From: Segetibacter sp.
GTDB lineage: Bacteria > Bacteroidota > Bacteroidia > Chitinophagales > Chitinophagaceae
Reading direction: 5' to 3'
DNA: 64,000 bases
Assembly (NCBI GenBank): GCA_028288485.1
Contig: JAQBNO010000174.1
Location: 59,955 to 123,954, forward strand
Shown: positions 1-64,000 of the stretch, one piece after another
How the letters are laid out: every line of letters begins with the position of its first letter
Position numbering within the stretch: position 1 is the first letter of the stretch
Program-made: the position numbers and the translations under genes
The notes under the pieces: model-generated
Databases searched by the model: none
What the model was told of the DNA's origin: nothing
Seen by the model: the letters and a program-made list of their open reading frames with translations, nothing else

Positions 1-1
1 T

Positions 2-811
2 GGTCATACTACTTTTCATGCCCCCCAATTTAGAATGACAGGACAGTTAGGTGATGGAGCAGCCATTGCAGCTGCTACAGAAATAAATGTTGTAAGCGAC
101 CTGCGGGCAATGGATGTTGCTTTTGGCGGACAGGGAGCACCAATCGTTCCTATTGGTGAAAAGTTGTTGTTTAGCGACTATACGTTGTATCTAAATCTTG
201 GTGGAATTGCCAATCTTTCTTGTAAAACAAAAGTCGGTTATATAGCTTTTGATGTTTGTGCAGCCAACCGTGTCCTCAATCTGCTGGCACAAACTGATGG
301 AAAAGTGTTTGACGATGGTGGCGCTATTGCAGCTTCCGGCAAAGTGTATACTCCTTTATTAACCCGTTTAAATGCGCTTTCTTATTATTCGCTTCCTTAT
401 CCTAAATCGCTTGCCAATAGCTTTGGAACCGACGAAGTGTTTCCCTTGATAAATGCATTTGAGATCTCAAATGCTGATAAATTGCGAACGTATGCAGAGC
501 ATGTAATAATGCAAATCGCTTATTCAATTCAAAAACTTTGCGCAGACAATGAGATACGAAACAGTAAGCTGCTTGTAACCGGAGGCGGTGCTTTTAATAC
601 TTTTGTCGTTCAGCGGCTAACCCAATCGCTTCAGCCTTTGAACGTAGAAGTGGTAGTGCCAGATGCCAAACTTATTAATTATAAGGAAGCACTGGTTATG
701 GGTTTAATTGGTGTATTGCGTTGGCGCGAAGAATACAATGTTTTAGACACAGTTACAGGTGCAATCCGCAGCAGTATTGGTGGTGCGGTATGGATAGGGC
801 AGGAGGCATAA
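2..811 (+). CDS. anmK: anhydro-N-acetylmuramic acid kinase, C-terminal part (5' end lies outside the window)
   Basis: The frame is open from base 2 (GHTTFHAPQF...) and continuous with ORF 35..811. Motifs GQGAPIVP, LNLGGIANL and LLVTGGGAFN are typical of AnmK. Confidence 0.8.
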   Translation, partial: GHTTFHAPQFRMTGQLGDGAAIAAATEINVVSDLRAMDVAFGGQGAPIVPIGEKLLFSDYTLYLNLGGIANLSCKTKVGYIAFDVCAANRVLNLLAQTDGKVFDDGGAIAASGKVYTPLLTRLNALSYYSLPYPKSLANSFGTDEVFPLINAFEISNADKLRTYAEHVIMQIAYSIQKLCADNEIRNSKLLVTGGGAFNTFVVQRLTQSLQPLNVEVVVPDAKLINYKEALVMGLIGVLRWREEYNVLDTVTGAIRSSIGGAVWIGQEA

Positions 812-901
812 CCTGCCGAAGCGCTTGAAGGAGGCTTTAATGCAGAATACAAGGGGCAGTTGTGGATGTTTTTTGGTGCAAGCTGCATCTCTCCGGTTGA
901 A

Positions 902-927
902 CATCGTTGCGTCGCATTCCGTTCATC
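902..927 (+). repeat. core-B repeat copy
   Basis: catcgttgcgtcgcattccgttcatc, preceded by ctccggttga as in the copy at 8471..8506. Confidence 0.7.
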
Positions 928-1077
928 CGCAGTGCCAAAATGTATCTTTTATTATGTTTTGTTCCCTTGAGGTTTGCTTTTAATAATAGGTCTGTTAAAT
1001 GTATTTGTGGGGAGATATTGCAACCTCTCCCTACAAATACAAAGAATCTGTCAGGTTGCGGACAAACGCAATTGCAA

Positions 1078-3897
1078 TTAATTAACAACTTTTCTCACGA
1101 GAACCTCGTTCTTCAACTCAACCTTTACCACCATTGTTCCGCGGGGAAACTTATTTAATGGGATTATGGTAAAACCTCCTCCTGTTGCGGTTTGTTTATT
1201 CAATAATTTACCATCGGTATTATACAAAGAAATAGCTTCTGCATCGCTCGGTATATTTAAGTACAAGTTATTTGCTGATACAAATGCTTTAAAAATATTA
1301 CGACCGTTTTTACTTAAGCGAACTATAGGAGAGTACTTATACTGGCCACTTGCAGAAACTATTTTCAGCCGGTAGAATGTTTCAGCAGCAGTTGTTGCAG
1401 CCACTTTAGTCATATAACTGTTGCTGCTTCTGCGTAGTTTAGCAACGGTTGTAAATGCGGTAGAGAACTCTTCTCCGGCAGAAGTTCTTTTTTCGAGAAC
1501 ATAAATATCACCCGACTCTTCGTTATTTACCTGCCAGGTTAGTTCGTGGAAATTATTCAGCTCCCGGACGGTAAAGCCGGCAAGATGCACCGGTACGGTT
1601 ATATTGCAAAGGCGAAAATCAATTTTAAGGGCTACCATGTTGCAGCCTGTAGAGCCATTATACTTGCTCCATACCCCTGGTGTAGTGGGGAAAAGAACGT
1701 CTCTGCTACAATTGCCACATACTGCCTGGTAAAGCATCCCGTCTTTTGTAAAACGGCTTGTTCCACCATCTACGTGGTCTCCTGATCCGCCATCCTGCCC
1801 GAAGAAGGAACCATATAATTGTGACCCGGCATTTTTTTCAAGAACAAAAAAATAAAAGTCGCTGTTATCGGTTACAGATTTTAAGGCATCGGGAGTAACA
1901 GTTAACCCTGATGTACCTGCAGTTGGATATGCTCCTCTCGTATTCACTTCGCCTCCCCATCCGGATACATACACATTTTCACACCTGTCTACCTGAAAAG
2001 CTATCGGGGAAAGATTGGGATTAGGTGTATTTGTGCCGAATACTGTCGAATATACAAAGTTGGAAAGGTTGGGCAGCAACTTTGCGATAAACTGCTTTCC
2101 GCCGGTTTGAAAAAATCGGGCATTGATAACCGGCCACGTTCCTGTTGTTGTTCCTGTTATATAAGGAAAGCCTAAGTCGTCAAACTGTATGCCGTATAAC
2201 ATGTCGTCACCTTCCGTTCCCAAATAACTTGTTTTTCGTAAAGTACTTCCATCGCTACTTATAATAGAAATAAAACCATCAGTCACTCCTCCCTGGAATT
2301 TTCCATGTAATACAGCCGTTGTATCACCGGCTAAGTATTCGCTGACAGTATTACCCGCAACATAAATATTATTGTTTAACGGATTTACAGCTAATGCAAA
2401 AGCTCCATCAATATTATCGCCGCCAAGAAAGCTGCTGACTAAAATAGCACTTAAATCATTAGTTGCTTTAATAAAAACGCCATCCTGCGATCCTCCTAAA
2501 AGTTTTTGAAACGCACCCGGAGTAGTAGGAAAGTCGAGTGACTGGGTATGTGAAACCAGCAAAATATTGCCTGCATTATCAACTATTACTTCGCTTCTTG
2601 CATCATCTCCATAATTGCGGCGTATACTTATGGTGCTACTGCTTTCGGGATATTTGAGCCTTATGTTTACCCCATCTCTGCCTTTGCCTCCAATCTTTAA
2701 GGAACCTAAAATTGCAGAACCGGCAGAATTTAATTTGGTGAGAACAATATCATAATCTCCGCCGGGCCCGGTTTGCTGTGTAGTTGTTATTGGGTAATCA
2801 GTCGAACTGGTTCTTCCAGCTATTATAAGATTTCCCTGAACGTCTGCAATAATGCTGGATGGCAGCTCATTACCATTGCTTCCTCCGATATAGGTAGCAT
2901 AGATCCTGTTTGTGCCATCGGGACTAAATTTTATAATACCCATATCGAAGCCTCCAATTCCTTCCTCATCATTTGCGCCGGCGTTATAGGTTGAATCGAA
3001 AGCCCCGGTACTGGTAGGAAAACCATTATTAAAAACAATACCTCCGGCAAAGAAACTTCCGTCCGGAGCATAAGTAGCTGTATGTCCCCAGTTGTCGGCC
3101 GTACTTCCGGTGAAAGTAGAAAACACCAGTGTCGGGTCTATTACCAGTGTTTGGTTTTTTGAATAGTTGGCTACATCGAATTTTACTGTATTGCCTGATA
3201 CTTTGAACTTGCAACCGATCTCCTTTTGTTTGCCATTTTCGAGCTGGTACGAGAAAGGCGCCAGCTCTTTTGTATTTCCGGCAGAAGTTTTTACAACCAA
3301 TTCGCTATTGTTTATTTCCAGTCCATCCACCCCGGTATACATGAGGGCAATATCATTTACATTGCCACCTGGTTTTACAACAATATCATATTTAATTTTT
3401 CCACTGGCTGTGTAATACCTTACATCAACATTAGGATAGATATTTTTATAGCTGACAGCTTTGTAAATTTTACAATTTGCTGCCCATTTTGACGGGTCAT
3501 TTCCAATAAAATAATTATTGTAAGTTGCTGTTTGTTCTTCTCCAACAAGCTGAGCATTACCGGCGTTTACAAAAGCTGCTTCATAGGCATGCGACCTCAG
3601 GGTAAGCTTGCGTGAAGTGCCGGCCAAAGAAGAACCACGATCAGCGGTTGATGTAGATGCTGCGCCGTGGTTGAATTCAGAAATTTTCTGCAGGTCATAG
3701 GCGTTGTGTTGAAGAACAGTAAACCCTGTTTTTGTAAGAAAAAATGAGCCGTTTTGCATTTCTCCTTTAAACCTGACTTTTGTATCCCACTGGCCTTTAT
3801 TTTCAATAAAAAGGAGATTAGAGGATTCTTGTGAATAGCATCGTAAACAAATTAACGACAGGGTAGTAACATAAATTAAGGGTAGAAATTTTTTCAA
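1078..3897 (-). CDS. secreted beta-propeller (SBBP-like) repeat protein with a T9SS-type C-terminal sorting domain
   Basis: 939 aa with an N-terminal signal peptide (MKKFLPLIYVTTLSLICLRCYSQ). FIENKGQWD start motif, repeated G/S/T-rich propeller-like units, and a C-terminal ~80 aa beta-sandwich tail (..LYLNIPSDAEAISLYNTDGKLL..VKVEL) like Por secretion tails. Confidence 0.7.
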   Translation of the reverse strand: MKKFLPLIYVTTLSLICLRCYSQESSNLLFIENKGQWDTKVRFKGEMQNGSFFLTKTGFTVLQHNAYDLQKISEFNHGAASTSTADRGSSLAGTSRKLTLRSHAYEAAFVNAGNAQLVGEEQTATYNNYFIGNDPSKWAANCKIYKAVSYKNIYPNVDVRYYTASGKIKYDIVVKPGGNVNDIALMYTGVDGLEINNSELVVKTSAGNTKELAPFSYQLENGKQKEIGCKFKVSGNTVKFDVANYSKNQTLVIDPTLVFSTFTGSTADNWGHTATYAPDGSFFAGGIVFNNGFPTSTGAFDSTYNAGANDEEGIGGFDMGIIKFSPDGTNRIYATYIGGSNGNELPSSIIADVQGNLIIAGRTSSTDYPITTTQQTGPGGDYDIVLTKLNSAGSAILGSLKIGGKGRDGVNIRLKYPESSSTISIRRNYGDDARSEVIVDNAGNILLVSHTQSLDFPTTPGAFQKLLGGSQDGVFIKATNDLSAILVSSFLGGDNIDGAFALAVNPLNNNIYVAGNTVSEYLAGDTTAVLHGKFQGGVTDGFISIISSDGSTLRKTSYLGTEGDDMLYGIQFDDLGFPYITGTTTGTWPVINARFFQTGGKQFIAKLLPNLSNFVYSTVFGTNTPNPNLSPIAFQVDRCENVYVSGWGGEVNTRGAYPTAGTSGLTVTPDALKSVTDNSDFYFFVLEKNAGSQLYGSFFGQDGGSGDHVDGGTSRFTKDGMLYQAVCGNCSRDVLFPTTPGVWSKYNGSTGCNMVALKIDFRLCNITVPVHLAGFTVRELNNFHELTWQVNNEESGDIYVLEKRTSAGEEFSTAFTTVAKLRRSSNSYMTKVAATTAAETFYRLKIVSASGQYKYSPIVRLSKNGRNIFKAFVSANNLYLNIPSDAEAISLYNTDGKLLNKQTATGGGFTIIPLNKFPRGTMVVKVELKNEVLVRKVVN

Positions 3898-3967
3898 GGT
3901 TGTATTTTTTTTAAAAACTACAACTTTTGTCGGAGCTAGAAGTTAAAAAATAAACACGTGATCGACA

Positions 3968-5482
3968 TTATTTAAACTGCGCAGTTTGTTTAACCATGTT
4001 TATAATTGTTTTGTCTAATTGTTCTGCAGACGTTTTAATATGCTCAATTATTGTAAGGTTTGCAGCACTTAATGGATCTTCTTTATCTAAAACATTCACT
4101 AATCCTAAAATATTTGCCAGCGGCACTCTAACCTGGTGAGAGGTGATAAAAGCAATTTGTTTTAGCTGTTCATTCTGCTGTTCAATTTTTTTCTCGTGCA
4201 ACTTTCTTTCTGTAATGTTGTGTAGAAAACATCCCACACCTATTACCTTTTTGTCAGCACTATAAATCGGGTTGAAGCGTACAGTGGTAAAGTGACAGCT
4301 GTTTTCAATTACTAAATCCATATCAATTGAAAACTTTTCACCTTGTAAAGCTCTTTCATACAAGGTTTTCCATTTCTTAACATGCTCGCTTCCCTGCTGC
4401 TCATTCAACGCTACTTTACCAATCCAGAGGTCCTCCCGGAATAACTGGCAATAAGCTTTTTGGTAAGGTTCGTTATAAATGGAATACCTGAAATTATTAT
4501 CGATCGACCATATAAAATCTTCGGTATTGTTTATTAAAGCAAGCAGCTTTTGCTGGTTTTGCGCTATTTGTATCTCAGCTTCTTTTTCGTTTGTAATGTC
4601 CCTGAAAAAAACAGATAAGCCGCTCTCATATGGATAGGCCGATATCCTGTACCAGCTATTTGTTCTCTTATCAAAGTTTTCAAAATGGATAGTTGTTTGG
4701 GTCTCTATTGCAAGCATATACTGGCGATAGGGAAGGGAGGATTTGAAGCCGGGAAAAAGATCATATATTTTTTTCCCGGTAACCTCTTCTACAGGAACTT
4801 GCACCAGTTTTTCAAATTGTTCATTTGCTTTTTCTATCGTGAAAGCATTACTGATTATAAAAAAGCCATCCGTAATACTGTTTAAAATAGTTTTTAATTG
4901 ATTTTCCCTTTGAGTAATTTCAGTTTTTGCTTTTTGAAGTTCTGTTATATCGTGCGTAGACAAAAGACACGATGCTATATTTTTATAAATAATCTCCCTT
5001 TTGTTCTCCTGGCAAATGATAATGTCGTTATTCTTTTTTTTATGTTCATACATGTTACCGGTTCCGTCTCTCAAAACCCTGTACTTCTCGCTCGTGTCCG
5101 ACCGTACATCATTCAACGACATTTCATTAAATTCCTGGGCAGAATAACCATAAGTTTCTAAAGCAGCCTTATTTACATCGAAAAATTTTTCGGTTTGCAA
5201 GTTGAAAATAAGCATTGGGTTTGGAGTATAATAGAAAAGATCTTTATACTCTTCCTGCGATTGAATTAACTTCTTATTCGCAGATTTAGTCATGAGATGA
5301 ATAAGAACTGTGACACTTAAAACAAAAAAAGATCCCTTAACAGTTTGTATGTAAGTAAATTCTGATAATGATAATTTTTTTTGAAGAGAAAGGAAAAACT
5401 GGTCGCTGAAAACGATCCACAAGATACCAATAACCATAAAAGTAAGTGGGATCTGCACCTCGGACCTCTTGAAATATCTCAT
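3968..5482 (-). CDS. membrane-anchored multi-PAS sensor ending in a DHp (HisKA-like) helix with no ATPase domain
   Basis: 504 aa with two N-terminal TM helices and PAS-like blocks. H-box-like ITSHQVRVPLANILGL lies 60 aa from the stop. No N, G1 or G2 boxes follow it. Confidence 0.7.
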   Translation of the reverse strand: MRYFKRSEVQIPLTFMVIGILWIVFSDQFFLSLQKKLSLSEFTYIQTVKGSFFVLSVTVLIHLMTKSANKKLIQSQEEYKDLFYYTPNPMLIFNLQTEKFFDVNKAALETYGYSAQEFNEMSLNDVRSDTSEKYRVLRDGTGNMYEHKKKNNDIIICQENKREIIYKNIASCLLSTHDITELQKAKTEITQRENQLKTILNSITDGFFIISNAFTIEKANEQFEKLVQVPVEEVTGKKIYDLFPGFKSSLPYRQYMLAIETQTTIHFENFDKRTNSWYRISAYPYESGLSVFFRDITNEKEAEIQIAQNQQKLLALINNTEDFIWSIDNNFRYSIYNEPYQKAYCQLFREDLWIGKVALNEQQGSEHVKKWKTLYERALQGEKFSIDMDLVIENSCHFTTVRFNPIYSADKKVIGVGCFLHNITERKLHEKKIEQQNEQLKQIAFITSHQVRVPLANILGLVNVLDKEDPLSAANLTIIEHIKTSAEQLDKTIINMVKQTAQFK

Positions 5483-5588
5483 AAACCGAAGATAGTTTCT
5501 GTACAGTTATGAGGCATGTGGAAACTACCTAGGAAATGTACGCTTTTGGTCTTCGATCCATTAATATTCAACAATTTATCAAACTTAG

Positions 5589-7250
5589 CTACTGCATAGG
5601 GTCAATAAATCTAAAAGTGTCGCCATCGAACAAACCTTTATCACTCAGCTTTAAATGCGGGATTACTAAAAGCGCCATGAACGAAAGGGTCATAAAGGGA
5701 GCAGATAATGTACACCCAAGACCTTTGGCCATTTTATCAATGGCTGTATATCTTTGTGCAACTTCATAACCGTTCTTATCATTCATTAGTCCTGCTACAG
5801 GTAACCCCAAAACCATTGAATCTTCCTCGCTAACACAACTTACTCCGCCTTTTTCATTTATTACCAGGTTTACCGCTTTGCAAATGCTTTCATCATCTGC
5901 ACCTACTGCAATAATATTATGACTGTCATGTGCAACAGTTGAAGCAATAGCACCTTTTTTTAAACCGAAGTTTTTAATCCAACCAATTGCGATGGGTGCT
6001 TTTTTATAACGGTTAATTACCGTGATTTTTAAAATGTCTTCATCTAAATTTGGTTGCAATAATCTATCTTCCTTTAAAAGAGAGCCTATTGGAACTGTAA
6101 GTTTTTTAGTGATTAGTTGTCCATCCAGGGCTTCAATTACACATATTTTATCCTGTTCAATATGGCTAGCGCGTACCTTGAAATCGTGGGGAGTTGTAAG
6201 GTCGCAATCAAATCGGTTAATGATTCCAGCAGGAACAGATGATATCTTTGTTACTCCTTTGTCCGCTACCAATTTACCATCGACGTAAGTCTGTGAAATG
6301 TTGAATTCCTTTAGGTCTTCAGCAATTATAAAATCGGCCGCATCTCCTATTTGAAGTAGTCCCACGTTTAATTTATAATGTATCACCGGATTGATGCAGG
6401 CCGCTTCCAAAACTTTGAACACATCAATTCCCTTTGCAACGCCTCGTGCACAAAGTTTATTAATATGACCTTCAACCAGGCTGTCCGGGTGCTTGTCATC
6501 GCTGCAAAACATCATATTGGCAGAATGGTCGTGAAGCAGGTCGGCAAGTGCTTCAAAATTTTTAGCTGCACTTCCTTCCCTGATAAGAATTTTCATTCCA
6601 AGCCCTAGTTTATCAAGTGCTTCTTCTGCCGTAAAACATTCGTGATCGGTACTTATTCCAGCGTCTATATACTGCTTTGCCTGCTCACCACGCAAACCGG
6701 GAGCGTGGCCATCTACCGGTTTATTTATTTTTTTGGCGGCAGCAATTTTCTTCAAAACATCTTCATCTTTAAATAAAACACCCGGAAAGTTCATCATTTC
6801 GCTCAGGTACTTTATTTCTTTCCGTTGAAGCAATTTCTCAACATCGTCGGCATTTAATTCTGCGCCTGCTGTTTCGAAGATGGTTGCAGGTACACAACTG
6901 GGAGCACCAAAATTAAATTTAAATGGCACTTGTTTTCCGTTGTCGATCATGTATTCAACACCTTCGACCCCGCAAACATTTGCAATCTCGTGAGGGTCGC
7001 TTACCGTTGCAACTGTACCGTGAACTACCGCTATTTTCGCAAATTCACTTGGTATCAGCATGCTGCTTTCAATATGAACATGACTATCAATGAAACCCGG
7101 CAGTATGAAACCAGTCGTTTCGATTCCGTCAGTAAGTTCTTCGATCGTTTTTATTTTTCCATTTTCTACCTTAACCTCTGCGGCAAAAATTCTTTTGTTG
7201 AAGATATCTACCAACCTGCCTTTTACCGAAAATGAATGATTAGCGTCCAT
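5589..7250 (-). CDS. ade: adenine deaminase
   Basis: 553 aa. Amidohydrolase metal motif [28 protein letters not shown] and DGHAPGL are typical of the Ade family. Confidence 0.85.
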
Positions 7251-7332
7251 AGTATAAAGTTGATTTAAAATTCTGCGCCGAAAAGGGTTGCTTTACTTAG
7301 TCCTCTATTTTTGAACGAATAATTTACCCGTT

Positions 7333-8133
7333 ATGAAAAAAGCTTCTTTATTCTTGTTACTGTTGGTTTTTGCAGCCACTGGTTTTTCGCAAACTGCCGA
7401 CGAGGTTATTAATAAATTCGTTGCCGCGTCAGGTGGAAAAGAAAAGTTGAATGCAATAAACACTTTACAATATTCGCAAACAATTAGTATGAAAACGCCA
7501 ATGGGCGATTTTTCTGTTCCACTAAAGTTTTACAGGGAAAGAAATAAACTGTTTCGCTTACAGGCTTCTATGCAATTCGGCCCGCAAAGTCTTGAGTTTT
7601 TTACCCTTGTTACCGATACCGCCGGTTATATGATGCTGCCTGCAATGCCGATGTTAGGTTCTGAAGGTGGATTGAAAAAAATGGAAGAAAAAGACAGGGC
7701 ATTACAAACTTTTCAGTTTGATGCAGCAGGTTTGTTTGCAGGGCTCGTTGACTATTCTGCAAAAGGAAATAAAGCAGAATTCGTGAAAGAGGAAAAAGTA
7801 GTCAACGAGGATTGTTATGTTATTAAGTTGACTTCGAAGACGGGAGATGAAACCACTTATTTTATCAGCAAGTCGACTAGCCTCGTTGTGAGAACCGATG
7901 TAAAAGGTGGAATGGCGGCAAATATGACTGGGCTGGGAGGAATGATGGGTGATATGGGAAGCAAGGCAGAAAACACAGAAGTAATTATTTTGTATTCAGA
8001 TTACCGGGACGTAAAAGGTGTAAAGTTTCCGTCGAAGGCAGTTATCAAAAACCAGATGGGGGATGCCGAAAGCCAGTTTACAGATATTAAAATAAATGAA
8101 CCAATCGAGGCCAAATGGTACAGGGCTGGGTAA
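7333..8133 (+). CDS. LolA-like outer-membrane lipoprotein-sorting family protein (secreted)
   Basis: 266 aa with signal peptide MKKASLFLLLLVFAATGFSQ. Overall pattern matches LolA-fold periplasmic proteins. Family assignment is tentative. Confidence 0.5.
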   Translation: MKKASLFLLLLVFAATGFSQTADEVINKFVAASGGKEKLNAINTLQYSQTISMKTPMGDFSVPLKFYRERNKLFRLQASMQFGPQSLEFFTLVTDTAGYMMLPAMPMLGSEGGLKKMEEKDRALQTFQFDAAGLFAGLVDYSAKGNKAEFVKEEKVVNEDCYVIKLTSKTGDETTYFISKSTSLVVRTDVKGGMAANMTGLGGMMGDMGSKAENTEVIILYSDYRDVKGVKFPSKAVIKNQMGDAESQFTDIKINEPIEAKWYRAG

Positions 8134-8188
8134 TTTTTTGTAGACACGTAAGGCATTGTGTCTCTACAAAACTCGCACCGATTAAAAT

Positions 8189-8220
8189 AAATAAAGCCCT
8201 TTGTGCAGGGCTTTATTTAT
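8189..8220 (+). terminator. hairpin terminator downstream of 7333..8133
   Basis: Perfect 12-bp arms aaataaagccct/agggctttattt with a 6-nt loop and a T-rich tail. Confidence 0.5.
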
Positions 8221-8454
8221 AAGGAAGTTAATATAAACATACAAACTTTGCGAATATTATTCCTTGGAAATAGGTTAGAAACGGCCATTAATTTACCAAA
8301 GCAAATATCAATGCTTGTACAACAAAAGCTTGCCCAATTTGGATTAACAAATACCCGAAAAAGACAAACTCTAATTTTACAAACTCCACTGATTCGACCT
8401 GTTTTTTTCAGGGAAGTTTAAAGAGCCCGTAATTTTTCTGGTGAGGACTAGTGT

Positions 8455-8592
8455 GGCTTCCGGCTTTACCGCTCCGGTTGATCATCGTTGCTACGCTCAG
8501 TTCAACTTTTCGGTTATGAATTGAACTGAACACAGCAGTTTTTACCCAGAGCTTGCCGAAGGGTAGCCTAAGCAAAGCCCAAGGGTGGCAAT
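8455..8592 (+). repeat. composite intergenic repeat element (core-B copy at 8483..8506 plus the CAGTTTTTACCC..CCGAAGGGTA module at 8536..8572)
   Basis: Shares the ordered modules ttccggct / catcgttgc.acgctc / cagtttttaccc.ga.c.t.ccgaagggta.c.taag with 35409..35543. Internal stem cagttcaa/ttgaactg. Confidence 0.7.
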
Positions 8593-8703
8593 ACCTTCAT
8601 GTGACTGCTTTAATTTGCCTCGGTTTTAATTACGAAATATTAACTTTTATTGCTCCTGTTAAGCAAAACTGAAATTCTTCTGAGTATCGTCTGTAAAAAA
8701 CAA

Positions 8704-8735
8704 ACCCCGCTCGTCGCGGGGTCAATTTTTTCTGT
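8704..8735. terminator. bidirectional GC hairpin terminator, probably ending the trmD transcript
   Basis: ccccgc-tcgtc-gcgggg, flanked by an A-run on one side and a T-run on the other. Confidence 0.5.
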
Positions 8736-8959
8736 TTTCCTTTAGCTTAATGGTTTTTCAAGGTTTGGAAAATAGAACGTTCCTGTTTTACGAGGAACTT
8801 AAGTAGTTGGTTTTTCAGAAATTGGATAAAAACGGGGCTTTTTCATAATTGGATCTCAAAAGGGGTACGGGATAATTAACAAGTCAAAAATACAAGCTGG
8901 CGGTCGTTCAATCGATGTGTTAAAGGTTTTATAATGTCCGAATCGGACAAACGTTTTCC

Positions 8960-9640
8960 TTATTCTTCTTCGAGTATATCTGGTCTTCTTTCTTTTGTTC
9001 TTTGCAGCGATTGCTGGTGCCGCCATTCATCCACTTTTTTTGGGTCTCCCGCTAATAAAACTTCGGGTACTTTCCATCCTTTAAATTCAGCGGGCCTTGT
9101 ATAAACCGGCGGTGCCAGTAAATTGTCCTGGAAAGAGTCGAAAAGAGCGGAAGTTTCATTACTTAAAACGCCAGGTATCAACCTTCCTATCGCATCTACT
9201 ACCACCGCTGCAGCCAGTTCACCGCCACTTAGTACATAGTCTCCAATCGAGATCTCCATGGTTATATAATGCTCGCGAATGCGCTCATCAATTCCTTTGT
9301 AATGCCCGCAAATAATCAACAGGTTTTCTTTTAACGATAACTTATTAGCGGTTTTCTGGTTAAACTGGTTGCCATCGGGAGTCATATAAATGATCTCATC
9401 GTATTTCTGTGTTTCCTGTAATTGATCAATTGCGTCGGCCAGCGGCTGGCACATCATTACCATTCCGGCACCACCACCAAACTGGTAATCATCTACCTGT
9501 TTTTGTTTACTGGTGCTGTAATCCCTGAGATTGATCACATTAACTTCAAATAATCCTTTTTCTTTTGCTCTTTTTAATATCGAATGAGAAAAGGGGCTTT
9601 CAAGCAAGGCGGGAACTACACTAAGGATATCAATCTTCAT
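8960..9640 (-). CDS. trmD: tRNA (guanine37-N1)-methyltransferase
   Basis: 226 aa. [10 protein letters not shown].. start, [13 protein letters not shown] and [12 protein letters not shown] motifs are classic TrmD. Confidence 0.9.
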
Positions 9641-9661
9641 GCGGCAAAAGTACTATTTATC

Positions 9662-10103
9662 TCACTCCGCATCAACCTGGAATGTTCTGTACGGTAAACG
9701 CCTGGAAAAAGACTTTGCTTCCATTTTGTTCTGCAGCGATCCACTTGGGACCTTCTTAATTACGCGAACAGCTTCTTCACCCGGTTCCGGGTGGACTTCA
9801 CTGGCATCATGGCCTAATACATCGGCGCACGACACCAGTTGTGTCAACGATAAAATGTACAATTGCCGTTTGTTGTGCCGTTTTTCCTTTTCGTTTAAGC
9901 TCGATGTATTTTGATCCCTGGTTGGCATTCAAGTTATTTTCCAGGTACTTTGTCCATCCCTCCGCTCCTCCGGGAAATCTTGCTTCCTTTTCTACTTTCG
10001 TCAGTATTTGCTTATAGTTCCGCCTGCAGCATATTGGCTTCAGAAGCAGCAGTTAAGGGAAGAAATACAATAGCAACAACTGCGACAAATTTATCTTATT
10101 CAT
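9662..10103 (-). pseudogene. decayed small TonB-C-terminal-domain-like periplasmic protein gene
   Basis: The ATG at 10103 gives MNKINLSQLLLLYFFP, then an in-frame TAA. The same frame continues ..TKVEKEARFPGGAEGWTKYLENNLNAN..TAIVHFIVDTTGVV. The C-terminal part (..EEAVRVIKK..LPYRTFQV) lies in another frame (ORF 9662..9928). Confidence 0.5.
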
Positions 10104-10113
10104 TTGTTTTATT

Positions 10114-10506
10114 TCAAGCGTCTTCAACGAAATCATCCAGGTCTCTTCTTTCTTTTTTAGTAGGACGTCCTATTTTACTTAGCCGTTTTCCCGTATGGAA
10201 AGATGTGGCCTGGGATTTAACCGGTTCCAGTTCTTCAGACGGAGTAAGGTCTATATAATATTTAATTGCCTCAGCGTATTGAACCCGGTTTGAAAGCAGC
10301 CCTGTAACTTTAATGATCCATTTCCGGGCTTCCGTTTTTATTTCATATTCGTCTCCTACGGTTACCGCTTTGGACGCTTTTACCGAATCGCCCTTTAATT
10401 TCACCCGGCCTTTTTCACACGCCTCCGATGCGAGGCTTCTTGTCTTATAAACCCGTATTGCCCACAGGTATTTGTCTATTCGTAATTTTTCTTTCTGTTC
10501 AGCCAT
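10114..10506 (-). CDS. hslR: S4-domain RNA-binding heat-shock protein 15-like
   Basis: 130 aa. LRIDKYLWAIRVYKTRSLASEACEKGRVKLKG is the S4/Hsp15 signature, followed by a basic C-terminal tail. Confidence 0.75.
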   Translation of the reverse strand: MAEQKEKLRIDKYLWAIRVYKTRSLASEACEKGRVKLKGDSVKASKAVTVGDEYEIKTEARKWIIKVTGLLSNRVQYAEAIKYYIDLTPSEELEPVKSQATSFHTGKRLSKIGRPTKKERRDLDDFVEDA

Positions 10507-10520
10507 GTTCTTCCAGCTTT

Positions 10521-11121
10521 TTAGCAGCTGTTATAATTGTTTTTTTTACTGTATTCCGATTGTACTTCAAAAAAGCATTTAGGATCGGCGCCGTTTTCTG
10601 CATCCCCAAAATAAAACAAACTTCTAATAGCAAGCATAGCAGTAGCATCTGTATATTTTTCTAAAAAGAAATTAATTAAGTCAGGAAGTGGATGATGTGA
10701 TGAAGCATCAAACAATATAAATCAATGAAATCTCTTTTTCCTCCTCTTGGGGTTGTAGCTGATATTTTCATTGCTGCTATATCTGCTAAAGACGCCCTTC
10801 TTATATTTTACCGAGCTATTATTTCTCCGATTATTTTTGATGGCTGAAATACAAAATCTGTTTTTATATCTTCGATGTCCACTAAAACACAAGGTTCATT
10901 TGATGCCGGATGGAAATGTGATAATCAACTCTTAAGGCATGTAGTAATGAATCTGTATCGAAACGGTCATTAATAAACAAGTGAATGTTCGTAGAGGTTC
11001 TATTTCCTAATTGTATTGCCAGAACTGTACCACATGCAACAAAATCTTTTATGTAATGTTTAGGCTGTAACGATTGTATCAGAGATAAGGTATTTGATAA
11101 AACTGTTTGTGCGTGTAGTAA
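10521..11121 (-). pseudogene. AbiEii/AbiGii-family nucleotidyltransferase toxin gene, frameshifted
   Basis: Three frames carry consecutive family-like blocks. These are LLHAQTVLSNT..DFVACGTVLAIQLGNRTSTNIHLF.., then EPCVLVDIEDIKTDFVF..IIAR*NIRRASLADIAAMKISATTPRGGKRDFIDLYCL, then ..HHPLPDLINFFLEKY... There is no ATG, one in-frame TAA and at least 2 frameshifts. Confidence 0.6.
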
Positions 11122-11384
11122 TTCCGGTTCTCTATAGGTATATCAAAATAGCCACCTATAGAATACATTGTTTTTCCACTGAACGATCTTGCCTTTTTTA
11201 CATTATCTATCACAACATCTCTTCCGTAGAATTCAACCATTTCTTTAAATTCATTCCATGAACCTCTTTCAATCACACTTCCTATTATAGGCTGCTTATG
11301 TTTTACAGTATCGATACTTTTAACCTCGGTGTCGCAGAAAAGATGTTTGTCCGACAGAAGTTTCATGTTTTTCTTTACATGCAA
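11079..11384 (-). CDS. DUF6922-like small protein (commonly the upstream partner of AbiEii-type nucleotidyltransferases)
   Basis: 101 aa. LFCDTEVKSIDTVKHKQPII.SVIERGSWNEFKEMVEFYG pattern. The gene sits directly upstream of, and overlaps, the decayed NTase gene. Confidence 0.55.
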   Translation of the reverse strand: MHVKKNMKLLSDKHLFCDTEVKSIDTVKHKQPIIGSVIERGSWNEFKEMVEFYGRDVVIDNVKKARSFSGKTMYSIGGYFDIPIENRNYYTHKQFYQIPYL

Positions 11385-11429
11385 TTTACTAATTTCTGAA
11401 CTGCTATTCCTGATAAAACAGCGATTAAC

Positions 11430-12362
11430 TTATACTTGAAAGCTATCCGCTTCCCTATACGCTTGTATCAGTGCCAGTTCGCCTTCTTTTCCATCTTTTG
11501 ATTTACCGTGTTCCATTCCGTATACTCCCCGGTAGCCTTTTTTATAAAGATGTTTGATAACATTTTTGTAATTCACTTCTCCGGTTCCTGGCTCTTTTCT
11601 TCCCGGATTATCACCTATCTGTATGTAGGCTATTTCGTCCCAACATAAATCTATGTTTTTTATCAGGTCTCCCTCGTTACGTTGCATGTGATAGATGTCG
11701 AAAAGAATTTTACAAGAGGGACTATTTACGGCCTTACAAATCATAAACGTCTGGTTTGAGTGCCGCAGAAAGAGGTCGGGATTATCACTTAGTGGTTCCA
11801 ATACCATTGTTAGTCCCGCCGGTTGCAGGATTTCGCATCCTTTCCGTAACGCGTCAATTACATGAGCAGTTTGCATGTCCATTGGAAGCTTTCTTTCAAA
11901 ATAACCGGGTACTCCCGTTGCCCACTTTGCATTCACCCGTTTGGCCGTTTCTACTGACCGGCGACACGTATCCACAAATTTATCTGCAAACTCCTTTTTC
12001 CCCGACGTAAGAGAAACTTTCCAGTTATCTCCTCCGTCGATGACAAATACTCCCATTCTCATTCCCAGCCTGTCGAGTTCCTTTCCGATTTTTTCCTGTA
12101 CATCAACAGGTCTTCCCAGCAAGCCGTTATCTTCGAGGCTTCTGAAACCCTGGTCTGCCATATATTTCAACTGGTCAATCAGGTCTTTCCCTGCATGATT
12201 CTCAAACATGCCGAAATGCGGAGCATAATCGGCATTGAAAGTTTTACCGGCTTTATTGCCCGAGGCTTCTATATTTTTAGTTCCGGCTATGACAGGAAGA
12301 GTGCCGGTTAATGCAGCAGCACTTCCTAAAAGGCCGCGGTGAAGAAATTTTCTTCTTTCCAT
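11430..12362 (-). CDS. Tat-exported xylose-isomerase-like TIM-barrel protein (hydroxypyruvate isomerase / sugar-phosphate isomerase family)
   Basis: 310 aa with twin-arginine signal MERRKFLHRGLLGSAAALTG. TIM-barrel family pattern ..VLEPLS.., HMQRNEGDL. Confidence 0.75.
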   Translation of the reverse strand: MERRKFLHRGLLGSAAALTGTLPVIAGTKNIEASGNKAGKTFNADYAPHFGMFENHAGKDLIDQLKYMADQGFRSLEDNGLLGRPVDVQEKIGKELDRLGMRMGVFVIDGGDNWKVSLTSGKKEFADKFVDTCRRSVETAKRVNAKWATGVPGYFERKLPMDMQTAHVIDALRKGCEILQPAGLTMVLEPLSDNPDLFLRHSNQTFMICKAVNSPSCKILFDIYHMQRNEGDLIKNIDLCWDEIAYIQIGDNPGRKEPGTGEVNYKNVIKHLYKKGYRGVYGMEHGKSKDGKEGELALIQAYREADSFQV

Positions 12363-12423
12363 GGTAACAATCGTTTTAGAGTTTTAAAAACCTATAAATT
12401 TAGAAGCTTAAAAGTAATCATGC

Positions 12424-13458
12424 ATGTTGAAAAAAAATGCAATAATGTTTTTATTTGTTACCATGTGCTGTATAGCGAACGGTCAATATAAAAAGTTTGC
12501 TTTTCAAAAACCCAAGATGGGATCACCTTTTAATATAGTGATTTATAGCACTGATTCTGTTCCTGCTGCAAAAGCCGCCAAGCATGCCTTTCGCATGATT
12601 GATACTCTTAACGAAATTTACAGTGACTACCTGCCGACAAGCGAGTTGAACAGGTTGTGCGCTACCTCAGGCACAGGTAAGTGGGTAAAAGTATCTGAAC
12701 CGCTATTTACGATTTTACAAAAGGCAAGATTTGCAAGCCAGGTTAGTTTAGGAAGCTTTGATGTAACAATGAGCCCGGTTATCAGGCTTTGGCGAACGGC
12801 ACGAAAGGAAAAAAGATTGCCTGCGAAAGATAGTTTACTTGAAGCTATGAAAAAAGTGGGGTATAAACTGGTTGAAATCGATACAGTTCAAAAGGCCGTT
12901 CGGTTACAGAAAACGGGAATACAGTTAGACCTTGGAGGAATTGCGAAAGGAGAAACTGCGCAACGGGTATACAGTCGTTTATCCGGGTTAGGCTTCCCGT
13001 GTTCGTTGGTAGATGCCGGTGGCGATATTGTTGCAGGTGAGGTTCCAGCGGGCTTGCCAGGGTGGAGAGTAGCCATAAACCTCCCTGAGTCGGAAGAGTT
13101 GATGAACCAGCAACTATTGCTTCGAAACAAAGCTGTTACTACTTCAGGCGATCTTTACCAATACCTGGAACTGGATGGTGTACGCTATTCCCATATTATT
13201 GACCCCTTAACCGGCCGGGCATTAACTAATACCCGGAATGTGACGGTAATATCGGGTGACGGTACTACTGCAGACTGGCTGACAAAGGCTTGCAGTATTT
13301 TACCAGTGAAAAAAGCCCTGAAACTGGTAAAAAGATTTCCATCAACCGAGGTTCAGATAGCAGTACTGGAAAATAACATACCGGTTTTTTATCGCTCGCC
13401 TGGCTTTACCAAGTACTTTCAGCCAATAAAAAATTTAGAAAAACTAAGTTCTAAATAG
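12424..13458 (+). CDS. apbE: FAD:protein FMN transferase (ApbE family)
   Basis: 344 aa with a signal peptide. Motifs FDVTMSPVIRLW, LDLGGIAKG, VTTSGDLYQY and HIIDPLTG. Confidence 0.85.
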   Translation: MLKKNAIMFLFVTMCCIANGQYKKFAFQKPKMGSPFNIVIYSTDSVPAAKAAKHAFRMIDTLNEIYSDYLPTSELNRLCATSGTGKWVKVSEPLFTILQKARFASQVSLGSFDVTMSPVIRLWRTARKEKRLPAKDSLLEAMKKVGYKLVEIDTVQKAVRLQKTGIQLDLGGIAKGETAQRVYSRLSGLGFPCSLVDAGGDIVAGEVPAGLPGWRVAINLPESEELMNQQLLLRNKAVTTSGDLYQYLELDGVRYSHIIDPLTGRALTNTRNVTVISGDGTTADWLTKACSILPVKKALKLVKRFPSTEVQIAVLENNIPVFYRSPGFTKYFQPIKNLEKLSSK

Positions 13459-13505
13459 CGAACTTTAGACATCCTTTGTAAAAAGCCCCCGACGAGTATC
13501 AATAA

Positions 13506-13559
13506 GTATAAGTGAGTGACACCCGTCCGAACGGTGGTTCATCCAGGCCGACAACGATG
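13506..13559 (-). repeat. core-A repeat copy split by a 30-nt insert
   Basis: The reverse complement reads catcgttg-[tcggcctggatgaaccaccgttcggacgg]-gtgtcactcacttatac. Confidence 0.6.
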
Positions 13560-13730
13560 TCTGATAACGAAATTTTGCTTGGTACAAAAAGAATCTTTTC
13601 CTTTTTTTTGTAATTCAATCCTGAAGCCAGGTAATATAATTTTCTTAACAAGAATAGAAGGAATAATTGATATATTTGAAAATAATTTAAAGTAAGATAA
13701 GTGCCTGGCGGCGACTTTATAAAATGCCAT

Positions 13731-14711
13731 ATGATTATAAAGACCTTTTTTTGTTTTTCTCTCCTGGTGTTCCTCAATATTTCATTATCCCATCAAGTAA
13801 ATGGGCAGGCTGCGGCCGATTCTTTTGGTATTTACAATCAAACTATTACAGGTTCTGACGTTCAGTTTAAGATGGTTCCTATTAAAGCTGGCACATTTAA
13901 AATGGGCAGTCCCGCAAACGAAAAAGGCCGGAAAGATCATGAAGGCCCCGCAAAAGATGTTTCAGTTTCTTCGTTTTGGATGGGTGCTCATGAGGTGACC
14001 TACGATGAGTATGACGCATTTTTTAAAGATGAGGAATTTGCAAGGAACCAAACGACCGATGCTATCACAAGACCAAGTCCTCCCTACATCGATCTTACTT
14101 TAGGAATGGGAAAGCAAGGCGGGTTCCCGGCCAATAGTATGTCGCAGTACGGTGCTTTAATGTATTGCCGCTGGCTATATAAAAAAACCGGTATTTTTTA
14201 CAGGTTACCTACCGAAGCAGAATGGGAATACGCATGCAGAGCCGGAAGTAATACCACATATCCATTTGGCGACGATACCACCGGATTAAGTAATTTTGCA
14301 TGGTACAAAAGTAACAGCGACAATAGGTATCATAAAACCGGTCTGAAAGCGCCTAATAAATGGGGTTTATACGATATACTTGGAAATGTAACGGAATGGA
14401 CTTTGGATCAATACGAAGATGACTATTTTACCCGGCTAGAAACCCCAGCAAAAGATCCCTTAATTAAACGAACAGCCCGGCATCCGCGTACTTTGAAGGG
14501 CGGAAATTACCAGGATGCAGCAGAAGATGTACGTCCCGCTGGCAGGCTGAAGTCGAGCCTGGAGTGGAACAACCGTGATCCTCAAATACCTAGAAGCAGG
14601 TGGTGGAATGCCGACGCACCCTTTGTAGGTTTCCGTGTTGTAAGGCCGGTAAAACAGCCTGCTGAAAACGAGGTAAACGAATTCTTTGCCACTTATCTAG
14701 ACAACTATTAA
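13731..14711 (+). CDS. formylglycine-generating-enzyme (SUMF1/FGE) family protein, secreted
   Basis: Start moved to the internal Met (MIIKTFFCFSLLVFL.. signal peptide). Motifs FWMGAHEVTYDEYDAF, RLPTEAEWEYACRAGS, GLYDILGNVTEW and GFRVVRP. Confidence 0.8.
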   Translation: MIIKTFFCFSLLVFLNISLSHQVNGQAAADSFGIYNQTITGSDVQFKMVPIKAGTFKMGSPANEKGRKDHEGPAKDVSVSSFWMGAHEVTYDEYDAFFKDEEFARNQTTDAITRPSPPYIDLTLGMGKQGGFPANSMSQYGALMYCRWLYKKTGIFYRLPTEAEWEYACRAGSNTTYPFGDDTTGLSNFAWYKSNSDNRYHKTGLKAPNKWGLYDILGNVTEWTLDQYEDDYFTRLETPAKDPLIKRTARHPRTLKGGNYQDAAEDVRPAGRLKSSLEWNNRDPQIPRSRWWNADAPFVGFRVVRPVKQPAENEVNEFFATYLDNY

Positions 14712-14756
14712 AAAATTCACTTAAGTCATATCTTTCTCTAACGTAAAAATTGCAAT

Positions 14757-16100
14757 ATGAATAAAGAAAACAGGAACGAGCAATCCCGCCGGGATTTTGT
14801 AAAACAAACTGCACTTGCTGCAGGGGGATTAATGGCTATGCCTATTTTTTCAAAGGCCAATTACTTTTCTGGTTCCGACGATGTAATTAAAGTAGCGGTT
14901 GTGGGTTGCGGCGGCAGGGGAACAGGTGCCGCAGTTCAGGCGTTGAGCACCAGGCAAAATGTACAGATCGTAGCTATGGCCGATGCTTTTCGCGATCGTC
15001 TTGATGGAAGTTATAAAAACATCATGGAGGACCTGAAGGAGAATGGTATGGAGAAGCGTCTTAACGTAAAAGAAGAGAATAAATTTGTCGGTTTTGATGC
15101 TTATAAACAGGCTATTCCTTTGGCTGATGTAGTTATATTGGCTACACCTCCCGGTTTCCGTCCCATACATTTTGAAGAAGCTATCAGGCTGAATAAACAT
15201 GTTTTTATGGAAAAGCCTGTAGCTACCGATCCGGCAGGCATTCAAAAGGTATTGGCAGTGGCACAGGAGGCTAAAAGAAAGAAATTGAATGTTGTTGTGG
15301 GCCTTCAACGTCGTTACCAGACCTCGTACCTGGAGTTGATGAAGCGGGTTAAAGATGGTAAGATCGGCGACATCGTATCTGCACAGGCCTGGTGGAATAA
15401 CGATGGTGTTTGGGTTAGACCCCGTAAGCCAGGTATGACCGAAATGGAATACCAGATGCGAAACTGGTACTACTTCAACTGGTTGTGCGGCGACCATATA
15501 ACAGAACAGCACGTGCATAATATAGATGTAATTAACTGGGCGCTGGAAGACTACCCTGTAAGCGCACAAGGTATGGGCGGGCGTGAGGTTCGAAAAGGAA
15601 AAGATCACGGAGAAATTTTTGATCATCACTTTGTAGAATTTCAGTATGCTAACGGTGTGATCTTAAACAGCCAGTGCCGCCACCAGAAAGGCACAATGAG
15701 CAAGGTAGATGAATTAATTTGCGGAACTAAGGGCAAGGTGTTTTTCGACCAGGCTCGTATTACCGATCTGAAAGGAAATGTGATCTACCAGTTCGATAAG
15801 AAAAAGGAAAACCGGCCATACCAGGCAGAACATGATGAACTTTTTGCGGCAATCGCGAAGGGCGAATATAAGTTTTGGGATACTGAACGTGGCGCAAAGA
15901 GTACCATGACTTCCATTTTAGGAAGAATGGCCACTTATTCAGGACAGGAAATTGCCTGGGAAAAGGCGATCAATTCAGGAGTTAACCTGCAGCCTGCCAC
16001 TTACGCCTGGGATGCAAAAATGCCCAACATGCCCAATAGCGACGGTCTTTATGCCGTTGCCGTGCCAGGGGTTACAAAGTTTGACCTGGCGGTAAAGTAA
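14757..16100 (+). CDS. Tat-exported Gfo/Idh/MocA-family oxidoreductase
   Basis: 447 aa with twin-arginine signal SRRDFVKQTALAAGG and Rossmann motif VAVVGCGGRGTGA. Confidence 0.85.
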   Translation: MNKENRNEQSRRDFVKQTALAAGGLMAMPIFSKANYFSGSDDVIKVAVVGCGGRGTGAAVQALSTRQNVQIVAMADAFRDRLDGSYKNIMEDLKENGMEKRLNVKEENKFVGFDAYKQAIPLADVVILATPPGFRPIHFEEAIRLNKHVFMEKPVATDPAGIQKVLAVAQEAKRKKLNVVVGLQRRYQTSYLELMKRVKDGKIGDIVSAQAWWNNDGVWVRPRKPGMTEMEYQMRNWYYFNWLCGDHITEQHVHNIDVINWALEDYPVSAQGMGGREVRKGKDHGEIFDHHFVEFQYANGVILNSQCRHQKGTMSKVDELICGTKGKVFFDQARITDLKGNVIYQFDKKKENRPYQAEHDELFAAIAKGEYKFWDTERGAKSTMTSILGRMATYSGQEIAWEKAINSGVNLQPATYAWDAKMPNMPNSDGLYAVAVPGVTKFDLAVK

Positions 16101-16140
16101 GTCACAGGTACTACCCGAAGTAAGTCGATAGAATTATAAA

Positions 16141-16180
16141 ACAGCCTCTCTCTTGAAAAAAGCAGGAGAGGGGCTGTTTC
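16141..16180. terminator. imperfect hairpin between convergent genes
   Basis: acagcctctctc..aggagaggggctgttt lies between the 3' ends of 14757..16100 (+) and 16326..17642 (-). Confidence 0.45.
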
Positions 16181-16276
16181 AGTTATAGGATTTTATATCT
16201 TGTTACTTTTTAAAAACTGTACGGGTATGAAAGCAGGAAGGATGCTTTGTTAGCGGGCAGACCATCTTTTTTTAGC

Positions 16277-16299
16277 ATTGTTGTGTCACTCACTTGTAC
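16277..16299 (+). repeat. core-A repeat copy
   Basis: cattgttgtgtcactcacttgtac, identical to 58427..58449. Confidence 0.75.
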
Positions 16300-16325
16300 G
16301 GCAAACCTTTATTCAGCTTCCAAAG

Positions 16326-17642
16326 TTATGTTTTCTTCATTTTCCCTAAAACCCAGTTGCCTACACTTAGCCCCTGTTCTCTTCCGTTGTCAATAGCATC
16401 CATAAAATGAATTCCCCCGTAAAACCTTGAAATACCAGCTTCAATAGCTGCTTCCTGGAACGACTTAAAACTCCTGGCAGGTAAGCCATATCTTACTTCT
16501 ACGGTGTCAGTATATTTAAAATTATCTCCAAAATAATGGCTGAGTATTGTAGCCGAAGATGCAGAGATGGTAGAATGCCCGCTTAAGTATTCAGGGAAAG
16601 GAGGTGTTTGTAATAAAGGGCTCCATGTGGCATCTATATATTTCCTGATCGCGGTTTCCGGACGAATACGATTGCTCCGGTATTTTTCATCCCAGCAACA
16701 GATAAACGCATCCATTAAACCGACCGACACTAAAGTGTAAATCTGCATAGATTCCTCGAAGTTCTTTTTGGCTTTGTTACAGGCAATGCCTGTAATGCCC
16801 AACCAATGAGCACCTGGCGAAATCTTTTTCAGACCTACTAACAGGTGCCCGTTATCCTGCACAGCAAAAGGATTACAATCCCAGAAAGCAGCAATTGCAC
16901 GGTGTTCTTCGGGTAGTGTCTCCTTATAATTCAATAACATCTGCCTGTAAAAAGCGGAGCCGGTATCTTTTGAAAATGGAACCGGGGGTGGAGGAATAAA
17001 TTGGGTACAGGTATCTAAAGTAAATGACCTGACTGTGCTAAAATACGGTTCAATTGCCGCTATAAAAGCAGGTGGGGTGGGAAACCACATTCCTTCGCTG
17101 TTGTCTGGTGTATACCTCGGGTAATTACTGATCTTGTTATAACCGTCGGCTTTTGCATACGCCAATATTTTTTTACTTACTGCAATAGCATACTTTTTTG
17201 ATTGTTCTATAGTCTCCTCTGAAAAACCAATTTCGACGCAGGAATCCAAAAAGCGTTTTTCATATGCTTCAAACAACTTACCTGACGGCTGCATTTTCTT
17301 TGCAGTTTCCATCATAGCCAGCAAAGCACTTAACTGGTACGAATAATCTTTGATAGAGTCCGGCTTTTTAAGGTCGGGGTAATTGTTCAAAATGCCATGC
17401 ATGCTTTCGAACTTTGAATTGTTCTGTGCAACCACCTCGTAACCGGCAAGACAGGCATAAGAAAAAAAACGGGCAGCCAACGGTGGGTTGGTAACGTCGT
17501 GAACCATTAACTCTGTCATTTGAGTTATTACCGAGCTGATATCCTTATTGTCTAAAGCCTTTTCCGGACGATTTTTACAACTGGTTAATAAACAGATCAC
17601 AAGTATTGTAAAGAAGACAGGAAGCTGTAGCCATTTACACAT
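16326..17642 (-). CDS. PAP2-superfamily / vanadium-haloperoxidase-like protein, secreted
   Basis: 438 aa with a signal or lipoprotein leader (..LLTSCKN). PAP2-type motifs YRSNRIRPET, SGHSTISASSA and SRFYGGIHFMDA. Confidence 0.7.
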   Translation of the reverse strand: MCKWLQLPVFFTILVICLLTSCKNRPEKALDNKDISSVITQMTELMVHDVTNPPLAARFFSYACLAGYEVVAQNNSKFESMHGILNNYPDLKKPDSIKDYSYQLSALLAMMETAKKMQPSGKLFEAYEKRFLDSCVEIGFSEETIEQSKKYAIAVSKKILAYAKADGYNKISNYPRYTPDNSEGMWFPTPPAFIAAIEPYFSTVRSFTLDTCTQFIPPPPVPFSKDTGSAFYRQMLLNYKETLPEEHRAIAAFWDCNPFAVQDNGHLLVGLKKISPGAHWLGITGIACNKAKKNFEESMQIYTLVSVGLMDAFICCWDEKYRSNRIRPETAIRKYIDATWSPLLQTPPFPEYLSGHSTISASSATILSHYFGDNFKYTDTVEVRYGLPARSFKSFQEAAIEAGISRFYGGIHFMDAIDNGREQGLSVGNWVLGKMKKT

Positions 17643-17643
17643 T

Positions 17644-20600
17644 TTATCTTGCTTTATAGGCTTTTACGCCCTGTTGGTTAATTCCAACTAACAGTATATT
17701 GTTGATATTAAGAACACTTCTTACATCGCCCCGGATATTGAAGCCTGATTGCTTTTGGTTGATATAGGAAAAATTACCTTTTCCATCGCCTTTCAATAAG
17801 ACTCCATAATTCGCATCATACTTCCCGAAACGGAGTCGGGCATTATTGATATTGCCACAAAAGAGTAAGTCTTCCAGCCCGTCGTTATCGTAATCCATCG
17901 TTGTAATAGTATAAACTGGTGCGTATTGTACCTGGACAGGCAATTTTTTCTCCTGGAACTGGCTATTTGCTGCACTTTCCAGGTAGATTGTTTGCAGGTA
18001 GTTGGCCTTGAGATTCTTGGCTCCGGTTAATTCTTCTTCGGTAAAGATGTCTTTAAGCGTTGCATCAGCATAGCTTTTATAATCGGTAAAGCGGGTACGC
18101 ATAATACTCATCTGGTCCAGTAATTCATCGCGGCTCACGTAAGGATAACTTTTACCCTGAATATAAAAACAAAGGATCGGATCTACTGAACCATTATCGT
18201 CAAAATCTTTATACAACATCTCCGCCGGTTCTTTATCCGAAGCTTTGCATTGTGTATTGAGTCCCTGGTTTCCAATTATGAAATCAGGTTTACCATCATG
18301 ATTAAAATCACCGGTCGAAAGCTTGTTCCACCAACCGCTGTATTCTTTTGCAAAATAATCGGTGGTCCTGTTTTCGAACTTTCCGTTATTGTCGATAAAT
18401 ACTGTAATGGGCATCCATTCTCCAACGACTATCAGGTCATTTTTTTTGTCACCGTTTAGGTCTATCCACGCTGCATCTGTTACCATTCCAATTTTTTGAA
18501 GCATTGGTGCTATTGCAGTAACCTGGTCTTTAAAATGTCCTTTACCATCATTGATCAGTAAAAAACTTGCTGGTGTTTCAGGGTACCGCCCCGGAATTAC
18601 TCTTCCGCCTATGAAAAGATCGGTAAAACCATCGCCATTAATATCAGATGCCCGGACACAACTTTTACTTACACGCATTACCGGTAATGCATCTTCACTT
18701 TTTATGAAATTGGCTTTACCGTCGTTCAGGTATAACCTGTCTTGCAGCATTGCATCATCTGGTAAATAATGGTGATATCCGCCACCGGCCACATACAAAT
18801 CATTAAAGCCGTCACCATTTGCGTCAAAGAAAACTGCGTCTGCATCTTCACATGCTTTATCTGCAGCAAATGCGGCTTGCTTCTTTTCAGTGAATGCTCC
18901 ATTTTTTTGTTGCAGAAATATCGAACCTGGTTTTCCACTTCCTCCGCCGACAAAAATATCTTCCAGTCCGTCTCCGTTAGCATCTCCTTTTACTAAGCAA
19001 GGGCCGGAAAAAGAAAGCGGGTTAACGAGCAAGGGTTGACGTTTAAAATCATTGATCGGGTTAGTTGCCGGAGTAAATGCAACCGGAGGAGAGACTTCTG
19101 TAAATAAAGTTTTCATTTGCTCCGGTAATTGCTTTTTTGGTTTTGCATCTTTCTCTTGTACTGTTATAATTTGGTTAGCCTTTACTTCAGTAATGACTTG
19201 TTCCTTTCCGCTTAACCAAACTACTTTAACGGAGTCTACTTTATTCTCTTTCCCCAGCCCAAAATGAAGAGTTGTTGAAACACTCGATTGAAAGCCTTTT
19301 ATCGGGTTTTGCTCAAGGTATTGTTTTTTGCCCCGATGGAAAATAGAAACCTTTGTTCCGAAACCGTCAATGTTTTTACCTAAGCCTTGCAGCTTTACCT
19401 GGAGGTAATGATTGTTGGGTTGTTTATTTGTTTCATTCCGGTAAATAAAGGCCGGCTGATTGATGTTATTAACAACCAGGTCAAGGTCGCCATCATTATC
19501 TAAATCAGCGTATGCCGCTCCATTACTGTTTGAAGCTGAATCGGTTCCCCAGGTCTTTCCCACATCGCTAAAGGTGAGATCGCCGTTATTTCGGAATAAG
19601 TAATTCGAGACATTTGAGGAAGGCATTTTATTTACCAGTTCCATGAGGTCCGTTCTTGCTACTTGCTTATTTTGTAAATAATCGCCCATGTATTTGAGGA
19701 AGTCCATATTTGTATAATCGCGTAGGTATCCGTTTGTTACATACAGGTCTTTCCATCCATCGTTATCATAATCTGCAAACAAAGGAGCCCAGCTCCAATC
19801 GGTATTTGAAATTCCGGAAAGTTGTCCAATCTCACTAAAAGTTCCGTTTCCATTATTTATATGAAGCATATTGCTCATGAACTGGTGATAGAACCCCGAA
19901 TTAATATTTATATCTATTTTTTCATAATTGTCCGGTGCGAACAATAGTTTTTGCCGGTGATTATCTTCAGGTAGCATATCGAGGGAAAAGATGTCATTCA
20001 ACCCATCATTATTAATGTCTGAAACATCGTTGCCCATTGAAAAGAAGGATGTGTGCCCCAGGCTTTTTTGAAGTTTGTCAGTAAACGTGCCGTTTCCATT
20101 ATTGATATATAAAAAGTCGGGCTCCAGGTAGTCGTTCGAAATGTAGATGTCTTGTAATCCATCTCCATTAATATCGGCTGTTGCAGCTCCTAACCCATGC
20201 GATAATACCGTGCTTTTAATACCAGCCTGTTGTGTTACCTCATTAAAATGATCATTATCATTTCGCAGAAGTTTTAATCCGCTAACATGATCATTTTCTT
20301 TCAGCAACTCTTGAATAGTACTTTCATCGAGTGTTGTACGACGGGTAATACTATGATTTAAAAATAATACGTCGAGGTCTCCATCATTATCGTAATCAAA
20401 AAAAACGGATTGAGTTGTATATGAAGAATCGTCTAATCCATACCTCTGGGCCTGTTCAGTAAAATGAGGGACCCCATTAACGTCTGTTCCGTCATTTATA
20501 AATAGTTGCTTAACTCTTTTAGGGCCTCTTAATTTTCCGGAGTAAGAAATGTAAATATCTTTTTTACCGTCAGCATTGATGTCGACCATCGTAACGCCTG

Positions 20601-21015
20601 TCTTCCACGGACCTGGTCTTCCTGCAACTCCGGCACCAGCAGTTACATCTTCAAATTGCATTTTCCCTTTATTCAGGTACAATTTGTTATCCACCATATT
20701 ACCTGTAAAATAAAGGTCGTCCAATCCATCACCGTTAACATCTCCTGTACTTACGCCGCCGCCGTTGTAGAAATACTCATAAATCAACACGTTCGTATTT
20801 AAGCCTTCCTGGAGTTTGTTGTTGAAATCGACATGGGTTTGCGATGTTGGTAACAACGTAAATAGCGGAGTTGAAATGGTAGATTGTTCATCTTCCGGAG
20901 ATGGGTTTGTACAACTCATTATAGTTGTACAAACCGTTAACAGAAAGCAATAGATAAGAATGCATTTCTTCACCGGGCAAGTAATAATTGAAGGAATTTT
21001 GTGGGTTACGGGCAT
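17644..21015 (-). CDS. FG-GAP/VCBS-repeat protein with ASPIC/UnbV domain (CRTAC1 family)
   Basis: 1123 aa. Many D.N.DG..D calcium-type repeats (DVNGDGLDD, DYDNDGDLD, DLDNDGDLD..). UnbV-like block ..KVSIFHRGKKQYLEQNPIKGFQSSVSTTLHFGLGK..V.VVW. Confidence 0.8.
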   Translation of the reverse strand: MPVTHKIPSIITCPVKKCILIYCFLLTVCTTIMSCTNPSPEDEQSTISTPLFTLLPTSQTHVDFNNKLQEGLNTNVLIYEYFYNGGGVSTGDVNGDGLDDLYFTGNMVDNKLYLNKGKMQFEDVTAGAGVAGRPGPWKTGVTMVDINADGKKDIYISYSGKLRGPKRVKQLFINDGTDVNGVPHFTEQAQRYGLDDSSYTTQSVFFDYDNDGDLDVLFLNHSITRRTTLDESTIQELLKENDHVSGLKLLRNDNDHFNEVTQQAGIKSTVLSHGLGAATADINGDGLQDIYISNDYLEPDFLYINNGNGTFTDKLQKSLGHTSFFSMGNDVSDINNDGLNDIFSLDMLPEDNHRQKLLFAPDNYEKIDININSGFYHQFMSNMLHINNGNGTFSEIGQLSGISNTDWSWAPLFADYDNDGWKDLYVTNGYLRDYTNMDFLKYMGDYLQNKQVARTDLMELVNKMPSSNVSNYLFRNNGDLTFSDVGKTWGTDSASNSNGAAYADLDNDGDLDLVVNNINQPAFIYRNETNKQPNNHYLQVKLQGLGKNIDGFGTKVSIFHRGKKQYLEQNPIKGFQSSVSTTLHFGLGKENKVDSVKVVWLSGKEQVITEVKANQIITVQEKDAKPKKQLPEQMKTLFTEVSPPVAFTPATNPINDFKRQPLLVNPLSFSGPCLVKGDANGDGLEDIFVGGGSGKPGSIFLQQKNGAFTEKKQAAFAADKACEDADAVFFDANGDGFNDLYVAGGGYHHYLPDDAMLQDRLYLNDGKANFIKSEDALPVMRVSKSCVRASDINGDGFTDLFIGGRVIPGRYPETPASFLLINDGKGHFKDQVTAIAPMLQKIGMVTDAAWIDLNGDKKNDLIVVGEWMPITVFIDNNGKFENRTTDYFAKEYSGWWNKLSTGDFNHDGKPDFIIGNQGLNTQCKASDKEPAEMLYKDFDDNGSVDPILCFYIQGKSYPYVSRDELLDQMSIMRTRFTDYKSYADATLKDIFTEEELTGAKNLKANYLQTIYLESAANSQFQEKKLPVQVQYAPVYTITTMDYDNDGLEDLLFCGNINNARLRFGKYDANYGVLLKGDGKGNFSYINQKQSGFNIRGDVRSVLNINNILLVGINQQGVKAYKAR

Positions 21016-21031
21016 TTGAAAATAAAATTAG

Positions 21032-21174
21032 GCTTCTGTTGCGTCGCGCACTTCTACTTTTTGTAAATGTTGAGCTTGTTTAGTAGAATTTTAAAATATT
21101 CCGCCACTAAACAGGATCGTTACAATAGAGCCACAAGGAACAAAACGATGAACGGATTGCGACGCAACAAAAGC
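21032..21174. mobile_element. 143-bp MITE-like element with 16-bp terminal inverted repeats built from the core-B repeat
   Basis: Left end gcttctgttgcgtcgc and right end gcgacgcaacaaaagc match 15/16 as an inverted repeat. It has no coding capacity and is intergenic between susD and the CRTAC1-like gene. Confidence 0.55.
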
Positions 21175-21240
21175 TAAATTAAGATACGGGAGCTGGTATA
21201 AAAAGAAAAATAATACCAATTGAATACATTTATAAAAGCA

Positions 21241-21271
21241 AAAATCTATGCTATAAGTAACATAGATTTTT
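21241..21271. terminator. bidirectional hairpin terminator just downstream of the susD-like gene
   Basis: aaaatctatg-ctataagtaa-catagatttt with flanking A and T runs, 30 nt from the SusD stop. Confidence 0.6.
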
Positions 21272-21300
21272 GATAAGTCAAGCGGTACTAAGAATGGCTA

Positions 21301-23166
21301 TTAGTACCCCGGGTTTTGCTCTAACAGTTTATTTCGTTGCGTTTCACCCAGTGAAAACGGCCTGAAATACATTTTATCTAACCATCTCCTGTTTTCAAGG
21401 TCATTATTTATCACGGGCTTGTAGGTATAATCAAACTTCGTTTCATCCCTCCGATAAGGTACTGGTGCGGTAGCGCCGGCTTTCAGCCTTCCTTCTACCT
21501 GTATATATGTTGTTTTTCTGCCCAGCGTTTGTGGCGCAATCATCCAACGCCGCGCATCAAAATACCGTTGTTCTTCATATGCCATTTCTATGCGGCGTTC
21601 GTTTCGGTAACGCTGGCGTAGTGCATCGCCTGTCTCAGTCAAAGCAGGCATGCCAGCACGGAAACGAATCTTGTTTATCCAGGTGAGCGCCTCGGCATCC
21701 TCTCCTAACTCAATACAGGCTTCAGCATAATTGAAAATAGCTTCTGTGTAACGGAAGTAAGGCCAGGGTACATTCTGGCGCCCTGTATTGTCGCGAAGAG
21801 CCGGGTCGGGGTCAATAAACTTGCGGAAGTAATAACCGGTAAAGCTTCCATTCCAGTTTTCGATAGGGCCCTGGCGGGTGTCTAACCCTACAATCCGCGT
21901 ATTGCCGACAAAATAGGTTCCCGTTTGTATCTCATTGGCAGGATCTTCAGCTCTGCCACGTGGCTTCCAGGGTGCGCCGTCGTATAAGATGGATGCATAA
22001 AAACGGGGGTCCCGATTTTCGTATGGATCAGCTTTGTGAGTTGCATTATTCCAGTCAAAACGGGTACCATCCATCATCTCATAGTCATCTACCAACTCCT
22101 GGATAGGTGTATTTCCTGCCCAGTTATTATAACCATTAGGTCCGTTTCTAAGGCCATGTTGTTGTGCACCTTCCGCTCTTTCGGCAGTAAAGGTCCTTAC
22201 AAACAAGAATTCATTTGTTGTAGCTACAGCCGGATCTGCATCAGGATGCTTGCTTCCACCGCCCATAGCTATTGATAAATAATTTTTTCGGCCCTCATTA
22301 ACCGGTACCGGCCCGGCCAGATCTGTTTTATAGCCTGAGCCTGCCTCATCTAAAACTGCTTTTGCAGCAACTTTTGCAGCTTGCCAACGTGCTGTCTGAG
22401 CACCAGTCTTAAATCCGATTAATTCAAACTTCGGAAATTTACCAAGTACGTCGGGCGATTTCGCAGTTGCTTTAGCCATATCATGCAAATCACTTGCGTC
22501 ATATATTAATTGACGCGACTTTAAGGCCAGCACTGTAAGATCTGTAGCGCGGCCCCTTATCCTTGGTTTTCCTTTCAATAAAGCATAGGCTGCGTCACTT
22601 TCCTTTAAAATAAAATTGCTGACCTCTGCATAGGTGCTGCGTGCAACCAGATAATCTTCATTTAAGACGTATATTTTTGTAATAAGGGGAATGCCGCCAT
22701 AAAACCTCAGCAATTGGTGGTAATAATAAGCCCTGAGGAAACGGGCTTCCCCCATTAATCGATCTTTTAAAGCCTGATTTTCAAAGGTGGCTTTAGGCAG
22801 ATTCTCAATAGCAATATTCGCTGTACGGATAAAGTTGTACATGTCGAGAAAATTGGTGTGACGATTTTCCCAGCCCGGACTAGAAGGGTTTAAAATGCCC
22901 TGGTTGATGGTATTGATATTCCTTCCGGCATGGGTAAATATTGCCTCGTCAGATATTGAGGCAAGCATTTGTTCGTCAAAACCTCCCTCATATAACCCGC
23001 CATAAACACCGTTTACAAAAGCTTCTGCAAGGGCAGGGTCTTTCCAGGTTTCATCTGCCTGTACCTGTTCAAGCGGTAATGTATTTAAAAAGTCTTTTTT
23101 ACAAGCGGGAAGCATAGTGGCCGCAAGTAATAAAGTACATGCTGTTATTTGCGTTATCTTTTTCAT
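21301..23166 (-). CDS. susD: SusD/RagB-family nutrient-binding outer-membrane lipoprotein
   Basis: 621 aa with lipoprotein signal ..ATMLPACKKD. Ends in ..NPGY, and carries the TPR-like RFLRAYYYHQLLRFYGGIPL motif. It lies immediately downstream of the SusC-like gene. Confidence 0.9.
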   Translation of the reverse strand: MKKITQITACTLLLAATMLPACKKDFLNTLPLEQVQADETWKDPALAEAFVNGVYGGLYEGGFDEQMLASISDEAIFTHAGRNINTINQGILNPSSPGWENRHTNFLDMYNFIRTANIAIENLPKATFENQALKDRLMGEARFLRAYYYHQLLRFYGGIPLITKIYVLNEDYLVARSTYAEVSNFILKESDAAYALLKGKPRIRGRATDLTVLALKSRQLIYDASDLHDMAKATAKSPDVLGKFPKFELIGFKTGAQTARWQAAKVAAKAVLDEAGSGYKTDLAGPVPVNEGRKNYLSIAMGGGSKHPDADPAVATTNEFLFVRTFTAERAEGAQQHGLRNGPNGYNNWAGNTPIQELVDDYEMMDGTRFDWNNATHKADPYENRDPRFYASILYDGAPWKPRGRAEDPANEIQTGTYFVGNTRIVGLDTRQGPIENWNGSFTGYYFRKFIDPDPALRDNTGRQNVPWPYFRYTEAIFNYAEACIELGEDAEALTWINKIRFRAGMPALTETGDALRQRYRNERRIEMAYEEQRYFDARRWMIAPQTLGRKTTYIQVEGRLKAGATAPVPYRRDETKFDYTYKPVINNDLENRRWLDKMYFRPFSLGETQRNKLLEQNPGY

Positions 23167-23175
23167 TGTCGTATT

Positions 23176-26100
23176 TTAAAAGGTTACCCGTACTCCGGTG
23201 TTGATAATTCTGGAATTAGGATAGGCATATCCGTTTTCTGCAGTTGCCTCAGGATCCCATATACCCAGTTCATCCCATGTAAGAAGGTTGAGCCCGCTAA
23301 CATACAAGCGAAACCGGCTAATGCCGATTTTCTGTCCGACATTGGGGCCAAGGGTGTACCCAAACTCGAAGTTTTTAAACCGTATATAATCGTTTTTTCT
23401 TAGCCAATATGTATTGTTTCGAAAAGCACTTGTATAATACCTGTTTGTTCTGCTAACCAGTCTTGGATGTTCGCTGCTGGGATTTTCGACAGACCAACGG
23501 TTGTTATAACTATACTCCAGCCAGTTGCCGAATTCGCCTGTCTCATTAAAGTTTAAGATTTGTAAACCACCGGCTGCGCCCTGGAAGAGAAGGGAGAGAT
23601 CAAAATTTTTGTACCCGAGGTTTATGTTAATACCGCCGGTAAAGCGAGGGTCGCGGGTTTTATCCAACCGTACTGCATCTAAATCAGTTATTTTGCCATC
23701 CGGCACACCAGCAGCTCCGCTTACATCTTTAAATTTCATATCTCCAGGTCTTAAATTGCTTTCTGCAGCTCCATAATCGATTGTGTTTGCTGCAATGTCT
23801 TTCTCATCTCTAAACACTCCATCATACTGAAAGGCCAGGTAAGCATACCCATTAGTGCCAAAAGGATGACCTGTTGCACGCTGGTGTGCTGGAACACCTG
23901 GATTTTCGTCCCAGAATTTCACCTGGTTTTTCGAGTATCCTCCGTTAACACTTACGCTATAAGTTAATTCATTAACACGGCCGTTATAGCCTACTCTAAA
24001 CTCCCAGCCTTTGTTTTCGACCTGCCCCGCGTTGACTGGCGGAAGCAGACCGGTTATGCCGCTGCTTTGAGGTGTCGATCCTGCCCTTTGTATGAGGATC
24101 TGTTTACGCTGGTTGTTGAAAACATCGAACTCGAAAGAAACCTTGTTATTGAACAGGGAGCCTTCAAGACCTAAGTTTGCGTTATTTGCCACCTCCCAGG
24201 TAAAATCGAGATTCGGTACCCGTAGCTCCGTAAGGGTGCGGGCTATTTGGTTGTTAAGTATATACGAGCCCGATAATGAATAAGTTGATAAATAAGCATA
24301 GTCTGCCAGGTTCAGGCGGTCGTTACCCATTTGCCCGTAAGATGCACGCAGTTTTAAGGAGTTGATGAAGTTTACATTTTTTAAGAAATTTTCTTTAGAA
24401 ATGTTCCATCCTACTAATACACCTGGGAAAAAGCCAAAACGCTTGTCTTCCGGGAAAATATACGATCCGTCGTACCGCCACACAAATTCAGCGAGGTATT
24501 TCTCCTGGAAGTTATAATTAACGCGACCGAAATAACTTAGACGAGCTTGTTTGCCGAATATGCTGGTACTGAGATTTGTAGTATTGCCAATATCCTGTTG
24601 TGTAGTTCCACCCACCAGAAGCTGGTCAACAGCAGGGGAGATAAAGTTGCGCCTATAGGCAAAGAAATTATCACCGCTTCTTGTTTCCTTTTGTATACCG
24701 GCCAGAAGTGCAATGGTATGATCGTCACCAATCTTACGATCATAGTTAGCCAGTCCTGTAAGTGCAATCCTTAGCTCTTCTTCATCCTGGTGTCTTAGCA
24801 TAGGATCGGTGAAGGTAGAACGTACCGTTCTGGTAAGTTTTGGTGTTGTGCCATCCGGTTCGTATGTAATCTTATCCCACGTGTATAAAGACCATGGAGT
24901 CTGCCACACTTTAGTGCGGGCAACAAATTTATCGACAGCCCCCTGCAGTGTAAACTTCAAACCTTCAACCCACGGGTTGCGTATTTCCACCTGCCCATTT
25001 GTTTGAAAATAATCACGGCGGTTTCTGTTATAACCGGTGGCTCCTGTGGTAACCACTACCGGATTTTGGCCGTTTTCAATATCAGGCCCTGGCAATCCAT
25101 TTGGCCAAACAGCAACTTCTGTAGGTTTCCCGCGTATCAACATTCTAAAAATATCACCTGCTCCTACCGTTGGGAAAAAACGATACTCTTCACGAGCCGT
25201 TAAGCCTATTGTTGTGTTTATATACTTATTTACCCGGGCATCAAGGTTAATACGCAAATCGTATTGCTTATACCCTGTTGCAGAATTCTTGTAATAAGCA
25301 TCCTGGTCTTGGTAATGTAGGGTTGAAAGGAACCGTACTGCCTCCGTACCACCACTTATTTGCAAAGTATGGTCCTGCTGACCTGACCAGTTTTTGAAAA
25401 CAGATTTGTACCAATCTGTATTGGGATGCGTTAATCGGCTGGAACCATCGCGGAATTTTTGAAGGTCCGCCGGGGTGTAAAATGAATTGACTATTTGTCC
25501 ATTGTCGGTGCGGGTATAGGTTCCGTTATTTTTAAATGCATTCCACCCTGCCGACCATTGCTGGTAAGGCACATTACTAAATAAGACCTGTTCGTTGAGT
25601 AATTCTGCGTACTGGGAAGAATTGCCCATTTTAGGTATGACAGTTGGTTGCAGCCATGCATTGTTAAAATCGTACGATACCGTCGGCTTACCGGTTTTGC
25701 CCTGTTTAGTAGTAATTAAGATAACACCATTGGCTGCTCTTGCTCCGTAAATAGCGCCCGATGCGTCTTTTAATACCGACATGCTTTCTATATCGGCAGG
25801 GTTCAGACGGTCCAGTCCACCGGCGCGGTCGGGCACACCGTCTATTACTATCAATGGACCACTGTTACCTAGTGTATTGGTACCGCGGATACGAATGGTA
25901 GAGCCATCAAAACCAGGTTCGCCACCTGCTTGTATAGCTGTTACACCTGGTAAACGCCCAGCTAGTGAATTAGAAAGATTCGTTGTTGGGGACTTATCCA
26001 ATTCAGAACCTCTTACAGCTGTAACCGAACCGGTGACCGTTACCTTTTTCTGCACGCCATAACCCACAACTACCACATCTGTCAATTGCTGGGTTGTTGG

Positions 26101-26454
26101 CACCATTTGTATTATGATACTTGATCTGTCCCCCACTTTAACTTCCTGAGAAGCAAAGCCCACATTGCTAACAACCAGGGTAGCGTTAGATGGAGCGGTG
26201 ATAGTAAAATTTCCATTTTGGTCGGTTTGAGTAGCGGCAGTTCCACCTTTTACCTGGATAGTCACGGCCTGTAAGGCTGTGTCTCCTGAAGCAACTCGTC
26301 CCGTAATTCGTTGTTGAGCAAAAAGCGTTGAAGAAAATGACAGTGAAAATAGAATAAAGTAAAACACTATTTTTTTAAAAAAACTCCTCTTGTCCGGGAG
26401 AAAAAATGAAGAATAACCACATGTTCGCGGCAGGGTAAATTTCATGGCAATCAA
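23176..26454 (-). CDS. susC: SusC/RagA-family TonB-dependent outer-membrane transporter
   Basis: 1092 aa. Carboxypeptidase-regulatory-like N-domain (ITGRVASGDT..), TonB-box/plug (VVVGYG.QKK..TGSV) and a C-terminal ..TGVRVTF barrel end. Confidence 0.9.
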   Translation of the reverse strand: MIAMKFTLPRTCGYSSFFLPDKRSFFKKIVFYFILFSLSFSSTLFAQQRITGRVASGDTALQAVTIQVKGGTAATQTDQNGNFTITAPSNATLVVSNVGFASQEVKVGDRSSIIIQMVPTTQQLTDVVVVGYGVQKKVTVTGSVTAVRGSELDKSPTTNLSNSLAGRLPGVTAIQAGGEPGFDGSTIRIRGTNTLGNSGPLIVIDGVPDRAGGLDRLNPADIESMSVLKDASGAIYGARAANGVILITTKQGKTGKPTVSYDFNNAWLQPTVIPKMGNSSQYAELLNEQVLFSNVPYQQWSAGWNAFKNNGTYTRTDNGQIVNSFYTPADLQKFRDGSSRLTHPNTDWYKSVFKNWSGQQDHTLQISGGTEAVRFLSTLHYQDQDAYYKNSATGYKQYDLRINLDARVNKYINTTIGLTAREEYRFFPTVGAGDIFRMLIRGKPTEVAVWPNGLPGPDIENGQNPVVVTTGATGYNRNRRDYFQTNGQVEIRNPWVEGLKFTLQGAVDKFVARTKVWQTPWSLYTWDKITYEPDGTTPKLTRTVRSTFTDPMLRHQDEEELRIALTGLANYDRKIGDDHTIALLAGIQKETRSGDNFFAYRRNFISPAVDQLLVGGTTQQDIGNTTNLSTSIFGKQARLSYFGRVNYNFQEKYLAEFVWRYDGSYIFPEDKRFGFFPGVLVGWNISKENFLKNVNFINSLKLRASYGQMGNDRLNLADYAYLSTYSLSGSYILNNQIARTLTELRVPNLDFTWEVANNANLGLEGSLFNNKVSFEFDVFNNQRKQILIQRAGSTPQSSGITGLLPPVNAGQVENKGWEFRVGYNGRVNELTYSVSVNGGYSKNQVKFWDENPGVPAHQRATGHPFGTNGYAYLAFQYDGVFRDEKDIAANTIDYGAAESNLRPGDMKFKDVSGAAGVPDGKITDLDAVRLDKTRDPRFTGGININLGYKNFDLSLLFQGAAGGLQILNFNETGEFGNWLEYSYNNRWSVENPSSEHPRLVSRTNRYYTSAFRNNTYWLRKNDYIRFKNFEFGYTLGPNVGQKIGISRFRLYVSGLNLLTWDELGIWDPEATAENGYAYPNSRIINTGVRVTF

Positions 26455-26658
26455 GTTTTGTTTTGTTAGAGTTATATGGACACATAAATATATACGTATA
26501 TTATATCACTACAAAAAAATTGTTAAAGGTGTTAACAGTCTGCACTAATGAGAACGCAAAAAACAATTTTTGCTTAATGGCAGGGGCCAGTGATAAAAAG
26601 GACAATAGCTGATAAGGGCATTTTATCAGAAGTTGAAAATAGTAATTACTCTTTAAAC

Positions 26659-26689
26659 AAAAATACCGGTGATCGACACCGGTATTTTA
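26659..26689. terminator. bidirectional hairpin terminator downstream of the M20 peptidase gene
   Basis: ataccggtg-atcga-caccggtat flanked by an A-run and a T-run. Confidence 0.55.
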
Positions 26690-26706
26690 CTAGAAATAAA
26701 AAAGAA

Positions 26707-28086
26707 CTATCCTTTCAGTTCAGCAAAATACTGGTGGAAGTAAGGAATGGTTTCTATGCCTTTATAGAAGTTAGCAAGGTCAAACTTTTCATTTGGGCTA
26801 TGAAGGTTGTCACTATCTAAGCCGAATCCGAGGAAAACTGTTTTAAGGCCAAGAACACTTTCAAACAACGAGGTGATTGGAATGCTACCGCCACCGCGAA
26901 CAGGGATGGGTAGTTTCCCAAAAGTTGTTTCAATAGCTTTAGATGCTGCCTGGTATTCAATACTGTCAACAGGTGTTAAATAAGGGTCGCCACCGTGATG
27001 TTCCATAGCCTTAACTGTTACACAAGGAGGAGCGGATTTTTCAATATGATTGATTAGCAATTTCGTCATTTTTGCGCTTGTTTGATTAGGAACAAGCCTG
27101 CAGCTGATTTTTGCAAAAGCTTTGCCTGGAAGTACAGTCTTCGCACCTTCTCCTGTATATCCACCCCAAATTCCATTCACTTCCAGCGTAGGACGAATGC
27201 CGGTTCTTTCATTCGTAGTATAGCCTTTTTCGCCCCATAATTCTTTTACCCCCAGATCTTTTTTGTATTCATCATCATCATACGGCGCTTTGGCCATTTC
27301 TCTCCGTTCAGCTTCACTCGATTCAAGTACATCGTCGTAGAAACCGGGAATGGTAATGTGATTATTTTCATCATGAAGACTTGCAATCATCTTCGCAAGA
27401 ATAGTAATAGGGTTCGCCACTGCCCCTCCATAAACCCCACTATGCAAATCCCGGTTTGGGCCCGTTACTTCCACTTCAATATAAGTAAGACCGCGAACGC
27501 CTACATCTATACTTGGATTTTGCAGGCTGAGCATTGCAGTGTCACTAATTAAAATGACATCAGCCTGCAGCATTTCTTTTTTCTCTTTTATGAAAGTTCC
27601 CAGGTTCGGGCTGCCAACTTCTTCTTCACCCTCTATGATGAATTTGAAATTAGTAACAAGGCTGTTAGTTTGAACCATGGTTTCAAAGGCTTTTATGTGC
27701 ATATAAAACTGCCCTTTATCGTCGCATGATCCCCTTGCAAAAATTTTTCCGTCTTTAATCACCGGCTCAAAAGGGCCGCTGTGCCAGAGCTCTAAAGGAT
27801 CCGGGGGTTGTACATCATAATGGCCGTAAACCAGGACAGTCGGTTTCGATGGATCTGTGATCTTTTCTGCGTAAACAACCGGATACCCTGCAGTTTGAAA
27901 AATTTCTGCTTTATCTGCTCCGGCCTGAATTAATCTTTCTTTCACTGCCTCGGCGCAAGCCGTCATATCACCTTTATGCTCGCTCCTGGCACTTATACTT
28001 GGTATGCGAAGCAAATCCAAAAGTTCATTTAAAAAACGGTCTTTATTTTGAAGTTGAAATTCTTTCCAGGCTTCCATGAGCGTCAA
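26707..28086 (-). CDS. M20-family dipeptidase
   Basis: 459 aa. Motifs LLRIPSISA, VLVYGHYDVQP, ARGSCDDKGQ and IIEGEEEVGS (metal ligands of M20/ArgE/DapE-type enzymes). Confidence 0.8.
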   Translation of the reverse strand: MTLMEAWKEFQLQNKDRFLNELLDLLRIPSISARSEHKGDMTACAEAVKERLIQAGADKAEIFQTAGYPVVYAEKITDPSKPTVLVYGHYDVQPPDPLELWHSGPFEPVIKDGKIFARGSCDDKGQFYMHIKAFETMVQTNSLVTNFKFIIEGEEEVGSPNLGTFIKEKKEMLQADVILISDTAMLSLQNPSIDVGVRGLTYIEVEVTGPNRDLHSGVYGGAVANPITILAKMIASLHDENNHITIPGFYDDVLESSEAERREMAKAPYDDDEYKKDLGVKELWGEKGYTTNERTGIRPTLEVNGIWGGYTGEGAKTVLPGKAFAKISCRLVPNQTSAKMTKLLINHIEKSAPPCVTVKAMEHHGGDPYLTPVDSIEYQAASKAIETTFGKLPIPVRGGGSIPITSLFESVLGLKTVFLGFGLDSDNLHSPNEKFDLANFYKGIETIPYFHQYFAELKG

Positions 28087-28308
28087 ATATTTTAAATAAA
28101 TAGAAAGTGTTGAAATGCGTGAGCGAATATAGCGAGGAAATATAATGCGGGTATTGATGGAATAAAATAAGATGCAGTTGGGTAACAGATATAAAAAGCA
28201 ACCATAGAATTTAAATACCGAATATTACGAGAATGGGGACGTTTATAATGTAATAAAGCAGAAATTTGATCTTTACAACAATTACCAATATTTAAAAATT
28301 AAAGCTGC

Positions 28309-28965
28309 ATGAAAACATCTTATTTATCGTTAAGCCTCGCCGCATTAACTACGTTCGTCTTTACACAATGTAAAAAAGACGACGCCGGCCCCGCACCTGT
28401 AAATTTCAGTCCTCTTACCACCAGCAGTAGCTGGACCTACAAATATACCGAAGGAAGCAGGGCTGCTACTACATTCAGGTTAACTGCTCTTAATAAGGAT
28501 ACAATTGTGGCAAGTGGCAAAACTTATAAAGTTTTGACCAGCTCCGATGGCGGCCCCAACAATTATTTGGGTAAGGACGGCAGCAACTATTATCGTTTTG
28601 CATCGTTTCCATCGTTAGGTATAAATAATTTCGAAGAACTTTATTTAAAAGATAACGAATCGGTAAATGGAAAATGGACAGGCGAAGCTAATATTAATTA
28701 TATGGGTGCTGCGTTAAAAGCTAATCTGGTTTATACGATAAAAGGAAAAGGCGAAAGTCGTACCGTACTTGGTAAGGCGTATAATAATGTAGTTTATGTG
28801 CGGTTGGATATAGCTTTATTTGGTTCTAATGCAGGTGGCGGAGATTTTTATTATGCAGAAGGTATAGGAATGATAGAAAATACTATTCTGGTTACACCGC
28901 CACCAATTACGGGAGGGCAACCATATTCTTCTCACCAGGAATTAGTTTCGCATGAAATAAAGTAG
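28309..28965 (+). CDS. lipoprotein of unknown function
   Basis: 218 aa with lipobox ..TFVFTQCKKDD. I recognised no family. Confidence 0.5.
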   Translation: MKTSYLSLSLAALTTFVFTQCKKDDAGPAPVNFSPLTTSSSWTYKYTEGSRAATTFRLTALNKDTIVASGKTYKVLTSSDGGPNNYLGKDGSNYYRFASFPSLGINNFEELYLKDNESVNGKWTGEANINYMGAALKANLVYTIKGKGESRTVLGKAYNNVVYVRLDIALFGSNAGGGDFYYAEGIGMIENTILVTPPPITGGQPYSSHQELVSHEIK

Positions 28966-28990
28966 GGGGCCACCATTTTTGTATTAACAC

Positions 28991-29031
28991 CATGTTTATT
29001 AATCGCCTCGATTAATAAACATGTTTTTTTT
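28991..29031 (+). terminator. rho-independent terminator
   Basis: Perfect 15-bp stem catgtttattaatcg/cgattaataaacatg, a 3-nt loop and a T8 tail. Confidence 0.6.
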
Positions 29032-29058
29032 GAAGCCGGCATTGGAGTTTCTATTAAA

Positions 29059-29082
29059 CATCCTTGCGTCGCACTCTTGTAC
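29059..29082 (+). repeat. core-B repeat copy
   Basis: catccttgcgtcgcactcttgtac. Confidence 0.7.
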
Positions 29083-29410
29083 TTTAACAATCAAACTAAC
29101 AAGTCAATTTTATGTCGTTTAAGCCTGCAGGAATTGGATTGTTATTGATCACCCTTCCGTCGCTCTACCAATTCTATTACAGTAATATTCAGAGAAAAAA
29201 ATTGAAAAATGATTGGTCGAAAAAAAATTCGAAGAGCATACACATTATGAAAACATTAAATGCAATTAAAATGAGATTAATATGTGCAGGTTTCAAAAAA
29301 TCAATTTTGTAATTATAAACATTTTACTACATTTGCTACACGATTGCGCGATTGCTATCTATCAGCCTCTGCAGGATTTTCATTAGGAGATTCTACAGGG
29401 GCTGAGCCAA

Positions 29411-30409
29411 TTATGGGAGGTCCTTTTTCAATCGGTGCATCTGGTTGGTAAGCAGGTTTTCAAGTGTCCATTCCACCTTATGTTCGAAAGCATGCTGTCG
29501 AACAGGGCACGAAAATTTATCGCACAGGCGGCAGCTAAACGGCATGCAGCCGTCTGTGTGAACAAAAAATTCGATGGTGGTACCAAATTCTGTCGTAATG
29601 AGGTTAATCAGGGTATCAATTTCTCCCTGCGCTTCATGAACGTTCAAATACCAGGGCACAGTAAGGTGGCAATCTATGTGAAGATGGCTGCCATATTTTA
29701 TAATGCGGAAGTTATGCAGGTCTATCCAGTTTACCCGCCTGTTTTCGTTTAGTACACCTACTATTTCCTGCAACAGGTGCATATCCTGTTCGTCCATAAT
29801 TCCGGCGAGCGATTCACGTATAATTTTATAGCCGTTGTAAATTATGTATAAGCTCATTGCCCCTGCGATAACCTTATCTATCCAGAAAAGTTTAGTTAAC
29901 AGCATTATAATCAGCCCGGCTATTATTGCAAGAGTAGAGTAGGTATCGGTTTGCAAATGTCTGCCGCTGGCAAGTAAGGCAAGCGACCGGTTTTTCTTCC
30001 CGATTGAAAGACAAACAGAACCAGCAAGATAATTTACTATTGCAGTTATCGCCACCATAACTAACCCCATATCGAGCTTGCCTACCCGGCTTGGTTTAAT
30101 GATGTGCGCAGCAGTTTCGTACAGTATTAGAACCCCGGCAGCTACAATTAAAGTTCCTTCAACAGCAGCAGAAACAAACTCTGCTTTTCCATGTCCATAT
30201 GGATGATCTTCATCACTTGGTTTTGCAGCTACATACAAACTATACAAACCAATACCCCCGGCAACTACATTAACGATGCTTTCCAGTGCATCTGTTAAAA
30301 TCGCCAATGAATTAGTGATGTAAAAAGCGATCACCTTGGCAACAAAAAGAACAACGGATAAAGCCGTTATCCATTTCTGTACTTTAAGATTATAGCTTGC
30401 CGGTTGCAA
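29411..30409 (-). CDS. cation diffusion facilitator (CDF) family metal efflux transporter
   Basis: 332 aa with six TM helices. Motifs LTDALES, HPYGHGKAEF and HLQTDT, plus a Cys-rich C-terminal tail (DGCMPFSCRLCDKFSCP). Confidence 0.85.
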   Translation of the reverse strand: MQPASYNLKVQKWITALSVVLFVAKVIAFYITNSLAILTDALESIVNVVAGGIGLYSLYVAAKPSDEDHPYGHGKAEFVSAAVEGTLIVAAGVLILYETAAHIIKPSRVGKLDMGLVMVAITAIVNYLAGSVCLSIGKKNRSLALLASGRHLQTDTYSTLAIIAGLIIMLLTKLFWIDKVIAGAMSLYIIYNGYKIIRESLAGIMDEQDMHLLQEIVGVLNENRRVNWIDLHNFRIIKYGSHLHIDCHLTVPWYLNVHEAQGEIDTLINLITTEFGTTIEFFVHTDGCMPFSCRLCDKFSCPVRQHAFEHKVEWTLENLLTNQMHRLKKDLP

Positions 30410-30573
30410 ATGTTGAGGAGTTGTTGATTTGATGAGTCAGTAATTATTGAAAGGAATATTTATTGAACTTAGACAAGCTGCTTCACGCGCTTGTTAAACT
30501 ATTTTTGCCAGGCTATTTTCCCACCGGGAAAAAAAGCCGATAAAGAAATTCGTGACCGGCGTAGTGCAGGCAT

Positions 30574-30603
30574 TAAAAAGCACTGCAAATGTAGCAGTGC
30601 CTT
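30574..30603 (-). terminator. hairpin terminator (minus strand), distal to the SOD gene
   Basis: 7-bp stem gcactgc/gcagtgc. The minus-strand reading is followed by ttttt. Confidence 0.45.
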
Positions 30604-30757
30604 TGTTTAGTTTGCTGATTAATTTTTGCCCCTTACAGCACGTAATTCAAATTGATTTGCTCATTTCTTTGTTGCTTGAAAGTGCGCGACACAAACCCCA
30701 CCTCGTAAAAACCTCGCACGAAGAAGCTCGTTGTAAATACGCTGATTTCTTTTTGCC

Positions 30758-30845
30758 GTACAAGTGTACGACGCAAGAAACTCGTGGGGTGGCCCCAAAC
30801 CATGCAAAATGAACTTTTAGTGCGATCATTTATAGCTCAAGCCGC
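30758..30845. repeat. composite repeat: an inverted core-B-like copy (30758..30780) plus a 60-nt family-C unit (30786..30845)
   Basis: gtacaagtgtacgacgcaagaaa, then ggggtggccccaaaccatgcaaaatgaacttttagtgcgatcatttatagctcaagccgc. The second part is about 88% identical to the reverse complement of 44563..44622. Confidence 0.7.
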
Positions 30846-30883
30846 AACTTGTAGCCTGCAACCTGTAACTCGTAACTCTTTCC

Positions 30884-31642
30884 CTACTTCATAGCTGCAT
30901 CATAACGATCACTTACAAATTTCCAGTTTACAACGTTCCACCAACTGGTGATATAATCCGGCCTTTTATTTTGGTATTTAAGGTAGTAAGCATGCTCCCA
31001 AACATCTAAGCCTAAAACAGGGAAGCCCTTTAAATCACTAACATTCATTAAAGGATTATCTTGGTTGGGTGTAGAGCCGATCCTGAGTTGTTTATCGCTC
31101 GTTAGTACCAGCCATGCCCAACCACTGCCAAAACGGTTTTTCCCCGCATCACTAAACTGTGTAGTGAATGCTTCGAACGAACCGAATGATTTTTGAATAG
31201 CGCTCATTAACGCTTCAGCAGGCAGAGCGTTGGTTTTTGGTCCCATCACTTTCCAGAATAATTCGTGATTGTAATGACCGCCGCCATTATTGCGCATCTT
31301 TGCCGAATACTTCGAGATATTAGCTAGCAAACTTTCGAGGCTCATACTGCCCGTATTTACGCCTTCTGCTACCGTAGCCTCCGCGAGGTTTTTTGTATAA
31401 GTAGCTGCGTGTTTTGTATAGTGAATCTCCATAGTAAGCGCATCAATCGAAGGCTCAAGTGCCTTATAATTATAAGGTAAAGGTTGTTGAGTATAAGGAG
31501 TAGGAGGGGTATTTACGGCAATTGCATGAGCACTGCTGCACGAAAAAGCCGACGGTAAAACAGTCGCAGAGAGCCCAAGACCTAAGCCGGCTTTGCCGGT
31601 TTTTTGAATAAAATTTCTCCTGGAGAGTTCATTGTTTTTCAT
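30884..31642 (-). CDS. Fe/Mn-family superoxide dismutase with Tat signal peptide
   Basis: 252 aa with twin-arginine leader SRRNFIQKTGKAG. SOD motifs HYTKHHA-like (IHYTKHAATY), GGGHYNHELFW and DVWEHAYYLKYQN. Confidence 0.9.
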   Translation of the reverse strand: MKNNELSRRNFIQKTGKAGLGLGLSATVLPSAFSCSSAHAIAVNTPPTPYTQQPLPYNYKALEPSIDALTMEIHYTKHAATYTKNLAEATVAEGVNTGSMSLESLLANISKYSAKMRNNGGGHYNHELFWKVMGPKTNALPAEALMSAIQKSFGSFEAFTTQFSDAGKNRFGSGWAWLVLTSDKQLRIGSTPNQDNPLMNVSDLKGFPVLGLDVWEHAYYLKYQNKRPDYITSWWNVVNWKFVSDRYDAAMK

Positions 31643-33090
31643 ACAGTGACTTTTGATTTAATTCTTTTGTTTTTAAAAGTAGCTAAAAATATTCGAAGCT
31701 TTTTAAATGACCGGTAATAATACTCCTGGTTAAACAATTGCGAATCCTGCATAGCCTTATGCGTAAGAAAAATGCTGATTGGAACCAGGATGGCTGTTGA
31801 AAGCCACATGCCACTAAAAGGTGACATTACGTTGCCTTTCACAAATTTTTCCCCGAAAGTATTTAACAGGTGAAAGATCACAAAGAAAATAACTGCAAAA
31901 ACCAAAGGCGTTCCGAGACCGCCCTTTCTAATGATGGATCCTAACGGAGCGCCGATTAAAAATAAAACAATGCACGCAGCAGATAAAGTGAACTTGCGAT
32001 GCCATTCAATTGCATTATAATCGAGTTCCTTTTGTTTCGCCTCATATTCTGTTGCTAACAATTCAATATTTGTTTTAGCTGAATTTAATTGAATTTGCAT
32101 CCGGTCTTTTATCGTCGCCTTAGCAGAATCCGGAATTATTTGAGCAATCGTTTTAATGTTTGCAAGTTCTTTTTCATCAACACTTACCAAGCCTGTATCG
32201 GCATATTTGGTAAAGGCAAAATAAGGAGAAACTTCTGTTTGCGACCTGTTTTGAAAATAAGGACCAAAATTAGAGAGAGAGTCCAGGGTTTTGTTTAATT
32301 GCCGTATGCTTAACATTTTGTAGTTGTCGGCAAAAGCACTGTCCGATGTTTTATTCATTTTAAAGCTACTAACATCCAATACCTTTTTATACTCTTTAAA
32401 GCCTAGTCTTATAAATTCAGTATTTGTAGTAAGCCTGCTTCCTTTTTCCTGGTAACGCCAGCCATTTTTCAAATCAAACTCTAATTTGTCTCCGCGAGTG
32501 TTCATAGTACCACTTTCAGCAATGAGACTATAATCCTGAAGGCCGTAATTCTTTTCGTAAATGACCACATTTTTAATCGTATTGCCGTCTTTTGACTTCT
32601 GACCTATTTTAATTACATAGCCTTCTATCTTATCGTAGAAAATGCCTTCTTTAATGTCGAGGGTCGGTTTTGATACGATGATATCATATTTTAGGGTATT
32701 AAATTTTAATGCGGCAACAGGCATGATGTTATTTGCAAACAAAAAGGAAATGCCCGAGATAAAAACAGTGACAATAATTAACGGCTGCATAAACCGCAGC
32801 AAGGGAATGCCAGCTGACTTAATGGCTACTAATTCAAAACTTTCGCCAAGGTTGCCAAAAGTCATAATGGAAGAAAGTAATAAAGCCAATGGTAAAGCAA
32901 GCGGAACCCAGGTTACTGCCACAAGCCCGGTTAAATAGGCTAGCGTTCCCACATCAAGTCCTTTACCTACAAGATCGTCAATATACAGCCAGAAGAACTG
33001 CATGATCAGAACGAACAACGAAATAAAGAATGTTGCGAAAAACGGTCCGATAAAAGCTTTTATTATTAAGGTGTCGAGTTTTTTAATCAC
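31639..33090 (-). CDS. LptF/LptG (YjgP/YjgQ) family permease
   Basis: 483 aa. N-terminal FIGPFFATFFISLFVLIMQFFW pattern, six TM helices and a large periplasmic loop. Its stop overlaps the SOD start (ATGA). Confidence 0.8.
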   Translation of the reverse strand: MIKKLDTLIIKAFIGPFFATFFISLFVLIMQFFWLYIDDLVGKGLDVGTLAYLTGLVAVTWVPLALPLALLLSSIMTFGNLGESFELVAIKSAGIPLLRFMQPLIIVTVFISGISFLFANNIMPVAALKFNTLKYDIIVSKPTLDIKEGIFYDKIEGYVIKIGQKSKDGNTIKNVVIYEKNYGLQDYSLIAESGTMNTRGDKLEFDLKNGWRYQEKGSRLTTNTEFIRLGFKEYKKVLDVSSFKMNKTSDSAFADNYKMLSIRQLNKTLDSLSNFGPYFQNRSQTEVSPYFAFTKYADTGLVSVDEKELANIKTIAQIIPDSAKATIKDRMQIQLNSAKTNIELLATEYEAKQKELDYNAIEWHRKFTLSAACIVLFLIGAPLGSIIRKGGLGTPLVFAVIFFVIFHLLNTFGEKFVKGNVMSPFSGMWLSTAILVPISIFLTHKAMQDSQLFNQEYYYRSFKKLRIFLATFKNKRIKSKVTV

Positions 33091-33215
33091 TTTGCAATTG
33101 TTTACTTCCTTGCTGGTTCGGCAAAAATACTGTTTTGCCTAACAGTATGGGGGTAAGTAAATTTTTGGTTTGATTAATTAACAAACGCTTCAGTTACATT
33201 TATTAATACCGTTTC

Positions 33216-33812
33216 ATGATTAGTTCCCTTACAGCTTACGAAATGCAACTTGTTACCGATCCGCAAATTCTACTCGCAAAAAACAACATAATCAAGGTAG
33301 TATATAAACGTTTTGGGGACTTGGCAAGCCGGTATCAAAAAGAGTTGGAGGATATAACTGTGGAAAGCGAAGCTTCAATGAGTGCAAAAATTTCTCGTGG
33401 AGAGAATTACAAGGGACTTCCTTATGTTATCATGGATTACCCGAGGCATTTTAGTAAGACCGATGTTTTTGCTATTCGCACTTTTTTTTGGTGGGGTAAT
33501 TTTTTTAGTATTACTCTTCAGCTTTCGGGGCAATACCAAAGCAAATATGCTAATAATATCGAGGGTGCAATTCGACACGATTGTTTTTCAGGCTGGTTTA
33601 TTGGGAATTCCGCAAACCAATGGGAACATCATTTTGAAACAGGGAATTATATGCCTGTTGAGAAAGACAAAGATTACAACGTTGACAAACTGCCGTTTTT
33701 AAAACTTGCAAAAAAAATCCCACTTGGTAAGTGGGACGAAATAGATTCTTTTTTTACCGGAAATTTTAGCCTGTTAATTAAAGTGCTTACCAGCTATGCT
33801 CCAATCCGGTGA
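33216..33812 (+). CDS. hypothetical protein
   Basis: 198-aa ORF with coding-like composition. I recognised no motif. Confidence 0.4.
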   Translation: MISSLTAYEMQLVTDPQILLAKNNIIKVVYKRFGDLASRYQKELEDITVESEASMSAKISRGENYKGLPYVIMDYPRHFSKTDVFAIRTFFWWGNFFSITLQLSGQYQSKYANNIEGAIRHDCFSGWFIGNSANQWEHHFETGNYMPVEKDKDYNVDKLPFLKLAKKIPLGKWDEIDSFFTGNFSLLIKVLTSYAPIR

Positions 33813-34177
33813 AACAGGTCTTTCACCTGGTACTCCCATAGCTGACTTTGGTCTTTTATCTCTTTTTTTTCTGCAAAATCTTTAATGATCAATATCGTTT
33901 GATTGGTAACCTCAGATTTGTCTATTTCAAACTCAAAGTATTCCTCCTTTGGTGCGTGTAACCAATGAAATCGCACAAATTTATTTTCCTGCATGTCGAG
34001 TAACTGCGCCTTTTCGGTGGAATCGTTCCACGTAAAGGTAAAAACGTGTTCTTTGCTTTCATCAACCTTATCGGCAAACCATTCTCCTAATCCCGCAGGG
34101 GTTGATAAAAATTCGAATAAAATACTCGGCGAACTTCTAACCGGGTATTCCAATGTGTACAATTGTTTTTTGCTCAT
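33794..34177 (-). CDS. START-like / SRPBCC (AHSA1-like) domain protein
   Basis: 127 aa. The YTLEYPVRSSPSILFEFLSTPAGLGEWFADKV pattern is typical of START-like proteins. Confidence 0.65.
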   Translation of the reverse strand: MSKKQLYTLEYPVRSSPSILFEFLSTPAGLGEWFADKVDESKEHVFTFTWNDSTEKAQLLDMQENKFVRFHWLHAPKEEYFEFEIDKSEVTNQTILIIKDFAEKKEIKDQSQLWEYQVKDLFHRIGA

Positions 34178-34474
34178 AATATTCTATTGTCGTAGAAACG
34201 AAAGTTTGCAATAATATTAAAATTATAATAGAGCCAAAATATTTTTTTCTTTTTTAAGTATTAAATCCTGCTAAATGCTTAAATTTTAATTAAAAGAATG
34301 CCGTTCACGTAGGCAGATTACCGTTGAAAATAATGTTCTAACATCGAACCTATTAATTTTTTTTTTGTTACATAAAACCTTCTTACTTTGGTGGTAAGAA
34401 ATCTCCCCCCTCTTAACCGTCACAATTTTTTTTATCATGTAATTCATTTTAGTACCCTAAAATCTAACCAGCGT

Positions 34475-35347
34475 ATGAGTATGCGTCAGCTCAAGATCAC
34501 GAAATCTATTACTAACCGTGAATCGCAAAGCCTGGAAAAATATCTACAGGAAATAGGTAAAGTTGAACTAATAGCCCCGGAAGAAGAGGTAGCATTGGCT
34601 GTAAAGATTAAGCAAGGAGATCAGAAAGCTCTTGAAAGATTAACCAAAGCAAATCTGCGATTCGTTGTATCTGTTGCAAAACAGTACCAGAACCAAGGTC
34701 TAACATTGCCCGACCTTATTAACGAAGGCAATCTCGGTCTTATTAAAGCCGCCCAGCGCTTCGATGAAACAAGAGGTTTTAAATTTATTTCATATGCAGT
34801 TTGGTGGATCCGCCAAAGCATTCTGCAGGCCCTGGCCGAACAAAGCCGAATTGTTCGTTTACCCCTGAATAAAGTTGGACTTACAAACAGAATCAGCAAA
34901 GCATACCAGTTGCTCGAACAGGAGTTTGAAAGGGAGCCTACAGCAGAAGAGTTGGCAGATCTTCTTAATATTACTTCAGAGGAAGTATCAACGACCTTAC
35001 AAATGGCTACCAGGCATGTAAGCGTCGACAGCCCGCTTTCGGATGGAGAAGATAATACTTTGATCGACGTATTGGTTAACAACAATGCAACTGGAACAGA
35101 TGAAAGACTGGTACATGATGAGTCATTGAAAATGGAAATTGACCGGTCATTAAGAGCGCTTACTGAAAGGCAAAAAAACGTGATCTGCTTTTTTTACGGA
35201 ATTGGGGTCGATCATCCTTTAAGCCTCGAAGATATAGGCGAGCGGTATTCTCTTACCCGTGAAAGGGTAAGGCAAATTAAAGACAAGGCGATCACAAAGC
35301 TGAGAACAACATCGAGGTGTAAAGAGCTTCGGGTGTACCTGGGCTGA
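34475..35347 (+). CDS. rpoD: primary RNA polymerase sigma factor (sigma-70 family, Bacteroidota sigma-A type)
   Basis: Start moved to [20 protein letters not shown]... Regions 2 to 4 are present: [26 protein letters not shown] and [14 protein letters not shown]. Confidence 0.9.
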
Positions 35348-35408
35348 GGTTGAAATGAGCAATGCTGGAAAATTCTTCAGGTATGTACATTTATTATTTC
35401 AGTTTTTT

Positions 35409-35543
35409 GGTTCCGGCTGAATTCATGAATTAAACATCGTTGCCACGCTCGCTTGTACTGTAACACACTATTCAGCGTGGCAGTTTTTACCCTGAACCTA
35501 CCGAAGGGTACCTTAAGTTTGTCGAAGGAGCGCACTCTTGTAC
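35409..35543 (+). repeat. composite intergenic repeat element, twin of 8455..8592
   Basis: Core-B copy at 35435..35458. Stem gccacgct (35442..35449) / agcgtggc (35474..35481). Module cagtttttaccctgaacctaccgaagggtaccttaag (35481..35517). Partial second core gcgcactcttgtac (35530..35543). Confidence 0.7.
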
Positions 35544-35644
35544 TATATATACTTTTTCAACCATGCAAGCCATTAGGAAAATTACAAAGTAGCGGATAAG
35601 AACTATAATCGATTTTTAAACCAGACTTAATATATTTGCATATA

Positions 35645-35679
35645 AAGTGAATACAATTTAACTGTATTCACTTTTTTTT
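35645..35679 (+). terminator. terminator-like hairpin 60 nt upstream of ffh
   Basis: aagtgaatac-..-gtattcactt followed by a T-run. A TATATTTG (-7 type) box precedes it at 35631..35638. Confidence 0.45.
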
Positions 35680-35741
35680 ATTTACGAAGTTTAATGGAGA
35701 AAATCTCCGTAATCATATAAAATCTTTAAATCTGCGATAAT

Positions 35742-37064
35742 ATGTTTGAAAGTTTAAGTGAACGGCTCGAGGGTGCGTTTAAGAACCTGAAAGGTGAAGC
35801 CAAGATAACCGAGTTAAATATCGCGGCTACTGTAAAAGAAATCCGCAGAGCATTGGTAGATGCCGACGTTAACTATAAAATAGCGAAAGAATTTACCGAT
35901 AAAGTAAAAGATATCGCTTTGGGAACAAAGGTGATCAACGCCGTTAGCCCCGGCCAATTGATGACCAAGATCGTAAAAGATGAACTTGCCGAGTTAATGG
36001 GTGGAACCGAAAGTGCTTTTAACATGACCGGCAACCCTGCCGTTATATTAATTGCCGGGCTCCAGGGTAGTGGTAAAACAACTTTTAGTGGTAAGCTGGC
36101 CAATTACCTTAAGAGTAAAGGTAAGAGCCCTTTGCTGGTAGCTTGCGATATTTACCGTCCTGCGGCTATTGATCAGCTAATGGTTTTGGGCGGACAGGTA
36201 GGAGTGGAGGTGTACAGCGAAAGGGAAAATAAAAACGCCGTTGAAATTGCACAGAATGCAATCAAAGAAGCAAAGGGGAAAAACAAGAATGTTGTTATTA
36301 TCGATACGGCTGGTCGCCTTGCAATCGACGAGGTGATGATGACCGAGGTAGCGAACATTAAAAGTGCGGTTAACCCGCAGGAAATTTTATTTGTTGTAGA
36401 CAGTATGACCGGCCAGGATGCTGTTAACACTGCAAAGGCTTTTAACGACAGGCTAGACTTTACCGGTGTTGTATTAACGAAGCTTGATGGTGACACACGA
36501 GGCGGTGCAGCATTGTCGATTAAATATACAGTTGAAAAACCGATCAAATTTGTAAGCAGCGGCGAAAAGCTCGATACGCTCGATGTGTTCTACCCCGATC
36601 GTATGGCCCAGCGTATTTTAGGAATGGGTGATATAACCACATTGGTAGAAAAAGCGCAGTTACAATACGATGAAGAGCAGGCGAAAAGACTTGAAAAGAA
36701 AATCCGTAAAAACCAATTCGATTTCCAGGACTTTTTAGACCAATTGCAGCAGATCAAGAAAATGGGTAACCTTAAAGATTTGATGGCAATGATTCCTGGT
36801 GTAGGTAAGGCTATAAAAGATGTAGACATCAGCGACGATGCTTTTAAAGGAATTGAGGCAATCATTAAAAGCATGACTCCTTACGAAAGAAATAACCCTG
36901 ATGAAATAAACCAAAGCCGCAAACAACGCATCGCCAAAGGTTCTGGTAAAGACATGACCGAAGTAAATGCATTCATGAAACAGTTCGACCAAATGCGCGA
37001 AATGATGAAAATGATGAATAAAATGCCTATGGGTATGGGTAAGATGCCGGGGATGAGGAGGTAG
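35742..37064 (+). CDS. ffh: signal recognition particle protein
   Basis: 440 aa. GLQGSGKTT, DTAGRL and TKLDGD GTPase motifs, with a Met-rich C-terminal M domain. Confidence 0.95.
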   Translation: MFESLSERLEGAFKNLKGEAKITELNIAATVKEIRRALVDADVNYKIAKEFTDKVKDIALGTKVINAVSPGQLMTKIVKDELAELMGGTESAFNMTGNPAVILIAGLQGSGKTTFSGKLANYLKSKGKSPLLVACDIYRPAAIDQLMVLGGQVGVEVYSERENKNAVEIAQNAIKEAKGKNKNVVIIDTAGRLAIDEVMMTEVANIKSAVNPQEILFVVDSMTGQDAVNTAKAFNDRLDFTGVVLTKLDGDTRGGAALSIKYTVEKPIKFVSSGEKLDTLDVFYPDRMAQRILGMGDITTLVEKAQLQYDEEQAKRLEKKIRKNQFDFQDFLDQLQQIKKMGNLKDLMAMIPGVGKAIKDVDISDDAFKGIEAIIKSMTPYERNNPDEINQSRKQRIAKGSGKDMTEVNAFMKQFDQMREMMKMMNKMPMGMGKMPGMRR

Positions 37065-37152
37065 TTTTTTTAAAAGTTTACTAGTGATAGGTTGTTAAGT
37101 TATAATGGAAGAAGAAGCAACTTGTTGTTGGGAGGAATATAATTGGTAATAG

Positions 37153-37185
37153 AAAAAAGCCGGCACATTTAGCCGGCTTTTTTTA
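37153..37185. terminator. rho-independent terminator after ffh
   Basis: aaaaagccggc-acattta-gccggcttttttt. Confidence 0.6.
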
Positions 37186-37261
37186 TATTCATAAAAATAT
37201 TTCGGATGTATTGTACTTCTAACTGTTTACGAATAAAAAGATGAATAAGGAGCCTGAAAGT

Positions 37262-37283
37262 AAAAGTGAGTGACACAACGATG
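37262..37283 (-). repeat. core-A repeat copy
   Basis: The reverse complement reads catcgttgtgtcactcactttt. Confidence 0.7.
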
Positions 37284-37374
37284 TTGAAAATTGGTTTACC
37301 GCTAGTCTCCCAAAAACTTTTAATAGAACTATTATGTTAACTCCTCAAAACCGTTCAACACCTGCCATTCCTGT

Positions 37375-38307
37375 TTATCTTTCTGCCGGGAGGTTTACTA
37401 TGTAACTCTTCCCCGGCGCTACAATTAATGATTTTCCACGCATCCAGGGGTTCAGGAGTTTTAGCATTTTGTAGTTGGTGCCATTGTCTAACGACCATTG
37501 TGCCAGGTTAGAAATGGAAGAGGATACGTTTACCGGTCTTGTTTTAAATTGTTTGTAGCCGTTGCCTTCGTTTACCGTGTATCCCATTTCCTTCGCATTA
37601 CTCATCAGGTGTTTAAAGCTCAGGATTCTGAAAATATATTTGCTGGTTTCTTCGGGCAACAAAAGGTCGTAATAATATTTTGTTTGCTGAAAAGTTGCCC
37701 AATTATTGTAACCACCCATTCCGCAATTGTAAGAAGCCGCAGCGGCGGTCCAGTTTCCAAATTTGGCGTAGGCCTGTTTCAGGTACTTGCACGCTGCGTC
37801 TGTCGATTTTAATACATTGTAACGATCATCCACATTTTCATTAACTTCTAAATTATATCCCGGTCCGGTTGTTTTCATAAATTGCCAGAAGCCGGTGGCG
37901 CCTACACGTGAGGTAAGGTTCTGCAGGTTACTTTCAGCAACACATAAATATTTAAAATCGTCGGGAACACCATTTTCCTTAAGGCGGGCCTCGATCATCG
38001 GAAAATACCTTTTCGAAAGTTTTAAGATATAGCTGAGGTGGCCCGGGTTATTATAGTTATATATCAGTTCACGATCAAAAGCTTCATGCACTTCCCAACG
38101 GTCTAACGGCACTTCTTCGCCGGCGAACGACATTCGAACAGGAACTTCAGGTAAGTAAAGTGTAGGTGGCGCATATTTTCCAGCCTGCTCATTATTTTTT
38201 ACTTTTTTCTCATTTTCCCGGAATGCGAGTTGAGAGATTAAAAAAATACCGCAAATAACACCTAACGAAAAATAAATGATTGATTTGGTTTTGCCTGTCA
38301 TAAACAT
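37375..38307 (-). CDS. lytic transglycosylase (SLT domain, MltD-like)
   Basis: 310 aa with an N-terminal TM anchor. Motifs CVAESNLQN, GATGFWQFM and AAASYNCGMGG. Confidence 0.8.
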   Translation of the reverse strand: MFMTGKTKSIIYFSLGVICGIFLISQLAFRENEKKVKNNEQAGKYAPPTLYLPEVPVRMSFAGEEVPLDRWEVHEAFDRELIYNYNNPGHLSYILKLSKRYFPMIEARLKENGVPDDFKYLCVAESNLQNLTSRVGATGFWQFMKTTGPGYNLEVNENVDDRYNVLKSTDAACKYLKQAYAKFGNWTAAAASYNCGMGGYNNWATFQQTKYYYDLLLPEETSKYIFRILSFKHLMSNAKEMGYTVNEGNGYKQFKTRPVNVSSSISNLAQWSLDNGTNYKMLKLLNPWMRGKSLIVAPGKSYIVNLPAER

Positions 38308-38452
38308 TCTTATTATTAATAACTCAATTTCAGCTTCTTTTGCTTTGCCAATAAAGTGCTACTACAAATGTTGTTCCTTAAAGATTTCCAAAAATGGGAA
38401 AGGTTAAATTAAATTCGTTAGCGGCATCACAATAAAATCGTTCGCATTTTCC

Positions 38453-38484
38453 TTTGGAACTTTAAACAGGTTGTTTTACATTTG
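38453..38484 (+). promoter_or_regulatory. candidate Bacteroidota sigma-A promoter for rpsP
   Basis: TTTG at 38453..38456 and TACATTTG (TAnnTTTG) at 38477..38484, 20 nt apart and 46 nt upstream of the rpsP ATG. Confidence 0.4.
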
Positions 38485-38530
38485 CCGTCCGTAAATTAAT
38501 TAGTTCACCGCATTTAAATTTCTATTTAAG

Positions 38531-38989
38531 ATGCCAGTAAAAATGAGACTGCAAAGACACGGAAGTAAAAAACGTCCGTTCTATTTTATCGTCGTTGCCG
38601 ATGCACGTGCACCGAGAGATGGTAAGTTCATCCAGAAGATTGGAACTTACAACCCATTAACTGTACCTGCAAGCGTTCAATTAGACCGCCAAAAGGCTTT
38701 GGATTGGTTGCACAAAGGTGCCCAACCAACTGACACAGTTCGTCGTATTCTCTCTTTCAAGGGAGTACTTTACCTGAAACACCTGTTGCGTGGTGTTGGT
38801 TTAGGTTTGTTCGATGATGCTACTGCTATGGAGAAGTTCCAGGTATGGCATACTGAACACGAAGCCCAGGTTAAAAAGCGTACTGAAGACAACCGTAGAA
38901 ACCAAAGGGCAAGGAGAAATCCTCCCGTTGTAAGGCGTGTTGAAAGAGGAAATGAAGCTCCTCCTGCTGAAGGAAATACTCAAGCTTAA
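38531..38989 (+). CDS. rpsP: 30S ribosomal protein S16 with a basic C-terminal extension
   Basis: [34 protein letters not shown].. is canonical S16. At 152 aa it carries an R/E-rich tail. Confidence 0.9.
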
Positions 38990-39014
38990 TGTGAAAGGTT
39001 GTAATAACTCTTTT

Positions 39015-39045
39015 AAGTCCCTGGCTCTGTCAGGGACTTTTTTTA
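39015..39045 (+). terminator. rho-independent terminator after rpsP
   Basis: aagtccctg-gctctgt-cagggactt followed by T7. Confidence 0.65.
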
Positions 39046-39073
39046 TGGTACCAGCCTTAGTTCGTTGTGGCAT

Positions 39074-39100
39074 CATCGTTGCGTCGCATTTCGTTCGTAG
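39074..39100 (+). repeat. core-B repeat copy
   Basis: catcgttgcgtcgcatttcgttcgtag, closest to the copy at 902..927. Confidence 0.7.
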
Positions 39101-39365
39101 GCAAACCAATGTGCGGCTTTTTGCTTCCGGGTTGTTTAAGGAAAGTTAAACATCAATGACCTTAACTAAGATCAATGCTCAATTTTCGATTGAGAATGAA
39201 GGTAAAATGGCCGTCAGTTAAATATTGAAAATAGAACACTGTTTATTGAACATTAAAAAATGCTGTAGCGATGTGCTGATTGAATAACATATAAACTATG
39301 GAGTATAAAAATCGGGTCTGCTGGCCTTTCAAGCCCAACACCTCACTCCTTAAACCCTCCACCTT

Positions 39366-39890
39366 ATGAAGGATTATTTTAGTATTGGAAAAATCGTTGC
39401 TTCTCATGGCCTTACCGGTGAGGTAGTTCTGCAACACGCACTTGGAAAAAAGACAGACCTGAAGGGACTGCAAACCATCTTCGTTGAAGAAAGAAAGGAT
39501 TCCTTTTTACCCTATTTTGTTGAGAGCACCAGTGCCAAAAACCAGCAGGAAGTGTACATAAAATTGGAAGGCTTCAACACAAAAGAAAGTGCCCGGCGGC
39601 TGAACCAGAAGGAAGTATGGCTGCTCAAGGCTGATTTTGACAAATATGCTGCGAAATCTTCACCCATTTCCATGCTTGGTTATATGATGATAAATGAAGG
39701 TGAAGAAATAGGCGAAGTAATCGAAGTGATTGAGCAGCCTTTACAGGTTCTTTGTAAAATAATGTACCAGGGCAACGAAGCGCTTATTCCTATCCACGAG
39801 GAAAGCCTCGAGAAGATCGATAAGAAGAAAAAGCAGGTATTTGTGAACCTGCCCGAGGGTTTACTCGATATCTATGCACCCAACCCCTAA
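39366..39890 (+). CDS. rimM: 16S rRNA processing protein RimM
   Basis: 174 aa. The IGKIVASHGLTGEVVL start motif and a PRC-barrel C-terminal domain. Confidence 0.85.
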   Translation: MKDYFSIGKIVASHGLTGEVVLQHALGKKTDLKGLQTIFVEERKDSFLPYFVESTSAKNQQEVYIKLEGFNTKESARRLNQKEVWLLKADFDKYAAKSSPISMLGYMMINEGEEIGEVIEVIEQPLQVLCKIMYQGNEALIPIHEESLEKIDKKKKQVFVNLPEGLLDIYAPNP

Positions 39891-39919
39891 AGGGGAGTAT
39901 AATTGGCCATTTCTTTCTC

Positions 39920-40500
39920 TCACCGCCCTTTAAGGCGGGGGCATGCTCTTTCTGCCTGTAGCGCATGCCTGTAATGGTGGGGCTATTAAAAAGCGGAAGG
40001 TGTCTCCCCAGTTTCAGCTTAATGAATTTTGCAATCGTGACAGGAACCCTTGCTTTTTCAAGGTCAATCTTCCTTGCCCTTCCAGTAAGGTCAGCATTCT
40101 CTCCTGCTGATCTATAATTCGCTTAATACTTGATCACTATTCAAAGCTGCAATAGGTGAGTGATTTTTTGGTGCAGACATCTTTTTCATTTTCTTCCCTG
40201 CGGTCGCATAAAGCATCAGGTTCGTAAAATAATTTCCCAGCCACCCCGGTGTGTATTCTTCGCTCGACGACCAACGGTTTCGTGTTGCTTTTTCAATCGA
40301 TTTTTCAATGGCGGGAAGGTAATAATGTCCATAGCTGTTTAAGTGTTCGAGGTATTGAGTTACGCTCCACTTGTTTTCTGCGCGTTGTCGTAATAATTTT
40401 GATGGCGTGGTCATTGCCATTCTGAAACAGCTTTTTGCAGGAAGCTTTCGGTTTGTTGTTGAAGATCGTCGATTAGCGTTTTGGTATTGTAGTGTTGCAT
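39920..40500 (-). pseudogene. DinB-family (four-helix-bundle) protein gene with multiple frameshifts
   Basis: Five consecutive segments lie in different frames. They are MQHYNTKTLIDDLQQQTESFLQKAVSEWQ*, then TTPSKLLRQRAENKWSVTQYLEHLNSYGHYYLP..VLSEL*, then IIDQQERMLTLLEGQG, then RKIDLEKARVPVTIAKFIKLKLGDTFRFLIA, then HHYRHALQAERA... The shifts sit in short homopolymers. Confidence 0.6.
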
Positions 40501-40720
40501 TTGTATAAATTTTAAACAAAGCTGCAAATAAGAACACCGGAAAATGTTGGTGTAGACAAAGAATTTCTGCAAGAATAACCGTATGATTTGCTGAGAATTC
40601 TTTACAGCGATAAAAAGGTTCGGGTACAGCCATTGAGTTACCGCCTAACTATTGTAAATTTAGAAACAGGGTAGATTTTTACCTGTATAATTTCTCCCGG
40701 CCCATTTATAAACTTTACAC

Positions 40721-41218
40721 ATGAGCAAAGATAAATTTCAGCTGTCAAAGGAATCTGGTATGCATTACCGGCTTGGCCTACTGGTGGGCCAATGGGAAGG
40801 GACCACAAAAACATGGTTTGAGCCCGGGGTTTTGGCGGATGAGTCTCCCATGCAAGGCACCATGAAAGCAGTTCTTGACGGTCGCTTTATCATGCATGAA
40901 TACCAGGGCAGTCTACATGGAAAACCTTTTGAAGGCATTGCGATTATTGGCTACAGCATGAGCAATGAGCAGTTTGAATGTGCCTGGATTGATAGCTTTC
41001 ATATGGGAACGAGTATTATGTTTTCTGAAGGAAATGCAACAGATAAATTGTTTTCGGTTTTTGGAAGTTACGGGGGAAAAGAATTAGAGCAGAAATGGGG
41101 ATGGAGAACCGAAATTGAAATGCAGGAAAACAATCGGTTAATGATTACTGCCTATAACATTTCACCTGACGGTGAAGAAGCAAAGGCGACTGAAACGGTT
41201 TATAACAGGAAGCAGTAG
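40721..41218 (+). CDS. DUF1579-like protein
   Basis: 165 aa. The W.G...TWFEPG ... FIMHEY.G ... FECAWIDSFHMGT pattern is as in DUF1579 proteins. Confidence 0.55.
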   Translation: MSKDKFQLSKESGMHYRLGLLVGQWEGTTKTWFEPGVLADESPMQGTMKAVLDGRFIMHEYQGSLHGKPFEGIAIIGYSMSNEQFECAWIDSFHMGTSIMFSEGNATDKLFSVFGSYGGKELEQKWGWRTEIEMQENNRLMITAYNISPDGEEAKATETVYNRKQ

Positions 41219-41245
41219 TGAGCGGTCACAGGTGGCGGTAGCAAG

Positions 41246-41348
41246 CTGCAGGTAACGGCTTTAAACCTGCAGTTACGGGCTGCCTGGTTCAAGACAACCT
41301 TACAGGTTTCCTGTTTCACGTTTAACATTTTACGTTTGACGTTTCACT
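41246..41348. repeat. palindrome plus short direct repeats (low-complexity intergenic module)
   Basis: ctgcaggt..acctgcag (41246..41272), then tcacgtttaac / ttacgtttgac / gtttcac direct repeats (41316..41348). Confidence 0.5.
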
Positions 41349-41352
41349 CCAA

Positions 41353-41890
41353 TTACAACCTTACCCTGCCCAATAATTTGCTGAGGAACGTAGCTGCATC
41401 GATTCGTAATAAGAAGCGAGATATTTGTGGGATATCCGTTGAAGCACATGCGGACTTCTTTTCAACATTACTTTAAACTTCTCTTCTGCCGAAAAACTTT
41501 GCAGTTCTATTTGTCTTTCCGTTACCCCGCCATAGTGAACGCAAGCGATTTTCGTACAAACGTATCAACGTTATGATACTTCTTCATCAGGTCGTTCACC
41601 TGGTTAAAAGTTGTTCTTATAAATTCACGTGCAGTAAGGGTTTCTAAAAAATACCTGGATGGTTGCTGTAAGAGAAAACGGTCTAATACACCTGAGAATG
41701 AGCCCGCATAAGAAAAGACAAGCGTAGCATCTTTATCACCGTTTTCCTTTAAAAGGAGAGCCCGTTGAACGCCTTCAGCTACCAAGTAAAGGTACTTTTC
41801 TATTTCGCCTGTAGCAGTTAGAATAGTTTTTCGTTTAGCAGCAAAAGGTTGCCAGATACTTTCAAAGTCATTCCATTCTTCATCATTCAA
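41353..41890 (-). pseudogene. Crp/Fnr-family transcriptional regulator gene with two frameshifts
   Basis: The cNMP-binding-like N-terminus (ORF 41522..41890) ends ..AFTMAG*. It continues in a second frame as VTERQIELQSFSAEEKFKVMLKRSPHVLQRIPHKYLASYY, and in a third frame as GIDAATFLSKLLGRVRL*. The first shift is at a G4 run. Confidence 0.6.
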
Positions 41891-42203
41891 GTACGAACTT
41901 TTGATACAACGGTGTTTAGATTGTTTAGAGCTGTTGTATTATTCAATGATTTGTTTAGGAGGTCAACGCTATTAAAAGAACGGATATTTTTTACGGCAGC
42001 AACACTTTTGAAAGTAAAAAATATGCGAGGTTATATTGCTATGGCAAATAATTTCTGCTGGTAAGTTTTGTAATTGCACTTATTTTGTCGGCCGCCATGA
42101 AAAGATGCAGTGCAAGGAAGTGATGCCGATCCGAACTGGTTCATCAGTGCGGGCAACCGGAGTTCCATCGAAAAACAAATGACCACGCAGAAAACAAAAG
42201 GAT

Positions 42204-43247
42204 TTGAATAAAGCAGAGTTTCAAAAGAACGCGCATGATAACAATAACTTTGGCTTGTTAAGATTGCTGGCTGCTCTTTTCGTATTAATATCTCACTCCT
42301 TCGGAATTTTAAATAAAGGTTTACAACAACCCGGCTTGTGGTATAAAGACAAGCATCTTATTCTAAGTGATGTTGGTCTTTATATTTTTTTTACTATCAG
42401 CGGTTTCCTTGTTACCCAGAGTTTGTTTAATTCTAATTCGTTGAAACATTATTTATGGAAGCGGTTTCTAAGAATTTTTCCTGCTCTCGCCATCGCTAAC
42501 CTGGTATGTATTATCATCGGTTGTTTTGTTACCCGCTTGACTTTTCGCGACTATTTATTGAACGTCGAAACCTGGAGTTATTTTTTTAAAAATACTACGG
42601 TCGTTGTTAACCAGTTTACTTTACCTGGTGTTTTTGATACATTAAAAGATAATAGTGTAAATGCATCTTTGTGGACCATTCTCATTGAAGTGGAGTGTTA
42701 TATTGTTCTGCTTCTTACAGCCTATATTGTAGTAATACGGAAATGGCTTTTCTTAACCTGCTTTGTTTTATTCCAGGCGTTAGGGGTGTATTTAACAGTA
42801 ATTCATCCTATGCACATAAAGGGTCTAAACTTGAATGTATATTTTACATTCGGCACATATTTCTACCTCGGTTCATTGTTTTATTGCTTCAAAGACAACA
42901 TTCGCTTTAAATGGTTTTATGCAAATATTTTAATGGCTGTCGCTTTGTTAACAGTCTATACTTTCCTGGAGCCTGTTACGCTCGCTGTTTTTATTGCTTA
43001 TTGTGTCATTATCATAGGAACCTCTAAAGCTATCGTGAGCTTAAAAGGCTATGATCTTTCTTACGGGTTTTACTTATATGCGTTTCCCGTTCAGCAGTTG
43101 GTATTGCTTTACTTTGGTTACGATATAAATGTTTGGATGCACATTCTAATCTCAAGCCTCATCACTTTGGTGTTCGCATTTTTTTCGTGGAAGTATGTGG
43201 AGAAGCCGTTTCTTCAAAAGAAAGACAGGATAGGAAAGCTTTTATAA
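42204..43247 (+). CDS. acyltransferase family 3 (integral membrane O-acyltransferase)
   Basis: 347 aa with about 10 TM helices. N-terminal NNFGLLRLLAALFVLISHSF is the acyl_transf_3 signature. Confidence 0.8.
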   Translation: MNKAEFQKNAHDNNNFGLLRLLAALFVLISHSFGILNKGLQQPGLWYKDKHLILSDVGLYIFFTISGFLVTQSLFNSNSLKHYLWKRFLRIFPALAIANLVCIIIGCFVTRLTFRDYLLNVETWSYFFKNTTVVVNQFTLPGVFDTLKDNSVNASLWTILIEVECYIVLLLTAYIVVIRKWLFLTCFVLFQALGVYLTVIHPMHIKGLNLNVYFTFGTYFYLGSLFYCFKDNIRFKWFYANILMAVALLTVYTFLEPVTLAVFIAYCVIIIGTSKAIVSLKGYDLSYGFYLYAFPVQQLVLLYFGYDINVWMHILISSLITLVFAFFSWKYVEKPFLQKKDRIGKLL

Positions 43248-43349
43248 AGTATCGTGTTTCTACTCGACTTACCGCCGCGAGTTATTAGTGTCAAAATCTG
43301 TTAACTGCCATCAGTCATCTGTAAACATTTTTCTACCTTAGTACCATTA

Positions 43350-44498
43350 ATGCAAACACCGCAACGCTATATTGCTCATTTTGACCTCGACAGCTTTTTT
43401 GTTTCTGTTGAGGTGTTGAAAGATCCTTCACTCAAAGGTAAAGCTGTGCTCGTAGGCGGACATAGTGAACGGGGCGTTGTAGCTGCATGCAGCTATGAAG
43501 CAAGGAAGTTTGGTATTCACAGCGCGATGCCAACCAAAAAGGCAATGCAGCTTTGTCCACATGCGATCGTATTAAAAGGAAGCCACGGGGAGTATAGCCG
43601 GTATTCACGAATGGTAACCGAAATTATAGCATCGAAAGCCCCGTTGTTTGAAAAAGCTTCAATTGATGAATTTTATCTTGATCTGACGGGCATGGACAAA
43701 TACTTCGATCCTTACAAGTGGACCATTGATCTCAGGCAGGAAATTATAGATAAAACCGGCCTGCCCATTTCGTTTGCTCTCGCAAGCAATAAAATGATTG
43801 CAAAAATAGCAACGGATGAGGCCAAGCCCAATGGTTATATACAGGTAGCTCAAGGTTTTGAAAAGGATTTTTTAGCGCCTCTAAAGGTGAACAAAATTCC
43901 GGGAGTAGGGGAGCACACTTATAAAACCCTATTATCGATGGGTATAAAAACCATTAAAGACATTAGTGAATACGACGTAAAAGAGCTGGAACGTGTTTTA
44001 GGAAAGTATGGTAATGAACTATGGACAAAATCGCAGGGAATTCACACGGGTGAAGTAACAGGATATCATGAAGCCAAATCAATTTCCACCGAAAATACTT
44101 TCCAGGAAAATACTGCTGATATAAAATTCCTTCTCGCCGAACTGGTGCGGATGACCGAGAAGGTTGCGTATGAATTAAGGCAGGACCAAAAGCTTACGGG
44201 TTGCCTTGCTGTAAAAATTCGTTATGGCGACTTTAGTACTTTCAGCAAACAGCTTGCTATTGATTATACTTTCCGCGATGATGAGTTGATAACTATTGCT
44301 AAAGAATTATTTAAAAAACTTCATAAAGCCGGAACTCCTGTTCGGCTATTGGGCGTTCGGTTAAGTGAACTTACAAACCATGCAATTCAATCAAGTTTAT
44401 TCGACGACGTTGGTAAAAAGAATGAGCTGTACAAAGCAATAGATGGTGTGAAAAATAAGTATGGGAAATCTCTTTTGAAAAAGGCGAGGAATGTGTAG
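43350..44498 (+). CDS. dinB: DNA polymerase IV (Y-family)
   Basis: 382 aa. Motifs IAHFDLDSFFVSVE, SIDEFYLDLT and IPGVG. Confidence 0.9.
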   Translation: MQTPQRYIAHFDLDSFFVSVEVLKDPSLKGKAVLVGGHSERGVVAACSYEARKFGIHSAMPTKKAMQLCPHAIVLKGSHGEYSRYSRMVTEIIASKAPLFEKASIDEFYLDLTGMDKYFDPYKWTIDLRQEIIDKTGLPISFALASNKMIAKIATDEAKPNGYIQVAQGFEKDFLAPLKVNKIPGVGEHTYKTLLSMGIKTIKDISEYDVKELERVLGKYGNELWTKSQGIHTGEVTGYHEAKSISTENTFQENTADIKFLLAELVRMTEKVAYELRQDQKLTGCLAVKIRYGDFSTFSKQLAIDYTFRDDELITIAKELFKKLHKAGTPVRLLGVRLSELTNHAIQSSLFDDVGKKNELYKAIDGVKNKYGKSLLKKARNV

Positions 44499-44562
44499 TC
44501 TGCTAATTTTTGATTTTGATATTTGCTGATTTGGGATTTGAGCTTTCAAATTCATAAGCCAC

Positions 44563-44622
44563 GCGGCTTTAGCTATAAATGATCGCACTGCAGTTCATTT
44601 GGCATGGTTTGGGGGCCGCCCC
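44563..44622 (-). repeat. family-C repeat unit (inverted copy of 30786..30845)
   Basis: The reverse complement ggggcggcccccaaaccatgccaaatgaactgcagtgcgatcatttatagctaaagccgc aligns to 30786..30845 at about 88% identity. Confidence 0.7.
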
Positions 44623-44805
44623 CTAAAGTTTTTTGCGTTGCAATCGCTTTATCTGCATAACAATGGGCAGCTTTTGTCTGCTTTGCAAACCATAACTATT
44701 TCTGGGAATATCCGGGTGTTAAAAATAAAATTCAAAATAGATTACTCTATTAAATTAGTGGGTTATTCCTTACCTTCGTGGCCCTTTAAAAATAAAATTA
44801 TCTTT

Positions 44806-45441
44806 ATGAGTTTACGTTTAGGAGATGATGCTCCAAATTTTACAGCAGAAACAACCATTGGTACCATTAATTTTTATGAATACCTTGGTGATAGCTGGGG
44901 TGTTTTATTTTCTCACCCTGCAGATTATACGCCTGTTTGTACAACAGAACTAGGCAGAACTGCAGCCCTAAAAGAAGAATTTGCAAAGAGAGATGTAAAA
45001 GTACTGGCGCTGAGTGTAGACCCAATCGACAAGCATCACGGATGGGTTAAAGACATTAATGAAACGCAGAATGTAACTGTTGATTTCCCAATAATTGCCG
45101 ACGAGGACAGGAAGGTAGCTGGTCTATATGACATGATTCACCCAAACGCTTCTGCAACTGCAACCGTTCGTTCTTTGTTCATTATCGGTCCTGATAAAAA
45201 ACTAAAATTATACATCACTTATCCTGCGAGCACCGGCCGTAACTTCTTCGAGGTTCTACGTGTTATTGATAGCCTTCAGCTTACTGCTAATTACAGCGTA
45301 GCAACACCTGCAAACTGGGAAGAAGGCCAGGATGTAATTGTAGTTCCGGCAGTTAGCACTGAAGATGCAATTAAGAAATTTCCAAAAGGTGTAAACGTTG
45401 TAAAACCTTACTTAAGGTATACGCCACAGCCGAATAAATAG
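44806..45441 (+). CDS. 1-Cys peroxiredoxin (Prx6-like)
   Basis: Start moved to MSLRLGDDAPNF... Motif FSHPADYTPVCTTELG. 211 aa. Confidence 0.85.
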   Translation: MSLRLGDDAPNFTAETTIGTINFYEYLGDSWGVLFSHPADYTPVCTTELGRTAALKEEFAKRDVKVLALSVDPIDKHHGWVKDINETQNVTVDFPIIADEDRKVAGLYDMIHPNASATATVRSLFIIGPDKKLKLYITYPASTGRNFFEVLRVIDSLQLTANYSVATPANWEEGQDVIVVPAVSTEDAIKKFPKGVNVVKPYLRYTPQPNK

Positions 45442-45523
45442 TTCAGAACCGGGATTTTTTGGATTTGAAAGAAATGGATTTTGAGGCAATAAGTATATAT
45501 CACCATTTTTGGTGAATTAAAAA

Positions 45524-45561
45524 AAGGATTGAATGGAAGTATATTCCGTTCAATCCTTTTT
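45524..45561. terminator. bidirectional hairpin terminator between convergent prx and rluA-family genes
   Basis: aaaaaaaggattgaatgg-..-ccgttcaatccttttt. Confidence 0.55.
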
Positions 45562-45663
45562 AATTATTAATCCGGTGCTTTAATGATAGCAACGAAAATC
45601 CAAGTGCTGTTTCCCGTCTGATCTTTCTAAATCCTGCCGATCGTGGTTCTCTTTTATTTCCTC

Positions 45664-46404
45664 TTAGTCCTCGCTAATCTCGCCAATCCTGTTTCTTACA
45701 TTCTTTTTTAACTGCTGCAACAAAGCCTTCAAATCTTTCGACAATGGAGCTTCCAGTTCTTGTTTGTTCCCCTCGGAGTCGGTAAACTTCAACTGGTAAG
45801 AATGAAGTGCAAGGCGATTGAGCAGCGGCCTTTCTTCCAGTTCGTTTTTACTTAGTTTGAATTTTCGCTTTATCGACGAAAGTAGAACAGGTTGACCATC
45901 TCCATACAATTGATCACAAACAATAGTGTTGCCCAAATACTTCGCATGAACGCGGATCTGGTGAGTTCTCCCGGTATGAATTTGAAACTCTACCCACGAA
46001 TACAAACCCAATTCCTCCAGCACTTTGTAATCGGTAACAGAAGGCTTCCCTTTTTTGTGCGTCATCATTAACGTCGTTTTTCCCGGCTTCTCCATTATAG
46101 GAACATCAATCGTTCCTTCCCTGTTCATCATAGTGCCGTTAACGAGGCCGAGGTAAAACTTTTCAACGCTGCGGCCTTCAAATTTCTGAGAAAGGTCTTT
46201 GTGTGTTACTTCGTCTTTAGCAAAAATGATGAGGCCGCTGGTGTCTTTGTCGAGACGATGAACGGTAAAGATTTTGCCAAACTGCTCCTGCAGCAGGCTT
46301 TTAAGCGACGGATCTTTTCCGAACCTGTCGGGTATTGATAACAAACCGGCTGGTTTGTTTATAGCAATAAATTGATCGTTTTGAAATATAATATCAAACT
46401 TCAT
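45664..46404 (-). CDS. RluA-family pseudouridine synthase
   Basis: 246 aa. Catalytic motif HRLDKDTSGLIIFAK and HTGRTHQIRVH. Confidence 0.85.
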   Translation of the reverse strand: MKFDIIFQNDQFIAINKPAGLLSIPDRFGKDPSLKSLLQEQFGKIFTVHRLDKDTSGLIIFAKDEVTHKDLSQKFEGRSVEKFYLGLVNGTMMNREGTIDVPIMEKPGKTTLMMTHKKGKPSVTDYKVLEELGLYSWVEFQIHTGRTHQIRVHAKYLGNTIVCDQLYGDGQPVLLSSIKRKFKLSKNELEERPLLNRLALHSYQLKFTDSEGNKQELEAPLSKDLKALLQQLKKNVRNRIGEISED

Positions 46405-46519
46405 AGTGAAACCCCAAACCCCTACAGGGGCTTTTTAATTTAAGATGTGATTAATGTTGCGAAATGGATTACAGGTGGAAATTATGCCATTAGCGGAATT
46501 GCTCCAACCTGTTCAACAG

Positions 46520-46545
46520 CACAAGAGTGCGACGCAACGATGATG
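46520..46545 (-). repeat. core-B repeat copy
   Basis: The reverse complement reads catcatcgttgcgtcgcactcttgtg. Confidence 0.7.
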
Positions 46546-46577
46546 ACCTGAAAAACTAATGCTCGTAACCAAAAAAA

Positions 46578-47957
46578 CTATTCCCTCACTTTTACAAACG
46601 ACTGGTTCATGAATTTTAAAATCCTGATCTCTTTGTCTTTCAGGAAACGCCAGGTGCCGCGTTGAACGTCTTTCTTTGTGAGGCCGGCGTACATTACACG
46701 GTCGAGGGCTTTTACATCGTATTTAAGGTGTTCGAAAATTCTACGGACAATACGGTTACGGCCACTGTGAATTTCTACACCTATCACACTCTTGTCTTTA
46801 GCATCAGCATAAGCTATCACATCGGGTGCAACAAAACCATCTTCAAGCGTTATGCCCGAAGCGATTTTATCCATATCGCCTTTCGTAAGTGCACGATCAA
46901 GCGTTACTTCGTACACCTTTTTAACTTCATGTTTCGGGTGAGAAAGCTTTTGCGCAAGTTCGCCATCGTTGGTCAACAACAAAACCCCTGAGGTATTTCG
47001 GTCGAGCCGGCCGACAGGGTAAACCCTTTCGGTAGTTGCACTTCTAACGAGGTCCAAAACAGTCTTGCGCCCTTGCGGATCTTCGGAAGTAGTAATATAA
47101 TCTTTTGGCTTATTTAGCAGTATGTAAACAAAATTGCGGCTGGGAGTAATTTTTTTATTGCCGATTGTAACAACATCATCGGGGGTAACTTTCATCCCCG
47201 GATCGGTGGCTAGCGTTCCATTAACAGATACCTTTCCTTCCTTCACTAAAATTGCTGCATCACGACGGGAGCAGACACCGCCATGAGCAATGTATTTATT
47301 CAAAGGCATTTGCTCGCCACTCGTTCTTACAACCTCATTTTTTATTGATGCTCCACCAGCTTCTTTTTTTTTTGATGCATCCGCTCCAGCTGTTTTTGAA
47401 ACAGGAGCATGGTTGGTCTTTTTAGGAAATTTATTCGGCCTTGCTGCTTTTGCTGCCGGTGCTGCATTCTCTTTTGGTAGAAACGAAGTTGGCCTGGCTG
47501 TTTTTGCAACCGGCTTTTCGTTGGTTCTTTGAGAATACTTACCCGGTCTTGCTGCTTTTGCTGCAGGTGCTTCACTCTCTTTTTGTGCGAATTTGTTCGG
47601 TCTCTCAGCTTTTACAGCGGGAGTTTCTGAAGCTTTTTGAGGATACTTATTAGGTCTTGCCGCTTTTGCGACCGGAGCTTCGTTGGCCTTCGGGGGGTAC
47701 TTATTTGGCCTTCCTGTTTTTGCTACAGGCGCTTCATTCTCTTTTTGTGAAAATTTACCAGGCCTCGCTGCTTTCCCGCGTAACGGGGCTTGCTGGCGCT
47801 GCTGAAGTCTTTCGGCTCTTTTTCTTTCAAAATGTTCGTTGATTGCTGCAGCTCTTTCCTTTTTTTCTTTCTTTTTGTGCTGCTTAATTTCTTCTTTAAC
47901 TGCACTTCCTTTCTTTTGTTTTACAAACTTTTGGAAGTTGTCGGTGCGTGAGGGCAT
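46578..47957 (-). CDS. rluB: RsuA/RluB-type pseudouridine synthase with S4 domain and a long repetitive basic N-terminal extension
   Basis: 459 aa. C-terminal 250 aa carry the S4 motif (LNKYIAHGGVCSRRDA) and GRLDRNTSGVLLLTNDG. The N-terminal ~200 aa are K/A/P-rich 18-aa repeats. Confidence 0.8.
   Translation of the reverse strand: MPSRTDNFQKFVKQKKGSAVKEEIKQHKKKEKKERAAAINEHFERKRAERLQQRQQAPLRGKAARPGKFSQKENEAPVAKTGRPNKYPPKANEAPVAKAARPNKYPQKASETPAVKAERPNKFAQKESEAPAAKAARPGKYSQRTNEKPVAKTARPTSFLPKENAAPAAKAARPNKFPKKTNHAPVSKTAGADASKKKEAGGASIKNEVVRTSGEQMPLNKYIAHGGVCSRRDAAILVKEGKVSVNGTLATDPGMKVTPDDVVTIGNKKITPSRNFVYILLNKPKDYITTSEDPQGRKTVLDLVRSATTERVYPVGRLDRNTSGVLLLTNDGELAQKLSHPKHEVKKVYEVTLDRALTKGDMDKIASGITLEDGFVAPDVIAYADAKDKSVIGVEIHSGRNRIVRRIFEHLKYDVKALDRVMYAGLTKKDVQRGTWRFLKDKEIRILKFMNQSFVKVRE
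47388..47789 (-). repeat. in-frame tandem repeat, about 7 units of 54 nt (18 aa)
   Basis: Units such as APVAKTGRPNKYPPKANE / APVAKAARPNKYPQKASE / TPAVKAERPNKFAQKESE / APAAKAARPGKYSQRTNE / KPVAKTARPTSFLPKENA / APAAKAARPNKFPKKTNH. Confidence 0.8.
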
Positions 47958-48022
47958 ATACTTGTTTTAACACTTGCTGTTTTACAACAGTAAATAAAAA
48001 TACCAGCGGCAAAGGTAGAATT

Positions 48023-48048
48023 AAAAAAGCAGACCAATTGGCCTGCTT
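48023..48048 (-). terminator. hairpin terminator after 48083..48724
   Basis: The minus strand reads aagcaggccaattggtctgctttttt. Confidence 0.5.
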
Positions 48049-48082
48049 AATTTTGGGGGGTTAATCTCTTACGATTTCTTAA

Positions 48083-48724
48083 TTATTTAACAGCATCGCT
48101 GTCATGCCGGTTTTTGCGTTGGTTTTTCAGTTGCTTTTTTTGATCATTTGTTAGCAAAGACTGTACATCTGACTTATGTTTTTTCGTCAAATTTTTAATT
48201 TGCTCTTTTTTCTCATCCTGAGAAAGAGTAGTATTATTTTTTAAACTTTCAAGGTTCGATTTAAAAGTAGCGTTCAAACCTGCAACCTTAGCTGATTGTT
48301 CGGCATCCAGGTTTAAATCCTGGGTAATGTTGTTAAACCTGCCACCACGTGTGCCGTCTTTTTTATTTGTCATATAGTCCTTCCTCAATTCAACTGCCTG
48401 CTTTCTTTGATCGGGTGTAAGGATCGACATCATTTTTTCCTGTTGTTGGCGGGCAAGTTCGTTGCGCTTCTGTTTTTGTTCTTCAGGTGTTCCGTTTGTA
48501 CTAACATCTTTCATTTGCTGCCTGAAACTTAACTGCATCGATTTCATTTGCGCTTTCTGATCTTCGGTCAGGTTTAGCTTCTCAAATTTGTCGCCGTTGG
48601 AATGCATATCTTCTTTATTCCATTCTTTATTGTTCGAAGATTTTTTACCGTGTTTTTTGTTGTCCTGCGACATTGCAGAAAAGGTCATCGCCAGTGCCAT
48701 TAGTCCTAAAAATATTCTTTTCAT
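48083..48724 (-). CDS. periplasmic LTxxQ-repeat protein (Spy/CpxP-like)
   Basis: 213 aa with a signal peptide. Five copies of the L(T/S/D)x(D/E)Q motif (LTEDQKAQM, LTPDQRKQA, LDAEQSAKV, LSQDEKKEQ, LTNDQKKQL). The protein is highly charged. Confidence 0.55.
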   Translation of the reverse strand: MKRIFLGLMALAMTFSAMSQDNKKHGKKSSNNKEWNKEDMHSNGDKFEKLNLTEDQKAQMKSMQLSFRQQMKDVSTNGTPEEQKQKRNELARQQQEKMMSILTPDQRKQAVELRKDYMTNKKDGTRGGRFNNITQDLNLDAEQSAKVAGLNATFKSNLESLKNNTTLSQDEKKEQIKNLTKKHKSDVQSLLTNDQKKQLKNQRKNRHDSDAVK

Positions 48725-48852
48725 AACTCTTGTTTTTGTTTGTGTAATAGATAGACGTTCAACGATAACGGAGGTTTAAGAGCCGGCGGGAAAATGAATG
48801 TTAATTAAAATTGAAGAGGTTTTTGTTGCCGGGCATTTGAATGGAAATGAGT

Positions 48853-48876
48853 CATCGTTGCGTCGCACTCTTGTAC
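48853..48876 (+). repeat. core-B repeat copy (consensus-like)
   Basis: catcgttgcgtcgcactcttgtac. Confidence 0.75.
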
Positions 48877-49046
48877 TGTTTGTGCATCTGGCGACAATCA
48901 CACAATACTAAATAATGATTTGTATATAAATTAGCAGTTTCAAGCATTCATAATAAGACATCGTCAATTATTAAATCATTGACGTATTGTATTTAACATT
49001 ACATCGCAAGGTTTTCAAGTCTTACAATTAAATTCATTACCTCCTC

Positions 49047-51629
49047 ATGAAAGATTTATATAAATGTTCGATTCTCTTCTTTTGGTTTTTTATTTTTTGC
49101 TGTAATTGCATTTTCTCGCAGAGTAATGTCAATAGCGATTCCATTCTTGGTTATAAATCAGTTAAAGCCGGGGCAGAATACAAACGATCTTCTTTTCATA
49201 ACTGGCTAATGGGTGAGAACTATCGAAAGGATTGGACCACACCTGTTCGGGTGCCGGTTTTTTTATTAGATACAGCTAAGGGAGGATTGAAAGCTTATAA
49301 GTCGGGGGGAGGAAATCAAACAAAATCTCTACACGTTAAAACTGCCGGCGGTAAAGAATATGCACTTCGTTCAGTAAATAAGTCGCTTGCCAAAGTTCTT
49401 CCCGAAAATTTCCTCAACACTTTTATCGAAGATATTGTAAACGATGAAGTTTCTATGTCGCATCCTTACGCAGCTGCTACTATACCGGTAATGGCGCATA
49501 ACGCAAAAATTTATCACACCTACCCTCAATACGTTTTTTTACCTCAACAAGCTTCTCTCGATACATTCAATAAGAAATTCGGTAACACTTTATATCTCTT
49601 CGAACAGCGACTTTCGGGCAGTTGGAAGGAAGCAGATAACCTGGGTAATTTCGCCAAATTCATCGATACGTGGGAGTTGCTCAACAAACTTCAGGGAAGC
49701 AACCTGTACGAGGTTGATCAGCGATTGTTTGTGAGGTCGAGATTGTTCGATATGTTCATTAACGATTGGGACAGGCACGAGGATCAATGGGAGTGGGGAC
49801 TGGTAGAAACCAGAGATCAAAAGATCTACAAGCCGGTTCCACAAGATCGCGACCAGGCATATTTTAAGTATAACGGCGTACTCTTGAAGTTATTAATCTC
49901 GGCGGCTCGTTTAAAATATTTCCAGGCTTTTGATAATACCCTTCCCGATGTTAACCACTACAATTACGAAGAAAGAAATCTTGACAGGTTTTTTGCGAAC
50001 AGATTGTGTTTAAATGATTGGCAATCGATCGCGAAAGACTTGCAGCAACTGTTAACGGATGAAGTAATACAGTCGTCAATAAAACGATTACCGCCCGAAA
50101 TATTTGCTGTTACAGGAAAGGAAATTATTTCAAAACTGCAATCAAGACGGCAACACCTGGTTGAATACGCTACTACTTACTACCGCTTTATCGCCAGGGA
50201 AGTCGAAGTTGTTGGCAGTAAAGAAGAAGAGCTTTTTGAAGTAAAAAGAGTCAACGATAATGAAACAGCTGTCAACGTTTACCGCATTTCTAAAAGAGGC
50301 AAAGAAGCTAGTCCATTTTATTCCAGGATATTTAAAACAGGCGAAACCAGGGAAGTGCGGCTATACGGTTTGTCAGGAAAAGACGTTTACATAATTAATG
50401 GGGCAGTAAACAAAGGAATAAACATAAGAATAATAGGCGGTGATGATAAAGATTCTATAATTGACCAGTCTGCAGTATCATCGGGAAACAGGAAAACACA
50501 TTTATACGATAACCACGACAATAGCGTCATTACAGGTAAGGAAACACGGCTTCATCTTTCATCCGATACTGCCATTCACGGTTTCAAATATTTTAGCTAC
50601 CTGTATGATAAAAATAGTGTCGGCCCTGCTTTAAATTTTAATAACGAGGACCGTTTATACGTAGGAGTAAATGCTAAACTAATGCATCATGCATGGCGTA
50701 AACTTCCTTTTGCTTACCACCATGCAGTAGGTTTAAATTATTCGATTTCACAGAATGCATTTAGTGCTGTATACCACGGAATTATTCCTGAATTGATCGG
50801 GAAATGGGACTTGTTACTTAATGGTAACTATGATGCGGTGAGGTGGACGAAGTTTTTCGGCCTTGGTAACGAAACTCCTTTTTTAACCAACGACAATGAT
50901 TTTTACCGGTTACGTAGCGAGGAATGGTCGGCCAGTGTTGGCATTAACCATAAGTTCAAACATAATGACATTACCGTTTCTACTTTCTTTCAATCAATAC
51001 GTTTGATAAACGACCAGGAGCGTTTTGTTTCTAAAACCTATACGCCTGCTTTTCCTGCTATTTATAATGTAAACAATTTCGGAGGGGCGAAAATTTCGTA
51101 CAAATTCGTTCATGTAAACGATTCAGTTGTGCCGGTAAAAGGCTTTGTATTTTCAGGAAATGTGACTTACGCCAATAATATTTCACAGTCAAATTCTTCG
51201 TTCACAGATTATTCTGCTCGTCTACAATTCTATATACCGTTATTGCCTAAGTTATCTTTGGCGGTACGAACTGCAGCCCAAACAATGGCAGGAAACCCGC
51301 AGCTTTATCAGTATGCTTCTGTTGGCGGGCCTGAAACGATCAGAGGTTATCGTCTCGATAGGTTCTGGGGTAAAACTGCGTTTTTCGATGCAAATGAACT
51401 GCGATATATAACAAAAGTTAGGAGTTATATTTTTAATGGGAAAGCGGGTTTGCTTGCCTTTTTCGACCAAGGCAGGGTTTGGATGCCCGGCGAAAAATCT
51501 AACACCTGGCATAGTGGTTATGGAGGCGGAATTCTCTTAGCTCCTTTGGATAAAGTTCAAATAGTAGTAACCTATGGTATTTCTGAAGAATTAAAGTTAT
51601 TTCAGCTAAGGGTAGGGAAGTCGTTTTAA
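49047..51629 (+). CDS. Omp85/BamA-superfamily beta-barrel protein with a non-POTRA N-terminal domain
   Basis: 860 aa with a signal peptide. The C-terminal ~330 aa follow a surface-antigen barrel pattern (GGPETIRGYRLDRFWGK..LLAFFDQGRVW..GYGGGILL..). The N-terminal ~450 aa are of unknown family. Confidence 0.6.
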   Translation: MKDLYKCSILFFWFFIFCCNCIFSQSNVNSDSILGYKSVKAGAEYKRSSFHNWLMGENYRKDWTTPVRVPVFLLDTAKGGLKAYKSGGGNQTKSLHVKTAGGKEYALRSVNKSLAKVLPENFLNTFIEDIVNDEVSMSHPYAAATIPVMAHNAKIYHTYPQYVFLPQQASLDTFNKKFGNTLYLFEQRLSGSWKEADNLGNFAKFIDTWELLNKLQGSNLYEVDQRLFVRSRLFDMFINDWDRHEDQWEWGLVETRDQKIYKPVPQDRDQAYFKYNGVLLKLLISAARLKYFQAFDNTLPDVNHYNYEERNLDRFFANRLCLNDWQSIAKDLQQLLTDEVIQSSIKRLPPEIFAVTGKEIISKLQSRRQHLVEYATTYYRFIAREVEVVGSKEEELFEVKRVNDNETAVNVYRISKRGKEASPFYSRIFKTGETREVRLYGLSGKDVYIINGAVNKGINIRIIGGDDKDSIIDQSAVSSGNRKTHLYDNHDNSVITGKETRLHLSSDTAIHGFKYFSYLYDKNSVGPALNFNNEDRLYVGVNAKLMHHAWRKLPFAYHHAVGLNYSISQNAFSAVYHGIIPELIGKWDLLLNGNYDAVRWTKFFGLGNETPFLTNDNDFYRLRSEEWSASVGINHKFKHNDITVSTFFQSIRLINDQERFVSKTYTPAFPAIYNVNNFGGAKISYKFVHVNDSVVPVKGFVFSGNVTYANNISQSNSSFTDYSARLQFYIPLLPKLSLAVRTAAQTMAGNPQLYQYASVGGPETIRGYRLDRFWGKTAFFDANELRYITKVRSYIFNGKAGLLAFFDQGRVWMPGEKSNTWHSGYGGGILLAPLDKVQIVVTYGISEELKLFQLRVGKSF

Positions 51630-51874
51630 TCCTTGTAGCTGTAAAGCGTTTCCTGCGGGTGCATCGAAACCAGTTAATAATGCTGGTAACAGGCCACTTT
51701 AAAATTGCTGACCCTGAAAGGCCAAAAAGCGAGACGTGAAAAAAGGCGCCTTGACCAGTGGTACCGACCAGCAATATGAAGCGTAACAAAAGCTTTAATT
51801 GTGCGAGTCTACATATGAGAAGAAGCAAAATTTGCAAGATGAAAGCTGCCTGGCAATCAACCACTAGCACACTT

Positions 51875-52600
51875 TTAGCCTAAACTGTTGGTCAGCTTAA
51901 AATACATCACTGTGATCACCGATGCCATTACCAACCAAATTACCCACCGTTTTCTTTTTGTCCTGTAATCTATGTTCTTACTGGTGTGAATGGTGTATAA
52001 TGTCCACACCATTAAGCTTAAAAACGCAGTACCTGAAACTGCAACTAAAATCGTATTGGTAGCTAAATTGACCGTTAGCAGCAGGGCAAGTGAAAAAAGT
52101 GAAAGCACCATTCCATATTTTGGTTTAAAACTGGCAGGCGTATGTTCTTGTACGGGTTGAATAGAATTTAGTAACGCCTCAATATTTGAATACTTTTCAA
52201 CATCTACCGGTACCATAATAACGTCATTTGTTGATGATGCTTTAATAATAAAACTTCCATTACTTGTTTTGTAAATCTCAGAAACATCAGTAACCAAAAA
52301 TTGAATTGCCGGTGTATCTTTTTGTTCTCTTGTAATTGAATTTTGATCAATAGTAAGTGAGTAACTTTTTAGAAATTCGCTTTGTCGCTTCAGTCCCCTG
52401 TATACTCCGTAGCCAACAAGAGCAAGCGTTGCCGGAATAACAAATGGTAAAATGTTAACCTCGTCTTGAGTATGTGGTGAGTTGTGATCTGCAATAAACA
52501 AACCTGCGAACGTTGCGACAAGAAGTAAAGGAACGGTTCTGATTAAACTTTGTTTCATCATTTTCCTGTATGCGTCGCTTTTTAAAATAAACTTTTCCAT
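51875..52600 (-). CDS. membrane protein of unknown function
   Basis: 241 aa. Two N-terminal and three C-terminal TM segments flank a soluble ~80-aa domain. Confidence 0.4.
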   Translation of the reverse strand: MEKFILKSDAYRKMMKQSLIRTVPLLLVATFAGLFIADHNSPHTQDEVNILPFVIPATLALVGYGVYRGLKRQSEFLKSYSLTIDQNSITREQKDTPAIQFLVTDVSEIYKTSNGSFIIKASSTNDVIMVPVDVEKYSNIEALLNSIQPVQEHTPASFKPKYGMVLSLFSLALLLTVNLATNTILVAVSGTAFLSLMVWTLYTIHTSKNIDYRTKRKRWVIWLVMASVITVMYFKLTNSLG

Positions 52601-53111
52601 CTGGCTTAAGGTACTTCTAATGGTGAATTTTGATTGAAAGGTAATTAAAAGGATTAGTAAGCAGTTTTAATCGAAATTGCCGACTATAACAAAGGTTGCA
52701 AGAAATGCTGTTAGCGGGGAACGAAGTTCTACGAAGATATTTGCCATTCGTGTTTCCATAAGACTACCTGGCAGTCGCACACTAATTATTAAAAGTCTTA
52801 CCTGAGTTTAGCAAAAAAGTAAAATGGGAAAACGGGTTATTATTATCCTTTTCGTAATGTTTTTTGTTTGTTCAACTTCAAGAGCACAAACACCTGGTAG
52901 TGTTCGAGCCCATATAGATAGTGCTTTCAATTTTATGCAAAGACACGCTGTATTTGCTCCCGCAATCAAATGGAAAACAGCTGGAGTTGAGCCAGCCATA
53001 GAAGTGCCAGGTGGCGATGATTTTGCAGAGCGCGAAAAAGATAAAAAAGATCGGGGCTGCAATACAGTGGTTCAAAAAACAAAAGACGTAAGCATAGAAC
53101 ATAGTGAAAAT

Positions 53112-53144
53112 AAAAAACCCTTCGAAAAGTTCGAAGGGTTTTTT
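53112..53144. terminator. bidirectional rho-independent terminator after the DEAD-box helicase gene
   Basis: aaaaaacccttcgaa-aag-ttcgaagggtttttt, 4 nt from the helicase stop codon. Confidence 0.65.
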
Positions 53145-53147
53145 ATT

Positions 53148-54419
53148 TTATAAAGCTGCTTTAGTTTTAGCTATATTATTTCGTGACCATGGAATACGTT
53201 CTCTCCTTTGAACACTGTTGTGCCTCGGCACTGCAGAGGACCTGTTGATGTTGTTGGGATGAGACGTCACCATTTTTCCTTTACTGCTATGGAAAGGCTG
53301 GTCTTCAATAACCGGTACCGATTGGGCAGTCAGTCTATTGATGTCTTTCAGGTATGCACGCTCTTCTGCATCACAAAATGATAAGGCAATACCACTTGCA
53401 CCTGCGCGACCTGTACGGCCGATACGATGTACATAAGTTTCGGCAACATTTGGTAATTCGAAATTGATTACGTGCGAAAGTTCGTTCACGTCAATACCTC
53501 TTGAAGCGATGTCAGTTGCTACCAGCACCCTTAGGTCGCCGGCTTTAAACATCGACAAAGCACGTTGCCTTGCCGTTTGTGATTTCTCACCGTGGATCGC
53601 TTCTGCGCCAATATCTGCACGGTTCAGAAATTTTGCCACTTTATCGGCGCCGTGTTTTGTACGGGTAAAAACAAGTGCTCTTTCGATGTTGCTGTCTTTT
53701 AAAATATGCAACAACAAAGAAGGCTTGTTTTCTTTCTCAACAAAATAAACACCCTGCTCAACTTTTTCTGCTGTTGAAGAAACCGGGGTTACCTCAACTC
53801 TTACAGGATTATCTAAAATAGTATCTGCAAGTGTAGAAATTTCGCGAGGCATGGTTGCAGAGAAAAACAAGGTTTGCCTGTTTGATGGTAACTTATCGAT
53901 CACCTTCTTTACGTCGTGAATGAAACCCATGTCCAGCATTCTGTCTGCCTCGTCCAAGACAAACATATTAATATGCTGAAGGCTGATATGACGCTGGTTC
54001 ATCAGGTCGAGTAAACGGCCTGGAGTAGCAATTAAAATATCAATACCATGTTGTAAAGCATTTACCTGCGGTACTTGCGAAACGCCACCAAAAACCACGA
54101 GGTGGCTAAGGCCGGTATGCTCACCATAGGCCATAAAGCTTTCACCAATTTGTATGGCAAGTTCACGGGTAGGTGTAAGTATCAAGGCTTTTATTTGCTT
54201 TGGTCCTCTTTGTTTGGCTTTTTGTTGGTGTAGTATCTGTAAGATGGGTATCGCAAAAGCTGCAGTTTTACCTGTGCCCGTTTGTGCGCAACCTAATAAA
54301 TCCTGGCCGTTTAATACTACAGGAATAGCTTGTTCCTGGATAGGTGTGGGATTGGTGTATCCTTCGGTTTTGAGCGCCTTTAAGATGGGCTCAATTAAAT
54401 TTAAATTTTCGAATAACAA
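53148..54419 (-). CDS. rhlE: DEAD-box ATP-dependent RNA helicase (RhlE-like)
   Basis: 423 aa. Q motif, [15 protein letters not shown] and [10 protein letters not shown] motifs are all present. Confidence 0.9.
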
Positions 54420-54654
54420 TTCAATAACAATTTATAACAATAAATGACAACCTTCCAAATCGTATGTGAAGATTGATTTAGATATTCTGCTCATCAAAAA
54501 TGACCAGATGAAACTTTATAGGAGAAGGAAGAGTATCAGGTCTGCTAAGAGAGAGTATATATGAATGGTGCAAATGTACGTCAAGAATGTTTAATGAATT
54601 GATAAAGGTTAGAAGTGGTGGTTTGGCCGTTTTGTTGAACATGCTGATAATGCA

Positions 54655-54830
54655 GGGAATTGCTTCGTACCTCGCAATCACCAACCGATAATTACCCGAG
54701 ATTGGCAACCTGGCGAAGCAAAGCGCTTACGCTTAATAAACCTGCTTTAAGTTGGAAGAAGCTGCTTTGAGCTGGTGCAAGTAGTGGTCGTGTTGATCGT
54801 GTAGGAGATTGCTTCGTTGCTGCCAATGAC
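54655..54830. repeat. cluster of three ATTGCTTCG..GCAAT-type palindromic units
   Basis: gggaattgcttcgtacctcgcaatcac (54655..54681), inverted attggcaacctggcgaagcaaagc (54701..54724) and ggagattgcttcgttgctgccaatgac (54804..54830). Confidence 0.65.
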
Positions 54831-54881
54831 GAATATAACCGTGCAGTGCGGGGAGAATAATAGATCAATAGAATTGAGATC

Positions 54882-54903
54882 GTACAAGTGAGTGACACAA
54901 CCG
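54882..54903 (-). repeat. core-A repeat copy
   Basis: gtacaagtgagtgacacaaccg. Confidence 0.7.
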
Positions 54904-55094
54904 CGGTCGCATGCAGTTCTATTGCCGGCTACACAAAAAAGAAAAAAATGAATGGTTATAGTTAAAAAGGAAACGGGGAACGCACCTTAGTTGTATTACC
55001 CCGAATGAACCGCTTCCTTAAAAATCAATTGTAATGCAAGGACTTATTTGACGATTTTATACTACTTTACAGCAAAATCGGACTAAAGCTTCAA

Positions 55095-55997
55095 TTGATG
55101 AATTCCATCTTTGCCAATTACCTGTTGGTTCCAATATTTACTGTTCTATCCACCATTGCCCTTGCTATCATGAACAAAAAGCAAAAGGTGATGGATAATA
55201 AGAATCTCATTATCTTAATATTGCTAACGGGAATTGTGTTGGGAATGCCGGGATTGTTTGGGATGATGGAACAGGCTTATATACCTTATGGATTTTTATT
55301 TTCGCAGTTTGTATACCTGTTTCTTGGCATCCTGTTCCTGTTCTATCTAATGAGAAGTCATAAAGACGCCCTTGAAAATCACCGGCCTTTTATGTTTTTT
55401 GCCAGCTGCGTTTGTATGCTGGCAGGCGTTTATGTTTTTAAGATCATCTTTGATTTTTTTAACCCTGTTGCTTATAATTATTTAGTAGCGTCTTCCATTT
55501 TTCCTTTTATTATTCCTCTTTTATTTTACTGGGCTTATGTAGCCATTTTATCTATTCCGGCAGAAGTTTATAAAGTATGGCATTATCCCGTTAACCCCGA
55601 TCCAATTGATTACGATAGTATCGATTTCAATAACCTGATGATCATTGAACTGGAGATCTATAAAAAGCCCGATGATAATACACCGCTAAAAATAAAAGCA
55701 AAAGCGCCGCCGCATCTTACTTTCGGTACATGGTTCCAGATGTTTATCGAAGATTACAATTTAAAATTCGATACGAATGGCATCAGGTATCTTAAGCCGA
55801 ACGACGAACCATACGGCTGGTTGTTTTATGTAACAACAGGCGGGTTTAAAAAGAAGGTGTTTATTGATCCCGACCTGACTATTGCAGCAAATAAGATTAC
55901 AGAACAACATACAATTGTTTCGAAGAGAGTACTGGAACAACCAGCCGAACAAATTGCAGAGACTTATAATATCAATAAAATGGCCTCGGTTGTTTAA
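55095..55997 (+). CDS. multi-pass membrane protein with a cytoplasmic C-domain, TssN-like (T6SS-iii membrane component candidate)
   Basis: 300 aa. About five TM helices in the first 155 aa, then a soluble domain. It lies directly adjacent to tssF. The assignment rests on architecture and context only. Confidence 0.45.
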   Translation: MMNSIFANYLLVPIFTVLSTIALAIMNKKQKVMDNKNLIILILLTGIVLGMPGLFGMMEQAYIPYGFLFSQFVYLFLGILFLFYLMRSHKDALENHRPFMFFASCVCMLAGVYVFKIIFDFFNPVAYNYLVASSIFPFIIPLLFYWAYVAILSIPAEVYKVWHYPVNPDPIDYDSIDFNNLMIIELEIYKKPDDNTPLKIKAKAPPHLTFGTWFQMFIEDYNLKFDTNGIRYLKPNDEPYGWLFYVTTGGFKKKVFIDPDLTIAANKITEQHTIVSKRVLEQPAEQIAETYNINKMASVV

Positions 55998-57859
55998 GCA
56001 TTCACTTTTGAAATTATCCGGTAATGGTTAGACATGCCTGAGCGCGTCTCTAATTTAGATTTTAACTGTCCGCATGCGAGTTCCCATTCTGTAAAGTCCA
56101 CTACTTTGTTTGCCGGCGTTAATATGACATCTATTGTTCGTTTTATTCCTTCTTTTGGGTTCCCTGACATTTCATAACCTTTCTTTACTTTTACCGTGTT
56201 TAGCTTGGTACCTAGTTCATAAAAGCAAAAACTGCGGATATCTTCCACTGTAACAATGCGATCCCTGGTTAACAGCCCATATTTAAAAGCATACAATTTT
56301 TCTTCCGCCTTCAACTTGTCTTTTCCGCCCATTGTGGAAGTTAACATCACCAGCGAATCTGATTTTAACGAAACCCCACCTGATTGTTGCAGCCTCGTTC
56401 CTGACCGAAGATTGTTTGCCAGGTCCATATTCGTTGTCCAGTATTCTACAAACATAAGCTCACTGTGTTCAACCGGCTTTACGATCAGATAATTGGGTAT
56501 TTCTAAAGTATCGCCCAGGTTGCTGTTTGTTTTTTGCTCCATTAAGGCAATGAACTGGTTCATTTCTTTTAAAGTACTTGCAATAAAATCGTGTCCGAAA
56601 GCTGAGAAAGCCGCGCTTTCGCTGCGAAGAAGTTCCAGCAGGTAATGGATCATTTCGCGGCCATTCCTGCTGTCAAAACGTTCTAATCCACCTGTTCTTA
56701 ATGTATAGGTTCCTACTTCTTCATCTCCTGGTTTTCTGAATGGTATTGGTTTGTATTTTACGTTTCCATCGGTAAATGACCTGACTGCAAGAAAGCGTTC
56801 GTTATGTACATTAGGAATGGGAATAATGTTACGTCCGCTTCGTAAACGATACCTTAAATCATTTCGCTTACAATTCATTACAGGAAAAGCATTTGCCCTT
56901 ACGGTAATTTCGTTCAACAATTCCTGCTGAATATTTGTTGAGAAAACCACCTTCAGCCAGATTAGTTTATTGGTTAGTTTTTGAAGAACTACAGGTGACA
57001 GCAGATTTATAAAGGCATCAGGATATTGTTTGCAGTCATCACTGGTTACTTCAAACCTCTCGTCGGCAATTGTAATAAATTTTTTCTGGTAATAATTATT
57101 GATATTCTTTTGTGTTGATTGTAGCAGGTCGGTGCTTGTGATATTTACTTCGTCGCCGTTCGGTATCTTTTCGGTGTCGTGCATGCCGGAATGTACCATG
57201 ATTTCCCTGCCGTCGAGATACCACCTCGTAAACGGTAAAAACTGGTAGAAAAAGTCAGCTACTGACGGATCAATGTTTTTGAGATCAAAAAAGAAGCTGA
57301 GACCATTTATGTTTTTTATGCGGGAATTAATAGATAGACCCAGGTAAATACAGCACTCGGTCGATTGTACTCCTTTCGATGCGGCGCCTGCTAACATTTT
57401 ATTCGCTGCCGGATCAAACAGATACAGGTTAGAACCAGAGAAGAGGGAAACAACCTGGGCATCAAAAATCCTTACTTTGTTAACTGCGGTAAAAAACAGG
57501 TCCACCGATGTGTCAAGCGGCCCATCCTGTTTAGAAGCAATTTTTTTTTCAACATAAAACTGGTCCTCAGCGGTAATGGTTTCAGAAGGTTCGCCGGGCA
57601 TTGCCTGCATGATTGCATGGGCAGGAGTTGGGGCAGTAAGCAAGTCAGGGGCAAGCAGGTGAGCCATCTTTTCAAGAATTCTTCCTTCGGCTGTTCTTAT
57701 GTCATTTATAACGTCGTACAGCTCAGCCGAAAGAGCTTCCATCAGAAGCTTAACAAGCGGATCAAGGTCGTCGGTATTTTTAGTGTCCCAATAAGTTAAG
57801 GCAACACGAAGCATTCTTGTTTTAATCGCTTCTTTCGAATTGTCAGTATCAAAAAACAT
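55994..57859 (-). CDS. tssF: type VI secretion baseplate subunit TssF
   Basis: 621 aa. The N-terminal block DPLVKLLMEALSAELYDVINDIRTAEGRILEKMAHLLAPDLLTAPTPAHAIMQAMP parallels the canonical TssF pattern DP.VE.LLE.FA.L...I...LDD.FP......L..L.P.YLRP.PS. It lies immediately downstream of a gp25-like gene. Confidence 0.75.
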   Translation of the reverse strand: MFFDTDNSKEAIKTRMLRVALTYWDTKNTDDLDPLVKLLMEALSAELYDVINDIRTAEGRILEKMAHLLAPDLLTAPTPAHAIMQAMPGEPSETITAEDQFYVEKKIASKQDGPLDTSVDLFFTAVNKVRIFDAQVVSLFSGSNLYLFDPAANKMLAGAASKGVQSTECCIYLGLSINSRIKNINGLSFFFDLKNIDPSVADFFYQFLPFTRWYLDGREIMVHSGMHDTEKIPNGDEVNITSTDLLQSTQKNINNYYQKKFITIADERFEVTSDDCKQYPDAFINLLSPVVLQKLTNKLIWLKVVFSTNIQQELLNEITVRANAFPVMNCKRNDLRYRLRSGRNIIPIPNVHNERFLAVRSFTDGNVKYKPIPFRKPGDEEVGTYTLRTGGLERFDSRNGREMIHYLLELLRSESAAFSAFGHDFIASTLKEMNQFIALMEQKTNSNLGDTLEIPNYLIVKPVEHSELMFVEYWTTNMDLANNLRSGTRLQQSGGVSLKSDSLVMLTSTMGGKDKLKAEEKLYAFKYGLLTRDRIVTVEDIRSFCFYELGTKLNTVKVKKGYEMSGNPKEGIKRTIDVILTPANKVVDFTEWELACGQLKSKLETRSGMSNHYRIISKVNA

Positions 57860-57885
57860 GGAAGTGAGTTTATTAGGTGTTTTGG

Positions 57886-58326
57886 TCAGTCAAGCGAAAG
57901 CGGACTTAAAAAAAGGTTGGCAGTGAAATTATAGCCTTCCCCCGTTTTTTTTACTACTGCTTTCAGGCGGATCTCTACCTTTTTTTTGATCTCCGGGTAT
58001 TTCATGATCGCATTTAATTTTTCTATTTCTGTAAGCATAACCGATACATCAACACTTGTAAGCCGGTTTTCGTGGCTGGTTATCGACTGCAAAATAGAGT
58101 TGCATAATTTTTTTTCCCAAAGGCCCTGGCTTACGATCAGTTCAAAATCCAGGTCCCAGATCTCGCAGCCGAACGTAGGATCACTTCGATGTTCGCCAAA
58201 CCGGGTCATTATAATAAGCTCAATATTTTTAGAAATTGATGCGCCGAGGTCGCAGGTAGGAGCGTCTTTCCCTTCCATCATTTCTGACAATTGTAGTGGA
58301 AGTTTATAGTAAACATTGCTGGCCAT
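57886..58326 (-). CDS. tssE: type VI secretion baseplate subunit TssE (GPW/gp25 family)
   Basis: 146 aa. SISKNIELIIMTRFGEHRSDPTFGCEIWDLDFE matches the gp25-lysozyme-like signature (I..NI..IL.T..GER...P.FG..). Confidence 0.8.
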   Translation of the reverse strand: MASNVYYKLPLQLSEMMEGKDAPTCDLGASISKNIELIIMTRFGEHRSDPTFGCEIWDLDFELIVSQGLWEKKLCNSILQSITSHENRLTSVDVSVMLTEIEKLNAIMKYPEIKKKVEIRLKAVVKKTGEGYNFTANLFLSPLSLD

Positions 58327-58426
58327 ACTAATAAATTAGATTAAATATAAACCAAAATGTAGTTGTAACGAACGGCTAAATGATTTTCTCTTTTTTTGGT
58401 TACCAGCAGCAGTTTTTTATAGGGTC

Positions 58427-58449
58427 ATTGTTGTGTCACTCACTTGTAC
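58427..58449 (+). repeat. core-A repeat copy
   Basis: cattgttgtgtcactcacttgtac. Confidence 0.75.
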
Positions 58450-58558
58450 TGCAGCTTCCTGTGCAGCGTTCCTCTTCTCTTTGTAGAGATAGTGTGAAAG
58501 AAAGATTTAAGATTCGAGCGATCAGCTGTAATCCTTATCTCACTTCGTTATTAAGTAT

Positions 58559-58954
58559 TTATATTTTCATTTCAATCAGCCACCTATGGCCAAACGGATC
58601 TTTTATTTCCCCCTGGCGATATCCATAATCGTAATCCTGCGCCGGTGAAATCTCTATTGCGCCCGCCTCTATTGCCCTGCTCATGTAAGAATCTACATCC
58701 GGAACAAACAATCCAATTGTTGCAGTTGTGCCGTTATGCTTTTCAGGACTAAATGAGCCGGAACGTAGCGATTCTTCATGAATATGAAACATTGCCCCAT
58801 CTATTGATAATTCTGCAACATGTATACTTCCGTCATCGTTTGTCCAACGCCGGTGTTCAATGGCTCCCAATGCTTTTGTATAAAAATCAATGTTTGTAAC
58901 GCCCCTTCTTATAAAAAGCTGAGGTGCAAACACGGTGTTATTTGTTTCATTCAT
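58559..58954 (-). CDS. VOC (glyoxalase / bleomycin-resistance) family protein
   Basis: 131 aa. Paired beta-alpha-beta-beta-beta pattern, with C-terminal GYRQGEIKDPFGHRWLI typical of the PhnB/VOC family. Confidence 0.7.
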   Translation of the reverse strand: MNETNNTVFAPQLFIRRGVTNIDFYTKALGAIEHRRWTNDDGSIHVAELSIDGAMFHIHEESLRSGSFSPEKHNGTTATIGLFVPDVDSYMSRAIEAGAIEISPAQDYDYGYRQGEIKDPFGHRWLIEMKI

Positions 58955-59127
58955 AGCCAGTTGTTTTATTTATTGTACGAAGGAATGTACTTGTTTTTAA
59001 CCGTCTGATAGTAAAGCGTCACTGCACCTGCTATTGTGGCTTCAGCATTTGTTTTTGATGCTTATCCTATCTTACCGGTAAACGGGAGGCAAGCATAAAT
59101 AGCTGCACCAACGGTCAGAATAACGTT

Positions 59128-59204
59128 TGTCGCCCTGGGCGCTTGTCGAAGGGTATCTAATTACTCTTATCGTAATTGGCTTCGACCCGCTCAGCCTGAC
59201 ATCC
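59128..59204. repeat. imperfect inverted repeat of the GTCGAAGGG / CTTCGAC family
   Basis: The arms tgtcgccctgggcgcttgtcgaagggtatc and ggcttcgacccgctcagcctgacatcc are imperfect reverse complements separated by about 20 nt. Confidence 0.6.
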
Positions 59205-59284
59205 AATTGTAGCTTAAGTAAACGACATTGAAAGATAAGTTATAGATATTTATTCTACTTCTTATTCACTCGCATACATACCTG

Positions 59285-59977
59285 TTACAATACCCTATAT
59301 TTCATTATCCAATAGTACTGCAGGTTTATAAAGTTCAAGTCACTTACCTTGTTTGCAAGCAGTTGCCTGATAAATATTTCGGATGGAAAGTTTTTTAGAA
59401 TTTGGTGAGTTGTTCCGTTTTCCAGCGTTCTTGTTTGATAAGTATTACCAACACTATCTTTCCCGGTTATAGAAAGGTTGCTGCCGTCAACATAGTTATT
59501 ATCCATAAAAACAACTGTCCCCCCTTTTTCTGCAAGACTGTTAGCTATATCGATGAAGGTGTTTAAGTCTTGTAGTAGTATGTGGCTCCAGATGAATCCT
59601 CCAAACAAGCTGTCATACTTGTTGGTGTTTTCCAGCTTAAATAGATCTGCTATTTGGAAGTTTACGTTAGCGGGGGAATAGATTTTTGATTTTGCTACTT
59701 CAATTACTGCATCATTGATGTCAGTTGCTACAATGGAGTGAGCAGTTTTAGCGATTATTTCCGTCCAGTAGCCGGTGCCGCAAGCAATTTCAAATACTCT
59801 TTTGCCTGCAAAAAGGTCTTGTAATATTTGTGCAGCCACCAGTAGATCGCTTTGCCGCTCGGCTTTACTGTAAATTTTTTCGTACTCTTTTGCCCTGTCT
59901 TCATAATAGGAAATAAGGTCGGAGTACATGTTTTTTAACGTTACTGATGTAAGTGGGTTTGAGATAGGATCTCTCAT
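59285..59977 (-). CDS. class I SAM-dependent methyltransferase
   Basis: 230 aa. Motif I VFEIACGTGYWT and motif II-like ATDINDA, with a Rossmann-fold pattern. Confidence 0.75.
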   Translation of the reverse strand: MRDPISNPLTSVTLKNMYSDLISYYEDRAKEYEKIYSKAERQSDLLVAAQILQDLFAGKRVFEIACGTGYWTEIIAKTAHSIVATDINDAVIEVAKSKIYSPANVNFQIADLFKLENTNKYDSLFGGFIWSHILLQDLNTFIDIANSLAEKGGTVVFMDNNYVDGSNLSITGKDSVGNTYQTRTLENGTTHQILKNFPSEIFIRQLLANKVSDLNFINLQYYWIMKYRVL

Positions 59978-60245
59978 CAGTTAAAGATATAAAGCTTAAC
60001 TGAAAAATAGCAATGACCGGTGTTTCATTTGCAAAGCTGGGGGCCTGCTATTTTGCTATCTATCAAATCAGATTTTCCGGGTTTTAGCAAAATGTTTTCG
60101 AAGAAAGTTGACGATGAACACCTGTTTTTTTATCACCTTAACCCTCACTCTTTTCTTAAAACCAATTAATATTATTTCTTCTAATTCATTTTTATATGCT
60201 ATTTTTAAAACTCTGTAACCAACCGTACACTAACTAGCTACACTC

Positions 60246-60716
60246 ATGAAGCCTCTTAACCAACAAGAGATTAATAAAGCGATTCGCAAATTTTTATTCC
60301 ATTTCTTTTGTATCGTTTTAGCTTCTTTAATCAGTACCTGGTTTTTTTATCAAACCATCCGTTACGATCTTCGTTTCCTGTCTGCCGTGTCTTCCTCTAC
60401 TGAAAATTCTACCGTTATTCAAAACCAGTTAAATGATGCGTCTTCTTCCATTTCAGCAAAGTTGAAAGCGTATAATACGGGTACTAACAATGTGCGGCTT
60501 ACAGAAGAATTAAAGGATGAAACGCAAAAGATGAATGAGCTTATAAAATCAGATGCAAGCAACGGCTCACTTGAAGTGTACAAAAGAGTTTATGCGGTAA
60601 TACCTTATGTAATGACGGTTAAGGACAGCATTAACGAAGTGAGCCACGAAAGAGAGAATTTGCAAAAGAAATACGACCAGCTATTGGGTAGGCAGCTTAA
60701 ATCGGTGGACCATTAG
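60246..60716 (+). CDS. single-pass membrane coiled-coil protein, TssO-like (copy 1)
   Basis: 156 aa. Short cytoplasmic N-terminus (NQQEINKAIRKF), one TM helix and a coiled-coil tail. Location is within the T6SS-iii-like gene set. Confidence 0.4.
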   Translation: MKPLNQQEINKAIRKFLFHFFCIVLASLISTWFFYQTIRYDLRFLSAVSSSTENSTVIQNQLNDASSSISAKLKAYNTGTNNVRLTEELKDETQKMNELIKSDASNGSLEVYKRVYAVIPYVMTVKDSINEVSHERENLQKKYDQLLGRQLKSVDH

Positions 60717-60810
60717 CGTAAAGAGAAGAGCCCGATTTTTAGCTACTTCGGTGTTCAAGGAGCTATAAAAGATTATGAAGGTTGTTTTGGATGTTGCTAT
60801 GAAAAGATAC

Positions 60811-60833
60811 AGTAAAAGGGAGTGACACAACCG
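60811..60833 (-). repeat. core-A repeat copy (degenerate)
   Basis: agtaaaagggagtgacacaaccg. Confidence 0.6.
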
Positions 60834-60950
60834 GGGCTGAAGGGAAAGAAACTGCCGGAAAACAAAAGAATATCAGTAAAAAATGTTTTGTAAACGCGTA
60901 CAAAAAGGGTTATCGCAAAATGTTTTCTACAATTAAAAACCGCCGCTATA

Positions 60951-61403
60951 ATGTATAGTGTAAGTGCCGAACAAAAGAGGAATTATTTTATTTATTTATT
61001 ACTGATGTTCCTGCTAACGACAGCTATCATCTGGTGGCTGTTAATGGGTGACTATTTTAATTTAAACGTCACTAAAACAAAAGAGAAGTATTCGGGGCAG
61101 ATTAATAAAGACCTGGAATTCAGAAAAGATCAGCAACAAATGCTTCCTGCAATAGATAGTCTATTTACCAGGATTGCAACTTATAACCCGGCAGTCAATG
61201 CTCTTTATGCTGAGAATGAAATATCGGAACAGGTGCGGCAATTGAAAAAAATGAGTGAAAAGTCGGTTGATCCCCGCTACAAATCTTTCAATCATCTTGG
61301 CGAGATCTACGCTGAATATTTTAATAGTAAAAAGGAGCTAGGGAATATTCAAAAGGGCATTAATGATATTAATAAAAGCCTGCAGAGAAGTGGCGGCCGT
61401 TAG
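60951..61403 (+). CDS. single-pass membrane coiled-coil protein, TssO-like (copy 2)
   Basis: 150 aa with the same architecture as 60246..60716 (AEQKRNYFIYLLLMFLL.. TM helix, then coiled coil). It lies directly upstream of the PKD protein. Confidence 0.4.
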   Translation: MYSVSAEQKRNYFIYLLLMFLLTTAIIWWLLMGDYFNLNVTKTKEKYSGQINKDLEFRKDQQQMLPAIDSLFTRIATYNPAVNALYAENEISEQVRQLKKMSEKSVDPRYKSFNHLGEIYAEYFNSKKELGNIQKGINDINKSLQRSGGR

Positions 61404-61454
61404 TAATCGTTCAAAAATTTAAAATCAATTCGAGTTACGAAACAACAATAAGAC

Positions 61455-62390
61455 ATGGCAGAAGAAATGTATGGTAGCCAGGCAGCAGGTTCTTCGCGTA
61501 TCGGCACTATAATCATATCTGTTGCCGCATTTATCGTGTTGCTTGCAGCAGGCCTATACGTGTACAAACAATATTATGGTAAAAGAACGCTCCAGGGATT
61601 TATTATTAACAGGGATATTACTGTAAACGACAGTCTTGAGTACGAGGACAGAACAATAGATGCAAAGAGTTGGGAATGGGATTTTGGAAACGGATTTACT
61701 TCGTTAAAGCGGAGTGGTAAATATAAATTTAATACGCCGGGGGTATACGACGTAAAGCTTGAGGTAGATCACGAGTTGTCGAATGTTTTTCGCGTTAATG
61801 TAAGAGATACTGTTGCTGCTGCTGATACTTCGATTATTATTGATGGCCCCGCGCGGGGAATTGTTGGAGAAGAAATAAGATTTTCTGCACGGGGAAATGG
61901 AAACAGGTGGGAGTGGAGGTTTGGAGAATCGGGTGCAGTGGATATGGTTGGACCCGAAGCTTTTTACAAATACAGCGCTCCCGGAATTTATACCATCAAA
62001 TTATCTAACCTGGTAAATGTTACACCTGCAACACTTAAAATAAGGATCTTGCCTGAATTAGCAGATACAACTACCATCGTAAAAACCGATCCTGAGGCTG
62101 AAGCGGTAAAGGCAGCCAAACAAAGAGTTTACGAGATCAGGACTAAATTACAATCACTGGCAAATGGAAACGACTTCAATTCGTTGTATTACGAAGTTCT
62201 TCAAAATTATTTGTGTAACGATGAGAACGCGCTGGTTGTGATCAACGGCAATAAGAAAACAGACTTTTATAAATATTGTACTCACCTGCAATTCGAGAAA
62301 GGGGTTGTGATAGATGAACTGACCGTCCAGGAAAGTCCGAACGGATGCGCTACTTCACTTACTATAAAAGAGCATTTTAAATTAGATTGA
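61455..62390 (+). CDS. membrane-anchored protein with two PKD-like domains, TssP-like
   Basis: 311 aa with the TM helix IGTIIISVAAFIVLLAAGLYVY. Two PKD signatures: WEWDFGNGFTS..GVYDVKLEV and WEWRFGESGAV..GIYTIKLSN. Confidence 0.5.
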   Translation: MAEEMYGSQAAGSSRIGTIIISVAAFIVLLAAGLYVYKQYYGKRTLQGFIINRDITVNDSLEYEDRTIDAKSWEWDFGNGFTSLKRSGKYKFNTPGVYDVKLEVDHELSNVFRVNVRDTVAAADTSIIIDGPARGIVGEEIRFSARGNGNRWEWRFGESGAVDMVGPEAFYKYSAPGIYTIKLSNLVNVTPATLKIRILPELADTTTIVKTDPEAEAVKAAKQRVYEIRTKLQSLANGNDFNSLYYEVLQNYLCNDENALVVINGNKKTDFYKYCTHLQFEKGVVIDELTVQESPNGCATSLTIKEHFKLD

Positions 62391-62407
62391 TTTTTTAAAA
62401 GCCATTA

Positions 62408-64000
62408 ATGAAAAAGCTTTCATTTATTTTCATATTTTTTGTAGCTGCTATAAACATTGATGCACAATCGCTGCGTACGTCAACTATTAATGAAGTGCCT
62501 TCCAACTTCTTTGTTTCGGTATCCAATTCTCCTTTTACCAACGTAAAGGTCGATAACAGCCAGGGTGGAAATAAGACGCAATGGCTGGTTTTTTCGGACC
62601 GTGCAAACAATACCACTTTTTTGAAACCAGATGGAAAGACGCCCTTCAAAGCCCTTCCTTTAATGGACGTATTTTACGTAATGGATAAACAAAACGGTTA
62701 CCTGCAAATTGTAAAATACAATCCTGCAATTGTAAAAAGAGATAAGATCAAAGATGTAAAGAGTGCCGAATACCTGGGTTGGGTTGAAGAAAGTAAAATG
62801 CTGTTGTGGTCAAAGGCTCTGGTATCTACTTCGGATAACCATCCTGAAAAAGCTTTAATGATTGTAAACAATAAAGCAGTCTTTGAAAGTCCGACACAGT
62901 ATTTAAAGAACGATTCAATAAAGGTTTTTGCAGAGCCTTCTTTGCAATCGAATGGAAGCTGCAAATTAAGGCTGAGCGACCTTGCTTATGTTTATAAAAT
63001 AACCGGAGATGGCAATTTTGCATTGCTGGGACGCAAGGAAAAACTGCAGTTTGATACCACTTGCAAAAGTGATATACTAGGTTGGGTTTCTACCCGGGTG
63101 GTGTCGCCATGGGGCCAGCGTTTATTTCTTACTGTTGCCATGCCCGACAGCACTTCTGCATCGGATGTTGAAATAAAGGTAAACAGGGCAATCAGCGGAG
63201 AAGCTATTTCTGAGCCTGTGTGGAGGTTCAGTCCGCCGGTGAATGCCTCTCACCATACCATGAACAGTTTCCCGGTGTTTACCTATGCCACCAATGCAAA
63301 TAATAGTGGCGAAGTTACTACCGCCATTCCTTCCTCTGTTTTCGAGCTCAAGAAAACAGACGTGTATAACGTGAAAGGCGCAAAACTTACCTACGATTCA
63401 TTTATTGGTTTAAAAAAGAATATTCATTCTTACAACCTTGTGTTTTTAGTTGACGGCGGTAGTTCGATGAAAAAGTATTTCCCGATACTGGTGAACTTTA
63501 TACAGGGAATAAAAAATAGCCTCAAAACCGCTTATCCTGAGTATTATAATTTTTCGTATGGTGCTGTTATTTATCGTAATAAAAATAATTGCAGCGAAGC
63601 TGATCAAATTCAATCGTTCGGGCCGACAAAAAATGCAACCGCCGTTTCTGACTTTTTTTATAGGCAAATTGCTCAAACCAATGCCTGTAGTTATGGTAAT
63701 GTTTTGCAACCCGTTTATGCCGGTTTTAATAAAGCCCTCGACCTCTTTCCCACCGATAATTTTGAGAATAATATTATTATAAACGTAGGCACAACCGGAA
63801 ATAAATTCGATAATACTTCCCCGGTTGAAAGAGACCTTGTTCGGAAGATCGGGAAGTCGAATGCCCGAATTCTTGCCTTCCAGCCTTTCAGCGATTATTA
63901 TTCTTTGTTTAATAATTACGTATTGCAGATCAGGGAATTGCTCGATAAATCGGCAGTATTGCTGGCGGAGCAGAAAAAAGGATGGATCGTAAACAGCAAC
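62408..64000 (+). CDS. large secreted protein, N-terminal 531 aa only (3' end outside the window), TssR-like with a vWA-like region
   Basis: Not in the ORF track because no stop is reached. I translated it by hand as MKKLSFIFIFFVAAINIDAQS.., open through base 64000. SH3-like block ..VFYVMDKQNGYLQIVKY.. and vWA-like NLVFLVDGGSSMKKYFP.. Confidence 0.55.
   Translation, partial: MKKLSFIFIFFVAAINIDAQSLRTSTINEVPSNFFVSVSNSPFTNVKVDNSQGGNKTQWLVFSDRANNTTFLKPDGKTPFKALPLMDVFYVMDKQNGYLQIVKYNPAIVKRDKIKDVKSAEYLGWVEESKMLLWSKALVSTSDNHPEKALMIVNNKAVFESPTQYLKNDSIKVFAEPSLQSNGSCKLRLSDLAYVYKITGDGNFALLGRKEKLQFDTTCKSDILGWVSTRVVSPWGQRLFLTVAMPDSTSASDVEIKVNRAISGEAISEPVWRFSPPVNASHHTMNSFPVFTYATNANNSGEVTTAIPSSVFELKKTDVYNVKGAKLTYDSFIGLKKNIHSYNLVFLVDGGSSMKKYFPILVNFIQGIKNSLKTAYPEYYNFSYGAVIYRNKNNCSEADQIQSFGPTKNATAVSDFFYRQIAQTNACSYGNVLQPVYAGFNKALDLFPTDNFENNIIINVGTTGNKFDNTSPVERDLVRKIGKSNARILAFQPFSDYYSLFNNYVLQIRELLDKSAVLLAEQKKGWIVNSN

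What the first reader, a model, noticed from the sequence alone, without database searches (positions are those of the whole stretch)
55095..64000. Half-visible, split Bacteroidota-type (T6SS-iii-like) type VI secretion locus
Seen in sequence: a gp25-like TssE and a 621-aa TssF with the family N-terminal pattern. Around them sit five genes whose architectures match the Bacteroidota-specific membrane-complex set. These are a 5-TM protein (TssN-like), two single-pass coiled-coil proteins (TssO-like), a TM plus 2xPKD protein (TssP-like), and a large signal-peptide protein with an SH3-like and a vWA-like region (TssR-like). From established knowledge, T6SS-iii lacks TssJ/L/M and uses TssN to TssR instead. 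The locus here is atypical. The two modules are divergent and separated by unrelated genes and repeats. No sheath (TssB/C), Hcp, VgrG, ClpV, TssG, TssK or TssQ lies in the 9 kb visible. It could be the edge of a full system that continues past 64000, or an orphan or degenerate module.
Basis: partly seen in the sequence, partly recalled or inferred. Interest (0 to 1): 0.7.

Follow-up and report, generated by a model that had tools for sequence, protein, structure and literature searches.

The report
One part of a multi-locus T6SS
This stretch of a soil Segetibacter genome encodes the membrane anchor and two baseplate proteins of a Bacteroidota-type type VI secretion system, and at least three of the missing parts lie on another contig, an arrangement already described for this phylum.

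Summary
Window 55095-64000 encodes seven intact T6SS-iii genes: TssN, TssF, TssE, a TssQ-like TssO paralogue, TssO, TssP and TssR. TssR is cut by the window end and is 799 aa in full.

The locus is neither the edge of a contiguous cluster nor clearly a relic.
- In 81 Pedobacter, Mucilaginibacter and Chitinophaga loci, ClpV-TssB-TssC follow TssR wherever downstream sequence was held. Here two unrelated opposite-strand genes follow it.
- No TssG, TssK, ClpV, sheath, Hcp or VgrG, nor any remnant of them, lies in the 64 kb.
- A TssG assigned to a Segetibacter sp. MAG (MDB5248594.1, 30.9-kb contig) occurs in the same two sequencing runs as the window. There a PAAR protein and VgrG lie next to it, and no TssF precedes it.

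So the system is split over at least two loci. Bongiovanni et al. 2024 already report such splits in Bacteroidota.

Three things are unusual: the two inserted genes, TssN abutting TssF instead of lying between TssK and TssG, and mosaic ancestry. TssE and TssF are 65-79% identical to Segetibacter-type systems. TssN is at most 42% identical to any full-length cluster representative, and TssR at most 34% to any homologue found.

The sheath, tube, ClpV and TssK of this organism were not seen.

The parts
54882..54902 (+). Copy of a dispersed 21-nt intergenic repeat (GTACAAGTGAGTGACACAACC), 192 nt upstream of tssN
   Evidence: 5 copies in the window, 0 expected by chance. (I3): a 20-nt perfect inverted pair with the copy at 58430-58449. 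No Rfam family and no conserved fold.
55095..55997 (+). tssN: membrane-complex protein with about five TM helices and a cytoplasmic domain. The start is TTG at 55095 or ATG at 55098. Its stop overlaps the tssF stop in a TTAA.
   Evidence: Pfam PF17555 at 4.9e-82. Hydropathy. It is 39-44% identical to Pedobacter/Chitinophaga-type TssN but only 28-29% to Segetibacter-type TssN. The best full-length hit among 1.84 billion cluster representatives is 42%. Junction sequence.
55994..57859 (-). tssF: baseplate wedge subunit, 621 aa, full length
   Evidence: Weak Pfam PF05947 hit at 9.2e-5. 65-73% identical to TssF inside complete T6SS clusters. Foldseek top and only significant hit is 6n38_H. No PHROG hit.
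57886..58326 (-). tssE: gp25-like baseplate subunit, 146 aa
   Evidence: PF04965 at 1.3e-11. TIGR03357 at 1e-7. 71-79% identical to Segetibacter-type TssE.
58429..58449 (-). Second copy of the 21-nt repeat, 103 nt upstream of tssE and in the same orientation as the gene
58559..58954 (-). Glyoxalase/VOC-family gene, one of two genes inserted between the two modules. It is not a T6SS component and is absent from every related locus examined.
   Evidence: PF00903 at 4.9e-10. No homologue in the Segetibacter-type loci, where it was used as a query. In reference loci tssE and the first TssO-like gene are directly divergent.
59285..59977 (-). SAM-dependent methyltransferase, the second inserted gene. 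It is not a T6SS component.
   Evidence: Methyltransf_25/31/11 hits at 1e-10 to 1e-8. No equivalog in NCBIfam.
60246..60716 (+). TssO paralogue with one TM helix and a helical periplasmic part. It is the positional equivalent of TssQ, being the first gene of the tssQ-O-P-R group.
   Evidence: PF17561 at 2.8e-7. Homologue of the conserved 173-aa gene upstream of tssO in 76 reference loci. TM segment. TssQ architecture and the tssQOPR grouping are described in PMC10781749.
60812..60832 (+). Third copy of the 21-nt repeat, 118 nt upstream of tssO
60951..61403 (+). tssO: single-pass membrane-complex protein, 150 aa
   Evidence: PF17561 at 1.2e-26. TM segment.
61455..62390 (+). tssP: one TM helix plus two PKD domains, 311 aa
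   Evidence: PKD_4/PKD at 2e-13, two stretches. phmmer 8.3e-63 to the gene at the TssP position in Pedobacter. 39-41% identical to Pedobacter/Chitinophaga-type TssP.
62408..64000 (+). tssR: the N-terminal 531 of 799 aa. The gene ends at about window-equivalent 64807. Its signal peptide has no cysteine (AQS cleavage-type).
   Evidence: PF17643, PF20780 and PF20782. The full-length protein on Logan contig L002 (P0001) adds PF20781. N-terminal sequence.

Best explanation
The region is one of at least two loci that together encode a Bacteroidota-type (T6SS-iii) type VI secretion system in a soil Segetibacter sp. (Chitinophagaceae) genome.

This locus supplies two things:
- The whole envelope-spanning membrane complex. 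TssN is in the inner membrane. The TssQ-like protein, TssO and TssP are single-pass proteins. TssR is a large periplasmic or outer-membrane-associated protein.
- Two baseplate wedge subunits, TssE and TssF.

A second locus on another contig supplies TssG, a PAAR protein and VgrG. By analogy with the closest relatives it presumably also supplies Hcp, TssC, TssB and ClpV.

Inferred mechanism, taken from B. fragilis work and not shown here: TssN-Q-O-P-R assemble the anchor. The TssK-F-G-E baseplate docks on TssN through TssK. The TssBC sheath then contracts and drives the Hcp/VgrG/PAAR needle with its effectors through the complex.

The gene set is mosaic. The baseplate and spike genes belong to the Segetibacter-type lineage. 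The five membrane-complex genes belong to a deep, otherwise unsampled lineage that is nearest to the Pedobacter/Chitinophaga type.
For: SHOWN
- Family assignment of all seven genes.
- All are full length relative to homologues: TssN 300 vs 297 aa, TssF 621 vs 624, TssE 146 vs 144, TssP 311 vs 325, TssR 799 vs 791.
- Logan contigs from two runs carry the same genes at 99.9% DNA identity. All six coding differences are synonymous, including three in tssR, which was not the look-up key.
- TssR is followed by a 103-aa gene and a 119-aa cupin-like gene on the other strand. The 119-aa protein is MDB5250022.1, JWQ40_4416, Segetibacter sp., on the 152,180-bp contig.
- No TssG, TssK, ClpV, TssB, TssC, Hcp or VgrG, nor any remnant, lies in the window.
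- In every one of the 81 reference loci ClpV directly follows TssR, and TssB-TssC follow it wherever enough downstream sequence was held.
- In five Segetibacter-type loci TssG follows TssF wherever both were seen, and is followed by VgrG-Hcp-TssC-TssB-ClpV.
- TssG P0145 (MDB5248594.1, Segetibacter sp., 30,904-bp contig) is found in SRR13312997 and SRR13312975, the same two runs as the window's contigs. On a JGI contig it is preceded by an AP_endonuc_2-like gene rather than TssF. It is followed by a convergent 53-aa gene, PAAR and VgrG, the last matching Segetibacter-type VgrG at 7e-226.
- Identity matrices establish the mosaic. TssE is 71-79% and TssF 65-70% identical to the Segetibacter type, which is within that type's own spread. 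TssN is 28-29% identical to the Segetibacter type, whose members share 73%, and 39-44% to the Pedobacter type.
- The best TssR homologues found are 34% or less. The best full-length TssN representative is 42%.

FROM THE LITERATURE (PMC10781749)
- TssNQOPR form the membrane complex and are each essential in B. fragilis.
- TssN interacts with TssK.
Against: - TssK, TssB, TssC, Hcp and ClpV of this organism were never seen.
- Assigning the TssG/PAAR/VgrG locus to the same genome is an inference. It rests on four things: the same two runs, the same organism name, NCBI protein accessions about 1,400 apart, and the 30.9-kb contig being withheld by the look-up in the same way as the 152-kb one.
- The exact PAAR sequence was found only in the JGI contig, not in the MAG.
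- The membrane-complex proteins keep only 42-67% of the columns that are at least 95% conserved in reference families, against 84-90% for TssE and TssF. This could reflect relaxed constraint rather than deep ancestry.
- A Segetibacter-type baseplate paired with a foreign membrane complex raises a compatibility question that I could not test.
Confidence: 0.72

Rival explanations
1. Orphan or decaying remnant. A rearrangement removed TssG, TssK and the ClpV/sheath/tube/spike block, and the seven remaining genes no longer build a working machine. Alternatively, the membrane module is a leftover of a second, lost system.
For: - No contractile or spike genes in 64 kb plus 1.6 kb.
- Three gene adjacencies that are conserved elsewhere are broken here: TssF-TssG, TssK-TssN-TssG and TssR-ClpV.
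- Two unrelated genes are inserted between the modules.
- The membrane proteins retain fewer conserved columns.
Against: - All seven ORFs are intact and full length with strong family scores.
- No pseudogene fragments flank them.
- Population variants are all synonymous, although there are only six.
- Intact TssG, PAAR and VgrG are attributed to the same MAG.
- Multi-locus T6SS-iii systems are common and taken to be functional.
Confidence: 0.14
2. Edge of a single contiguous T6SS cluster that simply continues beyond position 64000.
For: - tssR is cut by the window end.
- The source contig is 152 kb, so more sequence exists.
- In every reference locus the sheath genes lie just after tssR.
Against: - The 1.6 kb beyond the window holds the end of tssR and then two unrelated genes on the opposite strand.
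- No TssG hit carries the 152,180-bp contig length. The organism's TssG is on a 30.9-kb contig.
- Other T6SS genes further along the 152-kb contig cannot be excluded.
Confidence: 0.1
3. Phage-derived or eCIS-type (extracellular contractile injection system) baseplate genes lying by chance next to unrelated membrane proteins.
For: TssE hits phage gp25 families about as well as the TssE model: PHROG 261 at 2e-7 against TIGR03357 at 1e-7.
Against: - TssF has no PHROG hit, and its only fold match is T6SS TssF.
- TssN, TssO and TssR are T6SS-iii-specific families.
- Orthologues of TssE and TssF sit inside complete T6SS clusters.
Confidence: 0.01

Closest known systems
Bacteroides fragilis GA3 T6SS-iii and its TssN-Q-O-P-R membrane complex (Bongiovanni et al. 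2024, PMC10781749)
   Same: - The same protein families are present: TssN, TssO, TssR, a PKD-bearing TssP, TssE and TssF.
- The predicted topologies match. [quoted passage not shown]
- The tssQ-O-P-R gene group and the tssF-E pair are both present.
   Different: - TssR here has a signal peptide without a lipobox cysteine, whereas B. fragilis TssR is an SPII lipoprotein.
- The TssQ-like protein is recognisable only as a weak TssO paralogue.
- tssN is not between tssK and tssG.
- Sequence identity to B. fragilis was not measured.
Pedobacter / Mucilaginibacter / Chitinophaga single-locus T6SS-iii, for example Pedobacter nototheniae GCA_032678625.1 (locus L004)
   Same: - The order and orientation match: <-tssF <-tssE | ->tssO' ->tssO ->tssP ->tssR.
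- The window's TssN, TssP and TssR are nearest to this type, at 39-44%, 39-41% and 32-33% identity.
   Different: - In those loci tssK-tssN-tssG flank tssF, and clpV-tssB-tssC-hcp-vgrG follow tssR in one cluster. None of these is present here.
- Here two unrelated genes separate tssE from tssO'.
- TssE and TssF here are not of this type, at 36-54% identity.
Segetibacter-type T6SS-iii of Chitinophagaceae MAGs, for example GCA_025963515.1 contig JAOQAN010000628.1 (L090), Logan contig L089 and ENA genome contig L086
   Same: - TssE is 71-79% and TssF 65-73% identical, which is within the type's own diversity.
- The TssG, VgrG and PAAR of the second locus are also of this type.
- The same dispersed 12-nt repeat core occurs beside tssG.
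   Different: - Those systems are contiguous: <-tssP <-tssO <-tssK <-tssN | ->PAAR..->tssE ->tssF ->tssG <-vgrG <-hcp <-tssC <-tssB <-clpV.
- Their TssN is only 28-29% identical to the window's.
- Here tssG is detached and tssN abuts tssF.
Multi-locus T6SS-iii of Chryseobacterium and other Bacteroidota (PMC10781749)
   Same: The system is split into several genomic loci, while the tssFE pair and the tssQOPR group stay together.
   Different: The paper reports tssN 'systematically' between tssK and tssG. Here tssN is separated from tssG and sits next to tssF. The position of tssK is unknown.

Membership tests
T6SS-iii (Bacteroidota-type type VI secretion system) | TssN membrane protein (PF17555) | tested here: met
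   E 4.9e-82 over the full model. About five TM segments.
T6SS-iii (Bacteroidota-type type VI secretion system) | TssO (PF17561) | tested here: met
   E 1.2e-26 for 60951-61403, above the gathering score.
T6SS-iii (Bacteroidota-type type VI secretion system) | TssP (N-terminal TM helix plus periplasmic PKD-like domains, next to tssR) | tested here: met
   One TM helix plus two PKD stretches. phmmer 8.3e-63 to the gene at that position in Pedobacter. No dedicated TssP profile was available.
T6SS-iii (Bacteroidota-type type VI secretion system) | TssR (PF17643, PF20780, PF20782, PF20781) | tested here: met
   Three domains are in the window part. All four are in the full-length protein P0001.
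T6SS-iii (Bacteroidota-type type VI secretion system) | TssQ | tested here: inconclusive
   The 156-aa protein has the right position, size and topology, and a weak TssO hit at 2.8e-7. No TssQ profile or reference sequence was at hand.
T6SS-iii (Bacteroidota-type type VI secretion system) | Baseplate subunits TssE and TssF | tested here: met
   TssE: gp25 family at 1.3e-11. TssF: below the Pfam cut-off, but supported by orthology, NCBI names of homologues and the Foldseek match to 6n38_H.
T6SS-iii (Bacteroidota-type type VI secretion system) | TssG, VgrG and PAAR | tested here: inconclusive
   Absent from the window. Present on contigs from the same two runs and in a Segetibacter sp. MAG protein, MDB5248594.1. 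That they come from the same genome is inferred, not shown.
T6SS-iii (Bacteroidota-type type VI secretion system) | Contractile sheath TssB/TssC, Hcp tube, ClpV and TssK | not testable with these tools
   Absent from the window and the 1.6 kb beyond it. The rest of the source assembly is withheld. The 90%-identity clusters of relatives' TssB, TssC, ClpV and Hcp contain no member from it.
T6SS-iii (Bacteroidota-type type VI secretion system) | No TssJ/TssL/TssM membrane complex | tested here: met
   No protein of the locus, and no ORF of at least 150 aa in the window, hits those families. This covers the window only, not the genome.
Phage or eCIS baseplate | gp6/gp25-like proteins that match phage families better than T6SS families, with tail genes nearby | tested here: not met
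   TssF has no PHROG hit. TssE hits both kinds of model equally. There are no tail genes in the window.

The most novel reading that the evidence does not exclude
This may be a natural module swap. A Segetibacter-type baseplate and spike (TssE, F, G, VgrG, PAAR) would be working with a membrane complex (TssN, Q-like, O, P, R) from a deep lineage that has no close relative in the searched collections. TssN is at most 42% identical to any full-length representative, and TssR at most 34% to any homologue found. If the system fires, the baseplate-to-membrane-complex interface of T6SS-iii (TssK-TssN) tolerates exchange between distant lineages. The identity of this organism's TssK, whether Segetibacter-type or co-transferred with TssN, would show where the compatibility boundary lies.
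Probability: 0.3. Interest if true: 0.5.

Novelty: new member of a known kind. Interest (0 to 1): 0.3.

Why it matters
For annotation, the locus is a correct T6SS-iii call that single-locus detectors would score as incomplete. It only makes sense with multi-locus models such as the MacSyFinder multi-loci setting used by Bongiovanni et al. 2024.

For T6SS biology, it adds a Chitinophagaceae example in which the tssF-tssG and tssK-tssN-tssG adjacencies are broken. It also shows baseplate and membrane-complex genes with clearly different ancestries. That gives a concrete case for asking how modular the T6SS-iii baseplate/membrane-complex interface is.

None of this changes what the system is understood to do.

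Tried and rejected
1. Extending the contig. Look-ups by TssF, TssP and TssR gave only 4-5 kb Logan contigs, reaching 1.6 kb past the window. TssO had no exact match. The 152-kb source contig is withheld.
2. GTDB and JGI scans with TssR as a single protein found nothing. A JGI scan with the second-locus VgrG found no identical contig; the best hits were 69-88%.
3. Sequence-profile searches of the PDB with TssF and TssR alignments gave only chance hits.
4. The AlphaFold model of TssF was poor, with pLDDT 59. I used it only for the one clear Foldseek hit.
5. I tried to find this organism's TssB, TssC, ClpV and Hcp through the 90%-identity clusters of relatives. The first call failed because I trimmed the wrong end of minus-strand genes. 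The corrected call found no member from the 152-kb or 30.9-kb contigs.
6. One TssG candidate, P0138, turned out to come from an unrelated sample.
7. Rfam and consensus folding gave nothing for the 21-nt repeat. I considered it as a T6SS promoter or operator element and set that aside, because two window copies lie in convergent gene ends and most copies sit downstream of a same-strand gene.
8. The sigma-70 promoter and terminator scan was no better than shuffled sequence.
9. GC and GC3 are uniform across the two modules and the flanking genes, so there is no compositional sign of recent transfer.

Full report
WHAT IS THERE

Between 55095 and the window end lie nine genes.

| Gene | Coordinates | Strand |
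|---|---|---|
| tssN | 55095-55997 | + |
| tssF | 55994-57859 | - |
| tssE | 57886-58326 | - |
| glyoxalase/VOC | 58559-58954 | - |
| SAM methyltransferase | 59285-59977 | - |
| TssO-like, 156 aa | 60246-60716 | + |
| tssO | 60951-61403 | + |
| tssP | 61455-62390 | + |
| tssR | 62408 onward | + |

Pfam assigns TssN (4.9e-82), TssO (1.2e-26, and 2.8e-7 for the first copy) and the three N-terminal TssR domains (1.9e-26, 1.2e-21, 5.1e-50). It also assigns two PKD domains to TssP and gp25 to TssE. NCBIfam adds a sub-threshold TssE hit.

TssF is only weakly recognised by Pfam (9.2e-5). Other evidence establishes it:
- 35-41% identity to the gene at the TssF position in 75 reference loci.
- 65-73% identity to proteins inside complete T6SS clusters.
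- About 50% identity to proteins NCBI names TssF.
- No phage-family hit.
- A single significant fold match, to the TssK-TssF-TssG baseplate structure 6n38. The model is weak.

Hydropathy agrees with the topologies published for the B. fragilis proteins.

WHOSE GENOME, AND WHAT LIES BEYOND THE WINDOW

Logan contigs from runs SRR13312997 and SRR13312975 carry the same genes at 99.9% DNA identity. One of them, L002, completes TssR at 799 aa, including the TssR_C domain. It also reaches 1.6 kb past the window.

After tssR come a 103-aa gene and a 119-aa cupin-like gene, both on the opposite strand. The 119-aa protein is MDB5250022.1, JWQ40_4416, from a Segetibacter sp. MAG. It lies on a 152,180-bp contig.

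The rest of the window is ordinary chromosome: DEAD-box helicase, Omp85, pseudouridine synthases, DinB, Ffh, S16, RimM, TrmD, a SusC/D pair and others. Homologues of TssG, TssK, ClpV, TssB, TssC, Hcp and VgrG are absent from all six reading frames, even as fragments.

HOW UNUSUAL IS THE LAYOUT

A GTDB scan with a TssR alignment returned 80 loci from Pedobacter, Mucilaginibacter, Chitinophaga and relatives. With the Pedobacter nototheniae locus, this gives 81 reference loci. Their usual order is:

<-tssK <-tssN ->tssG <-tssF <-tssE | ->tssO' ->tssO ->tssP ->tssR ->clpV ->tssB ->tssC ->(flavodoxin) ->hcp ->hcp ->vgrG.

Four things are exceptional here:
- clpV directly follows tssR in all 81 loci, but not here.
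- tssK and tssG are missing beside tssN.
- tssN is inverted and abuts tssF, with overlapping stop codons in a TTAA.
- Two unrelated genes sit between tssE and tssO'.

Bongiovanni et al. 2024 (PMC10781749) describe the tssFE pair and a tssQOPR group. [quoted passage not shown] By position and architecture, the first TssO-like gene is the TssQ equivalent. I could not test that against a TssQ reference.

THE SECOND LOCUS

The closest TssF relatives (63-73% identity) come from Segetibacter-like Chitinophagaceae. Five of their loci show a second, contiguous architecture:

<-tssP <-tssO <-tssK <-tssN | ->PAAR ... ->tssE ->tssF ->tssG <-vgrG <-hcp <-tssC <-tssB <-clpV.

I searched with a TssG from that group. 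No hit carried the 152-kb contig length. One hit did stand out: P0145, at 65% identity, which is MDB5248594.1 from Segetibacter sp. on a 30,904-bp contig. It is encoded on Logan contigs from exactly the two runs that hold the window's sequence, and on a JGI contig. The look-up does not show its NCBI contig, just as it does not show the 152-kb one.

In that locus the upstream neighbour of tssG is an AP_endonuc_2-like gene, not tssF. Downstream and convergent lie a 53-aa gene, a 90-aa PAAR protein and a VgrG, the last matching Segetibacter-type VgrG at 7e-226. GC content matches the window. The two NCBI accessions are about 1,400 apart.

I infer that this is the same genome and that its T6SS is split over at least two loci. 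The break falls exactly at the tssF|tssG junction, on both sides. I never saw the sheath, tube, ClpV or TssK of this organism.

MOSAIC ANCESTRY

Identity of the window's proteins to the two reference types:

| Protein | To Segetibacter type | Within Segetibacter type | To Pedobacter type | Within Pedobacter type |
|---|---|---|---|---|
| TssE | 71-79% | 73-78% | 47-54% | 51-63% |
| TssF | 65-70% | 64-76% | 36-41% | 38-42% |
| TssN | 28-29% | 73% | 39-44% | 51-58% |
| TssP | 25-34% | 25% (L089 copy partial) | 39-41% | 52-64% |
| TssR | none seen in the fetched loci | none seen | 32-33% | 42-52% |

TssE and TssF fall inside the Segetibacter type's own spread. TssN, TssP and TssR sit nearer the Pedobacter type, and are remote even from it.

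No TssR above 34% identity was found in the 5.8-billion-cluster search or in GTDB. A full HMMER scan of 1.84 billion cluster representatives finds no full-length TssN above 42%.

So the baseplate and spike genes have a different history from the membrane-complex genes. Composition gives no sign of recent transfer. Either a module exchange between T6SS-iii lineages or very unequal evolutionary rates could explain this. The window's TssN, TssP and TssR resemble the Pedobacter type more than the Segetibacter type, which favours exchange.

FUNCTIONAL OR RELIC

For function:
- All seven ORFs are full length.
- There is no pseudogene debris around them.
- All six coding differences among population variants are synonymous. 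The number is small, and the one in tssF is conditioned by the look-up method.
- Intact partner genes exist elsewhere.
- Multi-locus T6SS-iii systems are common.

For decay:
- The conserved adjacencies are broken.
- The membrane-complex proteins retain only 42-67% of strongly conserved columns, against 84-90% for TssE and TssF.

I put about 0.72 on 'one part of a working multi-locus system', 0.14 on 'relic', 0.10 on 'contiguous cluster continuing beyond the window' and 0.01 on a phage or eCIS origin.

VERDICT

This is a correctly recognised T6SS-iii locus, and an ordinary one in kind. It is a new member of a known system, in an organisation class already described for the phylum. Two modestly interesting particulars remain: a detached tssG with a relocated tssN, and module-level mosaicism.

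The decisive check is to run a multi-locus T6SS-iii model on the MAG that holds MDB5250022.1 and MDB5248594.1.

Noticed in passing
window 16279-16299(-), 37260-37280(+), 54882-54902(+), 58429-58449(-), 60812-60832(+); also L087 10042-10056(-), L090 3198-3212(-), L092 1361-1372(-), L094 1163-1174(-): A dispersed 21-nt intergenic repeat, GTA[CA]AAG[TG]GAGTGACACAAC, followed about 25 nt later by CTGCCGG and an A-rich run. There are 5 copies in the window against 0 expected by chance, and 3 of them fall within the 6-kb T6SS region. In relatives and in the second locus it lies beside tssG, and in L087 exactly in the tssF-tssG spacer where this genome's locus is broken. The copies at 54882 and 58430 form a perfect 20-nt inverted pair that flanks tssN-tssF-tssE. 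It has no Rfam family and no conserved fold. It may be a REP-like element or a recombination substrate.
   Followed up: partly
window 54642-54684 and 54791-54833: Two 43-nt direct repeats, 72% identical and 149 nt apart, each containing an ATTGC...GCAAT-type inverted motif. They lie in the unusually long (675 nt) non-coding stretch between the DEAD-box helicase gene and tssN.
   Followed up: no
window 55994-55997: The convergent genes tssN and tssF end on overlapping stop codons within a TTAA, with no spacer or terminator between them. This is the exact point where relatives have tssG.
   Followed up: partly
window 62408-62470 (TssR N-terminus): The TssR signal peptide (MKKLSFIFIFFVAAINIDAQS) lacks a lipobox cysteine, as does the consensus of 10 homologues. 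B. fragilis TssR is described as an SPII lipoprotein. TssR may therefore be anchored differently in Chitinophagia and Sphingobacteriia.
   Followed up: partly
L005 (ENA contig ctg165748_3x_l) 2932-9692: A third T6SS-iii layout: tssP-tssR-SLT lytic transglycosylase-tssE, then a TssF split into three ORFs. The split probably reflects frameshift errors in a 3x long-read assembly. The SLT gene inside the cluster is notable.
   Followed up: no
L086 (6.25-Mb genome contig) 2575-4920 and 14126-16471: The tssB-tssC-hcp block is present twice within 12 kb, with identical phmmer scores, so it is an apparently recent tandem-like duplication of sheath and tube genes. No TssN was recognisable; a 275-aa ORF at 13192-14019 has no family.
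   Followed up: no
window 58559-59977: The glyoxalase/VOC and SAM-methyltransferase genes occupy the slot where Segetibacter-type loci carry PAAR, DUF4123 adaptor and effector/immunity-like cargo. Whether they are T6SS-related cargo or a plain insertion is unknown. They have no homologues in the related loci.
   Followed up: partly
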